Origin: an uncultured Gammaproteobacteria bacterium
GTDB lineage: Bacteria > Patescibacteriota > Patescibacteriia > UBA9934
Length of the DNA: 64,000 nucleotides
NCBI GenBank assembly: GCA_964344145.1
Contig: CAYFME010000001.1
Span: forward strand, 16,896 to 80,895
Direction: 5' to 3'
The position numbers and the translations under genes were made by a program. Under the pieces are notes generated by a model. It made no database searches, was not told where the DNA came from, and saw only the letters and a list, made by a program, of their open reading frames with translations. This document shows positions 1-64,000 of the stretch, in pieces; position 1 is the first letter of the stretch; every line of letters starts with the position of its first letter.

Positions 1-1
1 T

Positions 2-559
2 ATCGGTCCGCACTTCCTTCGCGCCGGTCTTGGCTATGGGGGTTCCTGTTTTCCAAAGGATGTCCGCGCACTGCATCAGACCGCTGGAACAAACGGCTAC
101 GTCTTCCAACTGCTGCGAAGTGTGATTGACGTGAATCACAACCAACGCTGGCACTTCTTCCAGCGAATGCGTCAAGCGCTCAATGGCTTTAAAGGAAAGC
201 GCGTGGGTGTGTGGGGTCTATCTTTCAAGCCAAATACCGATGACATTCGCGAGTCCGTCGCACTGGACTTGATTGAACAGTTGCTTGAGGAGGGTGCGCA
301 GGTGCGAGCGTATGATCCGCAGGCGATGGAGCATGTGCGCCGTGACCATCCTCACATTACTTGTACTGATTCTGCACAGGCCGCTGCCCAAGATGTTGAT
401 GCGTTGCTGATTGTGACGGAGTGGAATCACTTTAAAGATGTTGATTTGTCTGATGTGCGCAGGGCTATGCGCGGTAACATGATCTTTGACGGTCGCAACA
501 TGTTTGATCCGGCAAAAATGAAAGAGCTCGACTTTGATTATTATTGCATTGGTAAATAG
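2..559 (+). CDS. ugd: UDP-glucose 6-dehydrogenase, 3' portion (5' end lies outside window)
   Basis: Frame-2 translation from base 2 is open and reads IGPHFLRAGLGYGGSCFPKDV. This is the catalytic-Cys GGSCFPKD motif of UDP-glucose/GDP-mannose dehydrogenases. It continues into the C-terminal domain KRVGVWGLSFKPNTDDIRES of the listed 122..559 ORF. Confidence 0.85.
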   Translation: MGPHFLRAGLGYGGSCFPKDVRALHQTAGTNGYVFQLLRSVIDVNHNQRWHFFQRMRQALNGFKGKRVGVWGLSFKPNTDDIRESVALDLIEQLLEEGAQVRAYDPQAMEHVRRDHPHITCTDSAQAAAQDVDALLIVTEWNHFKDVDLSDVRRAMRGNMIFDGRNMFDPAKMKELDFDYYCIGK

Positions 560-561
560 CT

Positions 562-1512
562 ATGAAGATCCTTGTCACCGGCGCTGCCGGATTTATCGGG
601 TTCCATGTTTCCAAAGCCTTGCTCGCACGTGGCGATGAGGTTGTTGGTTTTGATAACGTAAATGACTACTACGATCCTGCACTTAAGGAAGAACGTATTA
701 AGAAGCTATCTGAGCACGATGGTTTTCAGTTTATTCGTGCGGATCTTGCTGACCTGCCTGCGGTTCATCAGATGTTCCAGGATCATAAGATCGACAAGAT
801 TTGTCACCTCGCTGCGCAAGCCGGCGTGCGTTACAGCCTTACACATCCGCATGTGTACATTCAGTCCAATCTTGTCGGCTTTACCAATCTGATTGACGAG
901 GCCAAGAACGCGGGCGTGAAAGACTTTATTTATGCTTCTTCAAGCTCCGTGTACGGCAAGAACAAGAAAGTACCGTTTAGTGTCGAAGACAATGTCGATC
1001 ATCCGATCTCGCTCTATGCGGCGAGTAAAAAGTCCAACGAGTTGATCGCGCATGTCTATCATCATCTCTTTGGCATGAACTGCACAGGTCTTCGCTTCTT
1101 TACGGTCTACGGCCCCTATGGCCGACCGGACATGGCGCTGTTTATTTTCACCAAGGCGATTCTTGAAGGGAAGCCGATCAACGTGTTTAACTATGGGAAG
1201 ATGAAGCGTGACTTCACGTACATTGATGACATTGTTGATGGCGTGATCGCGTCGCTTGATAAGGCGTATCCGTATGAGGTGTTTAACCTCGGAAACAACA
1301 ACACGGTGGAACTTGAGTACTTTATCTCGCGCATTGAGGAAGAGCTTGGTCAAAAAGCGCAGCGCAATGATCTACCGATGCAACCGGGAGATGTAGCCGA
1401 GACCTTTGCTGACATTGACGCCTCACGCGAGAAGCTCGGTTTCGATCCGAAGGTGAGAATTGAAGAAGGAATCAAACGATTTGTTTCATGGTATCGTGAG
1501 TTTTATGGATAG
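562..1512 (+). CDS. NAD-dependent epimerase/dehydratase, probably UDP-glucuronate 4-epimerase
   Basis: N-terminal TGAAGFIG Rossmann motif and SDR YAASK (YxxxK) catalytic motif. The start lies 3 nt after the ugd stop. Placement after a UDP-glucose dehydrogenase is typical for GlcA-to-GalA epimerases. Confidence 0.7.
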   Translation: MKILVTGAAGFIGFHVSKALLARGDEVVGFDNVNDYYDPALKEERIKKLSEHDGFQFIRADLADLPAVHQMFQDHKIDKICHLAAQAGVRYSLTHPHVYIQSNLVGFTNLIDEAKNAGVKDFIYASSSSVYGKNKKVPFSVEDNVDHPISLYAASKKSNELIAHVYHHLFGMNCTGLRFFTVYGPYGRPDMALFIFTKAILEGKPINVFNYGKMKRDFTYIDDIVDGVIASLDKAYPYEVFNLGNNNTVELEYFISRIEEELGQKAQRNDLPMQPGDVAETFADIDASREKLGFDPKVRIEEGIKRFVSWYREFYG

Positions 1513-1513
1513 T

Positions 1514-2848
1514 ATGCAGCCCACAGCGGATCCAGCTATGGAGGTCCCAACGGTTGCGGTGACCGCCAATCCAACCATTTGTATTGTTGGCCTAGGGTAC
1601 GTTGGCATGCCGTTGGCCTATCATTTTGCCAAGCATGGGCTTTCAGTATTCGGGTTTGATATCTCTGCACAGAAAGTTGAACAGCTCAAGGGTGGGTATG
1701 ATCCGAGTCATGAGGTGACCGCCGATCAGCTCGCTTCCGTTGATATCACCTATAGCGTTGACCCGACCGTCATCAGCGGGGCGAACTTTGTGATCGTAGC
1801 TGTGCCAACGCCGATTGATAGCAACAATCAACCAAACCTTGTGCCGGTAGAAGCGGCCAGCAAAACCGTGGGGGAGAACTTGCGTCCAGGCAGTATTGTT
1901 GTGTTTGAGTCGACCGTGTATCCTGGCGTGACCCAGGAGGTTTGTTTGCCTATTCTGGAGAGGACTTCAGGCTTGAAAGGAGGGAAAGACTTTTTTGTCG
2001 GCTATGCCCCTGAGCGTGTGAATCCGGGCGATGAGGAGCATACGATGGATAAAATCGTGAAGGTCGTTTCTGGTCAGACGCCGGAGATATGCGACGTGAT
2101 TGCGGATGTCTACTCCGTGGTGTGCAAGGCAGGCGTGCACAAAGCATCGAGCATTCAGGTAGCAGAGGCGGCGAAGGTTATTGAAAACATCCAACGAGAT
2201 TTGAATATCGCCCTGTTTAATGAGCTGTCACTGATCTTCAACCGTCTTGGGATCGACACACATGATGTCATCGAAGCTGCTGGCACCAAGTGGAACTTTC
2301 ACAAGTATCATCCAGGTCTTGTGGGTGGTCACTGCATTGGAGTTGATCCCTATTATTTGGTCCACAAGGCGCTGCAAGTTGGTCATGAACCAAGAATTAT
2401 CACCGCCGGGCGCGCGATCAACAACGCCATGCCGCATCATGTTGCAAACGAGGTTATCAAGATGATGATTCAGGCACACAAGAAAGTGAAGGGTGCGCGC
2501 GTGCTGATTATGGGATTGACGTTCAAAGAGGATGTCAACGACGTGCGAAATTCAAAAGTGGCGGACATCATCAAGACGCTGCATGAGTATGAGGTGGAGG
2601 TGTACGGGCACGAGCCGCACGTAGACGATGAGGTGATCCGTTCTACTTTTGGGATACACACTAGTGCCTTACCTCCTGTTGAGCCGGTGGACGCCGTGAT
2701 TCTTTGCAATCGTCACAAGTGTTTTGCCGACGTGACGTATGAGCAAGTTCGTGGATTTATGCGTGACGTGCCCGTGTTGTTTGATGTGAAAGGGGCATTT
2801 CGAGACGCGGTTTTAAGGGATGAAACGGTTGTGTACAAAAGTTTATGA
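1514..2848 (+). CDS. nucleotide-sugar 6-dehydrogenase (UDP-N-acetylhexosamine dehydrogenase family, WbpA/TviB/WecC-like)
   Basis: ICIVGLGYVGMPLA NAD-binding motif, VGGHCIGVDPYY catalytic-Cys region, C-terminal UDP-binding domain. ATG at 1514 is in frame with the listed 1460 ORF and lies immediately after the upstream stop (1510-1512). Confidence 0.75.
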   Translation: MQPTADPAMEVPTVAVTANPTICIVGLGYVGMPLAYHFAKHGLSVFGFDISAQKVEQLKGGYDPSHEVTADQLASVDITYSVDPTVISGANFVIVAVPTPIDSNNQPNLVPVEAASKTVGENLRPGSIVVFESTVYPGVTQEVCLPILERTSGLKGGKDFFVGYAPERVNPGDEEHTMDKIVKVVSGQTPEICDVIADVYSVVCKAGVHKASSIQVAEAAKVIENIQRDLNIALFNELSLIFNRLGIDTHDVIEAAGTKWNFHKYHPGLVGGHCIGVDPYYLVHKALQVGHEPRIITAGRAINNAMPHHVANEVIKMMIQAHKKVKGARVLIMGLTFKEDVNDVRNSKVADIIKTLHEYEVEVYGHEPHVDDEVIRSTFGIHTSALPPVEPVDAVILCNRHKCFADVTYEQVRGFMRDVPVLFDVKGAFRDAVLRDETVVYKSL

Positions 2849-2854
2849 TGTCCG

Positions 2855-2883
2855 TTGACACGTTCGCGTTAACGGATTAAAAA
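2855..2883 (+). promoter_or_regulatory. candidate sigma70-type promoter inside an imperfect palindrome
   Basis: TTGACA (2855-2860), 17-nt spacer, TAAAAA (2878-2883). It overlaps the imperfect palindrome CCGTTGACACG...CGCGTTAACGG in the only sizeable intergenic gap of the 5' operon. Confidence 0.35.
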
Positions 2884-2911
2884 GAGACAGAATTTACGCT
2901 TATCTGATTCT

Positions 2912-4861
2912 ATGAAGTTTACGATTGGTTTTGATCAGGAGGATCGCGAAAAGGTGCATAAGATGTGGGATGAAGTATTTGAAAGTGGGCAATGGAGTGA
3001 AGGGAAGTTTACAGAGCAGTTTGAGCAAACGTGGGGGGCGTACCATGGCATTGACGCGGTGGCCTTCTCCAGCTGGTCGGGTGCCGCGACAGCAACGCTT
3101 GATTTTTTCAATTTGCGAGGCAAGACCGTGTTGATGCCTGCAAATACGTTCATGGCAACACCACTTAGCGTGCTGCACATGGGCGGAAGAGTGGAATTCG
3201 TCGACTGCAATCGCGATGATTTGTGTATGAGTCTTGATGACTTACGCGTCAAGATTGATCTGTATCAACCGGCAGCCGTATTTTTGGTGCATATTGGTGG
3301 ACATATTGCGTTTCAGGTACGAGAGATTGCCGCGCTGTGTCGTGAGAAGAACATTATCCTTATTGAGGATTGCGCCCATGCGCATGGAGCCCAATGGAAT
3401 GGTCAGCGTGCAGGATCCTGGGGAGACGCAGGTATTTACTCCCTCTATGCCACGAAGTCGATTTCTACGGGCGAAGGAGGCGTGCTCGTGAGCCGCAATA
3501 AGGCGCTCATTGATTACGCAAAACAGTATCGTAACTATGGCAAGCCGGATTTTGCCGTGCGTGGGATCAATGCGCGCATGAGCGAATTCACGGCAGCGCT
3601 GGGCTGTGCGCAAATCGATCGATTGGATGATATTGTGAAATGGAAGCAGGAATATGCGCGGACCGTGCTTGATCCACAGTATCCGAATCGCGTCCACTTC
3701 CCTGCCGGGATGACGTCCGGTTACTATAAATACATTGTGTTTGATCCGATTCCCAAATCAACCGGGAAGGTGTACGACACGCCGTGTCACAGGATCTTAG
3801 GAAAACCATATGCGCTCCCGAATACGGAGTGGGTGGCAGAAAATCATTGGTGTGCGCCGCTGTATTACAAAGGAAATGACACGCAGACATCCTCACCATC
3901 TGTCGACGATATCGATCTGACTGGTTACAAAAAGGTGATGATCACGGGTGGTTCGGGATTTATTGGTTCGCATGTTGTTGAACAGCTCGTGAAAAGAGGC
4001 ATCAGGGTGCGCATTTACGATTTGATTGCCCCATCCTATCTTGACGACTTTTCGGAGTCTGAGCGCGCTCTGGTAGAGCATTACCAGGGAAGTCTTCTTG
4101 ATGAAGATCAATTGCGCATGGCCACAACAGGCATGGACGCGATTTTTCATCTGGCCGCCGTTGCCAATGTGAATGATGTTGCCGATGATCCTCTCTACGC
4201 GCAGCGGATTAACACGCAGGGAACATTTAATGTTCTGGAAGCGGCACGAAAGCAAAAGTTTTTGAAGCGCGTCGTTCTTGCGAGCACCGTGTGGGTGTAT
4301 CAAAACACCCCGCAAGGAGACCAGCCACTGGCCGAAGATGCCCCTCTTGCTCATCCTGACCACTTTTATACCGCAACAAAGATGGCCGGAGAGCAAATGT
4401 TCCTCTCCTACGCGAACATGTATGACGTTCCTGTATCGATTTTGCGCTTCGGGATCCCCTATGGAACGCGCGCTCGTCCCGCCGTCGTGAGCGCTATCTT
4501 CGTCGAGAAGGCTCTTAAGGGAGAGCCGCTTACGATCCAGGGCGACGGCAGTCAATATCGAAAGTTCGTGTACGTTGAAGATCTGGCTTTGGGATGTATT
4601 CGTGCGCTGCAGCCAGCAGGAAAGAACAAAATTTATAATCTGGAAGGAGACGTAAAGATTACCATTAAAGAAATCGCCGAAACGGTGCAGGAGCTGATAG
4701 GTAATGTACAGATTGAGTATACCGAGGGACGCAAGGCAGATTTTTCCGGAAAGGAGATTAGTAATGCGCGTGCAAAGGCGGAGATAGGCTGGTATCCGCG
4801 TATATCGTTTCGTGATGGGATGAAGCGGTATATTGACTGGCGAAAAACATTGGATCTGTGA
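2912..4861 (+). CDS. bifunctional fusion: DegT/DnrJ/EryC1-type PLP sugar aminotransferase (N) + NAD-dependent epimerase/dehydratase (C)
   Basis: The N-terminal ~300 aa carry the DegT fold signature with the lysine-containing YATKSISTGEGG segment. From ~residue 330 onward comes VMITGGSGFIGSHV (Rossmann) and YTATK (YxxxK), which is an SDR nucleotide-sugar epimerase/dehydratase domain. Confidence 0.75.
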   Translation: MKFTIGFDQEDREKVHKMWDEVFESGQWSEGKFTEQFEQTWGAYHGIDAVAFSSWSGAATATLDFFNLRGKTVLMPANTFMATPLSVLHMGGRVEFVDCNRDDLCMSLDDLRVKIDLYQPAAVFLVHIGGHIAFQVREIAALCREKNIILIEDCAHAHGAQWNGQRAGSWGDAGIYSLYATKSISTGEGGVLVSRNKALIDYAKQYRNYGKPDFAVRGINARMSEFTAALGCAQIDRLDDIVKWKQEYARTVLDPQYPNRVHFPAGMTSGYYKYIVFDPIPKSTGKVYDTPCHRILGKPYALPNTEWVAENHWCAPLYYKGNDTQTSSPSVDDIDLTGYKKVMITGGSGFIGSHVVEQLVKRGIRVRIYDLIAPSYLDDFSESERALVEHYQGSLLDEDQLRMATTGMDAIFHLAAVANVNDVADDPLYAQRINTQGTFNVLEAARKQKFLKRVVLASTVWVYQNTPQGDQPLAEDAPLAHPDHFYTATKMAGEQMFLSYANMYDVPVSILRFGIPYGTRARPAVVSAIFVEKALKGEPLTIQGDGSQYRKFVYVEDLALGCIRALQPAGKNKIYNLEGDVKITIKEIAETVQELIGNVQIEYTEGRKADFSGKEISNARAKAEIGWYPRISFRDGMKRYIDWRKTLDL

Positions 4862-5538
4862 TGTCAGATGAGCACAAGACGATACTCGTGATAGCACCCC
4901 ATCTTGACGATGAGGTGCTTGGGGTTGGAGGGACCATTGCCCGCGCGGTTGCGCAGGGATGCGACGTCCATGTGGGTTTCATCTGTAGCCGCGCCTATAA
5001 CCACCAGTACAATAGTGAGAATGATGCCAAAGAGGAGCAAGATGCACAGGCAGCGCGCCGGGTGCTTGGATACAAGAGCGCAACTTTTCTTCGATTACGT
5101 GATGAGCGGTTGTATGAGCAATTGATCGATGTGATCATCGGCATTGAGCGTATGGTGGAATCACTCCAGCCCCAAGTTGTCTACATTCCCCATCGGGGAG
5201 ACAACAATCAAGATCATCGCACCGTTTTTGAGGCCTCCATGGTGGCGCTTCGGAGTTTTTCCGCGCCTTGTGTGCGGGAGATCTATAGTTACGAAGTCGG
5301 ATCATCCACTGAGCAGGCGGCTCCCTTTACGGAGCACGCGTTCCTTCCCAACGCGTATGTGAACATTGAATCCGTCCTTGCCAAGAAGCAGCAGGCGTTG
5401 CAGTGCTATGAACGCGAACTGCGTGTGTTTCCCAACCCTCGATCCGTGAAAGGGGTGGACATCTGGGCAGCACGCCGGGGTGCGGAAGCGCATTGTCGGG
5501 CTGCGGAAGCGTTTGAGGTGATTCGCATGATCAAGTAA
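4861..5538 (+). CDS. PIG-L/LmbE-family de-N-acetylase
   Basis: ILVIAPHLDDEVLGVGGTIA, which is the PIG-L zinc-binding HxDDE-type motif. ATG overlaps the upstream TGA (GTGATG). Confidence 0.75.
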   Translation: MSDEHKTILVIAPHLDDEVLGVGGTIARAVAQGCDVHVGFICSRAYNHQYNSENDAKEEQDAQAARRVLGYKSATFLRLRDERLYEQLIDVIIGIERMVESLQPQVVYIPHRGDNNQDHRTVFEASMVALRSFSAPCVREIYSYEVGSSTEQAAPFTEHAFLPNAYVNIESVLAKKQQALQCYERELRVFPNPRSVKGVDIWAARRGAEAHCRAAEAFEVIRMIK

Positions 5539-5542
5539 CGGT

Positions 5543-6361
5543 ATGGAAGAAGGACGCATCGTTTTTATCGGCGCCGAGCGTGTGGGAAAGGCCGTTGCAC
5601 AAGCGCTCCTTGCGCAAGGAGCGCCCATTTGTGCCATTGTGACCGCGCACGAGGATCGTGCGCCACACATTGCAGATTATGTTTCTTTTCGTGATCTGGA
5701 AGAGCAGTATCCGCATGTGGACTTCCATTATGTGCGAGAGTCCAAGAGTGCGCAGGTGCGCGACTGTATTGCAGGCTATGCCCCCGAGTGTATTTTGGTG
5801 GCGAGCTGGTCTAATATCATTGCCCCAGATATTCTCTCGCTGCCTGAAAAAGGCGTCGTTGGCATGCACTACTCGTTGCTGCCCGATCGCCGCGGCGGGG
5901 CTCCGCTCAATTGGGCGATTATCGATGGGATTCCGGCGACCGGCATCACGCTGTACTATCTGGATGATGGAATTGATACAGGAGATATCATCGCGCAGCA
6001 GGATGTTCCTATTGATGCGGAGGATACGGTGAAGGATCTTCTTGATAAAATCATTGAGGCTGCTCCGTCACTTTTTTGCCGCCTTATTGATGATATCCTC
6101 GATGGCACGGCCCCGCGGATACCACAAAACGACGCGCAGGCTACCACAACGTCGCGTCGACGGCCAGCGGATAGCGCCATTGATTGGACGATGGATCTTG
6201 ATGCATTGCATCGATTTATCCGCGCCGTGGCCCCTCCCTATCCTGCGGCGTTTACGACACTCAAAACAAAACGCCTCGTGTTGACGAGCGCGAAGAAAGC
6301 GGGGGAGGGAAACCGTCTTTCCGTTACCGGTTACATTGAAGAGTATGACCACGAAGGATAA
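5543..6361 (+). CDS. sugar N-formyltransferase (Fmt/ArnA-N-like formyl_transf family)
   Basis: SWSNII...HYSLLPDRRGGAPLNWAIIDG, which is the formyltransferase HxSLLPxxRG active-site motif. Size and context fit a nucleotide-sugar N-formyltransferase. Confidence 0.75.
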   Translation: MEEGRIVFIGAERVGKAVAQALLAQGAPICAIVTAHEDRAPHIADYVSFRDLEEQYPHVDFHYVRESKSAQVRDCIAGYAPECILVASWSNIIAPDILSLPEKGVVGMHYSLLPDRRGGAPLNWAIIDGIPATGITLYYLDDGIDTGDIIAQQDVPIDAEDTVKDLLDKIIEAAPSLFCRLIDDILDGTAPRIPQNDAQATTTSRRRPADSAIDWTMDLDALHRFIRAVAPPYPAAFTTLKTKRLVLTSAKKAGEGNRLSVTGYIEEYDHEG

Positions 6362-7064
6362 TCATGCGCTGACCATCGTTGTCTGTTGTTTTAATGGGGA
6401 AGCGCACATCGAGGCGTGCCTCGCGTCACTGGCAAACCAAACAAGGGACGATTTTTCCGTGCTCATCATTGATGATGGATCGAACGATCGCTCAGCTATC
6501 ATTGCAGAGAAATTTGCCCAAACGCGTGCGGGATGGACACTGCGGGCTCATCCGGAAAATGCTGGACTGGTCGCGCGGTGCAATGAAGCGATCGCAACGA
6601 TTGCTACTCCGTTCTTTGCTCGTCTCGATGCAGATGATCTGTTTACTCCATACGCCGTGGAAAAAATGTATGTAGAGATGGCACGCATCGATGATGCGGC
6701 ATTTACGCTCTTTCAGCGATGGGATCTCTGGGAGGATGATACGCGTGCAATGGACGTACACGATGATCTCTATGAATGGATTGCCGCTGGAACGCTCTTT
6801 CGTACGGATGCGGTTCGGGCCGTTGGTGGATACGATAAAGAATTTTGGGAAGAGTATGATTTGTATCTCAAGTTATTGACGCAAGGGATGCGCTATCACG
6901 TTTCTCCCTTTAGTGTATACTACTACCGCCGCGGGCAGGAGAGCATGACGCAAAACCGCGCGGCAACGCTCAAGGGGTTCCGTTGTTTGGAGCAAAAATG
7001 GGGGTCCGCGGTGTTGCAGCAATACGGCAATGCTGATCGGATTCTCTCTTATTATCAACAATAA
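6336..7064 (+). CDS. family 2 glycosyltransferase
   Basis: LTIVVCCFNGEAHIEACLASLANQT...LIIDDGS. This is a GT-A N-terminus with a DxD-type motif region. The start may be the internal ATG at 6345. Confidence 0.75.
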   Translation: MKSMTTKDNHALTIVVCCFNGEAHIEACLASLANQTRDDFSVLIIDDGSNDRSAIIAEKFAQTRAGWTLRAHPENAGLVARCNEAIATIATPFFARLDADDLFTPYAVEKMYVEMARIDDAAFTLFQRWDLWEDDTRAMDVHDDLYEWIAAGTLFRTDAVRAVGGYDKEFWEEYDLYLKLLTQGMRYHVSPFSVYYYRRGQESMTQNRAATLKGFRCLEQKWGSAVLQQYGNADRILSYYQQ

Positions 7065-7067
7065 CGC

Positions 7068-7892
7068 ATGTACGTCCATATGAAACGACCTATCGTGATC
7101 GCAGAGATTGGAGAAAATTTTATCGGGGACCTTGATATCGCCCGTCGATTGATTGAGCAGGCAGCAGCAGCAGGGGCAGATTTTGCCAAATTTCAATCGT
7201 ATCGTCCGGAAACATTTGATAAGAGCGATCCGGAATATGATTGGTTCTGCAAAGTTTCTCTCTCTGATGACGATCATCGCATGCTGGCCGCACACGCGCA
7301 AAAGCACGGGATCGCCTTCATGAGTTCACCCTTTAGCTTAGAGCGCGCCCGTTTTCTCTGTGAGGGGATGGGTTGCAAAGAAATAAAGATCGCCTCTGGG
7401 ATGATGATGAACTTCCCCCTGCTCGATTATGTGAACGAGCATGCCCAGACGGTCTTTCTCTCAACCGGCATGGCAACCATTGAAGAGATTCGCGAAGCGC
7501 TCGCCCATCTTTCAAAGGTTCCGAAGGTGTATATTCTTCATTGTGTCACGCAATATCCATGCGCCGATGCTGACGCAAATCTTTCGGCAATAAACACACT
7601 GCAACGCACGTTTCCTGAGCACGAAATCGGCTATTCTGATCACACAGAGGGTGTTCTGGCACCCGTTATCGCGCATGCCATGGGAGCACGCGTGATTGAA
7701 AAGCACTTTACGTTCGACAAGAATGCAACCGAGGGAACGGATCATATTCTTTCAGCACTACCCGAAGAGCTTGGACAGATGATTACAGATATGCGCCGGG
7801 TAGAGCAGATGTATGGAAGCGGAGAAAAGGCTCCAAGGAAATCAGAGCAAGCCATTATCGATTTCGTGCGCAATCGCTTTTTAGAAGTATGA
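7068..7892 (+). CDS. NeuB-family ulosonic acid synthase, TIM-barrel domain only (no C-terminal SAF domain)
   Basis: IAEIGENFIGDLDIARRLIEQAAAAGADFAKFQSY matches the NeuB/PseI/SpsE N-terminus. At 274 aa it is too short to include the SAF domain. Confidence 0.7.
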   Translation: MYVHMKRPIVIAEIGENFIGDLDIARRLIEQAAAAGADFAKFQSYRPETFDKSDPEYDWFCKVSLSDDDHRMLAAHAQKHGIAFMSSPFSLERARFLCEGMGCKEIKIASGMMMNFPLLDYVNEHAQTVFLSTGMATIEEIREALAHLSKVPKVYILHCVTQYPCADADANLSAINTLQRTFPEHEIGYSDHTEGVLAPVIAHAMGARVIEKHFTFDKNATEGTDHILSALPEELGQMITDMRRVEQMYGSGEKAPRKSEQAIIDFVRNRFLEV

Positions 7893-8575
7893 TTGCCGGC
7901 ATTATTCAAGCTCGCATGGGGTCGACTCGTCTTGCCGGCAAGATGAACATGGAGATGCAGGGCGTTGCTCTTCTGACGTGGGTGCTGCGGCGTGTGAAGC
8001 GTGCAACACGTCTGGACGATGTTGTCTTGGCACTGCCAGATACAGCTGAAAATGATGTGCTGCACGCCATTGGTGATGAGGAAGGGGTGCGCGTTGTGCG
8101 TGGTGACGAGCAGGATGTGCTCGGTCGTTTTTTGAAGGCGGCATCGGTCGTGGGTGCGCAAACCATCGTGCGTATCTGTGCGGATAATCCATTGATCGCT
8201 CCCGAGGAGATTGATCGGCTCGTTCTTTTTTTTCAGAAGCATCCGTGTGACTACGCCTACAATCATATTCCGACAGATGATTACCCGGGACCGGACGGAC
8301 TTGGCGCGGAAATAGTGACCCGCGCCGCCCTCGATGCGAGTGCCGCGAGCACGGATTCCGATGATCATGAACATGTCACGCGCTATGTGAAGAGGCATCC
8401 GGAAACGTTCCGCCTGTTGGCAGCTCCTGCGCCGGCCGCCCTTCAGGGAATTCGTCATATGAAGTTTGATGTGGATACGCAGGCGGATTTCGATGATCTC
8501 ACCGCATTCACCTCTGGACTCACTCCACAAGCGACGCTTGAAGATATTATTGCGCAGGTACACGCAAACGCATGA
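7889..8575 (+). CDS. CTP_transf_3-family cytidylyltransferase (SpsF/PseF-like CMP-sugar synthetase)
   Basis: IIQARMGSTRLAGK glycine-rich NTP-binding motif. It is ATGA-coupled to the upstream NeuB-like gene, a classic SpsE/SpsF-type pairing. Confidence 0.7.
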   Translation: MIAGIIQARMGSTRLAGKMNMEMQGVALLTWVLRRVKRATRLDDVVLALPDTAENDVLHAIGDEEGVRVVRGDEQDVLGRFLKAASVVGAQTIVRICADNPLIAPEEIDRLVLFFQKHPCDYAYNHIPTDDYPGPDGLGAEIVTRAALDASAASTDSDDHEHVTRYVKRHPETFRLLAAPAPAALQGIRHMKFDVDTQADFDDLTAFTSGLTPQATLEDIIAQVHANA

Positions 8576-10287
8576 GCACTATCCGATTTTTTCTTAACCT
8601 CCTCGAGCCATTTCGCCCCCTTGCGATTGTACTTTTCGTTGCCATCCTGTGCTCGGCATTGTTTGAGAGTATTGGGATCGCTATGCTGGTTCCGCTGTTT
8701 GAGACGATTCTAAACGAAGGTGGGGAATCGCAACTGTCCAATGCCCTTGCGCCCGTGCTGCGATTGTTCGGTGCCCAGGAGAATGTTCCCGTTATTGCCG
8801 TGATCGTCCTGGTGATGTTTCTTGCAAAGAACGGGTTTCTTATTGCGACCGAATGGCTAAAGAGCAAGTTCATCTACCAGTTCCGCGCTTATTGGATGGA
8901 GCGCATTCACGCTTACTATATGCGCATGCCATATGGGGAATTGGTGCAGAAAAAACAAGGAACACTTATCGATACGTTGATCACGGAAACAAATAAAGGG
9001 GCGAGCGGTTTAGTGAACTTGGTGCAGTTCGTGACCGGTGTGGTGATGGTGACGGTTTTTTACACATTGCTTTTACTTGCGCATCTGGAGATGACTCTGA
9101 TTATGACCGCTGTCGCGCTCGCGTTGTATTTTGGCGTCGTGCGCACGATGAAGCGGTACTCAAAGGCTGTGGGCAAACAAGAGATCTTTTTTCAGCAGTC
9201 GCTCCATGAAGAGGCGGCAGAGAATATTCGTGCCACACGCCAAATTCGTACATTTGATCTGGAGGCCAGTGTGATCAGACGGTTTAACGAAACATTGCAT
9301 GCGCTGACGAAAATGCTCATCCGCTGGGATGTTGTGCGCGCTATTCCCAAGCCCACCGCCGAAGCCATGATTGTTGTGCTCTTTGTTGGCGTTGTGATGT
9401 GGTTGCAGCAGTATGATCCGGCACTCATGCGCACGCTGGTGCCGACCCTTGGAGTGATTGTTATTGTGGCGCAGCGCCTCTTCAATCATTTAACACAGCT
9501 GATTGTCCATCGCATGGTGGTGATTAGCTTCATGCCAGTTTTCGATTTGTTGCAGCGCGAGTTACGCGGGTTTCATTCCCTTCCCCCAGATACGCAAAAC
9601 GCACAAGCATGCACGCGTCTTTCCGACGACATTGCCTTTGCGGGGATGTGTTTTCAGTATCCGGGCAAGGAGCCACTCTTTGACAACGTGAGCTTCCAGA
9701 TTCCCCACGGGAAAACGACCGCGCTGATTGGAGCATCCGGTTCAGGAAAATCAACTATTGCCGACCTGCTCTTGGGGCTTTATGCGCCAACGAGTGGTGC
9801 GATCCTTGTCAACGGAATTGATCTGGAAACGATTGCCCCCACAACATGGCGACGGATGATCGGATTTGTGAGTCAGGATAATTTTCTCTTTCACACGAGC
9901 ATTGGCGAAAACATTCGCATCGGAACGCCCGAGGCGACGGACGAGGACATCCAGCGCGTGGCACGGCTCGCCAATGCCCATGATTTTATCACCCAGTTTC
10001 CCGAAGGATACGACACGATTGTTGGCGATGAAGGCGTGATGCTCTCGGGAGGACAGCGGCAGCGCATTGCGATCGCGCGTGCGTTGCTTCATAACCCTGA
10101 CATCCTTATTTTTGATGAGGCGACGAGCGCGTTGGACTTGGAGACCGAGCGCGCCATTCAACAAGAGATCGGTGCGTTGGCAAAAGGCAAGACGGTGATC
10201 ATCATTACGCATCGTCAAGAGGTACTTGCACACGTGGACCGCATCATCCGCATTGTTGACGGCGCCGTGCACATAGAAGATGTATGA
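8572..10287 (+). CDS. ABC exporter, fused permease + ATPase (MsbA/lipid-flippase-like)
   Basis: Six predicted TM helices N-terminally. Walker A GASGSGKST, signature LSGGQRQRIAIARAL, Walker B ILIFDEATSALD. Confidence 0.85.
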   Translation: MSTIRFFLNLLEPFRPLAIVLFVAILCSALFESIGIAMLVPLFETILNEGGESQLSNALAPVLRLFGAQENVPVIAVIVLVMFLAKNGFLIATEWLKSKFIYQFRAYWMERIHAYYMRMPYGELVQKKQGTLIDTLITETNKGASGLVNLVQFVTGVVMVTVFYTLLLLAHLEMTLIMTAVALALYFGVVRTMKRYSKAVGKQEIFFQQSLHEEAAENIRATRQIRTFDLEASVIRRFNETLHALTKMLIRWDVVRAIPKPTAEAMIVVLFVGVVMWLQQYDPALMRTLVPTLGVIVIVAQRLFNHLTQLIVHRMVVISFMPVFDLLQRELRGFHSLPPDTQNAQACTRLSDDIAFAGMCFQYPGKEPLFDNVSFQIPHGKTTALIGASGSGKSTIADLLLGLYAPTSGAILVNGIDLETIAPTTWRRMIGFVSQDNFLFHTSIGENIRIGTPEATDEDIQRVARLANAHDFITQFPEGYDTIVGDEGVMLSGGQRQRIAIARALLHNPDILIFDEATSALDLETERAIQQEIGALAKGKTVIIITHRQEVLAHVDRIIRIVDGAVHIEDV

Positions 10288-11768
10288 AGACGCGCGAGTT
10301 CACCGATTATATTGCCGAGGATACACAGGTAACACGACTGATTTATGACACGCTCCTTGCGGCGTATCGAGAATCGAGTCGCGATAGATCCCCTGCGGAA
10401 AATACATTCGGTCTGTTTTTTTGCGAGGTGTTGAAACTCCTCACGGGGACGGTGCTGCGCGCGCGCGAGTTGGATCATGAACTCGTGTCGCAAGAGATGA
10501 AACGTCGCACGCTCACGCGATGGCCGTATATCGGCTACGGAGATTTGCTCCACGGGGTTTCTACGGAGAATAAAACATACGGCCGTACGCAAGGTATGCG
10601 TGCACGACCGCGAGCGGTGCATCGCGGCGTCGAATGGCTCAGTACGCTGAGCGGTCTTTCAAAACGCAAAACCGTTGGGCTCATGAACACAGGGAATAAT
10701 CGGGCCCTTGCGCGCGCCTGCTTGTCGCGCGGATACTCCATACGATTTCTCGATGCGCGTCCGATTGCCCACCGCATGCCCCATCTTGACATCGACCTAG
10801 ACAACATAATGGCGGCGATCGATTCAGTGCATGCGCAAATCACCCTTCCTCTCGCGCCGGACGTATATAAAACGATTCTACGCCGCCATGTGGAAAGCAT
10901 CGTTGAAAGCGGAATGCCGCGTCATCCCGGTGTTGATGTGCTCGTGCGCGGCTCCGGATCGGAATTCATGAATCGGGTGCTTTCTCACGTCGCAGCGCTG
11001 CACAACATCCCCATTATCGATATTGTGCACGGCGAGGGATTCGGCATCTTAGATGAACATACGTTTGGTATTGGGGAACAGTATCTTGCTGACGCGGTCG
11101 TCGGCTACGGAGCGTTGTATGGCCAGCAGTCACAACAGTACTCACTCACACGGTATACGGATGATATGCCACAATACCTATCGACGAAGAGCGATACGCA
11201 GGCAGGTACAGGGCAACACGTCGAATCGCTTGATCTCGCTTCTCAAAAGAACGTGTTCTATTTTCCTACCTCACTTTCCGGAGATCGGTATCGATACGGG
11301 CCGTATCGTGACATGCCGGACGCCTTGTATCTACAATGGCAGCAGCATCTCACCACCCTTTTTGATCCATTGTTTATCAAGGCACATCCAAAAGAGCGAT
11401 TTCATGAGGCGCTGCGCGACACGCATGCACAGTACATCACCGAGGATCTTCGTACGATGATTGACCGTGTGGAGGTGTTCATTTTCGACTATGTTTCCTC
11501 GGCGTTTTTCTTGGCAGCGGCAACAAACAAGCCGATCATTTTTCTTGATCTCGGATTGCGCAACATCGCGCCGCACGCGCGGAAGTTGATGCAAGAGCGG
11601 ACGCACTACATTGATGTCGCGGCGTTTGGACATCTCGATCGCTCCACTCTCCTTCATGCGCTCGCCGATATACAGGAGAAAAAACACGCATTAACACATG
11701 CATGTATCACAGACAGTACAGCGAGTGGACGTTTAGAAACCATTTTTCAATTGGTGGAAGCATTATGA
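10284..11768 (+). CDS. TagF-like (CDP-alcohol/CMP-sugar phosphotransferase, Glyphos_transf-like) polymerase candidate
   Basis: The C-terminal region KAHPKE ... VFIFDYVSSAFFLAAATNKPIIFLDLG resembles the K-HP and TDYSS...KPIIFY motifs of TagF/TarL-type enzymes. The remaining ~350 aa are unassigned. Confidence 0.4.
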   Translation: MKTREFTDYIAEDTQVTRLIYDTLLAAYRESSRDRSPAENTFGLFFCEVLKLLTGTVLRARELDHELVSQEMKRRTLTRWPYIGYGDLLHGVSTENKTYGRTQGMRARPRAVHRGVEWLSTLSGLSKRKTVGLMNTGNNRALARACLSRGYSIRFLDARPIAHRMPHLDIDLDNIMAAIDSVHAQITLPLAPDVYKTILRRHVESIVESGMPRHPGVDVLVRGSGSEFMNRVLSHVAALHNIPIIDIVHGEGFGILDEHTFGIGEQYLADAVVGYGALYGQQSQQYSLTRYTDDMPQYLSTKSDTQAGTGQHVESLDLASQKNVFYFPTSLSGDRYRYGPYRDMPDALYLQWQQHLTTLFDPLFIKAHPKERFHEALRDTHAQYITEDLRTMIDRVEVFIFDYVSSAFFLAAATNKPIIFLDLGLRNIAPHARKLMQERTHYIDVAAFGHLDRSTLLHALADIQEKKHALTHACITDSTASGRLETIFQLVEAL

Positions 11769-12847
11769 CGGTAAACGTACAGGATGATATTCCATTGCTT
11801 GATGCGCTCATGCAGGACATGGAGCGTTATCCTGCGCATCAACCCACGAATTTCTGGAAGCCCTATGTGGCGCGCATTGATCATGCCATCCGTCAGGACG
11901 GTCTGTCCGCTTTTCGCAGCAATCGCGCCATTATCAAAGGCTATGAGTACACGACGCTTCCGGGGGAGAACCCGATGCGGCGTAATCGCTTCGCGCGCTT
12001 TGCGGACACATGCATGCGCGTACCACCACTTTCCTTGCTGCGTAAACCATATCAAGACATGTTCTACAAACTGCAAGAGCAGGTGCGAGAGGGTATCGCG
12101 CGGGAGTATCGATTGCTCTATCAGTACTGCGCAACCGAGCCTCGGATGCGAACGATTTTGAAGGCGGTGCACGAGCAGGGGGTGGGCGATCCGGTCACGA
12201 TTTCGATAGACGAACGGGCGTACTCAGAGAATTTGCTCAATCATATCCCCGCGGTGTCGCTCATGACCACGGTACGTCCGCTTGCACAGACGAAACGTAT
12301 CCTCGAGATTGGCGGCGGGTACGGTGTGTTTGCACAGATCATCACGCGATTGCAGCAGGATGTACTCGACTATCTTGTCATGGTCGATATCCCTCCGGTG
12401 CTGTATGTTGCTACGCAATATCTTAAAGCCCTTTTTCCTGATCGCGTACTTGATTATCGCGCCGTGCGTGATGTGCAGACCATTGATGCGCGCATGTTGC
12501 AAGGAAAGATTTTGCTGATCCCGCCATGGATGCTGGAGCGCCTTGCGTGCGATTTTGACCTTCTGTGGAGTGTGGGGGCATTTCAAGAGATGGAAAAAGA
12601 TCGCGTGGAGATGTACCTCGATCAGGGGGCAAAGCGGTGTGCTTCCATCTTCACGTCAGGCCTTATTCGTGGGCATGCGCCGGGTGCGGGCGGGCAGCGC
12701 GAGCCCATTGCGTTCGATTGGATTGTTGATGCCATTTGCGCGCGTGGGTATACTCATGTACCGCTTCCTTCCGATGTCCCGGAACGCACTGCCCTGCGCG
12801 CGTGCGTAGCGAACTACGATTTTGGCTATTTTGAAAAGGTAACTTAA
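11765..12847 (+). CDS. hypothetical protein, possible SAM-dependent methyltransferase-like fold
   Basis: ATG at 11765 forms an ATGA overlap with the upstream stop. The internal ILEIGGGYGVFAQI resembles a glycine-rich SAM-binding motif. No further recognisable signature. Confidence 0.35.
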   Translation: MTVNVQDDIPLLDALMQDMERYPAHQPTNFWKPYVARIDHAIRQDGLSAFRSNRAIIKGYEYTTLPGENPMRRNRFARFADTCMRVPPLSLLRKPYQDMFYKLQEQVREGIAREYRLLYQYCATEPRMRTILKAVHEQGVGDPVTISIDERAYSENLLNHIPAVSLMTTVRPLAQTKRILEIGGGYGVFAQIITRLQQDVLDYLVMVDIPPVLYVATQYLKALFPDRVLDYRAVRDVQTIDARMLQGKILLIPPWMLERLACDFDLLWSVGAFQEMEKDRVEMYLDQGAKRCASIFTSGLIRGHAPGAGGQREPIAFDWIVDAICARGYTHVPLPSDVPERTALRACVANYDFGYFEKVT

Positions 12848-12861
12848 TTCCGAATTGCATT

Positions 12862-13629
12862 ATGGAAACACCAAAGCAACATGATGTCGTGTGGGACGAG
12901 CAAAAAATTGCAGATTATTGGAATATTTGGGGAAACTTGAAACCAAAGAGTCCTTGGTTTGGCGAAAAAGCCGGTACGTGGATAAGGAAAGAGGTAGAAG
13001 AACTAAGGCCACATTTTAGCGGGAAGTCCCCTAAGGTGTTGGACATTGGTTGCGGTTCCGGCGTTCTTTTGCACAAGACGTTTGCTCCAATGGGATTTGA
13101 TTGTTATGGGGTCGACCTTTCACCGGAGCGCATGGAGCGCGCGCGCCGAGACTATCCGGAGATGACCTTTGCCGTCGGATCGATGAAGTCGTCGCCGTTT
13201 CCGGATGATACCTTCGATCTGGTGGTTTCCACGCAAATGGTAGAGCATTTGCTTGATGATGATCTTGAGCCCTCGTTTGCAGAGATGTCGCGCCTTGTAA
13301 AACCGGGCGGGCTCGTGATGATTACGACGCGATATGATGAAGACATGAGCCAGGGGCATAACGTCTGTCCGGATTGTCACGCCGTCTATCGTTACTCGCA
13401 GCACTTGCAATCGTTTGACATTCCGCGCATGACTGCCCTACTTGAGGGTGTGGGTCTTTCCCCATTGATCGTGAAACGGAGTCGTTGCCGGGATCATTTG
13501 CGCGACATGATCCCACAGCGTCGCATCCCGCTCGTTCGTCATTTAGGCCCCCTGTTGTATTGGCTGTTTGCCGATAAGCTGGATCGCGAGATGGGAAAGT
13601 ATCTTTACGCGGTAGGGAAGAAGGAATAG
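12862..13629 (+). CDS. class I SAM-dependent methyltransferase
   Basis: VLDIGCGSGVLL motif I, LVKPGGLVMITT post-II motif, and a CPDCHAVYRY zinc-ribbon-like insert. Confidence 0.75.
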   Translation: METPKQHDVVWDEQKIADYWNIWGNLKPKSPWFGEKAGTWIRKEVEELRPHFSGKSPKVLDIGCGSGVLLHKTFAPMGFDCYGVDLSPERMERARRDYPEMTFAVGSMKSSPFPDDTFDLVVSTQMVEHLLDDDLEPSFAEMSRLVKPGGLVMITTRYDEDMSQGHNVCPDCHAVYRYSQHLQSFDIPRMTALLEGVGLSPLIVKRSRCRDHLRDMIPQRRIPLVRHLGPLLYWLFADKLDREMGKYLYAVGKKE

Positions 13630-13665
13630 AAACAGAAGACCCCGCACCGGACAGGTGACGGGGTC
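13621..13665 (-). terminator. candidate minus-strand rho-independent terminator
   Basis: 11-bp GC-rich stem with one bulge: GACCCCGCACC-ggaca-GGTGACGGGGTC (13638-13665). On the minus strand it is followed by TTCTGTTTCTATTCCTT. It sits just downstream of the minus-strand stop at 13770. Confidence 0.4.
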
Positions 13666-13769
13666 ACTCTGTCGATGCGGGGTAGTTCACCCAGCGCCCT
13701 GCGTGGTGCGGGGGCTGCACCCCGGAGGCGGGCACGAGATGCGATTTCTGTGGGATGCGGTTGAGGTTG

Positions 13770-14006
13770 TCACGCGCTGGTGGACGTGTTCTGGCTTCGC
13801 ATCAGGTTCTGCCTCGCTCGGCGCATGATCACGACCAGCGCGGGCATGACGATGCACAAGATGGCGAAGATGGCGACGGAGGTCTTGGGGTGCGGTGAGC
13901 CGGGGATCGCAGCCGCCGACAGGAGGAGGATGAGAATAGCACCAAACCAGCTCACGCCCTCTCCGACCTTGGCCCAGAAGATCTCACGCTTGAAATAGTC
14001 CCCCAT
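13770..14006 (-). CDS. small 2-TM membrane protein (78 aa), high-GC islet
   Basis: Internal ATG at 14006-14004 is preceded by AGGAGG and overlaps the upstream stop (TGATG). Translation MGDYFKREIFWAKVGEGVSWFGAILILLL...AIFAILCIVMPALVVIM has two hydrophobic helices. The upstream extension of the listed 156-aa ORF has no RBS and is probably not translated. Confidence 0.5.
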   Translation of the reverse strand: MGDYFKREIFWAKVGEGVSWFGAILILLLSAAAIPGSPHPKTSVAIFAILCIVMPALVVIMRRARQNLMRSQNTSTSA

Positions 14007-14344
14007 CACTTTACCTCCTGCTGGATTTTCGACTCCGTCTTGTGCAGGTGGGCGAAGATCTTGTAGAAGAGCCAGCACATGAGCGCCATGGGGATGCCCA
14101 GCAGCGTCGCGCCGAACGCCTCGAGGACGTTGCCGGCTAGAAGGGGCGACACCGCGAAGCAGCACATCGCGCTGAAGTAGATCGTCTTGTTGAAGACCAT
14201 CAGGGTCATGACGTTCCCGGACTGCTCCGGGTAGGTGCACTGCAGGTAGTAGCGCACCGTGTTCCAGTTGAGCAGGTTGTAGACCACCCCGATGAACAGG
14301 GCGACCGCTCCGATGTAGAGCGTGATGGGAAGTGGCAGATCCAT
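14006..14344 (-). CDS. small 3-TM membrane protein (112 aa), high-GC islet
   Basis: GGAGAAAG RBS precedes the ATG at 14344. Three hydrophobic helices (ITLYIGAVALFIGVVY, IYFSAMCCFAVSPLLAG, LLGIPMALMCWLFYKIF). Translationally coupled to the downstream small membrane gene. Confidence 0.55.
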   Translation of the reverse strand: MDLPLPITLYIGAVALFIGVVYNLLNWNTVRYYLQCTYPEQSGNVMTLMVFNKTIYFSAMCCFAVSPLLAGNVLEAFGATLLGIPMALMCWLFYKIFAHLHKTESKIQQEVK

Positions 14345-14463
14345 GGCTTTCTCCAGTCGACTGGGTGAAGTTGCCGACGTGTCAAACTAGCATACAATGG
14401 CTCTGCCGTCAACCAGCTGTTGACGTGAGGCCATTTTTCTGTTAACCATCCTCTCTCAATTAC

Positions 14464-15030
14464 ATGATTATGCTATCATTTAGCAAAAGGGATATGAGTA
14501 ACGTTTGTAACGATAAATTTAAGAATCTTGTCCTCTACGTCCTATCTCACGAAGATTATAGGGAGGGAGGTATTAAGAAGTTGAATAAACTCCTGTACTT
14601 TATTGATTTCTATTTTTACAGAGACCACGAGGAGCTCATCTCGAACGTAGACTACGCAAAGGCAGACATGGGGCCTGTGGTTGACGGGTATAAGACTATT
14701 TTCAGTGCATTAGCCGAAGATGGCGTGATTGAGCAGGTGTCGAACGTGGGCTTTGTGGCGTATAAGGCGAACCAAGCACCAGATTTGAGTGATTTTTCTT
14801 CAGATGAGATCGCCCACATCGGACGAGTACTCGATCAGTATGGGAAACTTTCTGGAAGTGACTTGGAGTTAATCTCTCATCAGCAGCAACCGTGGGTGCT
14901 TACTGAAAGCATGGGAGATAAGATTGATCCTGATTTAGCACTCTTAATTGCAGATAGTGATAATGAAGATGTGGAAGTTCAAAATCAGGATTTGAAGAAC
15001 GAACTGATTGATCTTGCAAATTCTGTGTAG
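14464..15030 (+). CDS. Panacea-domain (DUF4065, SocA-like) putative antitoxin
   Basis: KKLNKLLYFIDFYFYRDHEELISNVDYAKADMGPVVDGY matches the DUF4065/Panacea core (KLxKLLYF...GPV..). The gene is AT-rich relative to its flanks. Confidence 0.6.
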   Translation: MIMLSFSKRDMSNVCNDKFKNLVLYVLSHEDYREGGIKKLNKLLYFIDFYFYRDHEELISNVDYAKADMGPVVDGYKTIFSALAEDGVIEQVSNVGFVAYKANQAPDLSDFSSDEIAHIGRVLDQYGKLSGSDLELISHQQQPWVLTESMGDKIDPDLALLIADSDNEDVEVQNQDLKNELIDLANSV

Positions 15031-15033
15031 CCT

Positions 15034-15363
15034 ATGGCTAAAATTACGGTTGAAGTCCTGGAGTCGCTACAAAAGGAGGTAGATAAAGGTGGTCCGAAAA
15101 TCAAGAAATTATTCGAAAAACAAAAACGATTCATGGAAATGAATCCCAACTATCCATCACTGGGACGAACCAAGCTGCAGGGCGTCTTTGACAAATATGG
15201 TGATCCACTTTGGGAAATTCGTTTGAACAAAAAGGACAGAATCGTATTTGTGGAAAGAAACAGCGGCGAAAGAGTCATCTGGTTGAAGATTGTTGACCAC
15301 GATTCACTCGTCAGAAAGAACACGATTCATGCAAAAGGAAACTATAAAGACACCCCTTGCTGA
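15034..15363 (+). CDS. small protein with RelE/ParE-like toxin C-terminus (putative cognate toxin)
   Basis: LWEIRLNKKDRIVFVERNSGERVIWLKIVDH resembles the RelE/ParE superfamily motif LYELR..RiiY...v.vL.i.hR. It starts 4 nt after the Panacea gene stop. Confidence 0.45.
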   Translation: MAKITVEVLESLQKEVDKGGPKIKKLFEKQKRFMEMNPNYPSLGRTKLQGVFDKYGDPLWEIRLNKKDRIVFVERNSGERVIWLKIVDHDSLVRKNTIHAKGNYKDTPC

Positions 15364-15368
15364 TTTTT

Positions 15369-16427
15369 TTAACTCTTTTTCGCAACAATCCGCAAGACAT
15401 CACGATTCGGTCCGTACTGGAAATCAGGATGCTGTAATAATGTGTAGAAATCGGGCGCGCGGTGTTTTGCAAGCATCGTAAGCCAGCCGCGCGTTGCGCG
15501 CTGTCCAAGCACCATACGGCTCGCGTTTAAGATCAACTGTTTCTTTTGCTGGCGGGCATGCGTTCTTTTAAGATTCGCATGCGTTGTTTTTGACGAGTGC
15601 ACTCCCTCTTTAACGTCCGTGGTCATTTCTTGCGCCGCCGCCGTGGATTCGAGGGATCGTACCGTGCGCTTCACATCTTCTTGTTTGCCCGCGCTGCCGA
15701 TAAATTGTGTTTCCAAGCCGGCGTTTGCGCAGACGCGCTCGAGTGATTCCATGCTGAAGAAGGAGAGGTGGGGAATTGAGTAATACTGATAGCGTGTCAG
15801 ATCTTCATTTGGGACTTCGCAAATAAAGATACCGCCTGGTGCGAGGAGCCGTGCCACATGCGCGACAATCCCCGGAACATCGTGTGCATTGAAATGCTCC
15901 AGCGAGTGGGACATGACAATCACGCGAAACGTATTGTCCGGAAGCTCGGCAATGGGCTCCGGACCGAACAATTGAGGAACAATCGTTGCGCCAAGTTTTT
16001 GTAGTCGAGGATGAGCGTCTTCCTGCGGCTCAACCGCCCAATACTCCATCGGCACATTAAGGCGCGTACATGTATGGAAGAAGTGCCCGGGACCAGGACC
16101 GATATCCAAAAGTTTATCCGTTGGTTTTGGATCAACATACTGGCGCATGAGCAGTACCTGCGCGAGCGCGCGCGGCTCAAAGTGAAATGGATTGCCAACA
16201 TTCAAGAGGGGATTTTTCCCCCCTTTCATGGCTCTGCCGGTGTAGGCTTTTGTGTAGAAGGCATCGAGGTCCTCCTCTGCAATGCGCTCCCCGCCGAAGC
16301 TAAACCGACAGTTGTTGCACGAATAGATGCTCAGCTGACGAAAGGAGGACGGCATGTCCATGGTGCCGGTGTAGTAGTCTCTTTTCCTCTCCGTATTTGT
16401 TGGCGTGGTACAGATGGGGCAGTTCAT
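15369..16427 (-). CDS. class I SAM-dependent methyltransferase with N-terminal CxxC zinc ribbon
   Basis: Start chosen at the ATG (16427) preceded by GGAG. MNCPICTTP...CNNCRF zinc ribbon, LLDIGPGPGHFF motif I, LAPGGIFICEVPNED. Confidence 0.7.
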   Translation of the reverse strand: MNCPICTTPTNTERKRDYYTGTMDMPSSFRQLSIYSCNNCRFSFGGERIAEEDLDAFYTKAYTGRAMKGGKNPLLNVGNPFHFEPRALAQVLLMRQYVDPKPTDKLLDIGPGPGHFFHTCTRLNVPMEYWAVEPQEDAHPRLQKLGATIVPQLFGPEPIAELPDNTFRVIVMSHSLEHFNAHDVPGIVAHVARLLAPGGIFICEVPNEDLTRYQYYSIPHLSFFSMESLERVCANAGLETQFIGSAGKQEDVKRTVRSLESTAAAQEMTTDVKEGVHSSKTTHANLKRTHARQQKKQLILNASRMVLGQRATRGWLTMLAKHRAPDFYTLLQHPDFQYGPNRDVLRIVAKKS

Positions 16428-16549
16428 GGGAATCTCCGTATTATGAATGCTGGGAGAGTATAGCAACAGGACGGAGACCATGGCAATACTCCTGTTTCAG
16501 AACAATTGACAGGCTTTCTTTGTATGCTACCATCGAATCCACAATACCT

Positions 16550-18949
16550 ATGGACAGTTCGGCACAAAAAAGAGCGGTGATTCTCGGTGCGGGTCCGGTG
16601 GGACTCGTTTCTGCGTGGCAGCTTGCAGAGCAAGGGTGGGCGGTAGAGATTTTTGAGAAGCAGGATCGCGTTGGGGGGATGTGCCGCACATGGAAGTGGC
16701 GCAATTTTCTTGTTGATACCGGACCACACATTTATCACACACCAGACACGCAACTTGCACAATTTTGGGAAGAACATTTCGGCGACCTTTTTGTGAAGGG
16801 GGAGTTTTGGTGTAAGAACGTTCGTGGGGAGCATTTTGATGAGTATTGGGACTACCCGCTATCGTGGGAGAGTATTGGTAAGTACCCACAGGAACTCAAG
16901 GAGACCATTCTCCAAGAGTTAGATGAACGAAGTGGGTACGACAAAGCGCGTGCGCGAAATTATACCGAGTACATGGATGCGTTAGTTGGTCCAACACTCC
17001 GAAAGATGTTTTTTGAAACGTATCCAAAAAAGGTTTGGGGCATTACGACCGACGAGATGACACCGGACTGGGCGCCCAAGCGTATGGAGTTTCGGCAGAA
17101 CGTCACTCCCTTTTATCACAACCAATGGAATGCGGTGGGGAAGTATGGAACGGGATGTATTTACGAACGGATCGCCCAAAAGATTCGAGCGCTCGGAGGC
17201 ACGATCCATCTTAATACAGAGGTGCGCAAGATTTGCGCGGACGGGAAGACATTAACGGCGATTGAATTTGCCGGTGATCGCGCGCCGTTGGTGCTCACGC
17301 CGGATGATGTGGTGATTTCCAGTTTACCCATTACGCTCACCGCGCGCTTTTTCGGCCATCAGAGCAAGCTTTCTTTTCGCGGTATCTGTGCCATCTATCT
17401 TGCGTATAAGAAGAAGGAAATTTTGCCGGAGGGGGTTCATTGGCTCTATTATGGTGCGGATGACATTGATTTTAATCGCATTACGGAGTCCAAGAAACTC
17501 GCCCCAAATGTGGCACCCGAAGATGAAACCTTTTTAACGATCGAGGTGACGTATAGCCGCGGAGATGACATTGACACCATGGATCCTGAGGTGCTTGCCA
17601 AGCGCATTGCACAGCAGGTGGAGCGTGTGGGGCTGGCGCGCGAAGACGAGGTGATTGATTGGAGTATTAACAAAGAGCCGTTTGTTTATCCATTGCAATA
17701 TGCCGGGTATCAGGATGAACTCGTAAAGACGCGCGCGGTTGTATCGCAATTTTCGAATCTCTATTCCATTGGTACCGGTGGAGATTATAACTACGCGGAT
17801 AGTCAAATTCTCTTTCACAAAGCCTTTGATACGGTGGCGATTCTTTGTGATAAGGATGCGTCGTACACGCAGGTGATTCGCGAGCAACGTCACGTAGAGC
17901 TCAATGAGACGATGGAGATCGGCGATCGCCGCATCGGAGAGGGTGAGCGACCGTTTATCATTGCCGAAGCAGGGATGAATCACAACGGAAGCATCGAGCT
18001 GGCAAAAGAATTGGTTGATGCCGCCGCGCGTGCAGGTGTTGATGCGGTGAAGTTTCAGACGTTCCGTGCAGCAAACCGTATTTCGCAGAAAGTGAAGGGC
18101 GTGCGTTACGCAGAGACAGTTATTGGGCTGGAAGAGACGCTCTATGAGATGTTCGACCGCTTAGCGATGTCCCCGGAAATGCACAAAGAGCTGTTTGCGT
18201 ATGCACGCGCGCAGGGCATTGAGATTTTTTCAACACCATTTGATGAGATCAGCGTTCGCTTGCTAGAGGAGCTCGGCGTGCCCATGTACAAGATCGCTTC
18301 GATGGATCTCGTGAACCTACCGCTCATTCGTACCGTGGCGCGCACCGGTAAGCCAATGATTCTGTCAACCGGGATGTCTACGATGGGACAGATTGAAGAG
18401 GCGCTGGATGCCGTTCGTGCACAAGGGAACCCAAACGCAGCACTTTTGCATTGCAACTCGTCGTATCCGGCGGCACCAAATGAGATGAACCTGCGCGCGA
18501 TTCAAACTATGCGCACAGCGTTTCGCGTGCCCACCGGGCTTTCGGATCACACGCTTGGTCTATCAGCATCGCACACGGCGCTTGCGCTGGGAGCCAATAT
18601 TATTGAGCGTCATTTTACCCTCGACCGTACGCTTGAAGGTCCGGATCATATTCTTTCCTCGGAACCGGATGAAATGGCCGAGCTTGTCGGGCTTGCGCGC
18701 ACCATTCCGGCGATGCTTGGCGATGGAGTGAAACGTATTCAGCCAAACGAGTACCAGACGTTGAATCAACAGCGAAAGAGTATCTATGCAGCGCGAAATA
18801 TCAAGGTGGGCGAGACGATAGACGCCGATGCGATTACCGTAAAGGGTCCTGGCGGGGGGCTGTTGCCGCGCTACGTCGAGATGGTGATTGGTCGCCCTGC
18901 ACGCCAAGACATCGAAGCCGATTATCCAATAACGTGGGACAATGTATAA
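16550..18949 (+). CDS. fusion: FAD/NAD(P)-binding oxidoreductase (amine-oxidase/Glf-like fold, N) + full-length NeuB-family ulosonic acid synthase with SAF domain (C)
   Basis: Start at the ATG (16550) after a 122-bp divergent intergenic region. N-terminus RAVILGAGPVGLVSAWQLAEQGWAVEIFEKQDRVGGMCRT is a dinucleotide-binding GxGxxG-EK-GG motif. From ~residue 480: PFIIAEAGMNHNGSIELAKELVDAAARAGVDAVKFQTF (NeuB TIM barrel). C-terminal SAF-like segment IKVGETIDADAITVKGPGGG. Confidence 0.7.
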   Translation: MDSSAQKRAVILGAGPVGLVSAWQLAEQGWAVEIFEKQDRVGGMCRTWKWRNFLVDTGPHIYHTPDTQLAQFWEEHFGDLFVKGEFWCKNVRGEHFDEYWDYPLSWESIGKYPQELKETILQELDERSGYDKARARNYTEYMDALVGPTLRKMFFETYPKKVWGITTDEMTPDWAPKRMEFRQNVTPFYHNQWNAVGKYGTGCIYERIAQKIRALGGTIHLNTEVRKICADGKTLTAIEFAGDRAPLVLTPDDVVISSLPITLTARFFGHQSKLSFRGICAIYLAYKKKEILPEGVHWLYYGADDIDFNRITESKKLAPNVAPEDETFLTIEVTYSRGDDIDTMDPEVLAKRIAQQVERVGLAREDEVIDWSINKEPFVYPLQYAGYQDELVKTRAVVSQFSNLYSIGTGGDYNYADSQILFHKAFDTVAILCDKDASYTQVIREQRHVELNETMEIGDRRIGEGERPFIIAEAGMNHNGSIELAKELVDAAARAGVDAVKFQTFRAANRISQKVKGVRYAETVIGLEETLYEMFDRLAMSPEMHKELFAYARAQGIEIFSTPFDEISVRLLEELGVPMYKIASMDLVNLPLIRTVARTGKPMILSTGMSTMGQIEEALDAVRAQGNPNAALLHCNSSYPAAPNEMNLRAIQTMRTAFRVPTGLSDHTLGLSASHTALALGANIIERHFTLDRTLEGPDHILSSEPDEMAELVGLARTIPAMLGDGVKRIQPNEYQTLNQQRKSIYAARNIKVGETIDADAITVKGPGGGLLPRYVEMVIGRPARQDIEADYPITWDNV

Positions 18950-19706
18950 CGTTGAAGGCAAATCCATACTGGTGACGGGAGCGCTGGGGCAGCTTGGACG
19001 CGCGTATTGCACGGCGTTGGCACAAGCCGGGGCGCGGGTTATTGTTTCGGACGTTGATGGAGAAGCGTGTGGAAAATTTGCAGGCGAGCTGATCGGAGAT
19101 GTGGATCATATTGGTATCCCACTCGATGTGGGCGATCCTGCATCGGTAAAGAGTGCGTTTGCGACGATTGAGGAGCAGTACGGCACGCTGGATGTACTGG
19201 TGAACAACGCCGGCATTGCGGTCTTCACGCCGTTTGCGGAGCGTAGTTTTGAGGATTTTATGCGCGTCTTTCGCGTGAACGCCGGTGGCGTCTTCCTTTG
19301 CACACAGGCCGCGAGTGCGCTCATGCAAAAGAACGGAACCAAAGGGGTCATTGTGAACATCGGATCCATTTATGGTGTGGTGAGCAGTAATCCGAGTATC
19401 TACACTGATTGCAACCGAATGAACTCGGAGTGTTATAGTGGATCCAAAGCCGCTATTATTCACATGACGAAATACTTTGCCGCGCATTTAGCGCCATATA
19501 GTATCCGGGTGAATTGCCTGTCGCCAGGCGGCGTCTTTAATCATCAAGGGGAAGATTTTGTAGAAAACTACACGAAGAAGACCCCGATGGCACGCATGGG
19601 CAGCGAAGAGGACATGGCGCGCGCCTTGCTGTTTCTCGCGTCAAGGGATTGTCCTTACCTTACTGGTCATAATCTTATTGTCGATGGCGGATTCACCGCT
19701 TGGTAA
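18942..19706 (+). CDS. SDR-family oxidoreductase
   Basis: ILVTGALGQLGRA Rossmann motif, NNAG, YSGSKAA (YxxxK). Confidence 0.8.
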   Translation: MYNVEGKSILVTGALGQLGRAYCTALAQAGARVIVSDVDGEACGKFAGELIGDVDHIGIPLDVGDPASVKSAFATIEEQYGTLDVLVNNAGIAVFTPFAERSFEDFMRVFRVNAGGVFLCTQAASALMQKNGTKGVIVNIGSIYGVVSSNPSIYTDCNRMNSECYSGSKAAIIHMTKYFAAHLAPYSIRVNCLSPGGVFNHQGEDFVENYTKKTPMARMGSEEDMARALLFLASRDCPYLTGHNLIVDGGFTAW

Positions 19707-20845
19707 TTATGGAAAATCGAGTCTATCTTGAGCAGTGGCTTGTCGACGCGGTTGCGCTGGCAAAAAAAATACACTCTTGTGCCCAAGAACGTGGCGGGAT
19801 GAGTGCGTTTACGATTGCGACGACTGTCAAGGCGGTTGATCGTACTCGTCCGTATCTCACACCACTGCGTTACTTGCGCGATGGAGCGATTGGCGGTGCC
19901 CTTGCATTTTCTCAGTTGCAGGCACGTCTCCTGTGTCGCGAGGTTGATGGCCTCGTTGATTGGATTTTGGTTGATGCCGAGAAAAAGATCCCGGTGAGCT
20001 TTGGGTATGATGAGGAGACGATTCAGCATTTTGCCATTGAGCCACCAGAAGTGAAGACGCATTCACGCATTCATGTTGAGCTGGGGAATCTCAGCGCGGC
20101 CTGTGCGCCGTATGCAAAGAAAAGCACGCTGTGTGAGTACAAGCCAAATGATATTACGGTTGAGGCTGTATGGCATAGTATCGCGCGCATGAAGGGGATT
20201 CTTTCCGGCAAGAAGATTGCCATCATTGGGTGTGGGAATGTGGGATTTAAATTGGCACTAAAATTGGTCGAGAGCGGATGCAGCGTTGAAATTCATCGTC
20301 GTGACGCACACCGTGGTTCATGTATGGCTGACACGATCAATATCGTGAAGTCTCCATCAACCGTCGCGATCGCACATTACAATCCCGACCCGCTGCAAGC
20401 ATCGCTGTTTGCAGATGTCATCGTTGGCTGTACAAACGGCACCCCGGCAATTACCTGGGAGATGATGCAGGCTATGCGTCCCGATGGTGTGGTGATTGAT
20501 CTTGGAAAAGGAACGGTTCATGAGGATGCGCTTGCGCGCGCCATCAAGGCCGGTATCTCCGTGGTGCGCGCCGATGTCGGCTCCGGTATGGAGGGACTCA
20601 TTGCTACCATGAGGCGCAGTCACGAGCTGCATCGCGCAGAGATTGGCAGGCGTCTGCTTGGAGGTGGCGTGGCTATTGTCTCGGGCGGATACATGGGGCT
20701 TGATGGAGATGTGATCGTGGACAACTATCATGATCCAACCTATGTTGTTGGCATTGCAAACGGTCGCGGAGATCTCCGCATTGATCATACAGAAGCAGAC
20801 AAGAAGGCGCTTGCGAGTGTTCAACAGATGATCGCACCCGTATAA
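19700..20845 (+). CDS. NAD(P)-binding Rossmann-fold protein of unknown specificity (amino-acid/opine dehydrogenase-like)
   Basis: KIAIIGCGNVGFKLALKLVESGCSVEIHRRD dinucleotide-binding motif in the middle of the protein. No other signature recognised. Confidence 0.35.
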   Translation: MVIMENRVYLEQWLVDAVALAKKIHSCAQERGGMSAFTIATTVKAVDRTRPYLTPLRYLRDGAIGGALAFSQLQARLLCREVDGLVDWILVDAEKKIPVSFGYDEETIQHFAIEPPEVKTHSRIHVELGNLSAACAPYAKKSTLCEYKPNDITVEAVWHSIARMKGILSGKKIAIIGCGNVGFKLALKLVESGCSVEIHRRDAHRGSCMADTINIVKSPSTVAIAHYNPDPLQASLFADVIVGCTNGTPAITWEMMQAMRPDGVVIDLGKGTVHEDALARAIKAGISVVRADVGSGMEGLIATMRRSHELHRAEIGRRLLGGGVAIVSGGYMGLDGDVIVDNYHDPTYVVGIANGRGDLRIDHTEADKKALASVQQMIAPV

Positions 20846-20848
20846 TCT

Positions 20849-21532
20849 ATGAAACTTGTTGCCGTCATCCCCGCGCGCGCAGGGAGCAAGAGCGTGCCAA
20901 AGAAAAATATCCGTCCGCTTGATGGAAAGCCCCTGCTTCAATACTCGGTTGAGTACGCGCTTGCGTGCCCGCTCGTTGATCGGGTCGTTGTTTCAACGGA
21001 TTCGCAAGAATTTGCCGATGTTGCCAAGAAGGCAGGCGCCGAGGTGCCTTTTTTGCGCCCCGCAGAGTTTGCGACGGATGACGCTCAGGATTATGGCGTG
21101 ATGCGTCATGCCTTAGACGCGCTGGAGGAGCTTTGGGGAGAAAATATTGACCTCATTGCTCTGTTACGCCCGACTTCTCCCCTGCGCCCAAAGGGTCTTA
21201 TTGAGCGTGCTGTGACACTGATGGATCAGCATCCGGAGGCGACGCATATCCGCTCGGTTGCCAAGAGCGTGGAGCATCCATATCGGCAATGGAAATACAA
21301 TGGTCCCTTTATCGAAGGGCTTTTTTCTGACGTTGATGAGTCTTATAACATTCCACGACAAGCCCTTCCGGAGATGTTTTTTCAAACAGGGGATTTGGAA
21401 ATGATGCGGCGTGAAACACTGCTCGCGGGGTCGATCACCGGTTCACGTGTGCTGCCTCTGATTATTGATCACGATGCGATGGTAGACATCGATACCGAGG
21501 CGGATTTTGCCGAAGCAACAAGCCGTGTATGA
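20849..21532 (+). CDS. N-acylneuraminate (CMP-NulO) cytidylyltransferase, NeuA-like
   Basis: VAVIPARAGSKSVPKKNIRPLDGKPLL is the canonical NeuA/CTP_transf_3 N-terminus. Length 227 aa. Confidence 0.8.
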   Translation: MKLVAVIPARAGSKSVPKKNIRPLDGKPLLQYSVEYALACPLVDRVVVSTDSQEFADVAKKAGAEVPFLRPAEFATDDAQDYGVMRHALDALEELWGENIDLIALLRPTSPLRPKGLIERAVTLMDQHPEATHIRSVAKSVEHPYRQWKYNGPFIEGLFSDVDESYNIPRQALPEMFFQTGDLEMMRRETLLAGSITGSRVLPLIIDHDAMVDIDTEADFAEATSRV

Positions 21533-22413
21533 ATCGTGACCAGCTTTGCATTGGCACGGTCAAGTTTGGTGTGCCCGACTATGGGTTTTCGTCGCAAGAA
21601 GGTCGTGCGTTTGATGCAGGGGCGTTTGTGCGCGACGTGTTGGCGCGCGGCATTCATCGCTTTGACACCGCGCCACGGTATGGGGACAGTGAAGCAGTAC
21701 TTGGACGAGCCTTTGCCGGCCTGGGCGAGCCCGTGTGGATATCGTCAAAAGGAGAAGACCTTGTCGTGAGGAGTCCAGATAATGCGGTACACATGGAAGA
21801 AAGCGCGCGCCGGTCGATCGAACGCCTTGGCGTTGACGCGCTTGATCTTTTCTATCTCCACCAAAACGAGCTTACGATCTTGCAAGATCCAACCGTTCAC
21901 GCAGGCCTCGCGCGTCTGAAGGAGCTTGGCATTGTCCGTGCGGTTGGAGCGTCTGTGTATAGTCACGACGAATGCGCGTATGCGCTTGGAAGTGGCGTTT
22001 TTGATTACATACAAGTCCCTGTGAGTGTTTTGGATGTTGGGTTTTATGATCGGTTTATCAAAAACAATACATCAGCGGTGAAGTTTGTTGCGCGCTCGCT
22101 TCTGCTGCAGGGCTTGATTGTGAATCGAACCTACGGCCGCGAACGGATCAAACAGTGGGAGGGCATCGCAGACCATCTTGCGTTTCTCGATGAACACGCG
22201 GCCGCGCTTGGCCTGTCGACGCTCGAACTCGCCCTTGCGTTTGTTTTTTCTCTTCCAGACATCGACCACGCCATCATCGGAACGACCTCTATTGGCAACG
22301 TCGAAAAAAATATCGCGTGTCTTGACCTGGCGCTCCCCGAGGAGATTCACCGGTCGCTTTACGCTCGCGCCGTCAAGCCGCGAACATGGACAAATCCGCG
22401 TCATTGGGTTTAA
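21529..22413 (+). CDS. aldo/keto reductase
   Basis: GTVKFGVPDYG...FDTAPRYGDSE AKR N-terminal signature. ATGA coupling to the upstream gene. Confidence 0.8.
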   Translation: MNRDQLCIGTVKFGVPDYGFSSQEGRAFDAGAFVRDVLARGIHRFDTAPRYGDSEAVLGRAFAGLGEPVWISSKGEDLVVRSPDNAVHMEESARRSIERLGVDALDLFYLHQNELTILQDPTVHAGLARLKELGIVRAVGASVYSHDECAYALGSGVFDYIQVPVSVLDVGFYDRFIKNNTSAVKFVARSLLLQGLIVNRTYGRERIKQWEGIADHLAFLDEHAAALGLSTLELALAFVFSLPDIDHAIIGTTSIGNVEKNIACLDLALPEEIHRSLYARAVKPRTWTNPRHWV

Positions 22414-22425
22414 GATGAGGCAATT

Positions 22426-23310
22426 ATGAGGCGTTTTCTTATTGGATGCATGCACGCTGTGCGACGTACGAAGGAATTCGTGGGGCTTTTTTATTCGCGA
22501 AAAACGTTGCGAGGGGCGCAATCAATGGATTTTCTTGGGGCTACGCTTGTTGGGCAGGGTTTCATGATTGCGAGCTATCGCACGATGGATCATGAAGCGT
22601 TTGTTCGATCGTTTGATCATCTGTTTGCCTATCTGCACAAACAACGCGCGGGACAGGAGATTACGGTGCTCGACGTTGGAGCGAATATGGGCTTCTACGC
22701 GTTTGCCTTTGCCCAACATCAGCCTGTGCACGTGCTCGCCTACGAGCCATCACGCTCGACCTTTGAAGCGCTCAAGCAAAATATCGCGCACAACAACATG
22801 CGGCACATCGAGGCATTTCCGGTCGCGCTCTTTTCGCAGGAGAAGACCATGACCATGGGAACGCCACGCGGGGCCATCGAGCAACGAGGAATCAACCGCC
22901 TCCTGAAGTATTTTGATCGAGAAGAGTCGGGCTGTCGCAGCATGTACCATGCCGACGATGCCGCAGCCGAGACCATTGATTGTTTTCGTGGTGATGATCG
23001 CCAAGAGATCCTGTCGCGCCCGACCATTGATTTTATCAAGATTGATGTTGAGGGAGCCGAGCTTGAAGCATTGCGTGGTCTTGCAGAAACCGTGAAAGCG
23101 CATGTGCCTGTTTTGCAAATGGAATGGAATCCGGTCGGCTTCGCAGCATCGGGAACGAATCCGCAGACCGTGCTTGATACGCTTCGTTCACTCGGGTATA
23201 CGCATGTGGCAACGGGGTACGCGGATGCTGATTGGTGGAAGCATGGAAGCGCCCTTTCGGGATACCGTGCCCCTGAAGGAAATCACGATCTCGTGTTTTA
23301 TCGTGTATGA
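22426..23310 (+). CDS. FkbM-family methyltransferase
   Basis: VLDVGANMGFYAFAFA and IDFIKIDVEGAELEAL are hallmark FkbM motifs. Confidence 0.75.
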   Translation: MRRFLIGCMHAVRRTKEFVGLFYSRKTLRGAQSMDFLGATLVGQGFMIASYRTMDHEAFVRSFDHLFAYLHKQRAGQEITVLDVGANMGFYAFAFAQHQPVHVLAYEPSRSTFEALKQNIAHNNMRHIEAFPVALFSQEKTMTMGTPRGAIEQRGINRLLKYFDREESGCRSMYHADDAAAETIDCFRGDDRQEILSRPTIDFIKIDVEGAELEALRGLAETVKAHVPVLQMEWNPVGFAASGTNPQTVLDTLRSLGYTHVATGYADADWWKHGSALSGYRAPEGNHDLVFYRV

Positions 23311-24965
23311 GCAAAATCATCGCGCTCTATCGACCAACGCGCATTGATCGTCTCCAAGCACGTATTGCCCACCTGTGTGGGCGGACGGTTTATGAGTGGG
23401 CAAATCCGGATGCCCCGCATCGCATTGCCTTTCCACCGAGCCGTGAATGGACACCCATCATGCTCGATGCGCGCGAACGACTCGCCCGCTACCGTGATCG
23501 GCACTGGCAGCATGCTCCGGATGTGTACATGCGTGATTATGTCTGCAAAACATACGACCTGTTGATTGGAGACTATACCGCCTTCCGAGTTGCTCTCGCC
23601 GAGCAACATGCTGACGATCATGTTCGGATCGTGGGATCACGCGTATTGCGGCGTATTCATGATGGCGAAGCACCAACGCGTTCTCTGATCTTTTTTCTTG
23701 GACTGCCGGTGGCTTTTTTCCTGTTTGTACGCACACTGTTGCGCGCCTCGCTCCTCTCTCTTATGGCAAAGGGTGATGTTGAGCATCCCGAGGTTCTTTA
23801 TGTGCGCAAAAAAGTGTATCCGGATTTGTCGGTGAGTGCGCGATTAGGGGCGGCGGTGCGCGCACAGGATCTGACCTTTGCCGGATCCTTTCTTGCGTTC
23901 GGGCGAGCAAAAGAGCGCTACGGCTTTTTCTTTCTCAATGCGTTTGCTGGTGCCGGGCGTCTTGTCAGACTCGCTGCGTGGCGTGTTGCGCGGACGATGG
24001 TCAGTGATGCACGGTTTTTTTATCGCGCCGGGGTGCCGGTACGATTGTTTTCAACGTATTTGAGGCACGCACTACACGCGGCGATGATCACAGGGCTTAG
24101 GAGTCGGTTGCTTACCGGTGTGCTTGTCGACAAGCCCTTTTTTGTTTTGCTTGCACGGTACAAGCGTGCAGAGCAACGGATGGTGAGTCTAAATGAGTTT
24201 TTCTCTTTTTATCCGTATCGCGGATTTGATTACAATCATTTAGACATTTATTATTCCATGAATGCCATTGATGCCGCACAACAAAACAAACATGGGGGCC
24301 GTATCCACGAGACACGCCATATTCCATTTTTTCGGCAGCATCAAGTCAGTACCGGAAAGGGGATTTCAAAAGATCTTCAGGTGCTTCTTGCGCAATACAA
24401 AACGCGCGTGTTGGCAACCACAACGCAAATCGCCACGCGCGTCTATTCGCAATGGTCCACTGATGAGCTGTGTGCATTCATTCGGACGATCGGGGAGCTT
24501 GCTCGTGCCAATCCCAATCAGTTGTTCATTATCAAAGGAAAAAAAGGCGAACTTCGCGCCATGCCCGCTGATGAACTTCGCGCCATCGAAGCGCAGCCGA
24601 ACGTCTATGTTATCCATTCCGATGTGCCGCGCATGCTCGAGTATAATCAATTTGAAGATCTGCTCCCCAAGGCTAACGTCTTGATCTCCATGGCACATCA
24701 ATCGACAACGGTCTGGCAGGCGATCGCATCTGGGATTCCAGCGATTGCCGTCAACGACGTGCATCCAAAGAGCTTCCTCTCCGAATACAAGCATCTTGAG
24801 GTTCCTCTGGACGCGCTTGCAGACGCATTAACGTATTGGTTGACGGTAACCCCGGAGGCATGGCAAGCATTTCGGGAACAACTTGTCCGGCAGGTGAATA
24901 TCAGCGATGCCGATGGTATGCAGATCGTCGCAAAGGATATATTGAAGATTCAGGAAGATGTATGA
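23307..24965 (+). CDS. hypothetical protein, possibly TagF-like/GT-B polymerase
   Basis: ATGA coupling at both ends. The C-terminal region (IIKGKKGE...VYVIHSDVPRMLEY...VLISMAHQSTTVWQAIASGIPAIAV) loosely resembles the C-terminal nucleotide-binding half of TagF-like enzymes. Weak. Confidence 0.3.
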   Translation: MSKIIALYRPTRIDRLQARIAHLCGRTVYEWANPDAPHRIAFPPSREWTPIMLDARERLARYRDRHWQHAPDVYMRDYVCKTYDLLIGDYTAFRVALAEQHADDHVRIVGSRVLRRIHDGEAPTRSLIFFLGLPVAFFLFVRTLLRASLLSLMAKGDVEHPEVLYVRKKVYPDLSVSARLGAAVRAQDLTFAGSFLAFGRAKERYGFFFLNAFAGAGRLVRLAAWRVARTMVSDARFFYRAGVPVRLFSTYLRHALHAAMITGLRSRLLTGVLVDKPFFVLLARYKRAEQRMVSLNEFFSFYPYRGFDYNHLDIYYSMNAIDAAQQNKHGGRIHETRHIPFFRQHQVSTGKGISKDLQVLLAQYKTRVLATTTQIATRVYSQWSTDELCAFIRTIGELARANPNQLFIIKGKKGELRAMPADELRAIEAQPNVYVIHSDVPRMLEYNQFEDLLPKANVLISMAHQSTTVWQAIASGIPAIAVNDVHPKSFLSEYKHLEVPLDALADALTYWLTVTPEAWQAFREQLVRQVNISDADGMQIVAKDILKIQEDV

Positions 24966-27079
24966 GGGGCGCAACAGGACAACGGGCAGATGCCCCGCAT
25001 GAGATTCGGGAGAACCTTCGTACGTTTTCGAACATTCTTTCTTCGTGCGGAGTTCCGTTTTGGTTGGAGGCAGGGACGGCGCTTGCGGCGCATCGCGATG
25101 GGAAGATTTTTCCCTGGGAGCACGATGTGGATGTGGCGACATGGATTGATCACAAGGAGGGCGTGTTGAGTGCTGTTTCAAAGATGCGCGCACGGGGCTG
25201 GACGGTGAAGATCCAAAAGGGCTTTCCGTACCTCGATAACATTATCCAGGTCACCTTGCCGACGCTTCCAGACGGTCGTGAGCCATTCCCGAATCAATAC
25301 GACATCTATCTGTATCGCCGTGTGGAGGATAAGGCGATGATGCGGTGGATCCATCAGCCAACTGGGCGTTTCGCTTCGCTACAAAAGAAGATGATCTGGT
25401 ACGCAAAGGCATTGGCGCTGCCACGTGGGCGCAAGGCGAGGAGCGTCAAGTGGATTCCGCAATCCCTTCGTCGCGGTGTCTTTGCCCTTGTCTTGCACCT
25501 TCTTGTCCGCTTTGGACAATGCAAATACCACGTGCATCCATTGCGTTTTTTTCAAGAGCTGCGAACGATGGATTTTTACGGTGTTACGGTGCAGATTCCC
25601 AAGGATACCGATGCGTTTCTTGCGCACCGTTATGGACCGGGATGGAAAAGCCCTGATCCGCAATTTAACCAAAGCGGGAAGTGGAAGAAATCAAACGCGC
25701 GCCCCGAGTTACCGTTGCGCCTACTAGGGATGCCACGTATTGAGTATGGATTACAAGAGCGAAGGAATGAGCGTGTGGAGCTTGCACAACAGTTGATGCA
25801 GGCGGGCGTGCGTGCCGGACATCCCGCAGCGTTTATGCGCGATCTTGTCTCTCGCGACGGGAGCACACTCACGATCAATGGGCAGCAGTATCCTATTGAA
25901 AATGGTGTGAAGATGCTTGCGTTTGGCAAGGCGGCCGGCTCAATGGCGGAGGCATTTGTTGAGATGGTTGGAGCGGAGCGTATCAGTGCGGGGTTAGTGT
26001 CCGCTCCGCGTCTTGATACCTCATCGCTGCGCCAATATGCGCAGATTGAATGTATTGAAGGAACCCATCCGTTTGTGAGTGAGCAGAGTCTCTTGGCAGG
26101 ACAGCACGCGCTCGCTTTTGCAGATGCGTGCACGGAATCGGACGTGGTCGTCTGCCTTGTGTCCGGTGGCGGTTCCGCATTGCTCGCCCATCCGGCGGAG
26201 GGGATCACGCTTCAACAGAAAATTGACTTTGTACGCACGTGTATGCAGCGTGGTATTGCGGAGCGAGAATTGAATGTCGTGCGAAAGGGACTCTCAGCGA
26301 TCAAGGGAGGAAAGTTGGCGAGAAAAATGGCTCCTGCGACCATCGTAAACATCATTCTTTCTGACGAGCGGTCGCATCAGATAGAGGCAAATGCATCTGG
26401 CCCAACGGTGCCAAACAATACGACGCTGACTGCCCAAGCCGTGCTGCAAGAAGCGGGGATGTGGGAAGAAACGCCGCGGCATCTGCGTGACGTGCTGGTG
26501 CGCAATCCATCACTCACGGATGATGATCTTGCAGACATCCATCTGGCGACGAGGTTAGTGCCCGGGCGAGATCATGCCCTTGCTGGTATGCGAAAAGCGG
26601 CAGCGCGTTTATGTGATTCCGTTACGGTGCACGAGGATTTTTTTCACGAAAAGACGCACGGAAGTGTTGAGGAAGTCGCGCAACGGTTGGGTACGTTCTT
26701 TCGTAAACAATTTGCGCACGCCGGGGCTGGCCGACACGCAGTACTTGCCCATGGAGAAGTTATGGTTCCGGCAAAAAAAGAAAGTCGTGGTGGCCGATGT
26801 CAGCACCTCGCAGCGCTTATGCTTAATGAATTGCGCTCTATTCCTGCGTTCACGTTTGCGGCGCTGTCCTCAGACGGGTGTGACTTTTTGCACGGAGTGC
26901 ACGGAGCGGTGATCACCGATGCAACCATCGCACGCGTTGACCGTGATCGTATTGACTGCGCAGATGCTGTTGACCAGACAGCAACCCATGCGTTGCATGA
27001 GCGGCTTGGCACGTTAGCAACTGGAGACTACACTGGGACGAATGTAAACGACTACTATATTTTCATCTTCGATACGTAA
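24962..27079 (+). CDS. fusion: LicD-family (phosphocholine/phospho-polyol transferase fold, N) + glycerate 2-kinase MOFRL family (C)
   Basis: N-terminus FWLEAGTALAAHRDGKIFPWEHDVDVA is the LicD/fukutin WLxxGTLLGxxRxxxxIPWDDDxD motif. The C-terminal half carries KMLAFGKAAGSMAEAF (GKAA..MA) and VVCLVSGGGSALLAHPAEGITLQQKIDFVRTCMQRGIAERELNVVRKGLSAIKGGKLA (SGGGSAL...RK.LS.IKGG.LA). Also AALSSDGCDFLHGVHGAVIT, the MOFRL DGxDG motif. Start ATG at 24962 forms an ATGA overlap. Confidence 0.7.
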   Translation: MRGATGQRADAPHEIRENLRTFSNILSSCGVPFWLEAGTALAAHRDGKIFPWEHDVDVATWIDHKEGVLSAVSKMRARGWTVKIQKGFPYLDNIIQVTLPTLPDGREPFPNQYDIYLYRRVEDKAMMRWIHQPTGRFASLQKKMIWYAKALALPRGRKARSVKWIPQSLRRGVFALVLHLLVRFGQCKYHVHPLRFFQELRTMDFYGVTVQIPKDTDAFLAHRYGPGWKSPDPQFNQSGKWKKSNARPELPLRLLGMPRIEYGLQERRNERVELAQQLMQAGVRAGHPAAFMRDLVSRDGSTLTINGQQYPIENGVKMLAFGKAAGSMAEAFVEMVGAERISAGLVSAPRLDTSSLRQYAQIECIEGTHPFVSEQSLLAGQHALAFADACTESDVVVCLVSGGGSALLAHPAEGITLQQKIDFVRTCMQRGIAERELNVVRKGLSAIKGGKLARKMAPATIVNIILSDERSHQIEANASGPTVPNNTTLTAQAVLQEAGMWEETPRHLRDVLVRNPSLTDDDLADIHLATRLVPGRDHALAGMRKAAARLCDSVTVHEDFFHEKTHGSVEEVAQRLGTFFRKQFAHAGAGRHAVLAHGEVMVPAKKESRGGRCQHLAALMLNELRSIPAFTFAALSSDGCDFLHGVHGAVITDATIARVDRDRIDCADAVDQTATHALHERLGTLATGDYTGTNVNDYYIFIFDT

Positions 27080-27080
27080 T

Positions 27081-28067
27081 ATGGACTTACAGCACATCGC
27101 CCTAAACATCTACTCCTTCGGTTATGCTGCTGGATTTCTTAAGGACGATCGATATCCAGATCAAAAGCAGGCAGTAACGATCGACGCGCTTCCAGACCTC
27201 GCCGCATCTCTCGGGCTTGGGGGGATTGAATTTCCGTTTGATTATTTTTTTCGCGATGACGTGTCCGCGGGCGTGGCGTTTATTAAGCGCGTACAGGCGC
27301 GTGGACTGACGGTTGCGATTGATTTTGAGAAATGTGATGCATCGCTGTTGCGCAACGTGCTGCCGCAACTGCGTACACTGGATATCTCCTGGTGCCGGAT
27401 CAAGCTTCCACAGACGCTCTATGGTGGGGCGCAATATAAAGAACACGATTTCGGCATCTGGCGAGGGAGGTTTATCCACCTCTTGCAGGAGTTGCTTCCC
27501 CTCTTACGCGAACGAGACATGCGGTTGCTCGTTGAGAATCATCAAGATCTTTTTATTCAAGATTTGATTGATGTGATCCGTGCGACTGATCCAAGGCACA
27601 TTGGTATCAATTGGGACATAGGCAATAGCTTAGCGATTGGTGCAACACCGCAGCAGTTTTATGACGCGCTTGGACCATACATCGGGAATGTGCATTTGAA
27701 GGATTATCAGATTATGCCGCAGGAGAAGGGGATTGGCCTTGTGCGCTGTGCGCTCGGTGATGGGGTGGTAGATTTTGGATCAATCCTCGGACGCATCAAA
27801 AAAGATCATGGCGCGATGCCGATGTCCATCGAACTTGGGGCGCAAGTGACGCGGATGGTGGACATGCATGAAGATGCCTATTGGAACCAGATGATTCCGG
27901 TTGATCGCGCCCGCCGTGTCGTCTATGAACAATTTGTTGCCGCGCATATGGCAACCGAGCAAAAAACAACACTCTGGCAGCAGCGAAAGGCTGCCGAAGC
28001 CATCGTTGATCGCGAACACGAAGAGGTTAAGCAATCGGTTGACTTTCTCTCTTCGCTTAATGTATAA
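27081..28067 (+). CDS. xylose-isomerase-like TIM-barrel protein (sugar-phosphate isomerase/epimerase; hydroxypyruvate-isomerase-like)
   Basis: LLVENHQDLFIQDLIDVIRATDPRHIGINWDIGNSLAIG...NVHLKD matches the conserved E-H-D-H-E metal-site architecture of the AP_endonuc_2/xylose isomerase-like family. Confidence 0.65.
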   Translation: MDLQHIALNIYSFGYAAGFLKDDRYPDQKQAVTIDALPDLAASLGLGGIEFPFDYFFRDDVSAGVAFIKRVQARGLTVAIDFEKCDASLLRNVLPQLRTLDISWCRIKLPQTLYGGAQYKEHDFGIWRGRFIHLLQELLPLLRERDMRLLVENHQDLFIQDLIDVIRATDPRHIGINWDIGNSLAIGATPQQFYDALGPYIGNVHLKDYQIMPQEKGIGLVRCALGDGVVDFGSILGRIKKDHGAMPMSIELGAQVTRMVDMHEDAYWNQMIPVDRARRVVYEQFVAAHMATEQKTTLWQQRKAAEAIVDREHEEVKQSVDFLSSLNV

Positions 28068-28075
28068 GTCTCCAT

Positions 28076-28894
28076 ATGAAAGGGAGAAACATCATCATTA
28101 CTGGCGGGACGCGCGGGTTGGGGCTTGCCTACGCTCGGCACCTGGCCGAGCAGGGATCCAACCTCGCCCTTGTTGATGTGTCGGCGGATGCGTGCCGGGT
28201 GTATGGGGAGGTGGAGGACGTAGAGGGACTTTGTTCAGAGCTTGCTGGTGATGACTCCATGGTTCGTTTTTATGCATGCGATTTGACGGATCGAGCGGCA
28301 ACGAAGGCAACGATCGATCAAATTGTTCAAGATTTTGCATCCATTGACGGTGTGGTCACCAACGCCGGAGGAGATGTTCGCGGGACACAGCATGATGCCT
28401 CGGGCGGCAAGGCTCCAGAGAATACGTTTTTCATCGCCGATGATGATCACGACACGATTTTTGCGCGCAATTACGACACGTGTCGTAATGCGCTCCGCGC
28501 GGTTGTTCCACACATGCAGCGGCAGGGGTATGGAAAGATCGTAACGGTTGCTTCCGTGAACGCCGGGTTTGGGATGGAGCGAGAGACGACGTACGCAACC
28601 GCGAAAGCGGCGGTGATCCACCTGATGCGTTGTCTTGCCGTACAGCTGCGCCAAGATGGGATCAACGTGAACTGCGTGGCACCGGGACCAACAAAAACGG
28701 GAAGATTTTTGTCGACACTGAAAGATCGTGCGGGACATGATCTTGAAGGAGTGCATTCGACTGCACGACTTGATCGGGTTGCACGCCCGGAAGACATCGC
28801 TCCGGTGGTCGCCTTTTTGTTGTCAGATGCGGCCGATTTTGTCTCTGGAGAAGTGGTTCGGGTTGATGGAGGGCTTTTCACGGCGCCCATATGA
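28076..28894 (+). CDS. SDR-family oxidoreductase
   Basis: IIITGGTRGLGLA Rossmann motif, NAGG, YATAKAA (YxxxK). Confidence 0.8.
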   Translation: MKGRNIIITGGTRGLGLAYARHLAEQGSNLALVDVSADACRVYGEVEDVEGLCSELAGDDSMVRFYACDLTDRAATKATIDQIVQDFASIDGVVTNAGGDVRGTQHDASGGKAPENTFFIADDDHDTIFARNYDTCRNALRAVVPHMQRQGYGKIVTVASVNAGFGMERETTYATAKAAVIHLMRCLAVQLRQDGINVNCVAPGPTKTGRFLSTLKDRAGHDLEGVHSTARLDRVARPEDIAPVVAFLLSDAADFVSGEVVRVDGGLFTAPI

Positions 28895-29787
28895 CCGATG
28901 ACGAGCGAAACATTGATACGCAACTCGCAAACATGATGTTCGCTGTGCAAAAGCAACTTGAGACGCGCTCGATCGGTATGGATTGGAAGCAAGCGTTCGT
29001 GCTGACGGCGCAAAACGTCCTAGAAACAGTTGGAGCGTCGTCGGACGTTTCGCGTGAGAAGGTGCAAGAGGCAGCAGAGGTGTTTCTAAGCGACTTTTGT
29101 GCCATCCCGATGCGTGATACGGTGTATCACGACGTGCCAGATGCGTTGCAGGCTCTGGCAACGGTAGCGGGCCATGTTGTGCTTTGGACTCGTGGCGATG
29201 TGGTGAACACACATCAAGCGCAGAAAGTGGAACAGTCAGGCATTGGCGAGATGTTGCGTTTGCTACAAGAGAAGCATGAGGTGAATGTGACCGAGCTGAT
29301 CGCTGCGCGCAAGATGGCGCGAACCGTCGAACATGTTGATGCAAGATGGCGGCAGGCGGGAGAGCCTGAGCAGCTCGTGATCTCCGTATACGAAGATTCG
29401 GTTGAAAATAGCGTTGCCGTTGATTCCCTACTGCGCACATGGGCTTCGCGCAAAGGAGTGGCCCTTGCATTGTTGCATCTTCGGGCAACATTAGGCCGAC
29501 GCGCCCACGAGCCAACGCCGCAAGATTTGCCTATATCGGTGGTGAGCGTAACGTCGCTCACGGACGCCGTTGATGTCATGCGCGGTGTCCTTGAGCAGGA
29601 GCAATTGACCCGTAACGAACATATTGCGCTGCTGGATTTTGACGGGGCGCTCTGCGATAATCGGCTTATGCGTTGCAGGCAAGCTGGTGTCATGGAGAAA
29701 CATCTTCGCATGCTATTGTCTCCAGACGATCAACACCATTTTGATAAACACTATTGGTATGAACAAGGATCCAAAACAGGCATTTGA
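28891..29787 (+). CDS. hypothetical protein (possible HAD-like motif near C-terminus)
   Basis: ATGA coupling. Only LLDFDGALCDN (DxDG-like) stands out. No confident family assignment. Confidence 0.35.
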   Translation: MTDDERNIDTQLANMMFAVQKQLETRSIGMDWKQAFVLTAQNVLETVGASSDVSREKVQEAAEVFLSDFCAIPMRDTVYHDVPDALQALATVAGHVVLWTRGDVVNTHQAQKVEQSGIGEMLRLLQEKHEVNVTELIAARKMARTVEHVDARWRQAGEPEQLVISVYEDSVENSVAVDSLLRTWASRKGVALALLHLRATLGRRAHEPTPQDLPISVVSVTSLTDAVDVMRGVLEQEQLTRNEHIALLDFDGALCDNRLMRCRQAGVMEKHLRMLLSPDDQHHFDKHYWYEQGSKTGI

Positions 29788-30538
29788 TTTTACAGGCGCC
29801 ACTGCGCTCATTGCGGGTGGTGCGACCGGACTCGGGCTCGAGATGGCGCGCGGACTGCTCGCGCATGGATGTCGCGTTGCTCTGATGGGGCGTCGTAAAG
29901 AGTTGTGCGAACAAGTAGCAGCGGAGCTATGTGCAACGTATGATGATCGTTGCGTGGCGATTCCGGGTGATATTTCCGATGAGGCTTCCATGCGCTCTGT
30001 AGCACAGCAGGTAGCGGCACAATTTGACGGCGAGCTCAATATTGCCATCAATTCTGCGGGATTTAACATCCGCAATCCTATTGAGAAGGTCTCGCTTGAT
30101 GAGTGGGAGTCGGTGCAGCGTACGAATGCGACAGGCGGCTTTCTCTTTGCACGCGAGCTTTTCCCTCTTTTGAAGAAGGCGTCCTTCGGGCGGCTGATCA
30201 ATGTGGTGAGCATTTTTGGTTCACACTCGTTTCCAGATCGCGTGAGTTACTCCTCGAGCAAAGGATCGCTTTTGCAACTCACGCGCACACTCGCGATTGA
30301 GTGGGCGTCCTATGGGATTACGGTTAATGCGATTTCGCCTGGACCGTTTTTGACAGACATCAATAAGGCTGTGCTCGATAACAAAGAGAACTACGAGAAG
30401 TTTTGCCAAAAGATTCCGATTGGTCGATTTGGTGACCCGCAAGAGGTGACGACGAGTGCGTTGTTTCTCGCATCGCCGGCATCAACCTATGTCACGGGAG
30501 CAGACATTATGGTCGATGGAGCGTGGACAATAACCTAG
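29759..30538 (+). CDS. SDR-family oxidoreductase
   Basis: Start at the internal ATG giving MNKDPKQAFDFTGATALIAGGATGLGL (Rossmann). NSAG, YSSSKGS (YxxxK). The long listed N-terminal extension overlaps the upstream gene and is unlikely. Confidence 0.75.
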   Translation: MNKDPKQAFDFTGATALIAGGATGLGLEMARGLLAHGCRVALMGRRKELCEQVAAELCATYDDRCVAIPGDISDEASMRSVAQQVAAQFDGELNIAINSAGFNIRNPIEKVSLDEWESVQRTNATGGFLFARELFPLLKKASFGRLINVVSIFGSHSFPDRVSYSSSKGSLLQLTRTLAIEWASYGITVNAISPGPFLTDINKAVLDNKENYEKFCQKIPIGRFGDPQEVTTSALFLASPASTYVTGADIMVDGAWTIT

Positions 30539-30563
30539 CTCTCGTGTACAACATCCAACAGAT

Positions 30564-31295
30564 ATGAACGCCATTATCTACGCTGCCGGCGCGGGCAATC
30601 GTCTGGGTGCTGCGATACATAAAGGGCTCGTGACGGTTGCGGGCGTACCTATGATTGACTATGCACTGCTGCGCGCTGCGCGAGGAAATCCTCAACAGAT
30701 TATTGTGGTCACCGGTCACTTTGCAGACGCGTTGCGTGAGCACATCGGAGCGGACTATCGCGGGATCCCGGTGCGCTACGTGCATAACGATCATTATCAG
30801 CTGCGCGGTAACATGAGCAGTCTGTGGGCGGCGCGTGATTACTGTACTGACGACGTCTTCTTCACAACGAGTGACCTCGTTTGTTCCTTGCAAGACATCG
30901 ATGCGTTTTTTGCTGCTCCACCCGTGAATAAAATCCTCATTGACACGAATCCGCAGTATCATACAGATCCCGATCCGGTAAAAGTGACGGTTGAGCAAGA
31001 GCGCATTGTGTCGGTGCGCAAGCAGATCGATGGGAGTGTCCATGGAGCCGCCATTGGCATGTATCACTTTAGCAAGAAGGCGATGCAACAGATGCTTGAC
31101 GCCATCGAGGCGCGGATCGCCGCAGGAGGCATTGATACGTCCCTTTATTGGGCTATTGATGACATTATGGGCGATGTGCATACCGTGCCCGTGTATTGTA
31201 AAGGGTTACCGTGGTTTGATGTGGATACGCCGGAAGAACTCCGCGCAGCGGAGCAAGCGGTAAGTAATGCCCAAGCTGATTATCTTGATGTATGA
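30564..31295 (+). CDS. sugar/alcohol-phosphate nucleotidyltransferase (NTP_transferase fold, LicC/IspD/CofC-like)
   Basis: MNAIIYAAGAGNRLG...GLVTVAGVPMIDY is the G-x-G-x-R-L nucleotidyltransferase signature. 243 aa. Confidence 0.7.
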   Translation: MNAIIYAAGAGNRLGAAIHKGLVTVAGVPMIDYALLRAARGNPQQIIVVTGHFADALREHIGADYRGIPVRYVHNDHYQLRGNMSSLWAARDYCTDDVFFTTSDLVCSLQDIDAFFAAPPVNKILIDTNPQYHTDPDPVKVTVEQERIVSVRKQIDGSVHGAAIGMYHFSKKAMQQMLDAIEARIAAGGIDTSLYWAIDDIMGDVHTVPVYCKGLPWFDVDTPEELRAAEQAVSNAQADYLDV

Positions 31296-32233
31296 AAATA
31301 CTTGTTGTTGGGGGTTCCGGGTTTATCGGAAGCCATGTCGCAGATCAACTTTCTGACGCAGGACACGACGTTGCGATTTTCGCACCGGATCGTTCACCTT
31401 ATGTACGAGACGACCAACGGATGATTGTTGGTGATATTACCAATGCCGACGATGTCGATCGCGCGGTCGCAGGACATGATATTGTTTATAATTTTGCAAG
31501 TGTGGCCGCCATCAAAGAGGCAAGCGAAAATCCAATCGCGGTCACGCGCGTGAATGTCCTTGGGACCGTGCATCTGCTGGAGGCCTGCAGAACGCACAAC
31601 GTGAGGAGATTTATTCTGGCAAGTTCGGTCTATGTGTATAGTCACACGGGGTCGATTTATAAAGCGAGTAAGCAGGCGGCCGAACGGTTTGTGGAGGCGT
31701 ATCTGGAGCGGTTTGATGCGCCGGCGCACACGATTGCGCGCGTGGGCACCGTGTATGGTCCCCGTGCCCAAGAGTGGAACGGCTTTCGTCAGCTCATCAC
31801 CGAGGCGGTGACAAAACAATCGGTCGTGTACAACGGATCGGGCGATGAGGTGCGTGCCTTTGTGCACGTGCACGATGTTGCCGCAAGTTTTGTCGATCTG
31901 CTCGCCCCTGAATATGAAAATGCGCACGTGATTATTGCCGGACAAGAGCAGGTCCGCGCGCGCGATTTTGTTGATATGCTTGCGGAGATGTTCGGCGGCG
32001 CCCTTGATGTAACCTTTGCGCATGAGGGAAGCGCGCGCCCAGATCATTACACCATGACGCCGTTTAGTTACCGTCCGAAAATGGCAAAGAAGATGACGCG
32101 CAGCACCTACATTGATCTTGGGCAGGGGATCCTTGAATACGTACATGAGCTGCAGTTAGAAAAGAACGGCGTTGATCACACCGGGATTCCAACGTTGCAG
32201 ATCGAGCATAACGGCGTTGATCACACCGTATGA
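31292..32233 (+). CDS. NAD-dependent nucleotide-sugar epimerase/dehydratase
   Basis: MKILVVGGSGFIGSHV Rossmann motif, YKASK (YxxxK). The C-terminal tail is created by an 18-bp tandem-type repeat. Confidence 0.75.
   Translation: MKILVVGGSGFIGSHVADQLSDAGHDVAIFAPDRSPYVRDDQRMIVGDITNADDVDRAVAGHDIVYNFASVAAIKEASENPIAVTRVNVLGTVHLLEACRTHNVRRFILASSVYVYSHTGSIYKASKQAAERFVEAYLERFDAPAHTIARVGTVYGPRAQEWNGFRQLITEAVTKQSVVYNGSGDEVRAFVHVHDVAASFVDLLAPEYENAHVIIAGQEQVRARDFVDMLAEMFGGALDVTFAHEGSARPDHYTMTPFSYRPKMAKKMTRSTYIDLGQGILEYVHELQLEKNGVDHTGIPTLQIEHNGVDHTV
32165..32227 (+). repeat. perfect 18-bp direct repeat AACGGCGTTGATCACACC x2, 45 bp apart, at the 3' end of the epimerase gene
   Basis: Copies at 32165-32182 and 32210-32227. 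Encodes the duplicated NGVDHT in the tail ...NGVDHTGIPTLQIEHNGVDHTV*. Confidence 0.8.
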
Positions 32234-33003
32234 ATATCATCGCCATTATTCCAGCGCGAATGGCCTCGACACGCCTGCCGGGAAAGCCCATGAAGCCTAT
32301 TTGTGGGATGCCCATGGTCGGGCATGTGTATGCGCGCGCGAAGATGAGTGAAAAGTTGACAGGAGTGTATATTGCCACCTGCGACCAGGAGATTATGGAT
32401 TACGCTGGCAGCATTGGCGCTCCCGCTTATATGACCAGTGATACGCATGAGCGCTGTACCGACCGCGTTGCCGAGGCGATGGCCTATGTGGAGCGTGATA
32501 CGGGAGAAGAGGCAGATATTGTCTTGGTCTTGCAGGGGGATGAGCCGATGACAACGCCCGAGATGATTGATGCAGCCTTGGCACCTATGATGGACGATCC
32601 ATCCATTGATGTTGTGAATTTGATGGCACCGCTTGCCAGTGCCAAAGAGCATGATGATAAGAATGAGCCGAAGGTGGTGGTAGATAAGCAAGGAAATGCG
32701 ATGTATATGTCGCGCGAGGCGATTCCGTCGCGCTGGAAGCAAGGAGAGGATGTGCCGATGATGAAGCAGGTGTGCGTGATGCCGTTTCGCCGGCAAGCGT
32801 TGCTTGACTTTAATGCTATGGAGCAAACGCCTTGCGAGATTGCCGAGTCCATCGACATGTTGCGCCTCCTTGAAAACGGCAAGCCTGTGCGGATGGTCCT
32901 ATCTCCAACCGCTGCAACGTATAGCGTGGACACGCCGGAGGACTTGGCGCATGTTGAGCAAGCGATGCGGGATGATCCGCTGGTTGTCCAGTACGCAGCA
33001 TGA
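32230..33003 (+). CDS. KdsB-like CMP-ulosonic acid synthetase (CTP_transf_3 family)
   Basis: IIAIIPARMASTRLPGKPMKPICGMPMV...YIATCDQEI...MTSDTHERCTDRVAEA parallels KdsB (IIPARYASTRLPGKPL...HQSGTDR). ATGA coupling to the upstream gene. Confidence 0.7.
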   Translation: MNIIAIIPARMASTRLPGKPMKPICGMPMVGHVYARAKMSEKLTGVYIATCDQEIMDYAGSIGAPAYMTSDTHERCTDRVAEAMAYVERDTGEEADIVLVLQGDEPMTTPEMIDAALAPMMDDPSIDVVNLMAPLASAKEHDDKNEPKVVVDKQGNAMYMSREAIPSRWKQGEDVPMMKQVCVMPFRRQALLDFNAMEQTPCEIAESIDMLRLLENGKPVRMVLSPTAATYSVDTPEDLAHVEQAMRDDPLVVQYAA

Positions 33004-33025
33004 GATCGGTGAAAAACGTCTTCCA

Positions 33026-33054
33026 TTGACAAATCTAGGAGCTTACTCTATATT
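33026..33054 (+). promoter_or_regulatory. near-consensus sigma70 promoter
   Basis: TTGACA (33026-33031), 17-nt spacer, TATATT (33049-33054). It lies immediately after the long glycan operon ends and upstream of the high-GC orphan gene, with a ~150-nt leader. Confidence 0.5.
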
Positions 33055-33206
33055 GACTCCTTGTTCTTTGTGATTTTGGTCTTCTTTTTCGCTACCAAAC
33101 AACCGTAGTAGAGAGAAAGAAGGTCGGAATCCTCCGGTCCCCGTGGTACGCGTTACGCGAACAGTTTGGTTGGTACGACGTACGCCGCATCTTAAGGAGG
33201 TGCCTC

Positions 33207-33743
33207 TTGGCACGCACAGATACGCACAACAGCCCCGTCTCGTGGCTTCGTCGGCTCTCAGGAACTCTCGAGAAGATCATCGAGGCGGTCGAAGAGCAGG
33301 GTGGTACGTTCGACCATCTCAAGTCGTTTGTCGCCGATGCTCGCAACTGCGTCAACCTGGGCAAGCTGGTGATGGGAAGGCTCGAGATCGTCGAGTCGGA
33401 ACTTCCCACCCAGATCACCCTCGGCGATCGCACCTACGAGATCCTCGGCTTCCTCAAGCCTGGCGAGACCTCGGTCAAGGGTGACGTCATGGTCCAGCGC
33501 GCCAAGGAGATGAACGCCCACCTCGGCAAGGAAGACGGCCAGTGGTTCCTGGACCACCAGGACGACATCCCTGAGAGTCTGCGCGGCAAGGTCGCCTTCG
33601 TCTTCACCGACTGGCGTGACCCCGGCGCCTCGCGCAGCGTCTGCTACGTCTACTGGCACGGCGCTTCCCGTCGCTGGATCAGGCACTGGCGCGGCCTCCG
33701 CGACCAGTGGGGTGTCAGCGACCGTCTTGTGCGTCGCAAGTAG
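33207..33743 (+). CDS. hypothetical protein, TTG start, high-GC foreign-looking orphan
   Basis: AAGGAGG RBS 6 nt upstream of TTG. The 178-aa ORF is markedly more GC-rich than its flanks. No recognisable domain. Confidence 0.5.
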   Translation: MARTDTHNSPVSWLRRLSGTLEKIIEAVEEQGGTFDHLKSFVADARNCVNLGKLVMGRLEIVESELPTQITLGDRTYEILGFLKPGETSVKGDVMVQRAKEMNAHLGKEDGQWFLDHQDDIPESLRGKVAFVFTDWRDPGASRSVCYVYWHGASRRWIRHWRGLRDQWGVSDRLVRRK

Positions 33744-33802
33744 GCTCTTGGGTACTGGGGCTCTTGGCACCTGTCTTGGCCCTCGCTCCCTTGGTTCCTC
33801 CG

Positions 33803-33830
33803 CGACCCCCGTCCACATGGACGGGGGTCG
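33803..33830 (+). other. perfect 12-bp GC-rich inverted repeat (hairpin) CGACCCCCGTCC-acat-GGACGGGGGTCG
   Basis: Read directly. Located 60 nt after the high-GC orphan gene, with no following T-tract. Possible terminator or recombination/structural site. Confidence 0.4.
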
Positions 33831-33947
33831 AGTGCTTTGCAAGCGCCATTTCTCACAGTCAACGAACATATGGTGAAGGCCCTCGGCTGGAATGTTAAGA
33901 GCAAGATAGGAGTTGTCACTGGACTGTATGTGATAAGATAGCCCTGT

Positions 33948-34535
33948 ATGAAGCGCCGGCTGAAATCAAAAGGCGAACAAAGCGTCTACGTTTTCATCGA
34001 CGCATCTAACCTGTGGGAGGCGCAGAAGGCCAAGGGGAAGATGTTTGATTTTGAAAAGCTGGTCGCTTATCTGAAAGACGAGTTTTCAACGCCAGATGTT
34101 GAGGTGTTTTATTACACCGCCTATCCCGCAGACGGAACACGCTCATACAGCCTGGATCCAAAGCACAAGTTTTTCGCATTTCTAAAAAAAGGCCTTAGAT
34201 TCCATGTACGTAAGAAGCCGCTGAAGCGCATCACGATCGACAGCGACGAAGGTCAATCAGTACAAGAGAAAGGTAATATGGATGTGGAGATGACGATTGA
34301 TGCCCTCCACCACCGAGATAAGTATGACGTTGCCGTCTTTTTCACGGGTGACTCGGATTTCCTCGCTTTGGTGAACTATCTAAAAAACAACGGAAAGAAG
34401 GTATACATTTTCTCATCTAAGAACAATGTCTCACATGAGCTGAAAACAGGTGGTCATGGATACCGAGACATTCTCAAAATCGACAAGGACATCTGGGGGC
34501 GTGATCTGCGCCACAGAGGACAAAAGAAACGATAA
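33948..34535 (+). CDS. NYN-domain (LabA-like) protein, putative RNase, stand-alone
   Basis: VYVFIDASNLW...DVAVFFTGDSDFLALVNYLK are the NYN/PIN-like acidic motifs. AT-rich gene between GC-rich flanks. Confidence 0.65.
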   Translation: MKRRLKSKGEQSVYVFIDASNLWEAQKAKGKMFDFEKLVAYLKDEFSTPDVEVFYYTAYPADGTRSYSLDPKHKFFAFLKKGLRFHVRKKPLKRITIDSDEGQSVQEKGNMDVEMTIDALHHRDKYDVAVFFTGDSDFLALVNYLKNNGKKVYIFSSKNNVSHELKTGGHGYRDILKIDKDIWGRDLRHRGQKKR

Positions 34536-34705
34536 AGGAAAGCACCCTCCGCAAGGAGGGTGCTTCTTGGATGTAATACCCTAACAGTCTATGGCTAGAC
34601 TGAAAGACACTAAAATCATAGCCTGTGGAGTCGATTCTGTCAATAGTGGTCCCGTCGCGTCAAGTTGACGCGAAAAGGCCAAATGAGTACCCTGAGGCTA
34701 GAAAA

Positions 34706-36607
34706 ATGAAGGTTTGTCAAGGTATTAGCCACATGAAAGCGAGCATTATCATCCGTACACTCAACGAGGAGAAGCACATTGGAAATCTCCTTGCGGCGAT
34801 CAACAAGCAGACACATCGGGACTATGAAATTATCCTGGTTGATTCTGGTTCGAGCGATCGCACGATGGAGATCGCGCGTCCACACTGCGACGTTGTCACA
34901 ACGATTGAGAGCAGAGATTTTACCTTTGGATACTCACTGAACGAAGGGTGCAAGCGTGCAAGCGGTGATGTGCTTATCATCACGTCCGCACATGCGTATC
35001 CGGCAGATGAACATTGGCTCGCGGAGCTTGTTGCACCGTTTTGTGACCCGGACGTCGCCATGGCGTATGGGCGGCAGGTTGGTGCACGAGAGACAAAACA
35101 TTCTGAACGAAATGATTTTGAGCGTATTTTTGGCTCCATCGATACGCCGCGACATTCGCTTCCCTATTTTGCCAACAATGCAAATGCGGCCGTACGTGCA
35201 GAGCTCTGGAAAGAGGAACCATTTGATGCCGCACTGACGGGACTTGAAGATATCGCGTGGGCACGCCATTGGTTTGAGCGTGGAAAGAACATCACATACG
35301 TTGCCACTGCCTCCGTGCATCATATCCATGAGGAAGTCTGGCCACAGGTGTACAACCGGTACCGTCGCGAGGCGATCGCGGCGCGCCGCATGGGACTTCC
35401 GGAACCACCGATGGCAAGCATCAACCCACTCATAGCAACAAAGCGGGCACTGCATGATTTTGCGACGTCGCCTCTTCGTACGTGGGCAACGAAGTATGGA
35501 ATGGACATTCTGCGCTTTCGCTTTGAGCAGTGGCGCGGGTCGCACCACGGGTGGCATAAAGATTCCACCGAAGATTTGCCGGATATTCGCACAGAGCTTT
35601 TTTATTCCTCTATGACCAATTATGGCGTGCGCATTGAATCCCCTGGGCAGGCGCGACTCACGCAGCTTCCCGTTCCAGAGGTTAAGCCGGGAGATGTCCT
35701 GATTCGTGTGGCTTACACGGGTATTTGCGCGACAGATCTGGAGGTATACGAGGGTACGCTCGGGTACTACAAAACAGGGCGCGCAAGCTATCCGATTGTT
35801 CCGGGACATGAGTTTTCCGGGACCATCGCGCGTGTCGGCGCGCGGGTAACGGATCTTGCCGTGGGGGATCCTGTTGTTGGCGAGTGTATCCAGTCGTGCC
35901 GTCGCTGCGCTCATTGTAAGCGCGAGGCGTTTACCGCCTGCCCGGATCGCATTGAGGTGGGCGTGATGAACAAACACGGTAGCTATGCGCAGTACGTGGT
36001 GGTGCCTGCCGTGTACGTGCACAAACTTCCCGCGGGCGTTCCTCTCTCTCGCGCGGCGCTTGTGGAACCGCTTGCCGTCGTGTTGCGTGGTGTGCGGCGA
36101 CTTGAACCGTTTTTGAAGGAACCGCTGCGCGTAGGAGTTGTTGGCGCAGGGCCGATTGGAAATCTTGCCGCCCAGGTGCTTTCCCATCGCGGGCATGACG
36201 TAACCGTATTCGAGCGCAATAGGGCGCGCCGCGCACACCTTCCGGATTCAATCGCCACAAAAGCAGACCTGTACAACGTGCATGAGTATGATATTCTCGT
36301 CGAGGCCACGGGCAATCGCGATGCTCTGCAAACGGTGCTCCGCGACAGTCGCGTAGGCGCAACGGCACTACTCCTTGGTTTCCCGTACGGATCCTTGCCG
36401 TATAACTTTGAAGAAGTGGTTGGCGGTGATCGTGTGATCATCGGTTCGGTCGGAGGATCGCGCGAGGATTTCATTGCGGCAACGCGATGGCTTGTTAAGC
36501 TCGATTGTACGGCATTTCATGCAGGGGTTTTTCCGCTTGTGGAATTTGAAACTGCATGGAATGCGCACCGCGAAGGGAAATTCTTGAAGACAATGCTCGC
36601 CTTATGA
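34706..36607 (+). CDS. fusion: family 2 glycosyltransferase (N) + Zn-dependent medium-chain alcohol dehydrogenase (C)
   Basis: N-terminus SIIIRTLNEEKHIGNLLAAINKQTHRDYEIILVDSGSSD (GT-A). C-terminal half VLIRVAYTGICATDLEVYEG...PIVPGHEFSGTI...GECIQSCRRCAHCK carries the Zn-binding signature plus structural-Zn Cys cluster of MDR alcohol/threonine dehydrogenases. Start at the ATG with an upstream GAGG. Confidence 0.7.
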   Translation: MKVCQGISHMKASIIIRTLNEEKHIGNLLAAINKQTHRDYEIILVDSGSSDRTMEIARPHCDVVTTIESRDFTFGYSLNEGCKRASGDVLIITSAHAYPADEHWLAELVAPFCDPDVAMAYGRQVGARETKHSERNDFERIFGSIDTPRHSLPYFANNANAAVRAELWKEEPFDAALTGLEDIAWARHWFERGKNITYVATASVHHIHEEVWPQVYNRYRREAIAARRMGLPEPPMASINPLIATKRALHDFATSPLRTWATKYGMDILRFRFEQWRGSHHGWHKDSTEDLPDIRTELFYSSMTNYGVRIESPGQARLTQLPVPEVKPGDVLIRVAYTGICATDLEVYEGTLGYYKTGRASYPIVPGHEFSGTIARVGARVTDLAVGDPVVGECIQSCRRCAHCKREAFTACPDRIEVGVMNKHGSYAQYVVVPAVYVHKLPAGVPLSRAALVEPLAVVLRGVRRLEPFLKEPLRVGVVGAGPIGNLAAQVLSHRGHDVTVFERNRARRAHLPDSIATKADLYNVHEYDILVEATGNRDALQTVLRDSRVGATALLLGFPYGSLPYNFEEVVGGDRVIIGSVGGSREDFIAATRWLVKLDCTAFHAGVFPLVEFETAWNAHREGKFLKTMLAL

Positions 36608-37254
36608 ATACAGATGGGAAGAAGATCATTGACATTACGATGCCCCTTGTCGCAGGGAGCACGCCAACGTGGCCGGGAAGTCCGGGGCTTTCGGTCGAGT
36701 ATTTCCAGGCGATTCCACGTGGTGATCGGTCAAATAACACGCAACTCACCATGGATGTGCATGTGGGGACCCACCTTGAGGGTTCGCTTCATTTTGTCGA
36801 TGGCGGGGAGTCGGTGGACACCATTGCTCTGGCTATGTGTGTTGGTGAGGCGTACGTGGTAGATTGTACCGGGCGCTCCCAAGTGGGTGCCGCGGATCTT
36901 GCTGCGTGCAATATCCCAGATGACTGCACACGTCTGCTGCTAAAAACGGAGAACAGTGCGCGTTGGAATCAAGGGAAACGGGATTTTGACGAGGCGCTTG
37001 TGGGACTCACGGCCGATGGAGCCGCTTGGGTGGTAGAGCATGGAATCCAGCTGATCGGGAACGACTATCTCTCTATCTCCGCACGCGGACAGGCGTCTGA
37101 GGTACACGCGACGCTCTTTGATGGTGGTGTGGCGGTTCTAGAAGGAGTAGTGCTTGCCGACGTTGACCCCGGTACCTATACGCTTGTGTGTCTTCCTCTT
37201 TCGCTTCCAAAAAGAGAGTCGGCTCCTGCGCGCGCTGTTTTAATCAAATCATAA
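36604..37254 (+). CDS. cyclase-family protein (kynurenine formamidase-like metal hydrolase)
   Basis: ATGA overlap with the upstream stop. HVGTHLEGSLHFVDGG matches the cyclase-family HxGTHxDxPxH motif. Confidence 0.65.
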   Translation: MNTDGKKIIDITMPLVAGSTPTWPGSPGLSVEYFQAIPRGDRSNNTQLTMDVHVGTHLEGSLHFVDGGESVDTIALAMCVGEAYVVDCTGRSQVGAADLAACNIPDDCTRLLLKTENSARWNQGKRDFDEALVGLTADGAAWVVEHGIQLIGNDYLSISARGQASEVHATLFDGGVAVLEGVVLADVDPGTYTLVCLPLSLPKRESAPARAVLIKS

Positions 37255-37273
37255 CGATAACTGAAAACGTCCT

Positions 37274-38221
37274 ATGGCAAAATGGAACATCCTTATCTCG
37301 GCACCGTATTTTCAACCGGTGGTCGATGAGTATAAAGACTTTTTTGATCAACACGATATGCAGATTACGGTTCCGGAGGTGCGTGAGCGCCTCAATGAGG
37401 AGGAATTACTTGCGTGTGTTGAAGGAATGGATGGTGTTGTTTGCGGGGATGATCATTTCACCGAGCGCGTGCTCGATCAATGCAAAGATCTTAAGGTGAT
37501 TTCTAAATGGGGGACAGGTATTGATTCCATTAACAAGCCGGCAGCGGAATCTCGGGGCATCGCCGTGAAAAATACTCCCAACGCCTTCACCGACTGCGTT
37601 GCGGACACCACGGTGGGGTACATCTTGAATTTTGCTCGGCAGCTATCCGCGATGGATCGAAAAATGAAGCAGGGGGGATGGGAGAAGATGATGTCGCGTA
37701 CACTCAAGGAGTCAACGGTTGGTGTCCTTGGTCTCGGGAATATCGGACGCGCGGTTGTCAGACGTCTGGTGCCTTTTGGCCCTCGCATCGTTGGGTTTGA
37801 TAGTTTCGCGCCTCCTTCTGATGAATTCGTTCAAGAGACGGGCATCGAAGTGATGTCGATGGACGATGTCATTCGTGAGGCGGACTACTTGACCCTCCAT
37901 TGTTTTCTGGATGAAAACAGCAGGCATCTGATTAATGCCGACCGGCTGGCGCAAATGAAAAACGACGCCGTGATTGTCAATACCGCACGAGGTCCGCTTA
38001 TTCACGAGCAGGCGCTTATCGAGGCCCTGCAAGCGGGAACCATTGGCGGTGCGGCCCTAGATGTGTTTGAGTTCGAGCCGCTTCCAGAGGAGAGTCCGTT
38101 GCGACGCATGGATAACGTGCTCATCGCCCCGCATAATTCAAATGCAAGTCCGGAGGCATGGAGACGCATTCACGAGTCCACCCTCGCCAATCTCCTGGAA
38201 GAGCTACATCGCTATGCATAA
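37274..38221 (+). CDS. D-isomer-specific 2-hydroxyacid dehydrogenase (glycerate/hydroxypyruvate or phosphoglycerate dehydrogenase-like)
   Basis: VGVLGLGNIGRAV NAD-binding motif. NTARGPLIHEQALIEAL...GAALDVFEFEP catalytic-domain signature. Confidence 0.8.
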   Translation: MAKWNILISAPYFQPVVDEYKDFFDQHDMQITVPEVRERLNEEELLACVEGMDGVVCGDDHFTERVLDQCKDLKVISKWGTGIDSINKPAAESRGIAVKNTPNAFTDCVADTTVGYILNFARQLSAMDRKMKQGGWEKMMSRTLKESTVGVLGLGNIGRAVVRRLVPFGPRIVGFDSFAPPSDEFVQETGIEVMSMDDVIREADYLTLHCFLDENSRHLINADRLAQMKNDAVIVNTARGPLIHEQALIEALQAGTIGGAALDVFEFEPLPEESPLRRMDNVLIAPHNSNASPEAWRRIHESTLANLLEELHRYA

Positions 38222-40340
38222 GGGACTATTCCCGAATACGAACTTTAACATCTTCCGTCGTGCAAACGGCTGCGACTCGTTCAAAAAGCCTCAAAATAGC
38301 TCTGCTATTCTTGCGTTTTTTGAACTTCGTCTCGCTCGCTTGCACTCGGAATCTGTCGAAAGCCGTACTCGGGAACAGTCCCCTAAACGCGTCTTATTCG
38401 TGATTGATCACGATGAGACGGTTCAGGATACGGTTTTTAAGAGCGCGGTGAGTAAGTTAGTGAGTGAGGCCCGACGTAGTGGGGTTGAGTCCCTGTCGGT
38501 TCTCTCGTTTTGTGATGGTCAGCAGGATGGGCTGCGGGCCTATTGTCAATCGCTGTGGCAGGAACCCATCGAGTGGCTTGATGCCGGCGAGCAGGTACAG
38601 GCCATCAGCGTGCAGGCGCAGCAGGCAATTTTGGACGGTGTGCATGCGCTGGGGCAGGCCATGATCTCGTGTATGGATGTTCGAGGTAGGGCGGGTGATC
38701 GAGAGCGTTGTGAGCGTGATTGGCAGTATACAGAGTTAGCAGAAAAGAACAGTCCCGGGAGCCCGCTCTGGTGGCGTATGGTACGCATATTTGCCGTCCA
38801 AACGCTTTGTCGTGATCGTTCGTTTGATCAGCTCTTGTATCTTGGTCGGCGGGATGTTGGTTCTGTCATGCACCAGATCGCGCAGCAGGAGGGGATGGGA
38901 TATAGCGCCCACACATACGGCAGGAGACGTATGGGCGTGATGGTGTCATTGATGCGTCGCGTTGTTGGCTTGCTGCAGCTCACGGTAGCCGCTGCCATGG
39001 CACGCGCGCTAACGTATCGGACACCTCCGTCCGTCGGTGGTTTGCAGTTCTACACCTGGTTTCCGCGCATCTGGCATGAATCTCATCCACATGAGCAGGA
39101 TCGATATCTTGGGAATTTGGTTGAACGATTACGAGCTGACGGCCACGTAGTTTGGTATATTGGTCGGCTCTTTGATCGACCGGATGGGGTACCGGTTCGC
39201 ACGATGTGGAAACGGTTTTTGCGGGCACGACGTGACCAGGAACGTCTTGGACTGATCGTCCTTGAGCGCTCCATTTCGATGTACAGCGTGATACAAGCAT
39301 GGTTGAATCTTAGATCGCTGAAATATGTTTGGCGTGCAATGTCCAATCCCGCGGTTGTGTCTTGCATGCAAGTAAACGGCCTCTCTTATCGTTCCCTCCT
39401 GTTGCCGCGTTTGGTGCGGTCTTTGTTGGTGCATGTCCCTCTGTTGAATGTTTTAGAAGCGGCAACGTTTCGACTAACGTGTGAACGTCGTCCACGTGTG
39501 GTGACGACGTATTGTTTCGAATATATGTACGGTCGCGCGATCGTGGCGGGTGTGCACGGGGCGGCATCAACAACGAAAGTATTTGGACTGCAGCATGGGC
39601 CGATCAGTCCCATGAAATGGTTGTATTGGCAATTGGAAAGGGGCGTGCCAGGCGCTATGTGTCCCGATCACTATCTTTTGGATGGAGCGTATGCAAAACA
39701 GTTATTGGAGGAAGGGGGGGTTGATCCGGCGCGCATCTCCGTCAGCGGCGCCGTGCGTTTGGATGCGGTTTGGTCGCAGGCTCGCAAGAGTCATCCGCCC
39801 GCACTAATGAAAGGTCGGATGCGTATTTTGGTTGCTCCCGGATTGCATGATACGGAGCTTGTTCTTGCCATGGTACGCGAGGCATTATTGAGCGTTGGTT
39901 CTTGGGAGATCGTCATTAAATCGCATCCGAAAGTGTCGATTGATTTGGTCAATGAAATAGTTAGGTCATGGGGGACGGACTCAACCATGGCTTCTGTCCA
40001 GGTGGTGCGAGATGGGAGTCTGTATGAGTGGATTGAGTCGGCGGATGTGTTTGTGTCATCGTATTCATCAGCTGGCGTCGAGGCGATTGCCTTTGGGGTA
40101 CCTGTTGTTTACATCCGTTCAGGATCCACACCGGATATGAGTGTCTTTTTCGATTGTGACCAAGTGCATATGGTGAGCACGCCGCCGGATCTGTACCACT
40201 CTGTCGCGAAGCTTATGCAAGATGCCGACGCGCATCATACGTATGTGCAGACCCTTTCTGCCTTGCTTGAACATCGATATGCGCATGTGCGGCATGGGGA
40301 TGCGATGTCGCAATTACAAGCGGTGTATGCCAGAGCGTAA
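38214..40340 (+). CDS. large hypothetical protein with TagF-like C-terminal motifs (polymerase candidate)
   Basis: IKSHPK and VFVSSYSSAGVEAIAFGVPVVYIRSG resemble the K-HP and DYSS...P.IFY motifs of CDP-glycerol glycerophosphotransferase-type enzymes. The start at 38214 is uncertain. Confidence 0.35.
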   Translation: MHKGLFPNTNFNIFRRANGCDSFKKPQNSSAILAFFELRLARLHSESVESRTREQSPKRVLFVIDHDETVQDTVFKSAVSKLVSEARRSGVESLSVLSFCDGQQDGLRAYCQSLWQEPIEWLDAGEQVQAISVQAQQAILDGVHALGQAMISCMDVRGRAGDRERCERDWQYTELAEKNSPGSPLWWRMVRIFAVQTLCRDRSFDQLLYLGRRDVGSVMHQIAQQEGMGYSAHTYGRRRMGVMVSLMRRVVGLLQLTVAAAMARALTYRTPPSVGGLQFYTWFPRIWHESHPHEQDRYLGNLVERLRADGHVVWYIGRLFDRPDGVPVRTMWKRFLRARRDQERLGLIVLERSISMYSVIQAWLNLRSLKYVWRAMSNPAVVSCMQVNGLSYRSLLLPRLVRSLLVHVPLLNVLEAATFRLTCERRPRVVTTYCFEYMYGRAIVAGVHGAASTTKVFGLQHGPISPMKWLYWQLERGVPGAMCPDHYLLDGAYAKQLLEEGGVDPARISVSGAVRLDAVWSQARKSHPPALMKGRMRILVAPGLHDTELVLAMVREALLSVGSWEIVIKSHPKVSIDLVNEIVRSWGTDSTMASVQVVRDGSLYEWIESADVFVSSYSSAGVEAIAFGVPVVYIRSGSTPDMSVFFDCDQVHMVSTPPDLYHSVAKLMQDADAHHTYVQTLSALLEHRYAHVRHGDAMSQLQAVYARA

Positions 40341-41427
40341 GACCATCTTGATCCCACTTGAGTCCATGAAGTTGGGCGGAGCGGAGCGAACGATGTTAAA
40401 CATTGCGAATCATCTCCCTGCGGATCGGTGGCGTGTTGTTTTGGCGTTGTATCAAGAGTGTGGAGCGTACCTTCCAATAGTCCACTCGTCGGTTGAGCTG
40501 CGCGTCTTGCATTGTCGTCGACCAGTGCAGGCGATCATGCCGCTTTCACGACTGATTGGGCGCGAGCAGCCGGATGTGGTGTTTTCTACATTGCTGTACA
40601 ACAATGCGGCGGCCGTATTGGCGGCACGTGGCCGGGTGCCGACCGTTGTGCGGGAGAGTAATCATCAGACCGCTGCCGGTCGATCTTCCAGGTCGCTAAA
40701 GGAACGGATGGTGCGATATGCGTATCGACGCGCATCCCATGTGATCGCTCTGTCCGATGGCGTCTTACACGATTGTGTTGAGCGGTATGGTCTGCCAAAG
40801 AGCCAGATCAGTCGGATCTATAATCCTATTGATCTGGAGATGATTGAAGAGATGGCCGACAGAGTGGAAGACCGTCTTTTGTCTCCTGGCGAGGATCTTG
40901 TTCATTTGCTGGCCGTTGGTCGGCTGGTTCCACAGAAAGGATTTGACTTGCTTCTTCAGGCGTGCGCCCTGCTTCCTTCGTCGCTGCCTTGGTGTCTTAC
41001 GATTCTTGGAGAGGGGCCTATGCGCGCTGCGTTGCACGAGCAAGCCGAGCGACTCGGTATTTCGGATCGTCTGCAGATGCCCGGATCGGTCAGCAATCCG
41101 TTTGCGACCATGAAGGCGGCTGATGTGTTTATTCTCAGTTCTCGTTGGGAGGGATTTGGCCATGTGATTGCGGAGGCCATGTCGTGTGGGGTGCCCGTTA
41201 TCGCGACCCGATGTCCATCAGGACCGGATGAAATTATTACGACAGAGGTAGACGGGATATTGGTCGATCCTGGAGATATTTTCGAAATGGCGCGCGCAAT
41301 TGAGCGCGTTGCCACGGATCGCGCGTTGGCTAGGCGTCTGACACAAGCGGCGAATACGTCCGTGCGGCGGTTCGCAGTGAAAGAAATTGTCGGCCAGTAC
41401 GATGAGTTGTTTTCGAGATTTGTATGA
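40327..41427 (+). CDS. family 4 (GT-B) glycosyltransferase
   Basis: LLAVGRLVPQKGFDLL and FILSSRWEGFGHVIAEAMSCGVPVIATR are Glycos_transf_1 EX7E-region motifs. Confidence 0.8.
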   Translation: MPERKTILIPLESMKLGGAERTMLNIANHLPADRWRVVLALYQECGAYLPIVHSSVELRVLHCRRPVQAIMPLSRLIGREQPDVVFSTLLYNNAAAVLAARGRVPTVVRESNHQTAAGRSSRSLKERMVRYAYRRASHVIALSDGVLHDCVERYGLPKSQISRIYNPIDLEMIEEMADRVEDRLLSPGEDLVHLLAVGRLVPQKGFDLLLQACALLPSSLPWCLTILGEGPMRAALHEQAERLGISDRLQMPGSVSNPFATMKAADVFILSSRWEGFGHVIAEAMSCGVPVIATRCPSGPDEIITTEVDGILVDPGDIFEMARAIERVATDRALARRLTQAANTSVRRFAVKEIVGQYDELFSRFV

Positions 41428-42575
41428 GCAGTGATCTAAAGCGCATCGTCTTGGTGTTGCCGGAGTTGGACCGAGGAGGTCCGACGCTTGGGGCGTTGGC
41501 ATTGACACGTGAATGGGTGGCTCAATCGCTGGATGTGCGTGTTGTGGTTCTTGGTCGCCAATCACATGCCAACACGCATATGCGTGAGCTGTTGGATCAA
41601 GTGGGGGTGCCGGTGGTTTTTTTGGAGGCTCCCGGTTGGGGACGGTTGCCGTTGGCCTTGATCCGTCTGCGAGCCTGCATCACGTCACAGCGCGTTGATG
41701 TTGTGATGAGCTTTGGTTTGCGCCCGGATCTCTTGAATGTGTGTATTCCCAAACGCGCCCTGCGCGTATCGTCTGTACGAGCGCTGCTTCGGAAGGAGTA
41801 CACGTATCGCTTTGGCCCCTTGCTCGGGCACTTTTATGCTTTTGTCCATATTCGAGCTCTCAAAGCGCTCACTCATGTGATCGTGATGACGCAAGCCATG
41901 CGGCAGGAATTGGTCGCAGCCACGATCGATCCATCGCGCGTGACAAAGATACCCAATGCGGTTGACACGGCGTTTGTTCGTGCACGGGCGCTCCAGTCAC
42001 CACAGGCGACCTTGCCTACCTCAGTGGCTGGTGGACTGGATGTGGCATTTGTCGGTAGCCTCATTCCAAGAAAACGTCCAGAGGATCTTGTCCATGCTAT
42101 ATCAAACCTGGTAAGACGTGACTGCCGATCCGTGCGGCTCCATCTATTTGGTGATGGACCGCTGCGCGGGGCCATAGAGTCGATCATTCAGTCTGAGCAT
42201 CTGGAACGTTATGTGCATCTTTATGGGTTTCGCAACGATCTCATTCCCCTGCTCGGATCGATGTCTGCTTGCGTTCTCCCTTCGGGATCTGAGGGGACGC
42301 CCAGAGCCATATTGGAAGCCATGACGCTTGGAAAAACCTGCGTTGTTGCTGATTATCCAGGAGTGCATGACCTGATTGACAATGGCAGGACCGGTTGGGT
42401 ATACCCTGTTGGAGATGTGAAGGCCCTTTCGGATATCCTCGAGCGCATTTATCATAACGGTCCATTGCCGCCCGAACCTATCCGGGAGCACATCGATAAG
42501 CGATTTGATTCCCCGGTCGTGGCAAAAGAGACACGACACCTTCTGCAAGATCTATGGCACAGACACGGCTTCTAA
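41424..42575 (+). CDS. family 4 (GT-B) glycosyltransferase
   Basis: VAFVGSLIPRKRPEDL and CVLPSGSEGTPRAILEAMTLGKTCV motifs. ATGA coupling. Confidence 0.8.
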   Translation: MSSDLKRIVLVLPELDRGGPTLGALALTREWVAQSLDVRVVVLGRQSHANTHMRELLDQVGVPVVFLEAPGWGRLPLALIRLRACITSQRVDVVMSFGLRPDLLNVCIPKRALRVSSVRALLRKEYTYRFGPLLGHFYAFVHIRALKALTHVIVMTQAMRQELVAATIDPSRVTKIPNAVDTAFVRARALQSPQATLPTSVAGGLDVAFVGSLIPRKRPEDLVHAISNLVRRDCRSVRLHLFGDGPLRGAIESIIQSEHLERYVHLYGFRNDLIPLLGSMSACVLPSGSEGTPRAILEAMTLGKTCVVADYPGVHDLIDNGRTGWVYPVGDVKALSDILERIYHNGPLPPEPIREHIDKRFDSPVVAKETRHLLQDLWHRHGF

Positions 42576-43888
42576 CCGCTGATCTCACGACGCGCCGTAT
42601 TTTAGGGTTCTTTATCCAGGCAAGCATTGCGTGGATCCTATTGACGGGCATCACGTTGGTCTCCAACTTTATTCAGGTGATCTATGCGTTTTCTAGCACC
42701 GGAACGAATTTCCTGATTATGTTGGCGGTGACGGTTTTTTGTATCCTGGATCTTCGTGGGACATTTTCCGGAAGTAATCAGGCTGTCAAATGGGTGATGC
42801 TTGTGACGTTACCCCTTGTTGGCTTTTTGATGACTGAATCGTTTGTTGCGATGGGTTCTGGTATCGGGGTGAAAAGTACGTTGACAACATTGATGAACAG
42901 CATGGGCTTTATCATGATGCTCGTCACCGCGTTTTATTGGGCGGGTGGAGGAGTCAATCCATATCGTGGTCTGTTGTTTTTACTCAAGCCGTTCTTTGCG
43001 GTTGTTGGTTACATCGTGATAACAGGCATCCTTGCGAGCGTATTGGTGTCGTCTGGAATGGTGGAACCGTCCGCGTGGCATCTGCCGCCAGAGATCACTC
43101 CGGCTGGAAAAAATGTATCCATGCCGTTTTATTTGTCGCAGATTACGCTTGAATATGACGAGGCATTCCAGCTGTTTGGATTTCGGCTCATTCGTGTGGC
43201 TGGTCTGTCAAAAGAACCGTCACATGCGGCATTGCTGATCGCACCGGCCTTGTTCTTATTGGGCGTCTTGGCGATGAAGCGGCGATGGAGGAAGCGAGCG
43301 GTGATTGGGGCTGTTGTGCTTTTTTTACTGTTAACCGCGTCGGTGGCCAGCTGGATCGTTTTGTTTCTCTTGCTTCCGCTTGTCGCGTGGCGCTATCGGA
43401 GTCGCGCCTTGGCCGTTCTCTTTGTGTGCTTGGTGATCGTGGCATCGTTTCTCTTGCTTAAACCTGTCCGCGAGTACTTTGACGTTGAGCAATTTGAAAC
43501 GAATATTGTTTCGCACAAGTTGTTTTACATCGGCAACAGAGGCGCCTTAACCGGTCGGTATGCCGACTATCTTTCGTCAGACAAGCTGATCGGTGTTGGC
43601 TTATTTGGGACGGTTGATCTTGGTCCAACGCACCCGCTTGCGGTGCGCGGGCTACTTTCCATTGGCGCCGAACATCTCCTTTACGCCCTGTTAGGACTGA
43701 TTGCCCTCGGACTCATCCTCTCGTCAAAAGAACGTGCCTGCTTCGGATTCGCGCTTCTCTATTATATCCTCCATATGCAGAAGGACCCCCCGCACATGCT
43801 CGAGTTCCCTATTTTTACGTTTTTTATCGTGTTGGCGGGCATTGCCCTGCTGCGTTCACCATCATCCCATGCAACCTCTCTCACATAA
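42554..43888 (+). CDS. polytopic membrane protein, O-antigen polymerase/ligase (Wzy-like) candidate
   Basis: About 10 predicted TM helices throughout. Located between glycosyltransferases in a Wzx/Wzy-style cluster. Confidence 0.45.
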   Translation: MAQTRLLTADLTTRRILGFFIQASIAWILLTGITLVSNFIQVIYAFSSTGTNFLIMLAVTVFCILDLRGTFSGSNQAVKWVMLVTLPLVGFLMTESFVAMGSGIGVKSTLTTLMNSMGFIMMLVTAFYWAGGGVNPYRGLLFLLKPFFAVVGYIVITGILASVLVSSGMVEPSAWHLPPEITPAGKNVSMPFYLSQITLEYDEAFQLFGFRLIRVAGLSKEPSHAALLIAPALFLLGVLAMKRRWRKRAVIGAVVLFLLLTASVASWIVLFLLLPLVAWRYRSRALAVLFVCLVIVASFLLLKPVREYFDVEQFETNIVSHKLFYIGNRGALTGRYADYLSSDKLIGVGLFGTVDLGPTHPLAVRGLLSIGAEHLLYALLGLIALGLILSSKERACFGFALLYYILHMQKDPPHMLEFPIFTFFIVLAGIALLRSPSSHATSLT

Positions 43889-44900
43889 GCTCCCATTTGT
43901 TACGGTGATTGTGCCGTGTCGAAACGAGGCGAAATTTATTCGCGCCTGCTTAGAATCACTCCTAAAAAATACCTATCCATCTGATCGCATGGAGTTGTTG
44001 GTGATAGACGGCGAAAGCGACGACGGGACTGTTGATATTGTGCGGACCGTGCAGGGCGAGTGGCCGGGGCGAGTGCAATTGATTCGTAACGAGAAACGGA
44101 TCTTGGCCGCAGCATGGAATCTTGGCATAACGCACGGATCCGGCGAGATCATCATGGGCCTGAATGCCCATGGAGTCTTTTGCCCAACCTACATTCAAAC
44201 GTGTGTAACGGCACTAGAGCAGACCGGTGTGGATTACTGTGGCGGAATCATCCGTACCCATCCTCGGTCTCATGGGATCATCGCACGGTCCATTGCTCGT
44301 GTCCTTTCCAGTCCGTTTGGCGTTGGAGGATCTCGTTTTCGCACAGGGGTGCACGAGCCAGTGGAGACGGATACCGCGGCATTCGGAGGATATCGGCGGT
44401 CGGTGTTTGAGCGTTTTGGGACGTATGATGAGCGGTTAACGCGCAGTCAAGATTTTGACTTTCATTTACGAATGAAGGCAGCCGGATGTCGGATCCTGCT
44501 TCATCCGGCGATGGTGTGCGACTACTACGTGCGGACCAATCTCAGGCGTTTTTTAAAGGACTATGTGCGTAACGGCTATTGGGTGAGTTATCCGTTGCGA
44601 TACAATCATCGGTTTTGGTCGTGGCGTCACCTTGTTCCGGCACTGTGCATGGGCGTGGGTCTGTTGATGTTTATGTTGGCCTTTTTTCTGCCACCGCTGT
44701 GGTGGGTATTGGCCGCTTGTGTGGTGGCGTATGTGGTGGCAAACATCGTTGCGTCGGCCGTGGAGGCGCTGCGCGCGCGCGAACCGTGGTTTCTCCTCAC
44801 ACTTCCTTGGCTCTACGCGCTGCTTCATACAACCTATGCCATTGGTACATTGGCAGGGTTGATTCATGCTGCGATTGGACGAATGTATGCATCGCGTTGA
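43869..44900 (+). CDS. family 2 glycosyltransferase with C-terminal membrane helices
   Basis: Start at the internal ATG giving MQPLSHKLPFVTVIVPCRNEAKFI...LLVIDGESDDGT (GT-A). Two C-terminal TM helices. Confidence 0.75.
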   Translation: MQPLSHKLPFVTVIVPCRNEAKFIRACLESLLKNTYPSDRMELLVIDGESDDGTVDIVRTVQGEWPGRVQLIRNEKRILAAAWNLGITHGSGEIIMGLNAHGVFCPTYIQTCVTALEQTGVDYCGGIIRTHPRSHGIIARSIARVLSSPFGVGGSRFRTGVHEPVETDTAAFGGYRRSVFERFGTYDERLTRSQDFDFHLRMKAAGCRILLHPAMVCDYYVRTNLRRFLKDYVRNGYWVSYPLRYNHRFWSWRHLVPALCMGVGLLMFMLAFFLPPLWWVLAACVVAYVVANIVASAVEALRAREPWFLLTLPWLYALLHTTYAIGTLAGLIHAAIGRMYASR

Positions 44901-46173
44901 ACGCGCCGTATACGATCTGATCAAGCGAAACCTTTTTGTGAAGGGATTGGTTCGATTTGTATACCAACATGTGGCCGTGATCCTTTCGTTCTCATGGCTG
45001 CGGAAAAAATGGGCGCACCACCCCGTACGTTACTGGCCCGGTCACTTTTTTGGCTATTACGACATCTGTCCATGGTCATTTGATGATCGATATCTTTTGG
45101 CTCATGCGTATTCTGATAAGCGTGGTACGGGGTCTACGCAAGGGACCCTTCGCATTCGCTGTTTGGATGAGCAGACCGGTGTCGCCCGTGAACTCGGAAA
45201 AACCCGTGCTTGGAATTGGCAACAGGGATCGTTATTGCAGTGGGTGGGCGACACGCACAGCGTTGCTTTTAACGATTGTGAAAACGGCGCGTTTATCACA
45301 CGGATGGTTGATCGAAGCGGCACGCCGATTCGAACCCTTCCATTTGCCAGTGCAGGATTGTCCCCTGATGGACGATACGCGGCCAGCTACAGCTTCACTA
45401 GACTGCAACGCGTGGCTCCCGGATATGCCTATCGCGGGGAGTTGACCTTGGCTGACCGGGAAGCGTGTCCAAAGGGCGATGGTCTTTTTGTGCATGACGT
45501 GCTCACCGGATCACGTGTGTGTCTGATCTCCCTGTATGAGCTATCGCAATACGCGCCGGAGGCGAGCATGCAGGAAGCCGTGCATTATGTAAACCATGTA
45601 ACCTTTTCCCCATCGAGTGACTCCCTTGTGTTTTTTCATCGTTGGCAGGTTCCAAATCGGGAGTGGACGCGCATGATCTCGTATCATATTCCCTCACGCC
45701 GATGGCACCTGTTTAAAACGGCGGGGATGCTCTCGCACGTTGCCTGGCAAGATGACACCCATGTGATGGCATGGGCGCGCTTGCCGAATGAATCGTCAGA
45801 CGCCCAAGTGATCTTTGAAGATGGGACAGATCGGATGCAGATCGTTGGTGAGAAGACGATCACCTCTGATGGGCATCCAACGTGGGGGCCTGATGGGACG
45901 TGGTTTCTTTCTGATACGTATCCAAATAGGTCGCGTATGACGACCTTGTATCGTTTTGATCTTCCCTCTGGTCGCAACGAACTTGCGCGGCTGTATCATC
46001 CGTTTCGATTCAGCGGAGACCAGCGTGTGGATCTCCACCCACGACTCAATAGGAGCGGAACACGAGCCTGTTTTGATGCGGTGGTAGACGGCTCCCGCGC
46101 TCTTTGTACCATGGACCTCACACGCCCCGCCGATGCGTCGGATGAGTGTTGGCATTTGCGGTCTGTCGCGTAA
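44887..46173 (+). CDS. hypothetical protein (possible beta-propeller-type fold)
   Basis: Long ORF with good coding appearance, short-overlap coupled to upstream GT2. No motif recognised. Confidence 0.35.
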   Translation: MHRVERAVYDLIKRNLFVKGLVRFVYQHVAVILSFSWLRKKWAHHPVRYWPGHFFGYYDICPWSFDDRYLLAHAYSDKRGTGSTQGTLRIRCLDEQTGVARELGKTRAWNWQQGSLLQWVGDTHSVAFNDCENGAFITRMVDRSGTPIRTLPFASAGLSPDGRYAASYSFTRLQRVAPGYAYRGELTLADREACPKGDGLFVHDVLTGSRVCLISLYELSQYAPEASMQEAVHYVNHVTFSPSSDSLVFFHRWQVPNREWTRMISYHIPSRRWHLFKTAGMLSHVAWQDDTHVMAWARLPNESSDAQVIFEDGTDRMQIVGEKTITSDGHPTWGPDGTWFLSDTYPNRSRMTTLYRFDLPSGRNELARLYHPFRFSGDQRVDLHPRLNRSGTRACFDAVVDGSRALCTMDLTRPADASDECWHLRSVA

Positions 46174-46230
46174 CCCAAATTTGACTAATTTTTTCTCAAG
46201 CAACATAATGGAAACAAGGTAAAATAACGT

Positions 46231-46452
46231 ATGAGCAAAATAGATTTCAAAGTAGCCGTATGGAAAGAGGGAGACTACTACGTCTCGCGTTGTTTGGATG
46301 TTGAGGTGTCAAGCTTTGGGAAAACAAAAAAAGAAGCCCTTGCGATGCTTCAAGAAGCACTGGAACTCTATTTTGAAGACGCACCATTTCCAAACAAAAA
46401 GGATTTGATAAAAAGACCAGTTCTCGCTTCGGTCACGTTGCAACATGCCTAA
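46231..46452 (+). CDS. hicB: HicB-family antitoxin
   Basis: 73 aa. VAVWKEGDYYVSRCLDVEVSSFGKTKKEALAMLQEALELYFE matches the HicB/UPF0150 pattern. Overlaps the downstream HicA-like gene. Confidence 0.6.
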   Translation: MSKIDFKVAVWKEGDYYVSRCLDVEVSSFGKTKKEALAMLQEALELYFEDAPFPNKKDLIKRPVLASVTLQHA

Positions 46453-46669
46453 ACAATACTCCGTGAGACTTGTCATCAAAGTCCTTCTCAGTAAGGGCTT
46501 CTTTTTTGTTTCCCAAAAAGGATCTCATGCCAAATATCGGAAAATAGGGGACCCAACGAGGGTCGTCATTGTTCCAAAGCATGAAAAAGATTTGCGCTAC
46601 GGAACTTTTAAGTCAATTTTGGAGCAGGCGAATTTAAAAGAAAGCGATTTTCGGGGCAAGAAAAAATAA
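46445..46669 (+). CDS. hicA: HicA-family toxin (YcfA-like mRNA interferase)
   Basis: 74 aa. KVLLSKGFFFVSQKGSHAKYRK...VVIVPKHEKDLRYGTFKSILEQANL matches HicA (G-f.....GSH......t.P.H...l..GtL..Il). Confidence 0.65.
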   Translation: MPKQYSVRLVIKVLLSKGFFFVSQKGSHAKYRKIGDPTRVVIVPKHEKDLRYGTFKSILEQANLKESDFRGKKK

Positions 46670-46701
46670 GCAAACCTTCGCTATACCCCGGCGTCGTGGG
46701 G

Positions 46702-46730
46702 TTGAGGTTCTCATGGTGCCGTGATAATAT
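46702..46730 (+). promoter_or_regulatory. candidate promoter with extended -10 for the tkt/downstream glycan operon
   Basis: TTGAGG (46702-46707), 17-nt spacer, TGaTAATAT extended -10 (46722-46730). 44 nt upstream of the tkt N-subunit start. Confidence 0.4.
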
Positions 46731-46773
46731 ATCGACGCATAATTTCGGGGGATCATTGACGCGCTAGACTTGT

Positions 46774-47598
46774 ATGATTGACGCAGCTGCACTGGCTCTT
46801 CAGGCAAGGCAGGAGGTACTAAAAATGGTGAAACGGGCGCGCTCGGGTCACGTGGGAAGTAACTTTTCCGCCGCGGACATTTTAAGCACATTATATACGG
46901 ATGTGTTAAATGTGCGGCCAACGGATCCGGATTTTGAAGCACGCGACCGCTTTATTTTGAGCAAAGGGCATGGATGTGCCGTTGCGTATGCCGTTTTGGC
47001 TCTGCGCGGATTTTTTCCTATGGAGCGTCTGACGACGTACTATTGTGACGGGGGGAAGTTGGCCGGCCACATGACCCATCGTGATGTGCCGGGCGTGGAG
47101 GTGTCGACGGGATCCCTTGGGCATGGTCTTCCTATTGGCGTGGGCATGGCATTGGCCGTGTCGCGCCAGGGTGCTTCTTGGCGGACCTTCGTGCTTATGT
47201 CCGACGGGGAGATGGATGAGGGGACAACGTGGGAAGCGGCGTTGTTTGCGGCGCACCACAAGCTCGAGGGGCTCGTGGTGATCGTTGACTATAATCACAT
47301 CCAAAGTCTGACATGGGTGGAAGATACGCTCCGACTGGAGCCTCTTGCGGACAAATGGAGGGCATTTGGCTGGGATGTCGTGGAAATAGATGGGCATGAC
47401 CACGGGGCGATTAGGGATGCGTGTCAGGATCGCACGCGCGGTGAGGGTCGACCAACGTGCATCCTAGCGCATACAACAAAGGGAAAGGGGGTTTCGTTTA
47501 TGGAGAACAACAACCTTTGGCACTATCGTACGCCCGATGAGAATGAATATCCTCGAGCGTGTGAAGAATTAGGTATGAATGCAACACTCCCTCTATGA
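46774..47598 (+). CDS. transketolase, N-terminal (TPP-binding) subunit of split enzyme
   Basis: LSKGHGCAVAYAVLA, GSLGHGLPIGVGMALA, DGEMDEGTTWEA thiamine-diphosphate motifs. Confidence 0.85.
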   Translation: MIDAAALALQARQEVLKMVKRARSGHVGSNFSAADILSTLYTDVLNVRPTDPDFEARDRFILSKGHGCAVAYAVLALRGFFPMERLTTYYCDGGKLAGHMTHRDVPGVEVSTGSLGHGLPIGVGMALAVSRQGASWRTFVLMSDGEMDEGTTWEAALFAAHHKLEGLVVIVDYNHIQSLTWVEDTLRLEPLADKWRAFGWDVVEIDGHDHGAIRDACQDRTRGEGRPTCILAHTTKGKGVSFMENNNLWHYRTPDENEYPRACEELGMNATLPL

Positions 47599-48533
47599 GA
47601 ACGGCCTACATTGACGCCATGATGCGTGCGGCAAGGGAGGATCCTTCCATTTTTTTACTGGTCGGTGATTTGGGGTTTGGCGTGATCGAACCGTTTGCCC
47701 AGGCGTATCCGGATCAGTTTGCCAATGCAGGCATTGCTGAGCAGAACATGACCGGTATGGCCGCCGGATTGGCACGCAGTGGCTACAAGGTCTTCACCTA
47801 CTCCATCGCCAACTTCACCACTCTTCGCTGTTTTGAACAGATTCGCAACGATGTCTGTTACCACGATGCCAATGTGAATGTTGTGAGTGTTGGAGGGGGC
47901 TATGCCTATGGGGCGCTCTCATTTACCCACCATGCGACCGAGGATCTGGCGGTGATGAGAGCGTTACCAAATATGACCGTGGTGGCACCGGCTGATCCTC
48001 AAGAGGCCGCGCAAGCAACGCTGGCGCTGATCAATGATCCGCATCCAAGCTACTTGCGTCTAAATCGTGCCGGTGATCCCCCCGTGCATCGATCAGACAT
48101 CACGTTTGAGTTGGGCAAGGCGATTGAAGTCATGGCAGGATCGGACGTTACTCTGATTGGTACCGGAGCGATTATGGGCACCGTGGTGGAGGCTGCGGAT
48201 CAATTACATGCACAGGGCGTGTCCACGCGCGTTCTTTCGATGCACACCGTTAAGCCCATTGACCAGGAGGCATTGGTCCGTGCCGCGAATGAGACATCGC
48301 TTTTGGTGACCGTGGAGGAACATTCGATTGTTGGAGGGTTGGGATCTGCCGTCCTGGAATCCCTCACGGATGCAGGAGTGGCGCCACAGGTACAGCGCAT
48401 TGGTCTTTGCGACCGATTTGTGACAACCTATGGATCACAAGCCTATCTACGTGAGCAAGCAGGTCTCACAGCAACGGCTATCGTGGATCGGGTCATGTCA
48501 TCTATACGCACTCCTTCTTATACCGTTGTATGA
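47595..48533 (+). CDS. transketolase, C-terminal (pyrimidine-binding) subunit of split enzyme
   Basis: ATGA coupling. Transketolase pyrimidine-binding and C-terminal domain features (AGIAEQNMTGMAAGLA). Confidence 0.85.
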   Translation: MRTAYIDAMMRAAREDPSIFLLVGDLGFGVIEPFAQAYPDQFANAGIAEQNMTGMAAGLARSGYKVFTYSIANFTTLRCFEQIRNDVCYHDANVNVVSVGGGYAYGALSFTHHATEDLAVMRALPNMTVVAPADPQEAAQATLALINDPHPSYLRLNRAGDPPVHRSDITFELGKAIEVMAGSDVTLIGTGAIMGTVVEAADQLHAQGVSTRVLSMHTVKPIDQEALVRAANETSLLVTVEEHSIVGGLGSAVLESLTDAGVAPQVQRIGLCDRFVTTYGSQAYLREQAGLTATAIVDRVMSSIRTPSYTVV

Positions 48534-49303
48534 GTCTTACTTCCATTACCGAGCGGCCGGGTTTGCAAGCCACGGAAATACAGGTGGCGCGGTTGTTACA
48601 GCGCTACCAATTCGTCCGTTCTTTTGCCGATGAAACGAGTGATGTTCTTGAGGTCGCCTGTGGGAGTGGGATGGGCTTGCCGTACTTAGTAAAGCGCGCA
48701 CGCACGGTGACGGGAACGGATGTAGATCCGGCGAATATCGAGTTGTCGCGAGAGCTTGCGCAAGGGCACCCGGGCATCACCGTATCTTGTTGTGATGGAC
48801 ATGTGCAGCCCTATGATGATGCGTCATTTGACGTCGTGTCCCTCTTGGAGGCTGTGTATTATCTTGAAGATCCGCCCGCGCATGTTGCCGAAGTGCACCG
48901 TCTGCTTAAACCTGGTGGACGCTATATTCTGTCAACGGTCAATTGCGAGATGGAAGGGTTTCATCCGTCACCCCATGCGCAGACCTATTTCGAAGCACAT
49001 GCATTGCGCCGTCTCCTTTCGTCAACATTTTCACAGGTGGAGATCTATGGGGGATTTCCGCAACGTTCAAGTGCCATGGCAAAGACGGTGATGCTGTGCA
49101 AGAAAGCGGCGGTGCGGTTTAATCTGATTCCTGGGAGTTTGGCCGCGCGGGCCTATCTCAAGCGCGTGTTTATTGGCAGGACATCGCCGTTGCCTTTGGT
49201 TGTGGACGATGCCATAGCGGCCGCCCCACCGCCGATGCGCATCACAAACGATGACGAGGCGAGCAGGTATACCATTTTATACGCTGTCGCCACTAAGGCA
49301 TGA
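48530..49303 (+). CDS. class I SAM-dependent methyltransferase
   Basis: VLEVACGSGMGL motif I, LLKPGGRYILST. ATGA coupling. Confidence 0.75.
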   Translation: MSLTSITERPGLQATEIQVARLLQRYQFVRSFADETSDVLEVACGSGMGLPYLVKRARTVTGTDVDPANIELSRELAQGHPGITVSCCDGHVQPYDDASFDVVSLLEAVYYLEDPPAHVAEVHRLLKPGGRYILSTVNCEMEGFHPSPHAQTYFEAHALRRLLSSTFSQVEIYGGFPQRSSAMAKTVMLCKKAAVRFNLIPGSLAARAYLKRVFIGRTSPLPLVVDDAIAAAPPPMRITNDDEASRYTILYAVATKA

Positions 49304-49306
49304 TCT

Positions 49307-49900
49307 ATGAAGCGATTATTTGATATCAGCCTGAGTACGCTTCTCATCGTGGGATTCCTCCCCATCATGGCTGTACTAGCGTGGATGATCTGGAAAGAAG
49401 ATCGAGGTCCTGTTTTGTATCGTGGTGAGCGGATTGGAAAGGGAGAGCGGCCGTTTCGCATGTTAAAATTCCGCACAATGCGGGTTGATAACGGGGCAGG
49501 GGGTCCAACGACCACCTCTAATGATGACCCACGCATCACCCGCCCTGGCCATTGGATCCGTCACTATAAGTTGGACGAATTACCACAATTGTTTAATGTG
49601 TGGAGGGGTGATATGAGTTTTGTCGGGCCACGCCCTCAGGTTGCATGGGCCGTGGAAACCTATTCCCCTGAAGATCGCGCGATTCTCTCCATACGACCCG
49701 GCATCACGGATGAAGCGTCCATTCGATTTCATAACGAAGGAGAGATTGTTGCCGGCTATCCTGACCCAGACCGTGCGTATATGGAGCTCATTCATCCGGA
49801 AAAAATGCGATTGGCAAGAGCCTATGTGCAAAATCAGTCACTCATGCTGGACCTAAAGATTCTCTACAAAACTGCTGAACAGGTATGGAAGAAACACTAA
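49307..49900 (+). CDS. polyprenyl-phosphate sugar-1-phosphate transferase (PglC/WbaP-C-like initiating phosphoglycosyltransferase)
   Basis: One N-terminal TM helix, then PVLYRGERIGKGERPFRMLKFRTM...LDELPQLFNVWRGDMSFVGPRP, the bacterial sugar transferase signature. Confidence 0.85.
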   Translation: MKRLFDISLSTLLIVGFLPIMAVLAWMIWKEDRGPVLYRGERIGKGERPFRMLKFRTMRVDNGAGGPTTTSNDDPRITRPGHWIRHYKLDELPQLFNVWRGDMSFVGPRPQVAWAVETYSPEDRAILSIRPGITDEASIRFHNEGEIVAGYPDPDRAYMELIHPEKMRLARAYVQNQSLMLDLKILYKTAEQVWKKH

Positions 49901-50652
49901 ACAAACCCATTGCCACCGATGGAGGGTTTCGAACCAATCAAGAGCACGATGCATCTTCGTTGTACGCTGAGACCTTCGAGAACTCGTCCGCTGACACGAA
50001 AACGAAACTACAACACCTTGTGCGCTACATGCGGCGTCAAGATCTCACACGGTTAATGGCACGATACGAGATCTTTAAGAAGGCTCTGCCGGTAAAAGGA
50101 TCGGTCATCGAGTGTGGGGTGTATCATGGATCCGGATTGATGACGTGGGCTCTGGTTTCAGACATGTTAGAGCCCGTGAATTTGACCCGTCGTATTTATG
50201 GATTTGATACATTCGATGGATTTGCCGATGTGAGTCAAAAGGATGAGAATGCTCTGCGTACGCATAACACGGGCGACTTGCAGGCTCCCTCATTTGATGA
50301 GCTATCGACGTTGATTCAGGCCTATGATATGAATCGTTGGCTGGGTCATGTTGATAAAGTACACTTGGTGAAGGGCGATGCCGTCTCGTCAATCCCTGCA
50401 TTTATCGACGCGCACCCTCATCTGGTTGTCAGCCTATTGTTTTTGGACTTTGATTTGTATGAACCGACAAAGGTCGCGCTTGAGCATTTTGTTCCACGCA
50501 TGCCCAAGGGGGCGATTATTGCCTTTGATGAGCTCGATAATCCTCTGTGGCCTGGGGAGACCATGGCGCTTCTAGATTCACTTACGATTGGCAAGCTCGC
50601 TATTCGTCGGCTGCCATTTGATCCATACATCGGATATGCCATTATCGAATAA
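49885..50652 (+). CDS. TylF/MycF-family O-methyltransferase
   Basis: GSVIECGVYHGSGLMTWAL and the C-terminal DxD/FDEL region are typical of macrocin-O-methyltransferase-like enzymes. Confidence 0.65.
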   Translation: MEETLNKPIATDGGFRTNQEHDASSLYAETFENSSADTKTKLQHLVRYMRRQDLTRLMARYEIFKKALPVKGSVIECGVYHGSGLMTWALVSDMLEPVNLTRRIYGFDTFDGFADVSQKDENALRTHNTGDLQAPSFDELSTLIQAYDMNRWLGHVDKVHLVKGDAVSSIPAFIDAHPHLVVSLLFLDFDLYEPTKVALEHFVPRMPKGAIIAFDELDNPLWPGETMALLDSLTIGKLAIRRLPFDPYIGYAIIE

Positions 50653-51787
50653 CACGTTGATCACTCCTGTGGATGCGACACAGGATTCATCCGTCCCCTT
50701 TTTTCCGTATAAGGAGTTGTACGAGGATGAGCGTGAAACCCATTTGGCCATCATCGACGATGTGTATCGGCGCGGTTCCTTTATTCTCGGGCAAGACCTC
50801 GATGCGCTAGAGCAGGAGATGGCCGCGTTTTTGCAGGTGAAGCATGTTGTTGGCGTTGCCAATGGCACCGATGCGATTTTGTTGGCGTTGATGGCGGCTG
50901 GTGTGGGCCCTGGAGATGAAGTGATTACGGTCTCACACACCTTTGTTGCCACCGTTGAAGTGATCCATGCGTTGGGGGCAAAGCCCGTGTTTGTGGATAT
51001 TTTAGATGATCATGGGATGGATGTTCAGGCGGTTGAGGCGGCCAGAACACCGGCGACCAAGGCCGTGATCCCGGTGCATTTAAACGGGCGCATTGTTACA
51101 AACATGTCGTGGTTGCGTCAGTGGTGCCAAAAGCACAATCTTTTTCTTGTTGAAGATGCCGCGCAGGCGTTTGGAGCAAAGCAAGACGGAGTTTCGGCAG
51201 GAGCCTTTGGCTTGGCCGGCTGTTTTAGCTTCTATCCGGCCAAGCTGCTCGGCACCTTTGGTGATGCGGGGGCGATCACGACGAATGACGACACGGTTGC
51301 AGAGCGTCTAAAGTTGATACGTAATCATGGACGAGGAAGTGGCATCGAAATTCAATGCTGGGGTCTTAATGGCCGTATGGACACGGTCCAGGCGGCGCTT
51401 TTGCGGCATCGCCTGACGCGAGTGCCAACTTGGATTGCACGTCGGCGCGCGATTGCGGAGCGGTATGTTTCGGCACTTCAAGGACTGGAGGCGTTGTCGC
51501 TTCCACCGGGTCCCACCACGGAACCATTTGATGTGTTTCAAAACTTCGAGATGGAGGTAGCTGATCGTGATGCCCTGATGGAGACGCTGAAAGAACAAGG
51601 AGTACATACATCATTGCCATGGGGTGGAAAGGCTGTCCATGAGTTTCCTGCCCTACAGCTTTCCACCGTCACCCTCCCTCGTACAGAGCAGTGCATGCGA
51701 CGCTCGCTCATGTTGCCGCTACATCATCTCCTTACCGATGAACAGGTGGAGCGCGTCATTGAGGTAGTCCACGCCCATTATGCCTAG
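50636..51787 (+). CDS. DegT/DnrJ/EryC1/StrS-family PLP-dependent sugar aminotransferase (PglE-like)
   Basis: GVANGTDAILLALMAAGVGPGDEVIT...FSFYPAKLLGTFGDAGAITTND (Schiff-base Lys). Confidence 0.85.
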   Translation: MPLSNNTLITPVDATQDSSVPFFPYKELYEDERETHLAIIDDVYRRGSFILGQDLDALEQEMAAFLQVKHVVGVANGTDAILLALMAAGVGPGDEVITVSHTFVATVEVIHALGAKPVFVDILDDHGMDVQAVEAARTPATKAVIPVHLNGRIVTNMSWLRQWCQKHNLFLVEDAAQAFGAKQDGVSAGAFGLAGCFSFYPAKLLGTFGDAGAITTNDDTVAERLKLIRNHGRGSGIEIQCWGLNGRMDTVQAALLRHRLTRVPTWIARRRAIAERYVSALQGLEALSLPPGPTTEPFDVFQNFEMEVADRDALMETLKEQGVHTSLPWGGKAVHEFPALQLSTVTLPRTEQCMRRSLMLPLHHLLTDEQVERVIEVVHAHYA

Positions 51788-53777
51788 AACGTGGCATCAG
51801 CGTTTGCAGCGGTTGATGGCGCCGACCAATCTCAAGCGGGCCACCTTTTTTGTCGTTGCCGACGTGTGTACCATTGCAGCAGCGGTGCTTTTGGCATTTT
51901 TGATCCGTTTTGACTTTTCGGTGGAGCAAGCGCTTTTGTACAAAAATGCGTTGTTGTGGTTCTTGCCGATTGGTGTGGGCTTTCGCTTGATAGCGCTCGT
52001 GTCCTTTCGTGTGTATGCGATGTCGTGGCGATATGTGAGCTTGGGAGACATTTCGCGCATTGCGATGGCGGTAGGATTGTCGTCCTTGGCCGTGGCAGGC
52101 GCGCTGTTCTTTCTTGTCATTCCATTCGGGCCACAATCGGTTGTATCGTTTCCAACGCCAAGTGGATTTCCACGCAGCATTCTTGTGATTGAAGCTTTCT
52201 TATCTTTCTTTGGCTTGGCATTGGTGCGTATTACAAAGCGGCTGTACTTACAGATGGTCCGTGGATATCGTACATCCTCTGGGGCGCGAACGTTGATTAT
52301 CGGTGCCGGGGACATGGGGGATACGGTTGCACGTGATCTTGTGCGACAACAGCAGGCATTTTCATTAGTGGCGTTTTTGGATGACGCTCCGTCGAAAATC
52401 GGAACACGTTTACACGGAGTCAGGGTGATTGGCAAGCTTGATGCATTAGATCGAGCGATCGTTCAGTACGATGTGCAAGCGATCATCGTGGCGATTGGCT
52501 CATTGCATCACTCAAAGTTAAAAGAGATTTATCGCATTGCCAGAAAGCGAGGGGTAAAACAGTTAAAAATCGTCCCGCATTTTTATGGACTGGATGAGGG
52601 GTTGCGGATAAACATCAACGCCCTTGAAGATATTAAGTTAGAGGATTTGATTGGGCGAGAAGAGGTACGTGTGGACTTTCGTGCGATTGAAAACGAACTG
52701 TTTGGGAAGTCTGTGATGATCACGGGCGCATGTGGCTCCATCGGATCGGATATCGTAAAGCAGGTGTGTCGGTTTCGTCCAAGGCATCTTCTTTGTTTTG
52801 ATTGTGATGAAACGGCCATGTTTCATCTTAAACGGACATTATCAGAGCAATTTCCCAAACAACGTGATCATATCAGCTTTGTGATCGGTGATATCCGTGA
52901 TCAAGAGCGTGTCGATGAGGTGTTTGAACATCACCGACCGGATGTTGTTTTTCACGCGGCTGCGTATAAGCACGTCCCTCTCATGGAGGATAACCCGGGT
53001 GAGGCGGTAAAAGTGAATGTGCTTGGAACAGCCGTCCTGGCCGAAGCCGCGCAACGGTATGAGGCGCGTAAGTTTGTCATGATTTCTTCAGATAAGGCCG
53101 TGAACCCAACAAGTGTGATGGGGGCGACGAAGCGGGTGGCCGAGGAACTTTGCCGCGGCATGAATGGAATGACGGCCTTTGTATCGGTACGATTCGGAAA
53201 CGTCATTGGGAGCCGAGGCAGTGTGTTACCTCTTTTTCTCGAGCAATTAGCCGCTGGTGGACCCCTCACGGTTACCCATCCGGATATGGAGCGCTACTTC
53301 ATGACGATTCCGGAGGCTGTATCGCTGGTGTTGCAGGCGTCTGTCCTTGGCCGTGGTGGCGAGGTGTTCGCTTTGGACATGGGGCGGCGTGTGAGGATAT
53401 TGGATTTGGCCGAAGACCTCATTCGTTTGCATGGGTTCGAGCCATACGATGATGTTGATATCACCATTGTCGGTCCACGTCCTGGTGAAAAGCTCTTTGA
53501 AGAGATTGTTGCGGCTGAAGATGGGACGTGTCCAACGGCTCACGAAAAGATCTCGAGATGTCTGCGTAACGACAAGGTTCCTGAAAAAGACTATCGCTCT
53601 GTTCTTCGTGAGTTTCGTCAGATCGTGAGCATGTATGGATTGAGTCCTGATACGATTCGCGCTACTCTGCAGCGCCATGTTCCATCGTATGGCGCACCAT
53701 CCACGTCATTGTCACGTCCGATGACAGGAGACGATGTTTTGAGCGCGAAGGAGGGTTATCATTCAATTGATCGTTAA
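51780..53777 (+). CDS. membrane-anchored UDP-N-acetylhexosamine 4,6-dehydratase (CapD/PglF/WbpM family)
   Basis: Four N-terminal TM helices. LIIGAGDMGDTVARDL and VMITGACGSIGSDIVKQV double Rossmann motifs, YKASK-type SDR region. Confidence 0.85.
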   Translation: MPRTWHQRLQRLMAPTNLKRATFFVVADVCTIAAAVLLAFLIRFDFSVEQALLYKNALLWFLPIGVGFRLIALVSFRVYAMSWRYVSLGDISRIAMAVGLSSLAVAGALFFLVIPFGPQSVVSFPTPSGFPRSILVIEAFLSFFGLALVRITKRLYLQMVRGYRTSSGARTLIIGAGDMGDTVARDLVRQQQAFSLVAFLDDAPSKIGTRLHGVRVIGKLDALDRAIVQYDVQAIIVAIGSLHHSKLKEIYRIARKRGVKQLKIVPHFYGLDEGLRININALEDIKLEDLIGREEVRVDFRAIENELFGKSVMITGACGSIGSDIVKQVCRFRPRHLLCFDCDETAMFHLKRTLSEQFPKQRDHISFVIGDIRDQERVDEVFEHHRPDVVFHAAAYKHVPLMEDNPGEAVKVNVLGTAVLAEAAQRYEARKFVMISSDKAVNPTSVMGATKRVAEELCRGMNGMTAFVSVRFGNVIGSRGSVLPLFLEQLAAGGPLTVTHPDMERYFMTIPEAVSLVLQASVLGRGGEVFALDMGRRVRILDLAEDLIRLHGFEPYDDVDITIVGPRPGEKLFEEIVAAEDGTCPTAHEKISRCLRNDKVPEKDYRSVLREFRQIVSMYGLSPDTIRATLQRHVPSYGAPSTSLSRPMTGDDVLSAKEGYHSIDR

Positions 53778-53786
53778 CCTCTCCGT

Positions 53787-54800
53787 ATGAACAACTCCAC
53801 TGGATCCAGCTTCTCTCTGACATCATGTATCCACATCCTCATTCGTCGATGGTTCGTGGTGGTCATTGTTTTTGGCCTGTGCATCTTGGCCGGAATTGGG
53901 GCGTACCTTGGTCAGCCGGCTCGACCGTTTCCACACACGACCATCCTTGAGATTGGATCTGTTGATGGCGAGCTTATTGAGTCACAACAGTCTGCATTGG
54001 CAAAAATGGAACGTGTGTTTTTACAGCGCGCCCTGTTGGAGCATGCGGAGGAAAACGAGTATGAAACGAATAAATATTCGATTCAGGTGACAATCCCAGA
54101 TAATACCGATGTGCTTGTGCTCGAGGCGTTTGGTGATGAGAGTCAGTCTGAGGATCTATTGAGTATTCAACAGAGAGCCAGCGAACAGTTGATTGAGGAT
54201 CACTATGATTCAATAGAACAACAAGAGCGTGAATTACTCTCGACGCAGTTTGAGCGAGAGCAAGAATTGGAGAAGTTACAAGGGAAAGCTGCTGTTTTGA
54301 TTCAACGACAACAGGATCTTCAGGCAACGGACGCGTTGCTTGAGCAGCAAATTGCAGAGATCAGCGCTTCCATTGATACCGTCTTAGTGCAACGGGCAAC
54401 CCTTGTAGCGTCCGAAGGGAGCCGTGCGTCGCAATCGGCATCACTTGCCACAGCGTTGCTGGTGATTGATACGGATATTCAAGCACAGCGTGTTCGTCAG
54501 CAGGAGTTAGAACAAGAACGTACGATGACGATACAGCAATCGTTAACAGAGATTGATGAGGCGATGCTGGAAAATGAGCAAGAGCAGGCCGTCGTTTTGC
54601 GTACGATTGATGATTTGCAGTTGACGATCGAAGGTGTCCAGGCGACGCAATATTTGCTGGAGCCATCTCGGCGCCTGCAATCATCACTGCATGGCCCGTC
54701 CGTTTTCCTTATGCTGTCAGGCATGTTAGGAATGGTGGCCGGTGTGTTTATCGCGTTTGTAGTGGACGTCGTGAGTCGAGCGCGTCGATCGGCAAGATAG
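53787..54800 (+). CDS. polysaccharide co-polymerase (Wzz-like chain-length determinant) candidate
   Basis: N-terminal TM helix, long Q/E-rich coiled-coil middle, C-terminal TM helix (VFLMLSGMLGMVAGVFIAFVV). This is the PCP topology. Confidence 0.45.
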   Translation: MNNSTGSSFSLTSCIHILIRRWFVVVIVFGLCILAGIGAYLGQPARPFPHTTILEIGSVDGELIESQQSALAKMERVFLQRALLEHAEENEYETNKYSIQVTIPDNTDVLVLEAFGDESQSEDLLSIQQRASEQLIEDHYDSIEQQERELLSTQFEREQELEKLQGKAAVLIQRQQDLQATDALLEQQIAEISASIDTVLVQRATLVASEGSRASQSASLATALLVIDTDIQAQRVRQQELEQERTMTIQQSLTEIDEAMLENEQEQAVVLRTIDDLQLTIEGVQATQYLLEPSRRLQSSLHGPSVFLMLSGMLGMVAGVFIAFVVDVVSRARRSAR

Positions 54801-54891
54801 CCCCCGGAGGGAACCATCCCGGAGTATTGCAATGGTCTCATGATATACTGCTCACGCATTTCGTGACTCATACCATCAGGGAAGAATAGCC

Positions 54892-56601
54892 ATGCACTGC
54901 ACATCATTTGTTTTGGCGTTGTGGAAACGTCTGCGTGATCGGGTACCTACGTCCGTCCTTTGGGGTGCGTTGTTTTTGGTCGCACTATTGCTGCTGGCAC
55001 CGCGTGATTTGAGCTGGTTGGAAATCGTTTCGTTTTTTTCGTACGCCATCTTTTTATTCTGGGTGATCTGGATGCACGCCAGCAAGCCTGGTGTAACATT
55101 AGCGAGTCTTTCTAAAACGAAGCATATCTTTCTCATCCTCCTAGTCGTTGGAGTTGTGCTCTTTGTTGTTACGCGATCGCTGCCGTTTATTCGGTTTGGA
55201 GAAACGCCTCTCGGGTATGACACAGGTTTTTACCTTCAGTATATGGAGGAAGCCTTTGCTGCAGAGAAGCCCACGCGACAGATTGCGACCTATCTTTGGA
55301 CGCCGTTACTGTGGCTGGGTATTTCGCCTATTGCGGTCCTTCACGGGTTATATGTTTTGGCGCAAGCTCTGACGCTCGGCGCCTTTTATGCTCTTGGACG
55401 GTCCATCTCATCAAAACTCGGTCGTGCCTCGGCCTATACAATGGTCTTCTTGTTTGCCTTTTCTATTGTGCAGTTTTCTGCGTATTGGTGGATGTTTTAC
55501 CAGACGCAATTTGCCGTCGCCTTTTTGGTTATGACGATCGCCTTACTGTATCGCCGCTCGCCATTGGCCTTGTTGACAGGAGCGTTTGGAGCCGCGATGC
55601 ACACGCCAACGTTTTTTGTCTTTGGCGGGGCACTGTTTTTGTATGCGGCTTTTCGGGCGATTCGGTGCAAGTTCCGTGATCTGGAACCAGAGATTTGGGC
55701 CATTTTAGGTTTAGGATTATTGGCACCCGTCGCCCTACTGGTATTGCGTGGCCCAACGTATGTCCTGGATCAGTTGGAAAACATCGCGCATTATAAATTT
55801 CTTGCAACCAATTTTCCTGAATTTAAGATTCAAGAAATGTTGGGACTCTTTCTTCCGCCGTCTGTTTTTCGTATTGCCAGCATGATGCTCACGCCATGGG
55901 CTTTGATCGGTATTCTGTTGTACCTGCGTCCGACGAAGGAATTGCGATCTGATCCCGCGTGGCGGCTTCGCATGACGCCATTTTTCATCATGTTTGTGAT
56001 TCTCATGTTCCTCTCATCGTTCCCATTTGTCTATCAGCACCGGTACTTCATTTATCTGAGCTTGGCCATGATTGTCTTTTCGGCATATCCCATCCTTCTT
56101 CTCGTGCGCTATATGGCAACAACGCGCACGGGCTATGGGATGCTCGCGGTCTTTGCCGTTGGGATGTTGACGTATTCGCTGGCGGTGACGGCGCATCAGC
56201 GTCCCCAGATGTATGCGGACGAAGTGGCGGAGCTGCGGGCGATTAATGAGGATCCGCGCGCCCAAGATGCTGTGGTGATGGCGCCACACCCGCTTTACAC
56301 GCCATGGGTGGGAGCGTTTTCCGAGCATACCGTGGCAGCTCCTGGGTACTATTACAATTTATGGCGCATGGACCAATGGGCAGAAATGTGGGTTGGTTCT
56401 GATGATGTGCGCCGTCATGAACTTCTGCGCATGTATTATGTGCCCGTGTATGTTTTTGTCGGAACATGGATTGAAGAGGGAGATATGACCGACTTCTTTT
56501 ACACAGATCCGCTTGTAGAGCAGGTGAGTCCACACATATTTCGATATGATACACACGACAGGTCTCTTGACGAGATTCGCAAAATTTTAGAATCGTATTA
56601 A
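54892..56601 (+). CDS. polytopic membrane protein with soluble C-terminal domain (GT-C/ligase-like candidate)
   Basis: About 12 predicted TM segments over 440 aa plus ~130 aa hydrophilic tail. No motif recognised. Confidence 0.4.
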   Translation: MHCTSFVLALWKRLRDRVPTSVLWGALFLVALLLLAPRDLSWLEIVSFFSYAIFLFWVIWMHASKPGVTLASLSKTKHIFLILLVVGVVLFVVTRSLPFIRFGETPLGYDTGFYLQYMEEAFAAEKPTRQIATYLWTPLLWLGISPIAVLHGLYVLAQALTLGAFYALGRSISSKLGRASAYTMVFLFAFSIVQFSAYWWMFYQTQFAVAFLVMTIALLYRRSPLALLTGAFGAAMHTPTFFVFGGALFLYAAFRAIRCKFRDLEPEIWAILGLGLLAPVALLVLRGPTYVLDQLENIAHYKFLATNFPEFKIQEMLGLFLPPSVFRIASMMLTPWALIGILLYLRPTKELRSDPAWRLRMTPFFIMFVILMFLSSFPFVYQHRYFIYLSLAMIVFSAYPILLLVRYMATTRTGYGMLAVFAVGMLTYSLAVTAHQRPQMYADEVAELRAINEDPRAQDAVVMAPHPLYTPWVGAFSEHTVAAPGYYYNLWRMDQWAEMWVGSDDVRRHELLRMYYVPVYVFVGTWIEEGDMTDFFYTDPLVEQVSPHIFRYDTHDRSLDEIRKILESY

Positions 56602-56625
56602 TAAGATGGGAAAGATAGGAAGGCT

Positions 56626-56955
56626 ATGACTTGGATTGAAATGATACTAGGGGCGACTGTTGTCTTATTTGTTCCTGGTTGGGCCATCACCGCACTCCTA
56701 TATCCCATGTGGAAGTGTCGGTCATGTGAACAATGGTGGCTGGGACTTGGGTTGAATGGTTGGGTTGAACGTGGTGTCACGGCGATTCTCCTTTCCATCA
56801 TCACCTCGACCGCCATTGTCTTTATCCATTTGACATTCTTTTCTCTTGATCGTGAAAATCTCGTTCTTTCGTACTTCACCGTGACGAGTGTTTTATTGCT
56901 GTTGGTTGCATTACGATACGCCTGGCACTGTTTTCGCCACGCAGCGAGAGGGTAA
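56626..56955 (+). CDS. small membrane protein
   Basis: 109 aa, three hydrophobic helices. Follows the large membrane protein. Confidence 0.35.
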   Translation: MTWIEMILGATVVLFVPGWAITALLYPMWKCRSCEQWWLGLGLNGWVERGVTAILLSIITSTAIVFIHLTFFSLDRENLVLSYFTVTSVLLLLVALRYAWHCFRHAARG

Positions 56956-57052
56956 CGCTGTGGATAAAGCCTAAGGCTCGTTGAAGAAAAGTGCTAGAAT
57001 GCATCATATCGGTGTTAGATCCATTCAAAAGAAACCTAGACATGTTAAATGT

Positions 57053-58471
57053 ATGAGTAAAAAAGATCGTGGTCTATTTGGTGCCGGGGCACTGTCCATG
57101 CTAGATGGTAAGCAACGAACCGTCCTCCAGGGAGTTATTGGAGTGGCTGTTTTCGTTGTATTCACATTACTTACCCTCCAGAGCGTTCAGGCTCTTAACC
57201 AAATCGCCGGTTACTACGGTTACTACAACGGAACGTATGCGTACAACAACGCTACGACGTCATCTGACGCGCTCCCAAGTGCGCCGACTAGCTTGAGCGT
57301 GAGCCAGGCAGTGACCGCGGCAACGGTGAGCTGGACAGCCCCTACGACGACGACGGATGCCACCTCTTTGGACAACCTTGAGGAATACACGATTGCATAC
57401 GACACGAGCTCCATTACAGACTGTACGGATGGAACATCGACAGACACAGATTCCACGACGGCGTCCTATAGCTTGACGGGTCTCACCGCGAACACAACCT
57501 ACTATGTCGCTGTTTGTGCGAAGGATGATAATAAAAACCGTGGATTGTCATTGACAGGATCGTTCACCACCAACGCATCGACGACCAGCAGCGGAGGTGG
57601 CGGCGGAGGAGGAGGATCCACCAGTAGTGACGACTCATCAGATGATTCAGACGATTCGGACGACGACTCGGTAGCCGTTGAAGAGGGTGAGAGCGACACA
57701 TCTTCCTACGAAGTTGGAACAGCTACACCAGTCACCGTTGGATCCGCTAGCCACACGGTTACTGTGAGCGAGGCAACGGAAGAGTCATGTACGTTGACCA
57801 TCGAATCTGATCCAATTGAAATCACCGTTGCAAACGGCGAGTACGAAGATGTAGATACAGACAGCGACGGTATCGACGACGTCCGCGTGCAGTACGACGG
57901 ACTCGACGACGACGGAAATCCGCAGCTCACCATTACAGCCCTTGAAGTATCAATGGAGTGTGAGATGCCAAGTGGTACAGGAACATCGCCTGTCAGCGGA
58001 GACGAAGAGGAGATCACGGACGTTGAGGCAGGAGACTTTATCAAGTCAGACAGCTACTCAACGGTCTACCAAGTGACAGCAGACTGCGGACGCCGCGTGT
58101 TCATGGACGAGAAGACCTACTTCACATGGCAGGATGACTTCGACAGCCTTGTGACGGTCACGGACGCAACACTCGCAGAGCTCTCGCTTGAAGGAGTGAT
58201 GCTACCAAAGGCAGGTGTGGTACTCGTGAAGATTCAATCAGATCCAAAGGTCTATGCCCTAGGTGATGGCTCAACCTACACACCGGACTTGCAGTGGGTC
58301 ACCTCAGAGGACGTTGCCATCGAGCTCTTCGGAGACGATTGGGCAGACTACGTCATCGATGTCGAACCAACGTTCTTCACCAAGTTCGGAGACGGCGACG
58401 ACATCGAAGATGCAGACGACTTCGATGCAGATACCGACAAGATGAAGAAGCGAGATGATCTCTCAGGATAA
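57053..58471 (+). CDS. secreted/cell-surface protein: signal-anchor, S/T-rich FN3-like domain, poly-Gly and acidic D/S tract
   Basis: Signal-anchor LQGVIGVAVFVVFTLLTLQSVQA. PTSLSVSQAVTAATVSWTAPTTTT...TYYVAVCAKDD (FN3-like). GGGGGGGGSTSSDDSSDDSDDSDDDS. Start uncertain (TTG at 56981 also possible). Confidence 0.55.
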   Translation: MSKKDRGLFGAGALSMLDGKQRTVLQGVIGVAVFVVFTLLTLQSVQALNQIAGYYGYYNGTYAYNNATTSSDALPSAPTSLSVSQAVTAATVSWTAPTTTTDATSLDNLEEYTIAYDTSSITDCTDGTSTDTDSTTASYSLTGLTANTTYYVAVCAKDDNKNRGLSLTGSFTTNASTTSSGGGGGGGGSTSSDDSSDDSDDSDDDSVAVEEGESDTSSYEVGTATPVTVGSASHTVTVSEATEESCTLTIESDPIEITVANGEYEDVDTDSDGIDDVRVQYDGLDDDGNPQLTITALEVSMECEMPSGTGTSPVSGDEEEITDVEAGDFIKSDSYSTVYQVTADCGRRVFMDEKTYFTWQDDFDSLVTVTDATLAELSLEGVMLPKAGVVLVKIQSDPKVYALGDGSTYTPDLQWVTSEDVAIELFGDDWADYVIDVEPTFFTKFGDGDDIEDADDFDADTDKMKKRDDLSG

Positions 58472-58480
58472 GTAGATAAT

Positions 58481-60391
<1,911 letters not shown>

Positions 60392-60419
60392 GTGAATTGA
60401 ATTCTGATATAATTGTCTC

Positions 60420-60794
60420 ATGTCCACATTTCTTCTTGGACTACGCTATTTCTTCCTCGATTTGGTCGGCGGTATTTTGCGCTGGCCGCTTTGGTGGTAC
60501 ACGCAGGGATTGGCGTTTATGGTCCGATGGGCCGTCGGCACGATTAAAGGGTACTCACGTACGCTCGCCATTCGCGTGTGGATCAAGAATATTTTTGTGC
60601 CGATGTTTGGCATGTATGACTGGCAGAGTCGGTTGATTAGTTTCTTCATGCGCGTCGTGCAGATCATCGGACGGTCTATCGCCTTGGTGATCTTTGTGTT
60701 TGTGGCTTTGTTCGCCCTGGCGATCTATGTGTTGATTTTGCCAACGACTGTTGGATTTGCAGCGTATCATTTCATGGGAGCCCTGGTGACATAG
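60420..60794 (+). CDS. small membrane protein
   Basis: 124 aa, three or four hydrophobic helices. Stop is 2 nt before the ClpC-like gene start. Confidence 0.4.
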   Translation: MSTFLLGLRYFFLDLVGGILRWPLWWYTQGLAFMVRWAVGTIKGYSRTLAIRVWIKNIFVPMFGMYDWQSRLISFFMRVVQIIGRSIALVIFVFVALFALAIYVLILPTTVGFAAYHFMGALVT

Positions 60795-60795
60795 T

Positions 60796-63480
60796 ATGGA
60801 AGACCTTCTTAAACAAATGGATGCTCTTCCGCCACAGAATGCGCCCGTGGCTGAGCCAGAGTCGATGGAGGGGTACGCTGGTCTTGTGATCAATGGCCAG
60901 TTTTGGCATTGGAAGGAACCAATGACTGAGCCATCCATTGCGTTGCGCAAAGTACGGGACAGGATTCAAAAGCTGATCAACATTGTGACTGTTGCCGTGG
61001 CACTTGGTTCACTTGTTCTTTTCGTACTGCTTGTTGGCCTGTCTGAGGATGCTGCAGAGATCATTACGGCCGAGTATTGGGTTGAGCCGCACTTTGGTCC
61101 ATTTGCTCTCTGGCTGGTGCTTTGTTGTTTGCTGTTCTTGTTCTATCGCGTGCAAGACAAGAAGCTGCGCGTGAAGACGATTCCACAGCAAAAAGAAGGA
61201 CCGGTGGCTGAAGTGCAGACGGTTCCGTCGCTTGATAGTTTGGAAAAGAAGCAGAATGTTGCTCGTGTGCTGACAGCGGATGCGCGCGAATCGCTTGAAG
61301 AAGCGTACCAGCTCGCACGAAAGAGTGGACAGGCTCAGGTGAGTCCATTGCACGTGTTCTTGGGGACACTCTCGAGTCCTGGTGTAAGTTTGTTGTTCAT
61401 GCGTCTCGGATTAACGTTTGATCAGATGAAAGGCGCTCTGCGCCGTCGACTTGGAACGCTGCCGCAGGGAAATGCACAGTTCGGCGTGCAAGCACAGGAG
61501 ATCGTGGCAAAGGGTCTACGTAATGCTGTGATTCACGAGCGTCCGCGTTTGAGTTCCGTTGAGTTGTTCATCGAGTCGTACAATTCCGACGAGTTTTTAC
61601 AGGAGTTGTTGTTCTCGCTGGAGGTGGAGCGACAGGAGCTTGAAAATGCGGTGATGTGGATCCGTATTAATGATGAATTGCGTGAGCGCTATCAAGAGTT
61701 TCGAGCGGCAGCATCGTTCAAGCCAACGAAGAACATGAACCGCGCTTATACGGCCGTGGCAACGCCGTTCTTGGACAAAGTCTCGCGCGATCTCACGCGT
61801 GCGGCTGTCTATGGTCGTTTGCCAATGCTCATTGGTCGTGATCGTGAGATACGTGAGATCATGCGCGCGATTGAAGGTGGAAACAAGAGCGTTGTCCTTG
61901 TTGGGCCGCACGGCGTTGGAAAGGATGCGGTTGTTGCGGGTATTGCTCAGCTCATGGTTGAAGAGAAGGTGCCAAAGATTTTGCAAGATAAGCGGCTTGT
62001 CAGCCTGTCGATTCCACACATCGTGAGCGCGCAAGGTGGGTCGGGCGCCGAGGAACGATTGCTTTATGCCCTGCAAGAGATCGGCCGTTCTGGAAACATC
62101 GTGACGGTCATTGAGAACATCGATCAGATCGTCGGATCGTCTGGCGGTGTTGATCTCTCAGCCGTGCTGTCATCGGAGCTCGAGAAGGGATATACGTTTG
62201 TGATCGGAACGTCTACACCACAGGGCTACACCGGTTTGATTGAACGTTCTGTGTTGAATCAGCGACTCGAAAAGATCATTATCGAGGAGCCTGAGCGCAA
62301 CGATGCGATTCAGGTGCTTGAGTCAAAGATCGGTGGTGTGGAGAACAAGAACAAGGTTGTTTTCACGTATCCAGCGGTCGCAGCACTTGTGGATCTTTCG
62401 AGCCGTTACATGCACGATAGCTATCTTCCGGAAAAAGCGATTGTGCTTGCAGCAGAGGTTGCCAACTCGGTTGCAAAGCGTGGCGGAGAGTGGAACCGCG
62501 TGATGCCTGAAGACGTGGCGTCGATTGTTTCCGAGAAGACGAAGATTCCTATCACACAAGTCGGTCAAGAAGAAGGTCAGAAGCTGTTGAACCTTGAAGA
62601 GCGCATGCACGAGCGCATCATCGGCCAAGAGGAGGCGGTGAAGGCGGTTGCGGCGGCGCTTCGACGCGCGCGCGTTGAGCTACGGTCAAAAGATCGGCCA
62701 ATTGCGAACTTCTTGTTCTTAGGACCTACCGGTGTTGGTAAAACCGAGCTTGCCAAGACAACGGCAGAGGTGTACTTCGGCAGCGAGACGAACATGCTGC
62801 GCTTTGACATGTCTGAGTATCAAGACAAGGCGTCAGTGTATCGGTTGATTGGTAGTTCGGGAGAAGGCGGGCTTCTCACTGAGGCCGTGCGCCAGAATCC
62901 ATTTGCTCTGCTGTTGCTCGATGAGCTTGAAAAGGCCCATCCAGATATTTTGAACCTCTTCTTGCAGGTCATGGATGACGGACGACTCACCGATGGTGCA
63001 GGCCGCACGATCGACTTTACGAACGTTATCTTGATCTCCACGTCAAACGCAGGGACGCAGTATATTCAGGACGAGGTTGGCAATGGGACGGATCTTGCAA
63101 CGATTCGTGAGCACTTGATGAATAATGAGTTGAAGCAGGTCTACCGTCCTGAGTTCCTCAACCGTTTTGATGGCGTGATGGTCTTCAAGCCACTGTCACC
63201 TGAGGATGTTGTTGCCATTGCCTACCTGATGATCAATAAAGTTGCTCAACGATTGGAAGCAAAAGGTATTTCATTCCGTGCTTCGGATGAGGCTGTCCAC
63301 GAGTTGGCGGTGAAGGGCTATGATGTGAAGTTCGGTGCGCGTCCACTGCGTCGCGTGATTCAGGATACGGTTGATAACTCTATCGCTGAGTTCTTATTGC
63401 AAGGGAAGGTTGGTCGACGTGATACGCTTGTGCTCGGTCAGGGTGGGGCGATTGAAGTTGAGAAGGCGGCTGAGCTTTAG
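60796..63480 (+). CDS. membrane-anchored ClpC/ClpB-family AAA+ ATPase with degenerate D1 domain
   Basis: Two N-terminal TM helices, Clp_N-like repeat (LARKSGQAQVSPLHVFLGTL). D1 Walker A reads GPHGVGKDAV (Thr->Asp) and D1 Walker-B position reads VTVIENIDQI (no DE). D2 is canonical: GPTGVGKTELAKT, LLLLDELEKAHPD, sensor-2 GARPLRR. Confidence 0.8.
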   Translation: MEDLLKQMDALPPQNAPVAEPESMEGYAGLVINGQFWHWKEPMTEPSIALRKVRDRIQKLINIVTVAVALGSLVLFVLLVGLSEDAAEIITAEYWVEPHFGPFALWLVLCCLLFLFYRVQDKKLRVKTIPQQKEGPVAEVQTVPSLDSLEKKQNVARVLTADARESLEEAYQLARKSGQAQVSPLHVFLGTLSSPGVSLLFMRLGLTFDQMKGALRRRLGTLPQGNAQFGVQAQEIVAKGLRNAVIHERPRLSSVELFIESYNSDEFLQELLFSLEVERQELENAVMWIRINDELRERYQEFRAAASFKPTKNMNRAYTAVATPFLDKVSRDLTRAAVYGRLPMLIGRDREIREIMRAIEGGNKSVVLVGPHGVGKDAVVAGIAQLMVEEKVPKILQDKRLVSLSIPHIVSAQGGSGAEERLLYALQEIGRSGNIVTVIENIDQIVGSSGGVDLSAVLSSELEKGYTFVIGTSTPQGYTGLIERSVLNQRLEKIIIEEPERNDAIQVLESKIGGVENKNKVVFTYPAVAALVDLSSRYMHDSYLPEKAIVLAAEVANSVAKRGGEWNRVMPEDVASIVSEKTKIPITQVGQEEGQKLLNLEERMHERIIGQEEAVKAVAAALRRARVELRSKDRPIANFLFLGPTGVGKTELAKTTAEVYFGSETNMLRFDMSEYQDKASVYRLIGSSGEGGLLTEAVRQNPFALLLLDELEKAHPDILNLFLQVMDDGRLTDGAGRTIDFTNVILISTSNAGTQYIQDEVGNGTDLATIREHLMNNELKQVYRPEFLNRFDGVMVFKPLSPEDVVAIAYLMINKVAQRLEAKGISFRASDEAVHELAVKGYDVKFGARPLRRVIQDTVDNSIAEFLLQGKVGRRDTLVLGQGGAIEVEKAAEL

Positions 63481-63509
63481 TTGACAAGCGGAAGCAATTC
63501 CGCTAAGGT
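63481..63509 (+). promoter_or_regulatory. candidate sigma70 promoter
   Basis: TTGACA (63481-63486), 17-nt spacer, TAAGGT (63504-63509). An alternative TACAAT lies 8 nt further on. Confidence 0.4.
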
Positions 63510-63894
63510 AGGCGTACAATTTCCGTGGGATAACAGAGATTCCTCCATTTCGCATCGCGACGTTTGTCGTGCAGCGAAATGGGGGAGTTTGTTCTTTAAG
63601 GGAGTGTTTAGTGAGCGAAGAAGCGTCGACGAAGGAGGAGAAAGAGAGGGGGAAGGAGGAAGAGCCCAAGCTCATGGTCTCAGTCGCTCAGCTTATCAGG
63701 GAGGGATGGTGTCTGACCGCTTGCTGGTCCCCTGATGTTCAAGAGGAGCGAGGTCGATGGGCTCGCCAATTCCGAGCCGCCCGCCCGGTTGACGGTTCAC
63801 CAGAGGGGTCCTGGTAATTTAGGACACTTCCTTACCAACACGGAGGCTGTGTGCAGAAATCGCAGATGATTTGAGCTAGGCGCGTTTAGCTAGA

Positions 63895-63927
63895 GACCGC
63901 ACCCTCGCGTGCGGTCGTTGCTTTTGT
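63895..63927 (+). terminator. rho-independent terminator
   Basis: GACCGCAC-cctcgc-GTGCGGTC followed by GTTGCTTTTGT. Confidence 0.55.
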
Positions 63928-63943
63928 GCTAGACTGTACACAT

Positions 63944-64000
63944 TATGCCGACTTGGTGGATTTATCCGGTTATTGCCAGCTTTTTGTTGTCATTGATTTT
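63944..64000 (+). CDS. 5' end of a membrane-protein gene running off the window
   Basis: ATG followed by MPTWWIYPVIASFLLSLIF, a hydrophobic N-terminus open to the window edge. Too short to be sure. Confidence 0.25.

Follow-up and report, generated by a model that had tools for sequence, protein, structure and literature searches.

The fusion gene analysed here encodes two intact catalytic modules in one polypeptide, a flavin module of the UDP-galactopyranose mutase (UGM) superfamily followed by a NeuB synthase with its SAF cap. It lies in a window of 64,000 nucleotides, the whole stretch of DNA that was analysed. As judged from database relatives, the architecture is not peculiar to this locus but represents an old family, widely distributed and as yet without a name. 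In many microbes, surface glycans, flagella and S-layers are capped by nonulosonic acids, which govern recognition by phages, predators and hosts. To our knowledge, in all described pathways a hydrolase of the NeuC/LegG type or the PseG type frees the sugar from its nucleotide ahead of NeuB. The fusion, in which a flavin-based domain is joined to the synthase, is found in some of the most abundant ocean cells and in genome-reduced CPR, and suggests that a CMP-activated acidic surface sugar is made by a route not yet described. A literature search found no publication on a UGM-like plus NeuB architecture.

The fusion gene and its distribution

A stop-free ORF spans positions 16397-18949 on the plus strand around the fusion gene (Table 1). 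Starting from the ATG at 16550, the N-terminus of the protein agrees with those of homologues, in which 5-8 residues stand ahead of K-x-A-I-I-L-G-A-G-P; in the database copy (P0001), 809 aa long, the start is placed 10 codons further upstream. Pfam placed NAD_binding_8 (residues 11-75, 6.8e-17), Amino_oxidase (PF01593, residues 18-408, 3e-21, 76.6 bits against a cut-off of 19.8), GLF (PF03275, residues 154-334, 32.4 bits against a gathering cut-off of 26.3), NeuB (PF03102, residues 488-728, profile positions 1-241 of 241, 7e-90, 301 bits) and SAF (PF08666, residues 743-799, 1.6e-11, 45 bits) on this one ORF, and the NCBIfam model NeuB_NnaB aligned over residues 468-792. Residues 4-20 of NmNeuB align already from fusion residue ~452, directly after a linker in which Q441 and L451 are nearly invariant (alignment A1).

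Neither a stop nor a frameshift was found in the window ORF at the domain junction (about 17.95 kb, residue ~468), and an identical fusion gene, with the same neighbours, is present in a Logan assembly made independently (ERR2281801, locus L001). The preliminary description had read this region as an in-frame fusion of a dinucleotide-binding flavoprotein domain, of amine-oxidase/UGM fold, with a complete NeuB plus SAF. The uninterrupted ORF, the Pfam and NCBIfam matches (NAD_binding_8, Amino_oxidase and GLF for the fold) and the second assembly all bear this out. A consensus scan picked out a promoter-like site just upstream, which is a candidate promoter of the fusion as a lead only; the count of such sites in the region was not above the shuffled expectation.

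Table 1. Features of the fusion gene and its neighbours, in window positions counted from the first letter.
Feature	Position	Strand	Details
Methyltransf_23 methyltransferase, divergent here	15369..16481	-	Pfam 7.6e-21
Promoter-like site	16506..16533	+	TTGACA-16-TACCAT with TG extension; consensus scan, 10/12 matches; 17 nt before ATG 16550
Whole fusion gene	16550..18949	+	799 aa plus stop: UGM-like flavin domain, linker, NeuB TIM barrel, SAF
UGM-superfamily N-domain, residues 1 to ~440	16550..17869	+	PDB profile search, residue conservation, AF2/Foldseek
FAD-binding Rossmann segment, residues 6-75	16565..16774	+	NAD_binding_8; invariant motifs
Short linker, residues ~441-452	17870..17905	+	alignment A1
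NeuB TIM-barrel module, residues ~453-742	17906..18775	+	Pfam NeuB; alignment to 1xuu, 8h2c, 1vli
SAF (antifreeze-like) domain, residues 743-799	18776..18946	+	Pfam SAF
Short-chain dehydrogenase/reductase (SDR), 254 aa	18942..19706	+	adh_short_C2 5e-53; start overlaps fusion stop
NAD(P)-binding partner protein, 378 aa	19709..20845	+	weak Rossmann matches in Pfam
Cytidylyltransferase, 227 aa	20849..21532	+	CTP_transf_3 3e-22
Aldo-keto reductase (AKR), 294 aa, optional cassette member	21529..22413	+	Aldo_ket_red 3e-30

A search of other genomes for the same architecture (~795 aa) found it in more than 120 database clusters, the best 120 of which are all fused, at 59-76% identity and 95-100% coverage. 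Of 71 species-level genome loci, 65 have both halves in a single ORF; among the remaining six, a contig end truncates four, and the genes of two (L070, L078) may be broken. In the 150 best representatives, full-length matches (near-complete query coverage) with at least 33% N-domain identity and at least 700 aa were all fused where tested, P0126 as called (490 aa, 40% identity, query residues 11-477) has no NeuB domain, and clear stand-alone relatives of the N-domain appear at 32% identity or below. Eight of eight distant representatives of ~800 aa that were tested have both halves, with N-domain identity down to 28%. The pairwise identities of the two halves correlate (r = 0.77), and by these comparisons the fusion is old and co-evolves as one gene. 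Its carriers span at least 15 phyla and include SAR11, SAR86, SAR116, Prochlorococcus, Nitrososphaerales/marine Thaumarchaeota and CPR; two are cultured, Arcobacter iocasae KX21116 and Rheinheimera sp. YQF-1. That two neighbouring genes were merged by a sequencing error at the junction is thus vanishingly improbable, and such an assembly or annotation artefact is effectively refuted by the comparative data: the gene is identical in an independent assembly, the same fused ORF recurs in the more than 120 clusters and in 65 genomes of at least 15 phyla, and the linker is short and partly conserved.

Relatives and active sites of the two halves

In a single-sequence search of the PDB with the N-domain, UGMs made up 9 of the top 12 matches, including the best six (best E 1e-11). 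The profile search gave T. cruzi UGM (4dsg) at 3e-19 over residues 5-413, the K. pneumoniae enzyme (KpUGM) at 1e-15 and that of A. fumigatus (AfUGM) at 1e-13. UGMs overall ranged from 3e-19 to 1e-12 in this search, against 2e-6 for protoporphyrinogen oxidase (PPO), and the matches to solved amine oxidases, LAAO and LSD1 were confined to the first ~60 residues (E 1e-5 to 1e-3). The Pfam Amino_oxidase model covers the fold that these proteins share, and UGM and PPO match it too. The GLF model passes its cut-off, and against NCBIfam TIGR00031 (UDP-GALP_mutase) the N-domain scores 42 bits for an equivalog cut-off of 303.75. By these scores the N-domain is a member of the UGM superfamily and not a Glf orthologue, and it is not a generic amine oxidase but specifically UGM-like, with UGMs as its closest relatives. 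The AF2 model of the N-domain is of moderate quality (pLDDT 74.5) and poor in loops 85-108 and 177-201, those expected to close over the substrate; its best Foldseek match is again 4dsg (TM 0.69), and by Foldseek alone UGMs (TM 0.65-0.69) are not separable from protoporphyrinogen/coproporphyrinogen oxidases (PPO/CgoX, TM 0.61-0.65).

The N-domain was compared residue by residue with the UGM structures of K. pneumoniae (1WAM/3GF4), T. cruzi (4DSG) and A. fumigatus (3UTE), with residue roles, including that of the histidine loop stacked on the isoalloxazine, taken from PMC3624792 (Table 3); Kp R343/Af R447 contacts the FAD pyrophosphate. The FAD-binding residues G13-x-G15-x-x-G18, E36 (the acidic residue for ribose binding) and G42-G43 are invariant in alignments A1 and A2. 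The histidine loop G58-P59-H60-I-Y-H63-T64 aligns to G58-P59-H60-I-F-H-T of KpUGM and to G62-H63 of AfUGM, and H60, equivalent to Kp H60 and Af H63, is kept in 27 of 28 deep fused representatives (29 in all, clustered at 50% identity). The uracil-stacking residues map as Af Y104 to Y102, Kp F152/Af F158 to F155/F154, Kp Y155 to Y158 and Kp W160/Af W167 to W163, and these positions are kept in 24-29 of the 29. In UGM the diphosphate is clamped by two Arg and by Tyr (Kp Y314 and Y349; Af Y317, Y419 and Y453). The diphosphate binders are well retained: R178 (Kp R174/Af R182, 28/29) and R310 (Kp R280/Af R327, 29/29), the latter within an R310-I-T-E motif, and the tyrosines Y300 (Af Y317, 29/29), Y380 (Kp Y314/Af Y419, 28/29) and Y415 (Af Y453, 28/29). 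D417 is also listed among the nucleotide/diphosphate residues (Y102, F154, Y158, W163, R178, Y300, R310, Y380, Y415 and D417), which as a set are conserved in 27-29 of the 29, and Y189, the equivalent of Kp Y185, is Tyr in the close subfamily only.

The fused N-domains thus resemble UGM (Glf) in the three-part flavoprotein fold, the GxGxxG motif with its Glu, the G-P-H loop, the uracil-stacking Tyr/Phe/Trp, the two diphosphate Arg and three Tyr, and in having UGM as best PDB match in both sequence and fold. They differ from it in overall identity (~20%), in the positions that touch the sugar in UGM, which vary among fused representatives, and in the Arg on the FAD pyrophosphate, which is T409 here, A/T/S/C in 24 of the 29 deep representatives and R in 2. 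Their nearest non-fused relatives, at no more than 32% identity, are stand-alone PRK07208-type FAD proteins (NCBIfam NF005547/NF005548), likewise uncharacterised and named 'hypothetical protein' in NCBIfam and 'protoporphyrinogen oxidase' or 'FAD-dependent oxidoreductase' in databases. These share the UGM-type residue set but, unlike the fusion, have the Kp R343-equivalent Arg in 81 of 83 cases and mostly Asn at the D417 position. We know of no report of a UGM fused to a synthase.

It had been proposed from the sequence that a redox domain oxidises or isomerises the hexosamine substrate or the product. UGM chemistry is non-redox, so isomerisation is the better fit; in view of the UGM-like residue set and the PDB profile scores, oxidation finds no favour and isomerisation comes nearer the mark. 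With the nucleotide-sugar and flavin-loop residues of UGM retained, the N-domain would be expected to act ahead of NeuB, on an NDP-sugar, by flavin catalysis of a non-redox kind.

The NeuB half was compared with NeuB-type structures 1XUZ, 8H2C and 1VLI. Like NeuB, LegI and PseI (~40% identity) it has the full TIM barrel and SAF cap, the metal-binding His and the PEP-binding Lys/Ser/Glu. The metal ligands H215 and H236 of NmNeuB correspond to H667 and H688, and the PEP/catalytic residues E25, K53, Q55, K129, S132, S154, S213, E234 and D247 to E473, K501, Q503, K581, S584, S606, S665, E686 and D699, all of them present in 56 of 56 scorable fused domains. Besides the flavin domain of ~450 residues at its N-terminus, two substitutions set the fusion apart. 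D586 replaces E134 of NmNeuB (Asp in 56/56), and the SAF motif reads K765-G766-P767-G-G-G in place of (K/V/L)-R-P in NeuB, PseI and SpsE, so that the position of NmNeuB R314, Arg in all three solved homologues, is Gly in 60 and Ala in 2 of 62 fused domains. The half scores just below both equivalog cut-offs, with 389.7 against 399.65 bits for the NeuB/LegI-type TIGR03569 (NeuB_NnaB) and 328.4 against 340.25 bits for PseI (TIGR03586), and is on these scores a family member without assignment to Neu5Ac, Leg or Pse synthesis.

R314 of the NmNeuB SAF domain, like its counterparts in PseI and SpsE, is an arginine that extends into the active site of the partner, and in the structure of NmNeuB it reportedly contacts the N-acetyl group of the substrate. 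If that role is right, the loss of this Arg makes the hexosamine substrate of the preliminary description doubtful, and suggests a substrate without a 2-acetamido group, any nitrogen being added after condensation. Taken with the flavin domain and the change of E134 to Asp, the loss also indicates that the substrate is probably other than ManNAc, diNAc-altrose or diNAc-mannose.

The cassette around the fusion

The fusion belongs to a conserved cassette that lies inside surface-polysaccharide loci, and the core order in CPR, SAR86 and Arcobacter is SDR, fusion, NAD-binding protein and CMP-transferase. No neighbour is as constant as the uncharacterised NAD-binding partner, which about 58 of 63 loci with flank have (tables read by eye), usually as the very next gene. 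It is ~350-400 aa long in the cassettes, the window's copy has no NCBIfam match, and its homologues are all named 'hypothetical' or 'NAD(P)-binding'; an AF2 model (pLDDT 91.9) found no PDB fold match above TM 0.41. Most loci also have a CTP_transf_3 gene with the fusion. The product of the window's copy scores 144.9 bits against TIGR03584 (PseF; cut-off 205.7), PseF-like but below equivalog level, and is predicted to CMP-activate the product of the pathway.

SDR, AKR, methyltransferase and class-III aminotransferase genes are frequent extra partners. An SDR homologue adjoins the fusion in about half of the loci, the order CMP-transferase then AKR recurs in loci of Thermodesulfobacteriota, Magnetococcales and SAR86, and in L008 and the Arcobacter locus (L075) the methyltransferase sits inside the cassette, with the NAD-binding gene on one side and the CMP-transferase on the other. 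Genes of the Epimerase_2 or PseG type were absent within 10 kb on either side of the fusion in five loci with precomputed Pfam annotation, and also from the Pfam-annotated part of the window's island, where several ORFs are without a Pfam match; the Arcobacter locus has an Epimerase_2 gene 3.7 kb downstream. The window's island also carries many glycosyltransferases and a Wzy-like protein. In Omnitrophota L002, GHMP kinase and NTP_transferase genes of the GDP-heptose type adjoin the fusion.

A possible reaction sequence and its alternatives

NeuC and LegG (Epimerase_2 family) and PseG (a GT-B hydrolase) turn a nucleotide sugar into the free aldose for the synthase, and NeuB is said to act on an open-chain aldose, as seen in the NmNeuB-rManNAc structure. 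The flavin domain might do the job of these NDP-sugar hydrolases, by functional analogy only, since fold and cofactor are unrelated and there is no homology. Reduced FAD would attack C1 of an NDP-sugar (UDP or dTDP type) and the nucleotide would leave, as in UGM, giving a flavin-iminium adduct with an open sugar ring; such a ring-opened intermediate is established UGM chemistry (PMC3624792, section 3.3 and Fig. 8). The adduct would then be hydrolysed instead of, or in competition with, furanose re-closure and nucleotide re-attack, so that the reaction may end in sugar release, where that of UGM ends in ring contraction. The free acyclic aldose would move to the adjoining NeuB site and be joined to PEP, giving a 3-deoxy-2-ulosonic acid, which the NAD-binding protein, SDR, AKR, methyltransferase or class-III aminotransferase would tailor and the cytidylyltransferase would convert to a CMP-sugar for a glycosyltransferase. 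Our leading explanation, by which the flavin domain drives the nucleotide out of an NDP-sugar and passes the ring-opened aldose to NeuB for PEP condensation, is in our view a serious possibility, if slightly nearer doubt than belief; channelling between the two sites is plausible but conjecture. Points against it are the fold search, in which UGM and PPO/CgoX are not separable, the moderate N-domain model with its poor substrate loops, the lost Arg on the FAD pyrophosphate, the low TIGR00031 score, and the Epimerase_2 gene of Arcobacter, which would allow a conventional supply of free sugar in some genomes. The reading as a whole, in which a flavin-N5-iminium 'NDP-sugar opener' feeds the synthase, replaces NeuC/LegG/PseG and opens a third ulosonic-acid route to an undescribed CMP-ulosonic acid, is tentative and rather doubtful.

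A plain bifunctional enzyme is unlikely, though by no means far-fetched. Here the N-domain would be an NDP-sugar pyranose-furanose mutase supplying a furanose donor for the same glycan, NeuB would independently condense a free sugar made elsewhere, and the fusion would only secure co-expression or assembly. We know of no UGM homologue that is a hydrolase, all characterised members of the family being mutases, and both Arg and the Tyr residues that retain the nucleotide are conserved, as nucleotide re-attack needs. The glycosyltransferases and Wzy-like protein of the island could use a furanose donor, and the Epimerase_2 of Arcobacter could supply free sugar by the conventional route. However, the fusion appears too obligate for convenience: 65 of 71 loci have a single ORF, hardly any close relative is unfused, and the halves co-evolve. 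The constant partners are a CMP-transferase and the NAD-binding protein and not a furanosyltransferase, the cassette is compact in the inspected CPR and SAR11 loci, and the clade-specific D586 and G766 suggest adaptation of the NeuB active site to the fused context.

Redox tailoring is quite unlikely. Here the N-domain would be an FAD-dependent oxidase or dehydrogenase, of amine-oxidase/PPO type, and would act on the sugar substrate or the ulosonic product, for example by oxidising an amine or alcohol to the aldehyde required by NeuB; in chemical terms, an aldehyde generated on the spot for a PEP-condensing enzyme is an attractive idea. Pfam Amino_oxidase has a better E-value than GLF, the fold search places PPO/CgoX structures only slightly behind UGM, and the lost Arg343/447 equivalent sets the fused clade apart from its canonical UGM-like relatives. 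Against this stand the profile scores (PPO 2e-6, UGM 3e-19), the restriction of amine oxidases, LSD1 and LAAO to the dinucleotide fold, and the family-invariant uracil and diphosphate binders of UGM, which would be needless for an enzyme on free sugar or NulO. A non-catalytic N-domain, either a UGM-derived nucleotide-sugar sensor that regulates NeuB allosterically or an oligomerisation scaffold, would agree with nucleotide-binding residues that are kept, sugar-contacting positions that drift and one lost FAD-pyrophosphate contact. It is nevertheless highly improbable, as the FAD motifs and catalytic histidine loop are conserved as strongly as the NeuB active site and the N-domain is strongly constrained overall (mean column identity 71% in N-domain alignment A2, 73% in full-length alignment A1).

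If the proposed coupling of flavin domain and synthase is true, it would extend UGM flavin-iminium chemistry to a new catalytic purpose, delimit a compact set of genes for making a new CMP-sugar, and give a genetic handle on unassigned ulosonic-acid signals in environmental mass-spectrometry surveys; a new sugar would then be expected on the surfaces of SAR11, SAR86, SAR116, Prochlorococcus, CPR and marine Thaumarchaeota. Should the N-domain be no more than a mutase, the family, which is large, unnamed and easily recognised, would still serve as a marker of a surface-sugar pathway. It merits its own annotation, to replace the names 'N-acetylneuraminate synthase family protein' and 'protoporphyrinogen oxidase'.

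As to the product of the coupled reaction, the 5-acetamido group may be absent, and the acid may be aminated or methylated after condensation. In the Kdo8N pathway of Shewanella, the oxidase KdnB and the aminotransferase KdnA act on the finished ulosonic acid. The likeness lies in the arrival of nitrogen after PEP condensation, the fusion cassette often having dehydrogenases and a class-III aminotransferase; the enzyme families differ, and Kdo8N is an eight-carbon sugar made with neither a flavin domain nor NeuB. Where GDP-heptose-type genes adjoin the fusion, as in Omnitrophota L002, the backbone may be longer, by analogy with the unassigned C10 CMP-ulosonic acids of Magnetospirillum (bioRxiv 10.64898/2026.04.20.719630).

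The window holds further ulosonic-acid genes. A second NeuB at 7068-7892 (NeuB 3.7e-71) is without SAF, as the preliminary description had said, and the three CMP-sugar synthetases that it had counted were recovered as CTP_transf_3 genes at 7889-8575, 20849-21532 and 32230-33003. The product of the last passes the NCBIfam KdsB cut-off and is thus assigned as a CMP-Kdo synthetase. With two NeuB genes, two NulO-type cytidylyltransferases and one KdsB, the locus fits the earlier suggestion that more than one ulosonic acid is made.

A single-gene fusion of a flavin domain and NeuB

The fusion gene lies in a stop-free plus-strand ORF spanning 16397-18949. Its start is likely the ATG at 16550, which gives a protein of 799 aa with an N-terminus equal in length to those of its homologues; the annotation of the database copy adds 10 codons. 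Among NCBIfam models, NeuB_NnaB aligned to residues 468-792 with 389.7 bits, slightly below its equivalog cut-off of 399.65, the PseI model scored 328.4 bits against a cut-off of 340.25, and the best models for the N-terminal half were named 'PRK07208 hypothetical protein'. Because the ORF and the Pfam (see table) and NCBIfam placements agree, the coordinates, domain order and junction (around 17.95 kb) proposed in the preliminary description for an oxidoreductase domain ahead of a complete NeuB module are correct.

An identical gene with the same neighbours was present in an independent Logan assembly (ERR2281801), and the same architecture recurs widely in other genomes. In a search of 5.8 billion proteins, the best 120 clusters were all about 795 aa long with 59-76% identity and 95-100% query coverage, and came from Omnitrophota, Marinimicrobia, Magnetococcales, Thermodesulfobacteriota, Gammaproteobacteria, Margulisiibacteriota and one Nitrososphaerales archaeon. 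Scanning one genome per species gave 79 loci, among them SAR11 (including one closed Pelagibacterales chromosome), SAR116, SAR86, Prochlorococcus, Nitrospina, Nitrospiraceae, Elusimicrobia, Terriglobia, Planctomycetes, four CPR lineages and two cultured carriers, Arcobacter iocasae KX21116 and Rheinheimera sp. YQF-1; the closest species-representative match was a Zetaproteobacteria MAG (70% identity). Both halves were found in one ORF at 65 of 71 loci, the other six being four contig-end cuts and two possibly broken genes. An artefact or frameshift at the junction is ruled out by the identical independent copy, the 120 clusters and these 65 loci, and has a negligible probability. One 13-kb contig carrying the fusion (58% identical over the N-domain) belongs to a MAG labelled Leptospira interrogans serovar Manilae; misbinning or mislabelling may account for this, in which case the gene is not truly from Leptospira.

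The two halves remain together over a long range of divergence. With just the N-domain as query, an exhaustive HMMER search returned 5,604 relatives; at 28-48% identity the representatives were still 780-830 aa long, and all eight distant ~800-aa representatives tested for domains consisted of the flavin domain and NeuB. One 490-aa protein (40% identity, near-full query coverage) had no NeuB domain and is possibly a truncated call, and clear stand-alone relatives (425-490 aa) appeared from 32% identity down. Pairwise identities of the N- and NeuB halves correlated with r = 0.77 over 1,891 pairs, as expected if the fusion was a single, old event that has since been inherited as one gene. The fusion is obligate and ancient. 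Viral contigs did not contain it and yielded just distant UGM-like genes of 23-24% identity.

Active sites of the two halves

When the single N-domain sequence was searched against solved structures, UDP-galactopyranose mutases (UGMs) ranked first (E 1e-11). The family profile retrieved the UGMs of T. cruzi (3e-19, residues 5-413), K. pneumoniae (1e-15) and A. fumigatus (1e-13), with protoporphyrinogen oxidase (PPO) at 2e-6 and amine oxidases, L-amino-acid oxidases and LSD1 matched over the first ~60 residues only. The AlphaFold model of the N-domain (pLDDT 74.5, pTM 0.75) was closest in Foldseek to the T. cruzi UGM 4dsg (TM 0.69, 21% identity), and PPO/CgoX structures gave values near to those of UGM (TM 0.61-0.65, 14-16% identity). 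The fold by itself does not separate UGM from PPO; the residues decide for UGM.

Residues were mapped through printed alignments to UGMs and the ligand contacts tabulated in a review on UGM (PMC3624792, Table 3). The mapped positions of the histidine loop, uracil stacking and diphosphate clamp are invariant in close homologues. Among fused representatives clustered at 50%, 27-29 of 29 retain them, as do 83 stand-alone relatives, and the galactose-contact positions of UGM (N194, Y189) vary across the family. The arginine at the FAD pyrophosphate (R343 in K. pneumoniae, R447 in A. fumigatus) is replaced by Thr, Ala or Ser in the fused clade, to which the loss is specific, 81 of the 83 stand-alone relatives having the arginine. 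As judged from these alignments, the N-domain is a member of the UGM superfamily, predicted to bind FAD together with a sugar of the UDP or dTDP type. Glf is not its orthologue (TIGR00031, 42 bits against a cut-off of 303.75). Pfam E-values and Foldseek suggested a generic amine oxidase or PPO, which is outweighed by the profile searches and the conserved residues; of the amine-oxidase/UGM-like fold named in the preliminary description, the UGM part is therefore upheld and the generic amine-oxidase label is not.

The NeuB half was aligned to N. meningitidis NeuB (NmNeuB), C. jejuni PseI and B. subtilis SpsE. It keeps the metal histidines H667 and H688 and the PEP and catalytic residues E473, K501, Q503, K581, S584, S606, S665, E686 and D699. 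Two positions are clade-specific: that of NmNeuB E134 is Asp in all 56 fused domains, and that of Arg314 in the SAF domain is Gly in 60 and Ala in 2 of 62, whereas NeuB, PseI and SpsE have Glu and Arg there. The stand-alone NeuBs of fusion-bearing loci are mixed in this respect. In the structure of NmNeuB, R314 is taken here to touch the substrate at its N-acetyl group; if this role holds, the fused enzymes probably act on a substrate that has no 2-acetamido group.

A conserved cassette and a possible reaction

The fusion is the first gene of a tightly packed plus-strand run in which stops and starts overlap or nearly abut. On the minus strand, a promoter-like site at 16486-16457 falls within the 5' end of the divergent Methyltransf_23 ORF, which may really begin at Met 19 inside it (about 16427).

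Features of the fusion gene, its cassette and related NeuB-like fusions (window coordinates unless marked; Kp, K. pneumoniae UGM; Af, A. fumigatus UGM)
Feature	Position	Strand	Remarks
Methyltransf_23	15369-16481	-	Divergent, upstream of fusion; 370-aa ORF
Promoter-like TTGACA-16-TACCAT	16506-16533		Upstream of ATG 16550; lead only
NAD_binding_8	Fusion residues 11-75		Pfam
Amino_oxidase	Fusion residues 18-408		Pfam
GLF	Fusion residues 154-334		Pfam, 32.4 bits, above gathering score 26.3
NeuB, complete domain	Fusion residues 488-728		Pfam, 7e-90
SAF	Fusion residues 743-799		Pfam
Flavin histidine loop	G58-P59-H60		Kp G-P-H60, Af H63
Uracil stacking	Y102		Af Y104
Uracil stacking	F154/155		Kp F152, Af F158
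Uracil stacking	Y158		Kp Y155
Uracil stacking	W163		Kp W160, Af W167
Diphosphate clamp	R178		Kp R174, Af R182
Diphosphate clamp	Y300		Af Y317
Diphosphate clamp	R310		Kp R280, Af R327
Diphosphate clamp	Y380		Kp Y314, Af Y419
Diphosphate clamp	Y415		Af Y453
SDR	18942-19706	+	Second in run
NAD-binding partner	19709-20845	+	Third in run
Cytidylyltransferase, PseF-like	20849-21532	+	Fourth in run
Aldo-keto reductase (AKR)	21529-22413	+	Fifth in run
FkbM methyltransferase	After AKR	+	Last of run
NeuB-like + CTP_transf_3 fusion	L002/L003 13472-15223		Locus coordinates
NeuB-like + CTP_transf_3 fusion	L004 8068-9840		Locus coordinates
NeuB-like + CTP_transf_3 fusion	L010 11455-13272		Locus coordinates
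NeuB-like + CTP_transf_3 fusion			Also L012, L013, L020, L021, L038, L040, L043, L080

The gene set of a Thermodesulfobacteriota locus equals that of the window, and a syntenic order of SDR, fusion, NAD-binding partner, in some a methyltransferase, and CMP-transferase was found in Arcobacter, Rheinheimera, SAR86, Paceibacteria and Saccharibacteria. Of 63 loci with sufficient flank, about 58, as read from the tables, have the NAD-binding partner beside the fusion, mostly as the gene that follows directly; most loci also contain a CTP_transf_3 gene, about half an SDR and about a quarter an AKR. Arcobacter, Paceibacteria and Marinimicrobia share a recurring class-III aminotransferase, and Rheinheimera has a gene that is likened to it by size and position only. 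In an Omnitrophota locus, a GHMP kinase and an NTP_transferase lie directly upstream of the fusion (L002, 8287-9988). This pair of enzymes makes GDP-heptose in Campylobacter capsule loci, and by analogy a heptose substrate and a C10 product are a possibility in that lineage.

The NAD-binding partner (378 aa in the window, ~350-400 aa in its family) is named just 'hypothetical' in databases. It matched no NCBIfam model, only Rossmann segments among PDB sequences, and, with an AF2 model of pLDDT 91.9, no PDB fold with a TM above 0.41. It is an orphan family closely tied to the fusion and might act as a flavin reductase for the N-domain or as an alpha-keto acid dehydrogenase. In many genomes, including Omnitrophota, Zetaproteobacteria, Thaumarchaeota and SAR11, the gene that follows it joins CTP_transf_3 to a divergent, SAF-less NeuB-like domain (~580-606 aa in total), in which most catalytic residues are kept in the five copies scorable. 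With this protein the cassette has two uncharacterised NeuB fusions. The window's own pair of a second NeuB and CTP_transf_3 (7068-8575) is probably not its split form, because that NeuB scores 265 bits against the NeuB model and the NeuB-like domains of the CTP fusions 44-85 bits.

One chain holds two intact active sites, and its dedicated cassette ends in a CMP-transferase; that the N-domain is a non-catalytic sensor or scaffold appears improbable. UGM catalysis is non-redox: N5 of the reduced flavin displaces UDP to form an iminium adduct and the ring opens (PMC3624792). We tentatively propose, as the likeliest of the readings considered, that the flavin domain would take an NDP-sugar, expel the nucleotide through an N5 adduct and open the ring, and that the adjoining NeuB module would condense the released acyclic aldose with PEP. 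Tailoring of the acid could then fall to the oxidoreductases, the methyltransferase and the aminotransferase, and its activation to the cytidylyltransferase. A redox role of the N-domain, suggested in the preliminary description, is doubtful, and a plain mutase joined to an independent synthase, while unlikely, is somewhat easier to credit.

The proposed opening of an NDP-sugar would explain why a nucleotide-sugar flavoenzyme is joined to an enzyme that requires a free aldose, why the halves are not found split among close relatives and why so compact a cassette is kept even in CPR and SAR11 genomes. It would also explain why the classical hydrolase is usually missing. No Epimerase_2 (NeuC/LegG) or PseG-type genes were found within 10 kb on either side of the fusion at five loci with precomputed Pfam, or in the Pfam-annotated part of the window island. 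The Arcobacter locus has one Epimerase_2 gene, which could equally pair with a UDP-sugar dehydrogenase at the start of that locus; NeuC-like genes are therefore absent from most, not all, of the loci inspected. If confirmed, the mechanism would put flavin-iminium chemistry to a new use.

Databases label the fusion 'N-acetylneuraminate synthase family protein', 'FAD-dependent oxidoreductase' or 'sialic acid synthase SpsE/protoporphyrinogen oxidase'. A full-text search of papers available without subscription, in which absence is not proof, turned up no account of a UGM-NeuB or FAD-NeuB fusion; a large phylogeny of NulO synthases (PMC8208679) nowhere mentions FAD, fusions or mutases. Both halves are well-known enzyme kinds, and their combination, the clade-specific active-site changes and the partner protein are undescribed in the literature searched. 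Unassigned C10 CMP-ulosonic acids occur in Magnetospirillum according to a recent preprint (bioRxiv 10.64898/2026.04.20.719630). The fusion is real, widespread, uncharacterised and open to experiment.

The surrounding polysaccharide island

The window holds a surface-polysaccharide island of about 56 kb with GT2 and GT4 transferases, a Wzy-like protein, an initiating transferase and a PglF-like dehydratase. A run at 2912-8575 comprises an aminotransferase and dehydratase in one 649-aa two-domain ORF, a PIG-L deacetylase, a formyltransferase, a GT2, the SAF-less NeuB (274 aa) and CTP_transf_3. It resembles the legionaminic-acid-type cluster of Ca. Kuenenia, which has a deacetylase and a formyltransferase (bioRxiv 10.64898/2026.04.20.719630), and by this analogy its product may be a formylated or free-amine NulO. 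The third CMP-sugar synthetase (32230-33003) scores 296.7 bits against the NCBIfam KdsB cut-off of 255 and is therefore, by this model, a CMP-Kdo synthetase and not a nonulosonate enzyme.

Between two glycan-gene blocks, a SocA/Panacea antitoxin-like gene (188 aa) is followed by a 109-aa ORF (14464-15363). This arrangement, which falls in the GC minimum of the window (0.483 at 14-16 kb), is also present in the independent assembly and resembles a small toxin-antitoxin insertion a short way upstream of the cassette. Two other unusual multi-domain ORFs may be true fusions or merged gene calls: LicD with DUF4147 and MOFRL (glycerate-kinase-like; 24836-27079, 747 aa) and GT2 with a zinc alcohol dehydrogenase (34625-36607, 660 aa). 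A split transketolase (N and C subunits, 46774-48533) and a TylF-like methyltransferase (49885-50652) within the island hint that a sugar chain is extended by two carbons or branched. The end of the island is near 56.6 kb, and beyond it 56981-63480 encodes an fn3-domain protein, Tgt (queuine tRNA-ribosyltransferase), an IS200-like Y1 transposase-like gene (237 aa) and a ClpB-like AAA+ ATPase.

Follow-up and report, generated by a model that had tools for sequence, protein, structure and literature searches.

In the Lic pathway of Streptococcus and Haemophilus, LicA is a choline kinase, LicC a CTP:phosphocholine cytidylyltransferase and LicD a phosphocholine transferase. In Streptococcus pneumoniae, Gtp1 serves as reductase, Gtp3 as glycerol-2-phosphotransferase, Gtp2 as cytidylyltransferase and WchX as transferase; this organism's CDP-2-glycerol pathway has been described (PMC1391919). 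The first description of CDP-glycerate dates from 2025 and concerns a sphingolipid pathway whose dedicated phosphoglycerate source the authors gave as unknown (PMC12275187, PMC13228409). The ceramide diphosphoglycerate route of Caulobacter crescentus employs the cytidylyltransferase CpgD and the CDP-alcohol-type transferase CpgA (PMC12275187, PMC13228409, PMC11324152). CpgD, a CTP:2-phosphoglycerate cytidylyltransferase of the IPCT-like family, makes CDP-glycerate and prefers D-2-phosphoglycerate; its published best structural match is 4JD0 (PMC12275187, PMC13228409). Substituents of the expected kind, i.e. 2-/3-phosphoglyceric acid and D-glyceramide 2-phosphate, occur on bacterial glycans (PMC9912281, PMC6222762). 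Literature searches on LicD with glycerate, on glycerate kinases in O-antigen or nonulosonic-acid clusters and on glyceramide-phosphate clusters found no described pathway; no paper assigning genes for the attachment of phosphodiester-linked glyceric acid or glyceramide to O-antigens was found, and the text of a review of E. coli O-antigens does not mention glyceric acid. To our knowledge, the MOFRL/DUF4147 kinase family has so far been known from central carbon metabolism only.

The window analysed here, a 64,000-nucleotide stretch from an uncultured gammaproteobacterium, contains a MOFRL kinase, a COG1213-type cytidylyltransferase (NTPT) and a LicD domain in a single run of closely spaced genes that point the same way (Table 1), an arrangement found in more than 10 loci. 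As in the Lic pathway, a kinase, a cytidylyltransferase and a LicD-family transferase are thus combined in one operon, here with a predicted role in surface glycan decoration, and the LicD domain and NTPT share their families with LicD and LicC, respectively. Unlike in the Lic pathway, the kinase is of the DUF4147/MOFRL type rather than the choline/APH type of LicA and forms one protein with LicD, an acid instead of choline is the group predicted to be transferred, and TIM-barrel and SDR genes are added. The order of steps also resembles that of the CDP-2-glycerol pathway (reductase, kinase acting at the 2-position of a C3 compound, cytidylyltransferase, capsule phosphotransferase), but the substrate there is glycerol and here a predicted acid. 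The likeness to the CpgD pathway, which is drawn from family membership and published descriptions, lies in a predicted donor that is the same or similar, CDP-glycerate from 2-phosphoglycerate. In Caulobacter, however, the acceptor is a sphingolipid and the transferase a membrane CDP-alcohol phosphatidyltransferase, whereas in the window transfer would fall to a soluble LicD domain encoded within a glycan cluster; Caulobacter, unlike the window, has no known dedicated kinase. On balance, we judge the fusion to be probably a soluble bifunctional enzyme of Lic-type surface-glycan decoration, in which a MOFRL kinase would take the place of LicA.

Table 1. Features of the fusion gene and its neighbourhood (positions in the window)
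Feature	Position	Strand	Remarks
Protein of 552 aa	23307..24965	+	conserved in every related cluster; translation coupled to that of the fusion gene
Fusion gene	24962..27079	+	705 aa, 2118 nt; LicD/FKRP-type phosphotransferase domain and DUF4147+MOFRL kinase domain
LicD domain	25001..25747	+	aa ~14-262
Linker	25748..25801	+	aa ~263-280; in frame, alignable
DUF4147, N-terminal Rossmann-like domain of class II glycerate kinase	25784..26497	+	aa 275-512, Pfam
MOFRL domain	26738..27052	+	aa 593-697, Pfam
Xylose-isomerase-like TIM barrel	27081..28067	+	PF01261, 63 bits; always after the kinase
SDR1, classical SDR, glucose-1-dehydrogenase-like	28076..28894	+	conserved in the cassette
Protein of 298 aa without family assignment	28891..29787	+	restricted to the closest cassettes (L001, L002/L003)
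SDR2, classical SDR	29759..30538	+	best matches gluconate 5-dehydrogenase, hexonate and polyol dehydrogenases
NTPT, COG1213-type (IPCT/PntC/LicC-like) nucleotidyltransferase, NTP_transf_3	30564..31295	+	presumed CTP:phospho-X cytidylyltransferase
Extended SDR, epimerase/dehydratase family	31292..32233	+	orthologue accompanies LicD even in loci without the kinase
KdsB-like CMP-ulosonic acid synthetase (CTP_transf_3)	32230..33003	+	conserved near the cassette
D-2-hydroxyacid dehydrogenase (2-Hacid_dh), PGDH / glyoxylate-hydroxypyruvate reductase-like	37274..38221	+	

The fusion gene and its two halves

The initial annotation had reported a single ORF joining a LicD domain to a MOFRL glycerate-2-kinase domain, and this was borne out by Pfam, by PDB alignments, by fold matches and by the motifs it quoted, which the translation contains (FWLEAGTALAAHRDGKIFPWEHDVDVA, FGKAAGSMAEA, SGGGSALL...RKGLSAIKGGKLA and SDGCDF); the positions it gave for the TIM barrel, NTPT and the 2-hydroxyacid dehydrogenase were also correct. 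The ATG start of the fusion gene overlaps the stop codon of the upstream gene (ATGA), and 1 nt separates its own stop from the TIM-barrel gene. In unfused relatives, the linker corresponds to the C-terminal tail of LicD, a 23-nt intergenic spacer and the N-terminus of the kinase. An AlphaFold2 model of the 705-aa protein had a pLDDT of 93.6 and a pTM of 0.82, and a Foldseek search with this model matched the C-terminal half to 1X3L/2B8N and the N-terminal half to FKRP. No transmembrane segment was found.

It is very hard to credit that the fusion arose as an artefact of assembly or frameshift, or that the gene is a pseudogene in decay. An exact look-up of the fusion protein returned no record, while its neighbours do have records; the same ORF was therefore reached in ENA via contigs of a recorded neighbour protein. 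Two separately assembled contigs (runs ERR2281800 and ERR2281801) showed no difference over the 2118 nt, and the 705-aa gene is called there too. The database search for the same architecture found two orthologous fusions from other samples, P0001 (715 aa) and P0002 (707 aa), with 57–58% identity. Together with the in-frame, alignable linker, the confident two-domain model and the catalytic motifs, all of which are intact in both halves, these results refute the artefact and pseudogene readings. Scans for promoters and terminators gave numbers that did not clearly exceed those expected after shuffling, a tRNA scan of the window found none, and no paper mentioning the project PRJEB17505 was found.

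The LicD half belongs to the LicD/fukutin family by profile, nucleotidyltransferase (NTase) signature and fold, and its transfer activity is predicted. In the Pfam search, PF04991 matched aa 30–66 with 40.9 bits (cutoff 22.6), and DUF4147 and MOFRL scored 190 and 61 bits. The alignment with FKRP (6KAJ) spans both the N- and C-terminal conserved segments, the NCBIfam model Mf1 matches aa 188–232, and 36 stand-alone LicD proteins align across aa 14–262 of the fusion, from which we conclude that the domain is complete and not a fragment. The Pol-beta NTase signature (hG[GS], the metal motif [DE]h[DE]h and a third carboxylate; here A37-G38-T39, D55-V-D57 and D114) is at least 95% conserved in 39 clade members, in all of which G38, D55-x-D57, D114 and the C-terminal motif R223-Y-G-P-G-W228 are invariant. 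Foldseek matched this half to FKRP structures 6KAL/6KAK/6KAM (E 5e-8 to 6e-7), with the NTase fold of ANT(2'') as the next match. With FKRP/fukutin and the bacterial LicD polyol-phosphate transferases it shares the NTase-fold domain, the metal motif W-[DE]-x-D-V-D (WEHDVDV, aligned with WDYDVDL of FKRP) and the C-terminal motif [KR]-[FY]-G-P-G (RYGPGW, and KFGPG in FKRP), and a CDP-X-dependent transfer of phospho-X is predicted, as in the FKRP/LicD ribitol-5-phosphate/polyol-phosphate transferases. Unlike FKRP, it is fused to a kinase, has neither a stem nor a zinc-finger domain, and the donor predicted for it is a CDP-acid, in place of CDP-ribitol or CDP-choline.

The kinase half is a complete class II glycerate 2-kinase-type protein (DUF4147+MOFRL) by domains, fold and motifs, with predicted activity. 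Its alignments with PH0495 (1X3L; 430 aa, E 9e-38) and TM1585 (2B8N; TM-score 0.82 with Foldseek) run from end to end, and it shares with these proteins and with the serine-cycle enzyme GckA the two-domain fold and 43 invariant positions; its identity to class II glycerate kinases is about 25–30%. The 43 positions, each at least 85% conserved both in its subclade and in 115 canonical sequences, are all retained, among them the motifs GK323, SGGGS401-405, KGG448-450, SD467-468, GGR610-612, DGxD638-641 and TGTNxxD691-697, as well as GE. The NCBIfam glycerate 2-kinase equivalogs were not reached (140 and 136 bits versus cutoffs of 670 and 550), which alone is weak evidence since these models are lineage-specific.

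In contrast to the canonical class II glycerate kinases, 11 positions that are at least 75% conserved in the 115 canonical sequences are replaced in the subclade (A367S, D373S, I400V, I434E, N536R, E615H, L618A, D645G, A646V, F679H and T688G), and the genes are confined to glycan clusters, where they are joined to LicD or lie next to it. Judged by its sequence, the kinase falls within a small subclade that has diverged and does not keep all the residues typical of canonical glycerate kinases, and since these 11 positions are fixed differently, its substrate may not be D-glycerate. The substitution E615H lies beside the GGR motif. As a PDB search found no ligand-bound structure of a MOFRL kinase, specificity is not readable from the residues.

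NTPT and the neighbouring genes

The best sequence and structure matches of NTPT in the PDB and by Foldseek are IPCT (2XME/4MND), PntC (6PD1) and IMPCT (4JD0), i.e. its nearest relatives are cytidylyltransferases for small phospho-compounds rather than for sugar-1-phosphates. NTPT belongs to the same family as CpgD, and 4JD0 is among its top matches as well. R13, K20 and D104 of NTPT are invariant and are the counterparts of R16, K26 and D112 of CpgD (PMC12275187). The glycerate-contacting residues of CpgD are N90, N110, S170, M147 and K161 (PMC12275187); mapped by spacing only, N83 and K153 of NTPT may be kept and Asn110 would correspond to Thr102. A word-based homologue search with NTPT found 10 proteins, none of them from Caulobacter. 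NTPT thus combines a COG1213 fold of the IPCT/IMPCT kind with the catalytic residues Arg, Lys and Asp of the CpgD family, and its activity is predicted. Of the earlier description of this gene as LicC/CofC-like, the first part holds, as COG1213 membership and the IPCT/PntC/IMPCT matches indicate, and the second does not: the CofC profiles PF01983 and TIGR03552 gave no match, CofC was absent from the sequence and fold matches of NTPT in the PDB, and a CofC/FbiD-like identity is ruled out by the missing profile match together with the nearest neighbours found.

The TIM barrel, which had been described as having the hydroxypyruvate isomerase fold, shares with that enzyme the general PF01261 fold; membership in the Hyi family did not follow, since the Hyi and OtnI family HMMs gave no match, UlaE was matched only below threshold and the best PDB match was Art22 (1e-6). 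Identification as a hydroxypyruvate isomerase was therefore rejected. The 552-aa protein weakly matches the BFO_1060 glycosyltransferase model, which makes it a candidate glycosyltransferase. The 298-aa protein has no PDB or family match and carries a weak HAD motif-I-like DFDG near its C-terminus. The best PDB matches of the extended SDR are the NDP-hexose and NDP-uronic-acid enzymes GalE, UXS, MoeE5 and UDP-GlcA epimerase. Homologues of the 2-hydroxyacid dehydrogenase adjoin the kinase in three other loci (L056, L061 and L072), in agreement with the link between the two proposed by the initial annotation.

Gene order in related loci and the proposed pathway

The fused form, kept in three lineages at 57–58% identity, is very rare: 1.84 billion representatives include a single such cluster. 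LicD and the kinase are adjacent separate genes in about a dozen related loci (L002/3, L004-6, L007/8, L050-52, L054 and L069), overlapping by 8 nt in L069, and the two proteins diverge together (57/54, 39/39, 40/38 and 37/29% identity for LicD/kinase). The cassette, located inside nonulosonic-acid glycan clusters, has the order LicD, kinase, TIM barrel, SDR, SDR, cytidylyltransferase and epimerase-like gene, and the order from the kinase through the TIM barrel, SDR1 and SDR2 to NTPT persists down to 29% kinase identity; the kinase subclade is always accompanied by the TIM barrel and the two SDRs. In addition, P0292 and P0309 are independent fusions of the same NTP-transferase type to a MOFRL kinase. 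P0292 (locus L072) is flanked by aminotransferase and 2-Hacid_dh genes and by CDP-OH_P_transf and two TagF-like phosphotransferase genes, and this context, with an NTPT-kinase fusion beside CDP-OH_P_transf, mirrors CpgD/CpgA of Caulobacter (PMC11324152).

The logic of kinase, nucleotidyltransferase and LicD acting in turn, already put forward in the initial annotation, is supported by synteny at 29–57% identity, by the fusions P0292 and P0309 and by the kinship with CpgD. A Lic-like route of phosphorylation, CDP-activation and LicD transfer is most likely, because of the conserved cassette, the CpgD-family NTPT and the NTPT-kinase fusions near CDP-alcohol-type phosphotransferases. 1) With ATP, the C-terminal domain of the fusion would phosphorylate D-glycerate, or a small 2-hydroxy acid closely related to it, at the 2-hydroxyl; the genes for the 2-hydroxyacid dehydrogenase, the TIM barrel and the two SDRs, which are conserved alongside, would provide this acid. 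2) NTPT would use CTP to convert the phospho-acid to its CDP-activated form, e.g. CDP-glycerate. 3) The LicD/FKRP-type domain would move the phospho-acid from the CDP donor to a glycan hydroxyl with release of CMP; the acceptor may be a nonulosonic-acid-containing glycan made by the surrounding cluster, and the product would be a phosphodiester-linked glycerate-type substituent. With the first and last enzymes fused, a physical complex probably shields the phosphorylated intermediate from glycolysis. The adjacency and co-divergence of LicD and kinase, the ATGA overlap and the 1-nt gap support this explanation; it is weakened by the 11 positions fixed differently in the kinase subclade, by D-2-phosphoglycerate being an intermediate of glycolysis, for which the need of a kinase of its own is not obvious, by the TIM barrel, the two sugar-acid-type SDRs and the extended SDR, which have no assigned role in a plain glycerate route, and by loci in which the modules occur apart. 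Thus, L056 and L061 have kinase, 2-hydroxyacid dehydrogenase, TIM barrel, SDR, SDR and NTPT genes without LicD, and L070, L071 and the P0144 contig have 2-hydroxyacid dehydrogenase, epimerase-like, HAD and LicD genes with no kinase or NTPT within 10 kb.

These separate modules would also fit a scheme in which the kinase, TIM barrel, SDRs, NTPT and epimerase-like protein make an NDP-activated sugar (acid) for a glycosyltransferase or an ulosonic acid, while the donor of LicD is an unrelated CDP-alcohol and the fusion merely merged operon neighbours. The matches of the extended SDR, the resemblance of the SDRs to gluconate-5- and glucose-1-dehydrogenases, and the HpcH/HpaI aldolase and KdsB-like genes directly after NTPT in L069 are in line with it. 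However, the fusion is retained in three lineages and LicD-kinase adjacency down to 37/29% identity, the closest relatives of NTPT use small phospho-compounds instead of sugar-1-phosphates, and the NTPT-kinase fusions adjoin CDP-alcohol-type phosphotransferases. We also know of no MOFRL kinase that phosphorylates a sugar, and we regard this scheme as unlikely.

Still less probable, by a wide measure, is that the kinase acts after transfer on a glycan-borne hydroxy acid, or is a housekeeping glycerate kinase fused by chance. In every locus examined, the subclade lies inside a glycan cluster. A contig scan of 185,579 species-representative genomes with the subclade alignment did not find it, and no cultured host came to light; only canonical kinases were detected (27–33% identity, with two partial matches at 39–40%). 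The independent nucleotidyltransferase fusions, moreover, point to a soluble product of phosphorylation that goes on to be nucleotidylated.

The preferred Lic-like explanation takes its most specific form in the pathway of the initial annotation, understood here to lead from hydroxypyruvate via D-glycerate, D-2-phosphoglycerate and CDP-D-glycerate to a glycan D-glycerate-2-phosphate, with the TIM barrel as hydroxypyruvate isomerase. Every characterised MOFRL enzyme that we know of is a glycerate 2-kinase, and 2B8N is annotated as such. The serine cycle runs from serine through hydroxypyruvate and glycerate to 2-phosphoglycerate, an order mirrored in L072, where aminotransferase and 2-Hacid_dh genes precede the NTPT-kinase fusion; 2-Hacid_dh also lies beside the kinase in L056/L061. 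The preference of CpgD for this compound (PMC12275187) favours plain glycerate. Against it stand the 11 subclade-specific substitutions, the TIM barrel without Hyi/OtnI family match, and the two SDRs and extended SDR, which are left without a role; a simple conversion of hydroxypyruvate to glycerate does not need the conserved TIM-barrel, SDR and epimerase-like genes. Furthermore, the kinase of P0292, which has the cleanest glycerate context, keeps most canonical residues (e.g. E615, L618, N536 and I400) that the window's subclade replaced. The plain-glycerate pathway is accordingly a tentative proposal, with the odds against it.

If the Lic-like reading is true, the MOFRL/DUF4147 family would have a second role, in cell-surface biosynthesis, and the donor chemistry of the LicD family would widen from CDP-alcohols to CDP-acids. 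The combination of a MOFRL kinase and an IPCT-like cytidylyltransferase with a LicD, TagF-like or CDP-alcohol transferase offers a testable gene set and would mark anionic decorations of glycans in environmental bacteria, among them uncultured marine ones. It is conceivable, if doubtful, that the kinase subclade uses not D-glycerate but another small 2-hydroxy acid, made by the module of TIM barrel, two SDRs and 2-hydroxyacid dehydrogenase; the cassette would then yield an undescribed CDP-acid and a new class of substituent, with the fusion forming a channelling complex with the cytidylyltransferase. The new substituents would in that case be acidic and phosphodiester-linked, and would be expected in uncultured bacteria, largely marine ones, on their nonulosonic-acid glycans. 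Candidates for such an acid are L-glycerate, formed by an inversion through oxidation, isomerisation and reduction, and a 3-deoxy-aldonic acid.

The LicD-kinase fusion protein

The 2118-nt ORF of the fusion gene (705 aa) has an identical copy in each of two ENA contigs, which come from separate assemblies of ERR2281800 and ERR2281801. The same architecture recurs with 57–58% identity in two orthologous proteins: P0001 has 715 aa, and P0002 has 707 aa and is encoded on a 17-kb contig whose downstream genes are as in the window. The fusion is real, and the assembly or frameshift artefact raised in the initial annotation as a refuting case is ruled out. The ATG adopted as the start matches the N-termini of the orthologues and the 705-aa gene call in both ENA assemblies. 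The fusion is also rare: when 1.84 billion cluster representatives were searched exhaustively with phmmer, just one carried both domains in one chain, and the kinase belongs to a small diverged subclade with no members among 185,579 species-representative genomes. Related loci, 13 in number, were found in JGI and ENA metagenomes, mostly marine and AT-rich. In the next relatives (P0003, P0004, P0005 and L069; kinase identity to the window 54, 39, 38 and 29%, respectively), LicD and kinase are separate neighbouring genes. Their spacing in such split relatives runs from 23 intervening nt in L002 to an overlap of 8 nt in L069, and the window linker corresponds to the former LicD tail, spacer and kinase N-terminus.

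The expected domains were all recovered above the curated Pfam thresholds: LicD (aa 30–66), DUF4147 (aa 275–512) and MOFRL (aa 593–697). The short Pfam match understates the LicD domain, as judged from an NCBIfam Mf1 match at aa 188–232, 36 stand-alone LicD proteins (252–275 aa) aligning with aa 14–262 at 37–57% identity, and human FKRP, which aligns at the DxD segment (WEHDVDV vs WDYDVDL) and at a C-terminal segment (FLAHRYGPGW vs FLELKFGPG). Within the LicD clade, G38, D55, D57, D114 and about 40 other positions are at least 95% conserved; the four named residues make up the signature typical of Pol-beta nucleotidyltransferases. Transmembrane segments were not predicted. The C-terminal 430 residues align end-to-end with the class II glycerate kinases PH0495 (1X3L, E = 9e-38) and TM1585 (2B8N). 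An AlphaFold2 model from a 94-sequence alignment (pLDDT 93.6, pTM 0.82) gave Foldseek matches of the kinase half to 1X3L/2B8N (TM 0.74–0.82 on target) and of the N-terminal domain to FKRP (E about 5e-8). Domains, motifs and fold agree with the initial reading of an N-terminal LicD/fukutin-type domain joined to a complete MOFRL kinase.

Coordinates of the features discussed (window positions unless a locus is named)
Feature	Location	Strand	Remarks
DegT/DnrJ/EryC1 aminotransferase-epimerase/dehydratase fusion	2912-4861		649 aa
NeuB	7068-7892
CTP_transf_3	7889-8575
Interruption of co-directional cluster	13630-16481
SocA/Panacea antitoxin-domain gene	14464-15030	+	within interruption
Methyltransferase gene	15369-16481	-	within interruption
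FAD-NeuB-SAF fusion	16397-18949		850 aa
Protein of no confident family	23307-24965		552 aa; translationally coupled to fusion gene
LicD-kinase fusion ORF	24836-27079 (listed)	+	ATG start 24962; ATGA overlap with TGA of upstream gene 23307-24965
Cassette protein	28891-29787		298 aa
Nucleotidyltransferase	30564-31295		243 aa
Epimerase-like gene	31292-32233
Strongest promoter-like match, NYN-gene region	33026-33054
NYN-domain gene	33948-34535
GT2-alcohol dehydrogenase fusion	34625-36607		660 aa
Split transketolase	46774-48533		two genes
P0292 gene	L072:3835-5961; L073:4868-6994		COG1213-type NTP-transferase + DUF4147+MOFRL
P0309 gene	L074:206-2203		COG1213-type NTP-transferase + DUF4147+MOFRL
HpcH/HpaI-type aldolase	L069:15326-16045		pyruvate aldolase

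The nucleotidyltransferase and its kinase fusions

The top PDB sequence matches of the nucleotidyltransferase were CTP:inositol-1-phosphate cytidylyltransferases (IPCT; 2XME, 1.9e-10; 4MND; 4JD0), with LicC only a weak match, and the IPCT domain ranked first in NCBIfam. Its AlphaFold2 model (pLDDT 93.3) matched, in order, IPCT (2XME/4MND), the phosphonate cytidylyltransferase PntC (6PD1) and T. maritima IMPCT (4JD0). IPCT, PntC and IMPCT enzymes use CTP to activate small phospho-compounds. The CofC-like part of the assignment made initially is ruled out by the sequence, NCBIfam and fold matches, which place the enzyme in this group. The Caulobacter enzyme CpgD, a COG1213 member whose best structural match is 4JD0, converts CTP and phosphoglycerate to CDP-glycerate, with preference for D-2-phosphoglycerate (PMC12275187, PMC13228409), and CpgA, the presumed user of this donor, is a CDP-alcohol-type transferase (PMC11324152). 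CpgD is encoded by CCNA_01210, its coordinates are under PDB codes 10WG-10WK, and its product CDP-glycerate has an [M-H]- of 490.03 (PMC12275187). The window enzyme shares the COG1213 family with CpgD, and 4JD0 is among its top fold matches.

Among the top representatives, P0292 (708 aa) and P0309 (665 aa) have an N-terminal NTP_transferase/NTP_transf_3 domain fused to DUF4147+MOFRL. The homology of this domain in P0292 to the window nucleotidyltransferase extends along its full length (25% identity across 241 aa, pairwise E = 1e-23). P0292, from the metagenome project of the window but a different organism (41% GC), is flanked on one side by an aminotransferase and a 2-hydroxyacid dehydrogenase (2-Hacid_dh) and on the other by a methyltransferase, a CDP-OH_P_transf gene, two TagF-like Glyphos_transf genes and an ABC exporter; its cluster is a candidate for synthesis of a phosphoglycerate-containing, teichoic-acid-like polymer. 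Two SDR genes and a HAD hydrolase gene come after P0309. These fusions and their neighbours suggest that in several lineages the phospho-product of a MOFRL kinase is passed to a cytidylyltransferase-type enzyme as its substrate; the product of that enzyme is in turn predicted to feed CDP-alcohol-type phosphotransferases. The LicD-kinase fusion would then be another Rosetta stone of this pathway, the second. The initial annotation knew of no described LicD-glycerate kinase fusion, and the literature searched likewise yielded no description of an NTP-transferase-MOFRL or LicD-MOFRL fusion, nor of genes for attaching phosphoglycerate to glycans.

With the nucleotidyltransferase, the fusion protein forms a Lic-like triad. 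The cassette is predicted to be functionally equivalent to a Lic-type decoration pathway, with a kinase family new to that pathway and probably a new class of donor, predicted to be a CDP-acid.

The substrate of the kinase

The glycerate route proposed initially is supported in its kinase, nucleotidyltransferase and LicD logic by synteny, P0292/P0309 and the CpgD precedent; its substrate is another matter. D-glycerate is suggested by the precedent of the MOFRL kinase family, the association of the kinase with a 2-hydroxyacid dehydrogenase, the substrate preference of CpgD and the gene order aminotransferase, 2-hydroxyacid dehydrogenase, kinase in L072 (a P0292 locus), which mirrors the serine-cycle route to 2-phosphoglycerate. 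Moreover, 2-/3-phosphoglyceric acid and D-glyceramide 2-phosphate are known glycan substituents (PMC9912281, PMC6222762). However, when 13 subclade members were aligned with 115 canonical kinases, 43 positions were invariant in both, whereas at 11 positions with 75% or greater conservation among canonical kinases the subclade had a different, fixed residue (A367S, D373S, I400V, I434E, N536R, E615H, L618A, D645G, A646V, F679H and T688G), departing there from canonical glycerate-kinase identity. This signature is bimodal: of the 134 top representatives that are full-length, 19 carry it. P0292, which has the cleanest glycerate context, retains most of the canonical residues, unlike the subclade. 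The subclade is also constantly accompanied by a TIM barrel, two SDRs and an extended SDR, none of which is needed to make D-glycerate, and D-2-phosphoglycerate is already a glycolytic intermediate. The TIM barrel, initially noted as having the fold of hydroxypyruvate isomerase, has no Hyi/OtnI family match and is closest in the PDB to Art22; the SDR pair resembles glucose-1-, gluconate-5-, hexonate and polyol dehydrogenases. On balance, we therefore lean slightly towards a three-step mechanism of phosphorylation, CDP-activation and LicD transfer, and regard D-glycerate as a possible but rather doubtful exact substrate; a serious alternative is that the TIM/SDR module supplies a related 2-hydroxy acid.

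The conserved cassette and its surroundings

A single, very large co-directional glycan cluster occupies the window; it encodes two NeuB-type synthases, three CTP_transf_3 genes, many glycosyl- and methyltransferases, Wzy, a Bac_transf initiating transferase and an ABC exporter. Searching all related loci with the window proteins (tblastn) revealed a conserved core in the order LicD, kinase, PF01261 TIM barrel, SDR1, (298-aa protein), SDR2, COG1213-type nucleotidyltransferase and extended SDR. Its usual companions are a KdsB-like gene, a 2-hydroxyacid dehydrogenase, a HAD hydrolase, an unknown protein of about 550 aa and a FAD/GLF-NeuB-SAF fusion. One variant lacks LicD (kinase, 2-hydroxyacid dehydrogenase, TIM barrel, SDR1, SDR2, nucleotidyltransferase; L056, L061); another has no kinase or nucleotidyltransferase within 10 kb (2-hydroxyacid dehydrogenase, extended SDR, HAD, LicD; L070/L071 and the contig of P0144).

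Homologues of the 552-aa protein (27–52% identity) occur in nearly every related cluster, sometimes in two copies. The protein, a candidate nonulosonic-acid transferase, is weakly matched by the glycosyltransferase domain of BFO_1060 (Tannerella) and by DUF6365. The 298-aa protein, with no match in Pfam, NCBIfam or PDB and orthologues confined to the closest cassettes (L001, L002/L003), has a HAD motif-I-like LLDFDGALCDN near the C-terminus rather than the N-terminus; more distant cassettes have instead an ordinary HAD hydrolase elsewhere. The epimerase-like gene is intact in the window and the ERR2281801 assembly but broken into two gene calls of 105 and 199 aa in that of ERR2281800 (L066), which has one base change at 31607, either population heterogeneity or an assembly error. 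In L069, the most distant cassette (23% GC), the aldolase gene separates the nucleotidyltransferase from the KdsB-like gene, a hint that aldol condensation, not a NeuB/KdsA-type synthase, yields a 2-keto-3-deoxy acid there.

Several other fusions were found. The 850-aa protein joins a FAD amine-oxidase/UDP-galactopyranose-mutase-like domain to NeuB nonulosonic-acid synthase and SAF domains, an unusual architecture for such a synthase, and is kept in L070, where it has 795 aa and 56% identity, and in P0144's JGI contig, where it has 798 aa; the true start of the window protein may be later, since the annotated TTG overlaps the opposite-strand methyltransferase gene. The 649-aa fusion lies in a first nonulosonic-acid sub-cluster with PIG-L deacetylase, formyltransferase, GT2, NeuB and CTP_transf_3 genes. 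The fusion of a GT2 glycosyltransferase with a zinc-type alcohol dehydrogenase is kept in L002/L003 (57% identity, 639 aa), a PF04199 cyclase gene being next in both. The NYN-domain gene (a predicted RNase) is preceded by a 0.9-kb gap with no confident gene. The transketolase is split into N-terminal and pyrimidine/C-terminal halves; L007 also has such a pair, adjoining a CTP_transf_3 gene.

Follow-up and report, generated by a model that had tools for sequence, protein, structure and literature searches.

Layout of the cassette

The window, the 64-kb stretch of DNA analysed here, carries a compact cassette at 33026-33833, next to a gene for an NYN-domain protein and flanked by genes of a glycan operon. 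The cassette is composed of a promoter, a long leader, a TTG-initiated 178-aa ORF of raised GC content, and a hairpin behind the stop codon. An earlier reading of the letters by themselves (the sequence-only reading) had pointed out each of these parts, and all of them are present. It also described a self-contained promoter-gene-hairpin cassette that has nothing to do with glycan synthesis, which is borne out. The extent to 33930 that it gave is too long, as homology with relatives already stops near 33833. The features are as follows.

33026..33054, plus strand: sigma-70-type promoter (TTGACA 33026-33031, spacer of 17 nt, TATATT 33049-33054; 11/12 match)
33061..33206, plus strand: structured 5' leader, about 146 nt from a predicted start site
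33072-33131: leader P1 hairpin, a long stem within the leader
33194-33200: Shine-Dalgarno sequence (SD) AAGGAGG, before the TTG start at 33207
33200-33213: small leader hairpin that encloses the TTG start codon
33207-33743, plus strand: ORF of 178 aa, TTG start, TAG stop at 33741-33743
33207..33401, plus strand: first part of the CDS, N-terminal helical module (residues 1-65)
33402..33611, plus strand: second part of the CDS, conserved C-type-lectin-like scaffold as modelled (residues 66-135)
33612..33741, plus strand: third part of the CDS, putative variable repeat (VR; residues 136-178), ending on the T of the TAG stop
33744..33802, plus strand: CTTGG-repeat 3' tract (CTTGG at 33747, 33763, 33775, and 33790; ACTGG at 33754)
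33803..33830, plus strand: GC-rich hairpin (perfect 12-bp stem, 4-nt loop ACAU, dG -27.7)
33948-34535, plus strand: NYN-domain gene, GC about 0.45 (Pfam NYN, E = 7e-22), a co-inserted neighbour outside the diversity-generating retroelement (DGR) family described below
34540-34565, plus strand: terminator hairpin of the NYN gene (gene and terminator together 33948..34565)
33258-33869, minus strand: long antisense ORF, open across the cassette

In public assemblies, gene callers picked the antisense ORF instead of the 178-aa ORF.

The promoter is statistically unremarkable as a single site, with five promoter-like sites observed in 3 kb and 2.2 expected. Of 42 homologous loci, 31 have a promoter scoring at least 10/12 in the corresponding place. 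The leader folds with an MFE of -56.5 kcal/mol (z = -3.8), and none of 200 shuffles is as stable. Within it, base-pairing is predicted between CUCC at 33132-33135 and the GGAG of the SD at 33196-33199, and the pairing probability of the SD is close to 1. The leader is homologous along its full length to those of the closest relatives, L076 and L077, with eight compensatory pairs, and the window TTG start aligns exactly with their ATG. The P1 pattern GGnTTTCTTT...AAAGAAnCC recurs across the family. An SD-pairing leader of this kind would control translation of the variable protein. In Rfam, the leader and the 3' UTR have no match at the gathering score; the only hit is to ar7 at chance level (E = 0.76).

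A protein family tied to DGRs

The ORF was described as an orphan gene. This does not survive comparison with other genomes: there are 48 close homologues of about 155 aa, all of uncultured Patescibacteria, and the wider family comprises 1255, 639, and 147 representative clusters (at 50% identity) at E <= 1e-3, 1e-10, and 1e-30. ClpC puts the window itself in Patescibacteria. No match to the ORF was found in Pfam, NCBIfam, PHROGs, or PADLOC, and a profile search against PDB sequences returned only noise (E > 0.7). The statement that the protein has no recognisable domain thus stands for those four collections, though it overlooked the many homologues. Judged by these comparisons, the family appears to be large, Pfam-less, and restricted to Patescibacteria (CPR). 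Syntenic homologues of native composition, which the sequence-only reading had set against its own proposal, were found by half: homologues exist, yet they are neither syntenic nor native in composition.

The family is conserved in the manner of a protein: W, F, and L residues are invariant, and the RVLRRK end is fixed. In the AF2 model, the C-terminal domain reaches a pLDDT of 95-98 and the N-terminus consists of three helices of lower pLDDT. The C-terminal domain models as a compact C-type-lectin fold. The N-terminal module is 68% identical to P0046 over residues 1-72 and unrelated to the N-terminus of P0001, a near-identical copy of the remainder, and to those of most family members. It appears to be a swappable module, common to the P0046/P0047 type of DGR target. 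The exact 44-nt scaffold pattern had no matches in JGI metagenomes. IMG/VR gave one match among 2.9 million viral contigs, and a phage origin was rejected on this count.

The gene ends in a VR of ~125 nt in eight related loci, with a template repeat (TR) 0.4-0.5 kb downstream. The differences between TR and VR are nearly confined to adenines of the TR. Mismatches of TR against VR over 110 nt, given as non-A/A, are listed here.

L020: 0/16
L022: 0/18
L026: 1/17
L076: 1/23
L023, two tandem targets: 1/15 and 2/9
L031: 6/21
L010: 6/18
L013: 14/20

Both TR and VR lie in frame and have codons of the AAC type. Avd and a DGR-type reverse transcriptase (RT) are found in L013, L022, L023, and L076, where the contig extends far enough, and the RT of L013 has the motifs GNLTSQ and YADD. 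Downstream of the target, the order in relatives is a promoter, a conserved RNA of ~240 nt, the TR, Avd on the opposite strand, and the RT. Besides RT and Avd, no conserved neighbours of the cassette were found across loci.

The window protein matches loci with A-only TR/VR pairs in tblastn at E = 1e-26 to 1e-43. Its VR region aligns with the VRs of all eight loci listed (L010, L013, L020, L022, L023, L026, L031, and L076) column for column, with one 2-codon insertion. The cassette at 33026-33833 is therefore very likely the target (variable-protein) gene of a DGR, belonging to a Patescibacteria-restricted family and having its VR at 33612-33741. The sequence-only reading of the cassette as cargo did not foresee this identity. 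In such a system, cDNA would be made from the TR with its adenines randomised, and this cDNA would overwrite the VR. The outcome would be many ligand-binding variants on a fixed scaffold. The window VR would have been written by a DGR of this kind.

Comparison with P0001 bears on how recently this took place. In a comparison of the proteins only, the two differ at 2 of 72 scaffold residues and at 15 of 41 VR residues, and changes at codon positions 1 and 2 could account for all 15 VR differences. That the VR differs in a paralogue otherwise nearly identical implies that rewriting was recent. Independent assemblies fork at 33417, exactly where identity with P0001 starts. At the level of consensus contigs, assemblies from two samples carry the same VR and so give no sign of ongoing diversification.

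The window copy has no DGR beside it. The search covered the 64-kb window with ~0.9 kb of upstream and 6.5 kb of downstream flank, and no TR, RT, or Avd was found from ~33.6 kb upstream to 36.8 kb downstream of the gene. For the TR in the window, a generic repeat search, blastn at word size 7, a full-length A-tolerant ungapped scan, and scans with half the VR and with its last 40 nt, run with shuffled controls, all came back empty. The best candidates in the window and flanks have 13-16 non-A mismatches per 65 nt, which equals the shuffles. The Avd and RT proteins of L013 had no tblastn match across the window, and no RVT_1 is found in L070, which extends 6.5 kb past the window end.

With no TR, Avd, or RT in ~70 kb, the window copy would be either a remote target, reached in trans, or a recently orphaned one. 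Whether a DGR elsewhere in the genome would serve it in trans is about evenly balanced. A DGR beside the P0001-like paralogue would be a plausible source. Possible too, though we lean against it, is that the gene is an orphaned relic: the retroelement would have been lost from the genome, the VR frozen, and the protein turned into a fixed lectin-like binder. The long stretch empty of DGR genes and the VR shared by two samples agree with such a loss, as do decayed DGR remnants behind the target in L003, L005, and L012. Moreover, ~12 loci of the family, each with 2 kb or more of sequence to either side, are solo, having no TR either, so orphaned copies may be common. On the other hand, the ORF is intact, its target-site hairpin is perfect, and a near-identical paralogue carries a different VR. 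The GC3 of 0.83 and the CTTGG tract are those of DGR-linked members, and divergent low-GC3 members have lost the repeats. Remote DGR targets are also documented elsewhere (PMC5758913), where those at >100 kb occur only in another lineage and a single target is usual for CPR DGRs. The remote targets reported for Treponema denticola, Trichodesmium, and cyanobacteria (PMC4891356, PMC8867640, PMC7517822) resemble the window gene in that the VR gene lies far from the RT and in that scaffold and 3' signals are common with a copy elsewhere; unlike in those systems, targeting in trans is something we infer for the window copy.

The CTTGG tract and the GC-rich hairpin

The CTTGG tract is the sole site on either strand of the 64 kb with four CTTGG in 55 nt. 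Family-wide, CT[TC]GG was counted 109 times over 2700 nt of 3' UTR versus 42 times over 8100 nt of CDS, with 0 reverse complements. Its period of ~8 nt implies that the tract is non-coding. Read-through coding was considered and rejected on the same period and on frames that differ between loci.

The hairpin begins 59 nt after the stop and 61 nt from the VR end. It had been called a perfect, GC-only 12-bp repeat; the 12 bp are indeed perfect, but the stem is made of 10 G-C and 2 A-T pairs. It aligns with GC hairpins of other sequence at the same stop distance in L076, L077, and L031. The promoter, the leader hairpin, the CTTGG repeats, and the GC hairpin are conserved parts of the cassette.

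The hairpin at 33803-33830 is a candidate DGR target-site hairpin/cruciform, by analogy with the hairpins and IMH described by Guo et al. 2011 (PMC3240598). As in that system, a perfect stem, rich in GC and closed by a 4-nt loop, lies downstream of the VR, the stem sequence varies among relatives while structure and position are kept, and the VR/TR homology has a defined 3' end, here the T of the stop codon. The differences from the hairpins of that report are a stem of 12 bp instead of 7-10 bp, a loop of ACAU instead of GRNA, and a distance of 61 nt from the VR end instead of 4-34 bp. The repeat array between VR and hairpin is undescribed there and present in the window. In the papers covered by a literature search, no description of GC-rich DGR targets or of CTTGG was found. 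The hairpin, and perhaps the CTTGG tract as well, would mark the 3' end of the VR as the homing site.

It is rather unlikely that the hairpin is a plain Rho-independent terminator with no part in DGR targeting. The stem is strong (dG -27.7) and sits at the end of the transcription unit, and for many relatives a U-tract terminator is the hairpin that stands out most downstream. However, the sequence after the window stem is GAGTGCTTTGC, which has no T-run, and a terminator scan does not report 33803-33830. Behind the short GC hairpin that aligns with this stem, L076 and L077 have a U-tract terminator as a separate element. The varying stem sequence with its constant structure and position also speaks for the target-site reading, as this is what is reported for DGR target hairpins (PMC3240598).

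Composition, insertion, and place among known systems

The ORF has a GC content of 0.631 versus 0.522 for the window, and its GC3 of 0.83 compares with a mean of 0.56 and a maximum of 0.67 in 44 long window ORFs. Composition of this kind is found throughout the family. GC3 of the target is 0.1-0.65 above that of the host in every member, in host genomes of 31-52% GC, and its mean excess over the flanking genes is 0.35. Avd and RT, where linked, have the composition of the host. Recent transfer cannot account for high GC3 in all members across such hosts; high GC is a family trait. The claim that alien composition marks transfer is not upheld. The GC3 of the window gene, like its CTTGG tract, is at the level of DGR-linked members.

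By synteny, the cassette and the NYN gene are an insertion between two glycan-operon genes that are adjacent or fused elsewhere. In L065, a syntenic relative, 24 nt separate the cytidylyltransferase gene from the adjoining GT2-ADH gene, and the two genes are fused in P0266 and P0267. In L063, the gap between them holds a different GC-rich islet. The NYN gene is missing between the orthologous flanking genes in both L063 and L065. In taking the cassette for inserted DNA, the sequence-only reading is supported. No target-site duplication or flanking repeats were found round the insertion beyond 10-11-nt repeats at chance level, and no recombinase lies near it.

The NYN gene matches PADLOC model PDLC01154 (E = 9e-10). 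It neighbours a family gene in 2 of ~45 loci, the window and L013, and these two NYN proteins are 28% identical. A role as DGR accessory was rejected, as the NYN gene adjoins the target only in these two loci.

The sequence-only reading saw a recently acquired, high-GC mobile or defence cargo paired with the NYN nuclease. The joint insertion relative to syntenic relatives, the PADLOC match, and the NYN gene behind the DGR of L013 are in its favour. It is nonetheless very improbable: GC3 is high in members across hosts of 31-52% GC, the GC of the NYN gene is below that of the host, so no donor composition is common to both genes, and neither flanking direct repeats nor a recombinase is present. 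A defence association through the NYN gene is likewise unsupported, given the neighbour in only 2 of ~45 loci and the lack of a PADLOC match for the ORF, and the single match in 2.9 million viral contigs counts against the cargo reading. A structured non-coding RNA, with an ORF that is open as a by-product of composition, can practically be dismissed as the explanation of the GC-rich islet, since against a GC-rich island in AT-richer genomes and an equally open antisense ORF (33258-33869, minus strand), which gene callers of other assemblies took, stand the protein-like conservation with its invariant residues and fixed RVLRRK end, the confident predicted fold, the in-frame TR and VR with AAC-type codons, the codon-position pattern (GC1, GC2, GC3 = 0.66, 0.43, 0.88), and the lack of an Rfam match.

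The DGR variable-protein gene is of a kind already known, and some of the cis features here are undescribed. The nearest systems are the DGR variable proteins of C-type-lectin fold, such as Mtd of the Bordetella phage, TvpA of Treponema denticola, and those of Thermus and archaea. Closest among them are the CPR DGRs, which form clade 2 in Roux et al. 2021 (PMC8144416) and, in Wu et al. 2018 (PMC5758913), the "CPR set" divided into UVR classes. The likeness includes a VR placed C-terminally in a lectin-like fold, a modular N-terminus, tandem or multiple targets, and a cellular rather than phage location. In the loci of relatives, it extends to an AAC-rich TR with A-only mismatches and to Avd with an RT of DGR-type motif. 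As reported for CPR DGRs, the target has no signal peptide, transmembrane segment, or known domain. Unlike them, the window copy has no DGR within ~70 kb, and the whole CDS of the family is extreme in GC3 relative to the host, whereas Avd and RT are not. The ~60 nt of 8-nt-periodic CTTGG repeats between VR and hairpin, the conserved consensus promoter with a folded, SD-pairing leader, and an Avd gene that sits between TR and RT but on the opposite strand are further differences.

A broader view, which is speculative and on balance doubtful, is that patescibacterial DGR targets are portable, self-sufficient homing cassettes that would be rewritten in trans wherever they have landed. The recoding to G/C-ending codons, the CTTGG array, and the GC hairpin would then form a nucleic-acid recognition module. 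The recoding is near-total over the CDS and would run against host codon usage. The strand-specific, 8-nt-periodic array of ~4-7 CTTGG units could dock a pentameric Avd-RT complex, and the SD-sequestering leader would gate expression of the variable protein. If true, this would account for about half of the family loci being solo in unrelated contexts.

The unannotated "orphan" can now be placed in a large CPR family of hypervariable, lectin-like proteins. CPR bacteria are believed to rely on surface interactions with their hosts. The family also illustrates that an anomalous composition may belong to a class of genes as an intrinsic, conserved trait and need not be evidence of recent transfer. 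The CTTGG array with the hairpin and the GC3 recoding provide concrete elements that bear on the way in which a DGR locates its VR, above all one that is remote. Moreover, surveys for DGRs that start from the RT miss solo targets (Roux et al. 2021, PMC8144416), and genes of CPR bacteria that are diversified by DGRs are therefore probably under-counted.

The gene and its family

The TTG-initiated gene of the window is a diversity-generating retroelement (DGR) variable-protein gene of a CPR-specific family, and it is carried in a solo cassette inserted in a glycan operon. Both its place in this family and a DGR origin for its variable repeat (VR) are well supported and highly probable. The cassette contains the following features.

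33026-33031 and 33049-33054, plus strand: promoter, TTGACA and TATATT with a 17-nt spacer, match 11/12
33194-33200, plus strand: ribosome-binding site AAGGAGG, read from the sequence
33207-33743, plus strand: TTG-initiated ORF, 178 aa
33747, 33763, 33775 and 33790, plus strand: CTTGG units after the stop, a four-copy cluster within 55 nt found nowhere else in the 64 kb
33803-33830: perfect inverted repeat, 12-bp stem, 4-nt loop, dG -27.7, beginning 59 nt past the stop

The sequence-only reading had described this promoter, ribosome-binding site and ORF, and all three are present as described. It had also called the gene an orphan with no recognisable domain. The ORF has no match in Pfam, NCBIfam, PHROGs or PADLOC. 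It is not an orphan: a homology search with the protein returned 48 proteins, most of about 155 aa, and a profile built on 45 members matched 1255 cluster representatives, 639 of them at E <= 1e-10. The named sources of the 48 homologues are all uncultured Patescibacteria genomes (Magasanikbacteria, 'Patescibacteria group'). The window itself is placed in Patescibacteria by its ClpC, which is closest to proteins of Candidatus Uhrbacteria and 'Patescibacteria group'. In an AlphaFold2 model from the family alignment, residues 70-178 adopt a C-type-lectin fold at pLDDT 95-98, and the N-terminus forms three lower-confidence helices; Foldseek gave weaker support for the same fold. DGR VRs usually sit in such a fold (PMC5758913, PMC8144416).

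The family is composed of a conserved core followed by a C-terminal stretch that mixes conserved W, V and L with hypervariable positions and ends, in all members, in a near-invariant RVLRRK. Some profile-matched members carry 2-4 tandem domain copies. Internal duplications occur in P0002, which has two complete domains, and in P0291-P0298, with four domains in the 517-aa P0291; in L014 (2778-3461) the segment DGEEWVSIHKLVERAIEMGANLGEDDG.YLLDN is repeated.

For comparison, 15 genome and 40 metagenome loci were fetched. The 3'-terminal 122 nt of the gene have a second copy downstream, which is 82% identical in L010, where it lies 0.36 kb away, and 70% identical in L013. In the alignments, the downstream copy has an adenine at almost every mismatch, and these adenines are typically part of AAC codons. 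A scan for the template repeat (TR) that forgave mismatches at candidate-template adenines gave the counts below.

Mismatches between TR and VR over 110 nt (non-A / A)
L020: 0 / 16
L022: 0 / 18
L023, two tandem targets sharing one template: 1 / 15 and 2 / 9
L026: 1 / 17
L031: 6 / 21
L010: 6 / 18
L013: 14 / 20

Downstream of the template, L013, L022 and L023 encode a reverse transcriptase (RT), with the motifs GNLTSQ and YADD in L013, and, on the opposite strand, a four-helix protein resembling Avd. TR/VR mismatches almost all at adenines, together with Avd and RT, are the defining DGR signature, with the family gene as the target, its 3' end as the VR and the downstream copy as the TR. The VR/TR homology runs from the W-R codons to exactly the T of the TAG stop, placing the window VR by alignment at 33612-33741.

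Between a TATAAT promoter and the TR lies a conserved RNA-like element of about 240 nt (L010 2660-2904; L013 10530-10767), which contains GGAWAGTAAACGAAACAGTCCACGG...GGGCGGTTGAAATCTGG...AAAATGAAAATACTTGGTGCAA and is also found downstream of the target in L002, L003, L007, L076 and L077. It has no Rfam match at gathering score and is probably a functional DGR RNA scaffold. In these DGRs a short hairpin comes after the TR. L013 also has a GC-rich sequence of about 110 nt (ITPPPATQASPACNAMLALAGRLLALRAGPAPL in translation) at 8391-8500 and 9710-9840, one copy lying just upstream of the target leader in place of the usual promoter and P1 region; this may be a repeat element.

Traces of variation are found in the lineage of the window. 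P0001, which has a near-identical copy of the scaffold of the window protein, matches it at 70 of 72 positions over residues 66-137 and differs at 15 of 41 over residues 138-178. Inferred from the window codons, with P0001 compared as protein, all 15 changes would need substitutions only at codon positions 1 and 2 (window/P0001, for example GAC/TAY, GGC/GAY, AGC/GAY, TGC/TAY). Randomised TR adenines in NAC-type codons yield such first- and second-position changes. The same population was also assembled independently; these contigs match the window at 100% identity, and every one breaks within the gene: left contigs stop at 33543 or 33446, and right contigs begin at 33417, 33491 or 33766. Position 33417 is the exact start of identity with P0001, and these breaks indicate that the same community holds a second scaffold copy with another N-terminus and VR. 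The window VR consensus is identical in two samples. Two exact repeats, each near chance expectation taken singly, were also seen: CCTCCGCGACC within the VR (33695-33705) and again running into the hairpin (33797-33807), and CTCTTGGCAC across the TTG start (33204-33213) and again as a 3' CTTGG unit (33761-33770).

P0046 and P0047 are homologous to the N-terminal 65 residues of the window protein, and the window leader is homologous end to end with those of their loci, L076 and L077, with double changes at 8 pairs. The P0046 gene is accompanied by a TR of its own (1 non-A / 23 A mismatches), by Avd and by RT; the P0047 contig is shorter and stops before any TR could show. With an N-terminus and leader like P0046/P0047 and a remainder like P0001, the window gene is a chimera of modules both derived from DGR targets, in agreement with the modularity noted by Roux et al. 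(PMC8144416).

Conserved parts and insertion of the cassette

The promoter, leader, CTTGG tract and GC hairpin are conserved parts of the cassette. Five promoter-like sites were seen in 3 kb against 2.2 expected, so a single match is not improbable in itself; a site scoring at least 10/12 occupies the equivalent place in 31 of 42 distinct family loci. A long P1 hairpin, whose stem is the conserved GGnTTTCTTT/AAAGAAnCC, is found in the leaders of most loci, and further hairpins beyond it carry compensatory changes. In the predicted fold of the window leader, CUCC (33132-33135) pairs with the Shine-Dalgarno (SD) GGAG (33196-33199), whose bases have a pairing probability of about 1, and the TTG start is masked by a small hairpin. 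The modelled leader suggests translational control of the target gene.

In 30 loci, CT[TC]GG occurs 109 times in 2700 nt of 3' UTR versus 42 times in 8100 nt of coding sequence, with no reverse complements in this count. The tract adjoins the VR, not the TR, and is not coding because its period is about 8 nt and its frame differs. The hairpin, described earlier as GC-only, is perfect and 12 bp long with two A-T pairs in its stem, and no T-run follows. Short GC-rich hairpins with 3-4-nt loops and other stem sequences align with it about 60 nt after the stop in L076, L077 and L031; beyond it, L076 and L077 have a separate U-tract terminator and, after that, the DGR RNA promoter. Guo et al. (PMC3240598) showed that homing depends on a GC-rich hairpin/cruciform downstream of the VR, in which structure mattered and stem sequence did not. 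The window element fits in kind, whereas its loop is ACAU rather than GRNA and it lies 61 nt from the VR end rather than 4-34 bp. Homology with relatives stops near 33833, short of the cassette end at 33930 first proposed.

The cassette is flanked by a long plus-strand glycan-synthesis cluster. In the syntenic locus L065 (GCA_030694215.1), the cytidylyltransferase and GT2-ADH genes are separated by a 24-nt gap, and elsewhere they are fused into one protein (P0266, P0267). The same gap in L063 (GCA_030674435.1, 4404-5000) holds a different 600-nt GC-rich islet (GC 0.61 vs 0.49), which carries a terminator-like hairpin and, on the minus strand, a 141-aa ORF. By this synteny, the segment 33004-34620 (cassette and NYN gene) is read as an insertion at a site that also took other cargo, which suggests an insertion hot spot. 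No flanking direct repeats or recombinase were found around it. The idea of a self-contained cargo thus holds for the insertion and for absence of the cassette from syntenic relatives. Its defence-associated side is not supported: PADLOC gave no match for the ORF, and the NYN gene adjoins the target only in the window and L013 (28% identity), an adjacency treated as coincidence. Apart from its DGR, the cassette lacks neighbours that are conserved between lineages, and viral contigs contain almost no members of the family.

Other small elements lie in the window. A first high-GC islet (13630-14350, GC ~0.6), unrelated to the target family, is bordered by a methyltransferase gene and a low-GC module, with minus-strand small membrane-protein ORFs at 14006-14344 (weak MotA/ExbB match) and 13770-14240 and a hairpin GACCCCG...CGGGGTC at ~13640-13667. 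The two-gene module right after it (14464-15363, GC 0.43) is probably a toxin-antitoxin pair: 14464-15030 encodes an antitoxin-like protein with a SocA/Panacea domain (Pfam E = 2e-17), and 15034-15363 its 109-aa partner. The 3' end of an epimerase gene has a tandem 45-nt direct repeat (32151-32228, 85% identity) that duplicates LQ(L/I)E(K/H)NGVDHT. Small mobile-type genes in the glycan cluster (59682-60395 and ~46200-46600; L067 12815-13191) are a faint Y1-transposase-like ORF before ClpC and a DUF7387/HicA-like pair.

Composition of the target gene

The ORF is far richer in GC than its neighbourhood, as first observed (0.631 vs 0.522 for the window), and its GC3 of 0.83 lies above both the mean (0.56) and the maximum (0.67) of 44 long window ORFs. 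The target is far GC-richer than the genome in every locus (L003 0.63 vs 0.33; L001 0.54 vs 0.31). Target GC3 reaches 0.93-0.97 in L010 and L013; its mean excess over flanking long ORFs is 0.35, and in L003 the excess is 0.65 (0.85 vs 0.20). GC is host-like in Avd (0.39-0.42), in RT (0.44) and in the RNA that precedes the TR (0.45-0.49). CTTGG repeats are also missing from divergent members whose GC3 is low.

In our view the recoding reflects an unexplained constraint at the nucleic-acid level; candidate causes are a need for mRNA or duplex stability in homing, or GC-biased conversion between targets present in several copies. The GC excess, first read as alien composition, cannot be due to recent transfer from a donor of high GC, because it is family-wide and Avd, RT and RNA are host-like. 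Nor can translational optimisation account for it, because G/C-ending codons are rare in these genomes. No description of such recoding was found in the DGR literature searched, whose coverage was limited.

A 203-aa antisense ORF (33258-33869, minus strand) is open because of the GC-rich composition. ENA assemblies call its fragments (L016 1-270 minus; L059 4029-4313 minus) and not the TTG-start gene, so the real protein is absent from the protein collection.

Remote target or orphan

No TR was found in the window by generic repeat search, full-length A-tolerant scan or half-VR scans, whose best candidates (13-16 non-A mismatches per 65 nt) equalled shuffled VRs. Neither RT nor Avd was found in the window or in 6.5 kb past its end. 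Two readings follow for the window copy: a DGR elsewhere targets it remotely, or it was orphaned recently. Remote DGR targets are known from other lineages (PMC5758913), and a DGR adjoining the P0001-like paralogue is plausible. Another dozen or so family loci, each with 2 kb or more of sequence on both sides, are likewise solo, and decayed remnants of the DGR RNA region persist at some solo loci (L003, L005, L012). The contigs of L002, L007 and L009 stop precisely at the expected TR start. The chances that the window VR is currently diversified in trans are evenly balanced.

DGRs and domain-less lectin-like targets in CPR were already known (PMC5758913, PMC8144416). What may be new in this family is a GC3 recoding limited to the target, a CTTGG array between the VR and the hairpin, and a conserved leader predicted to pair with the SD.
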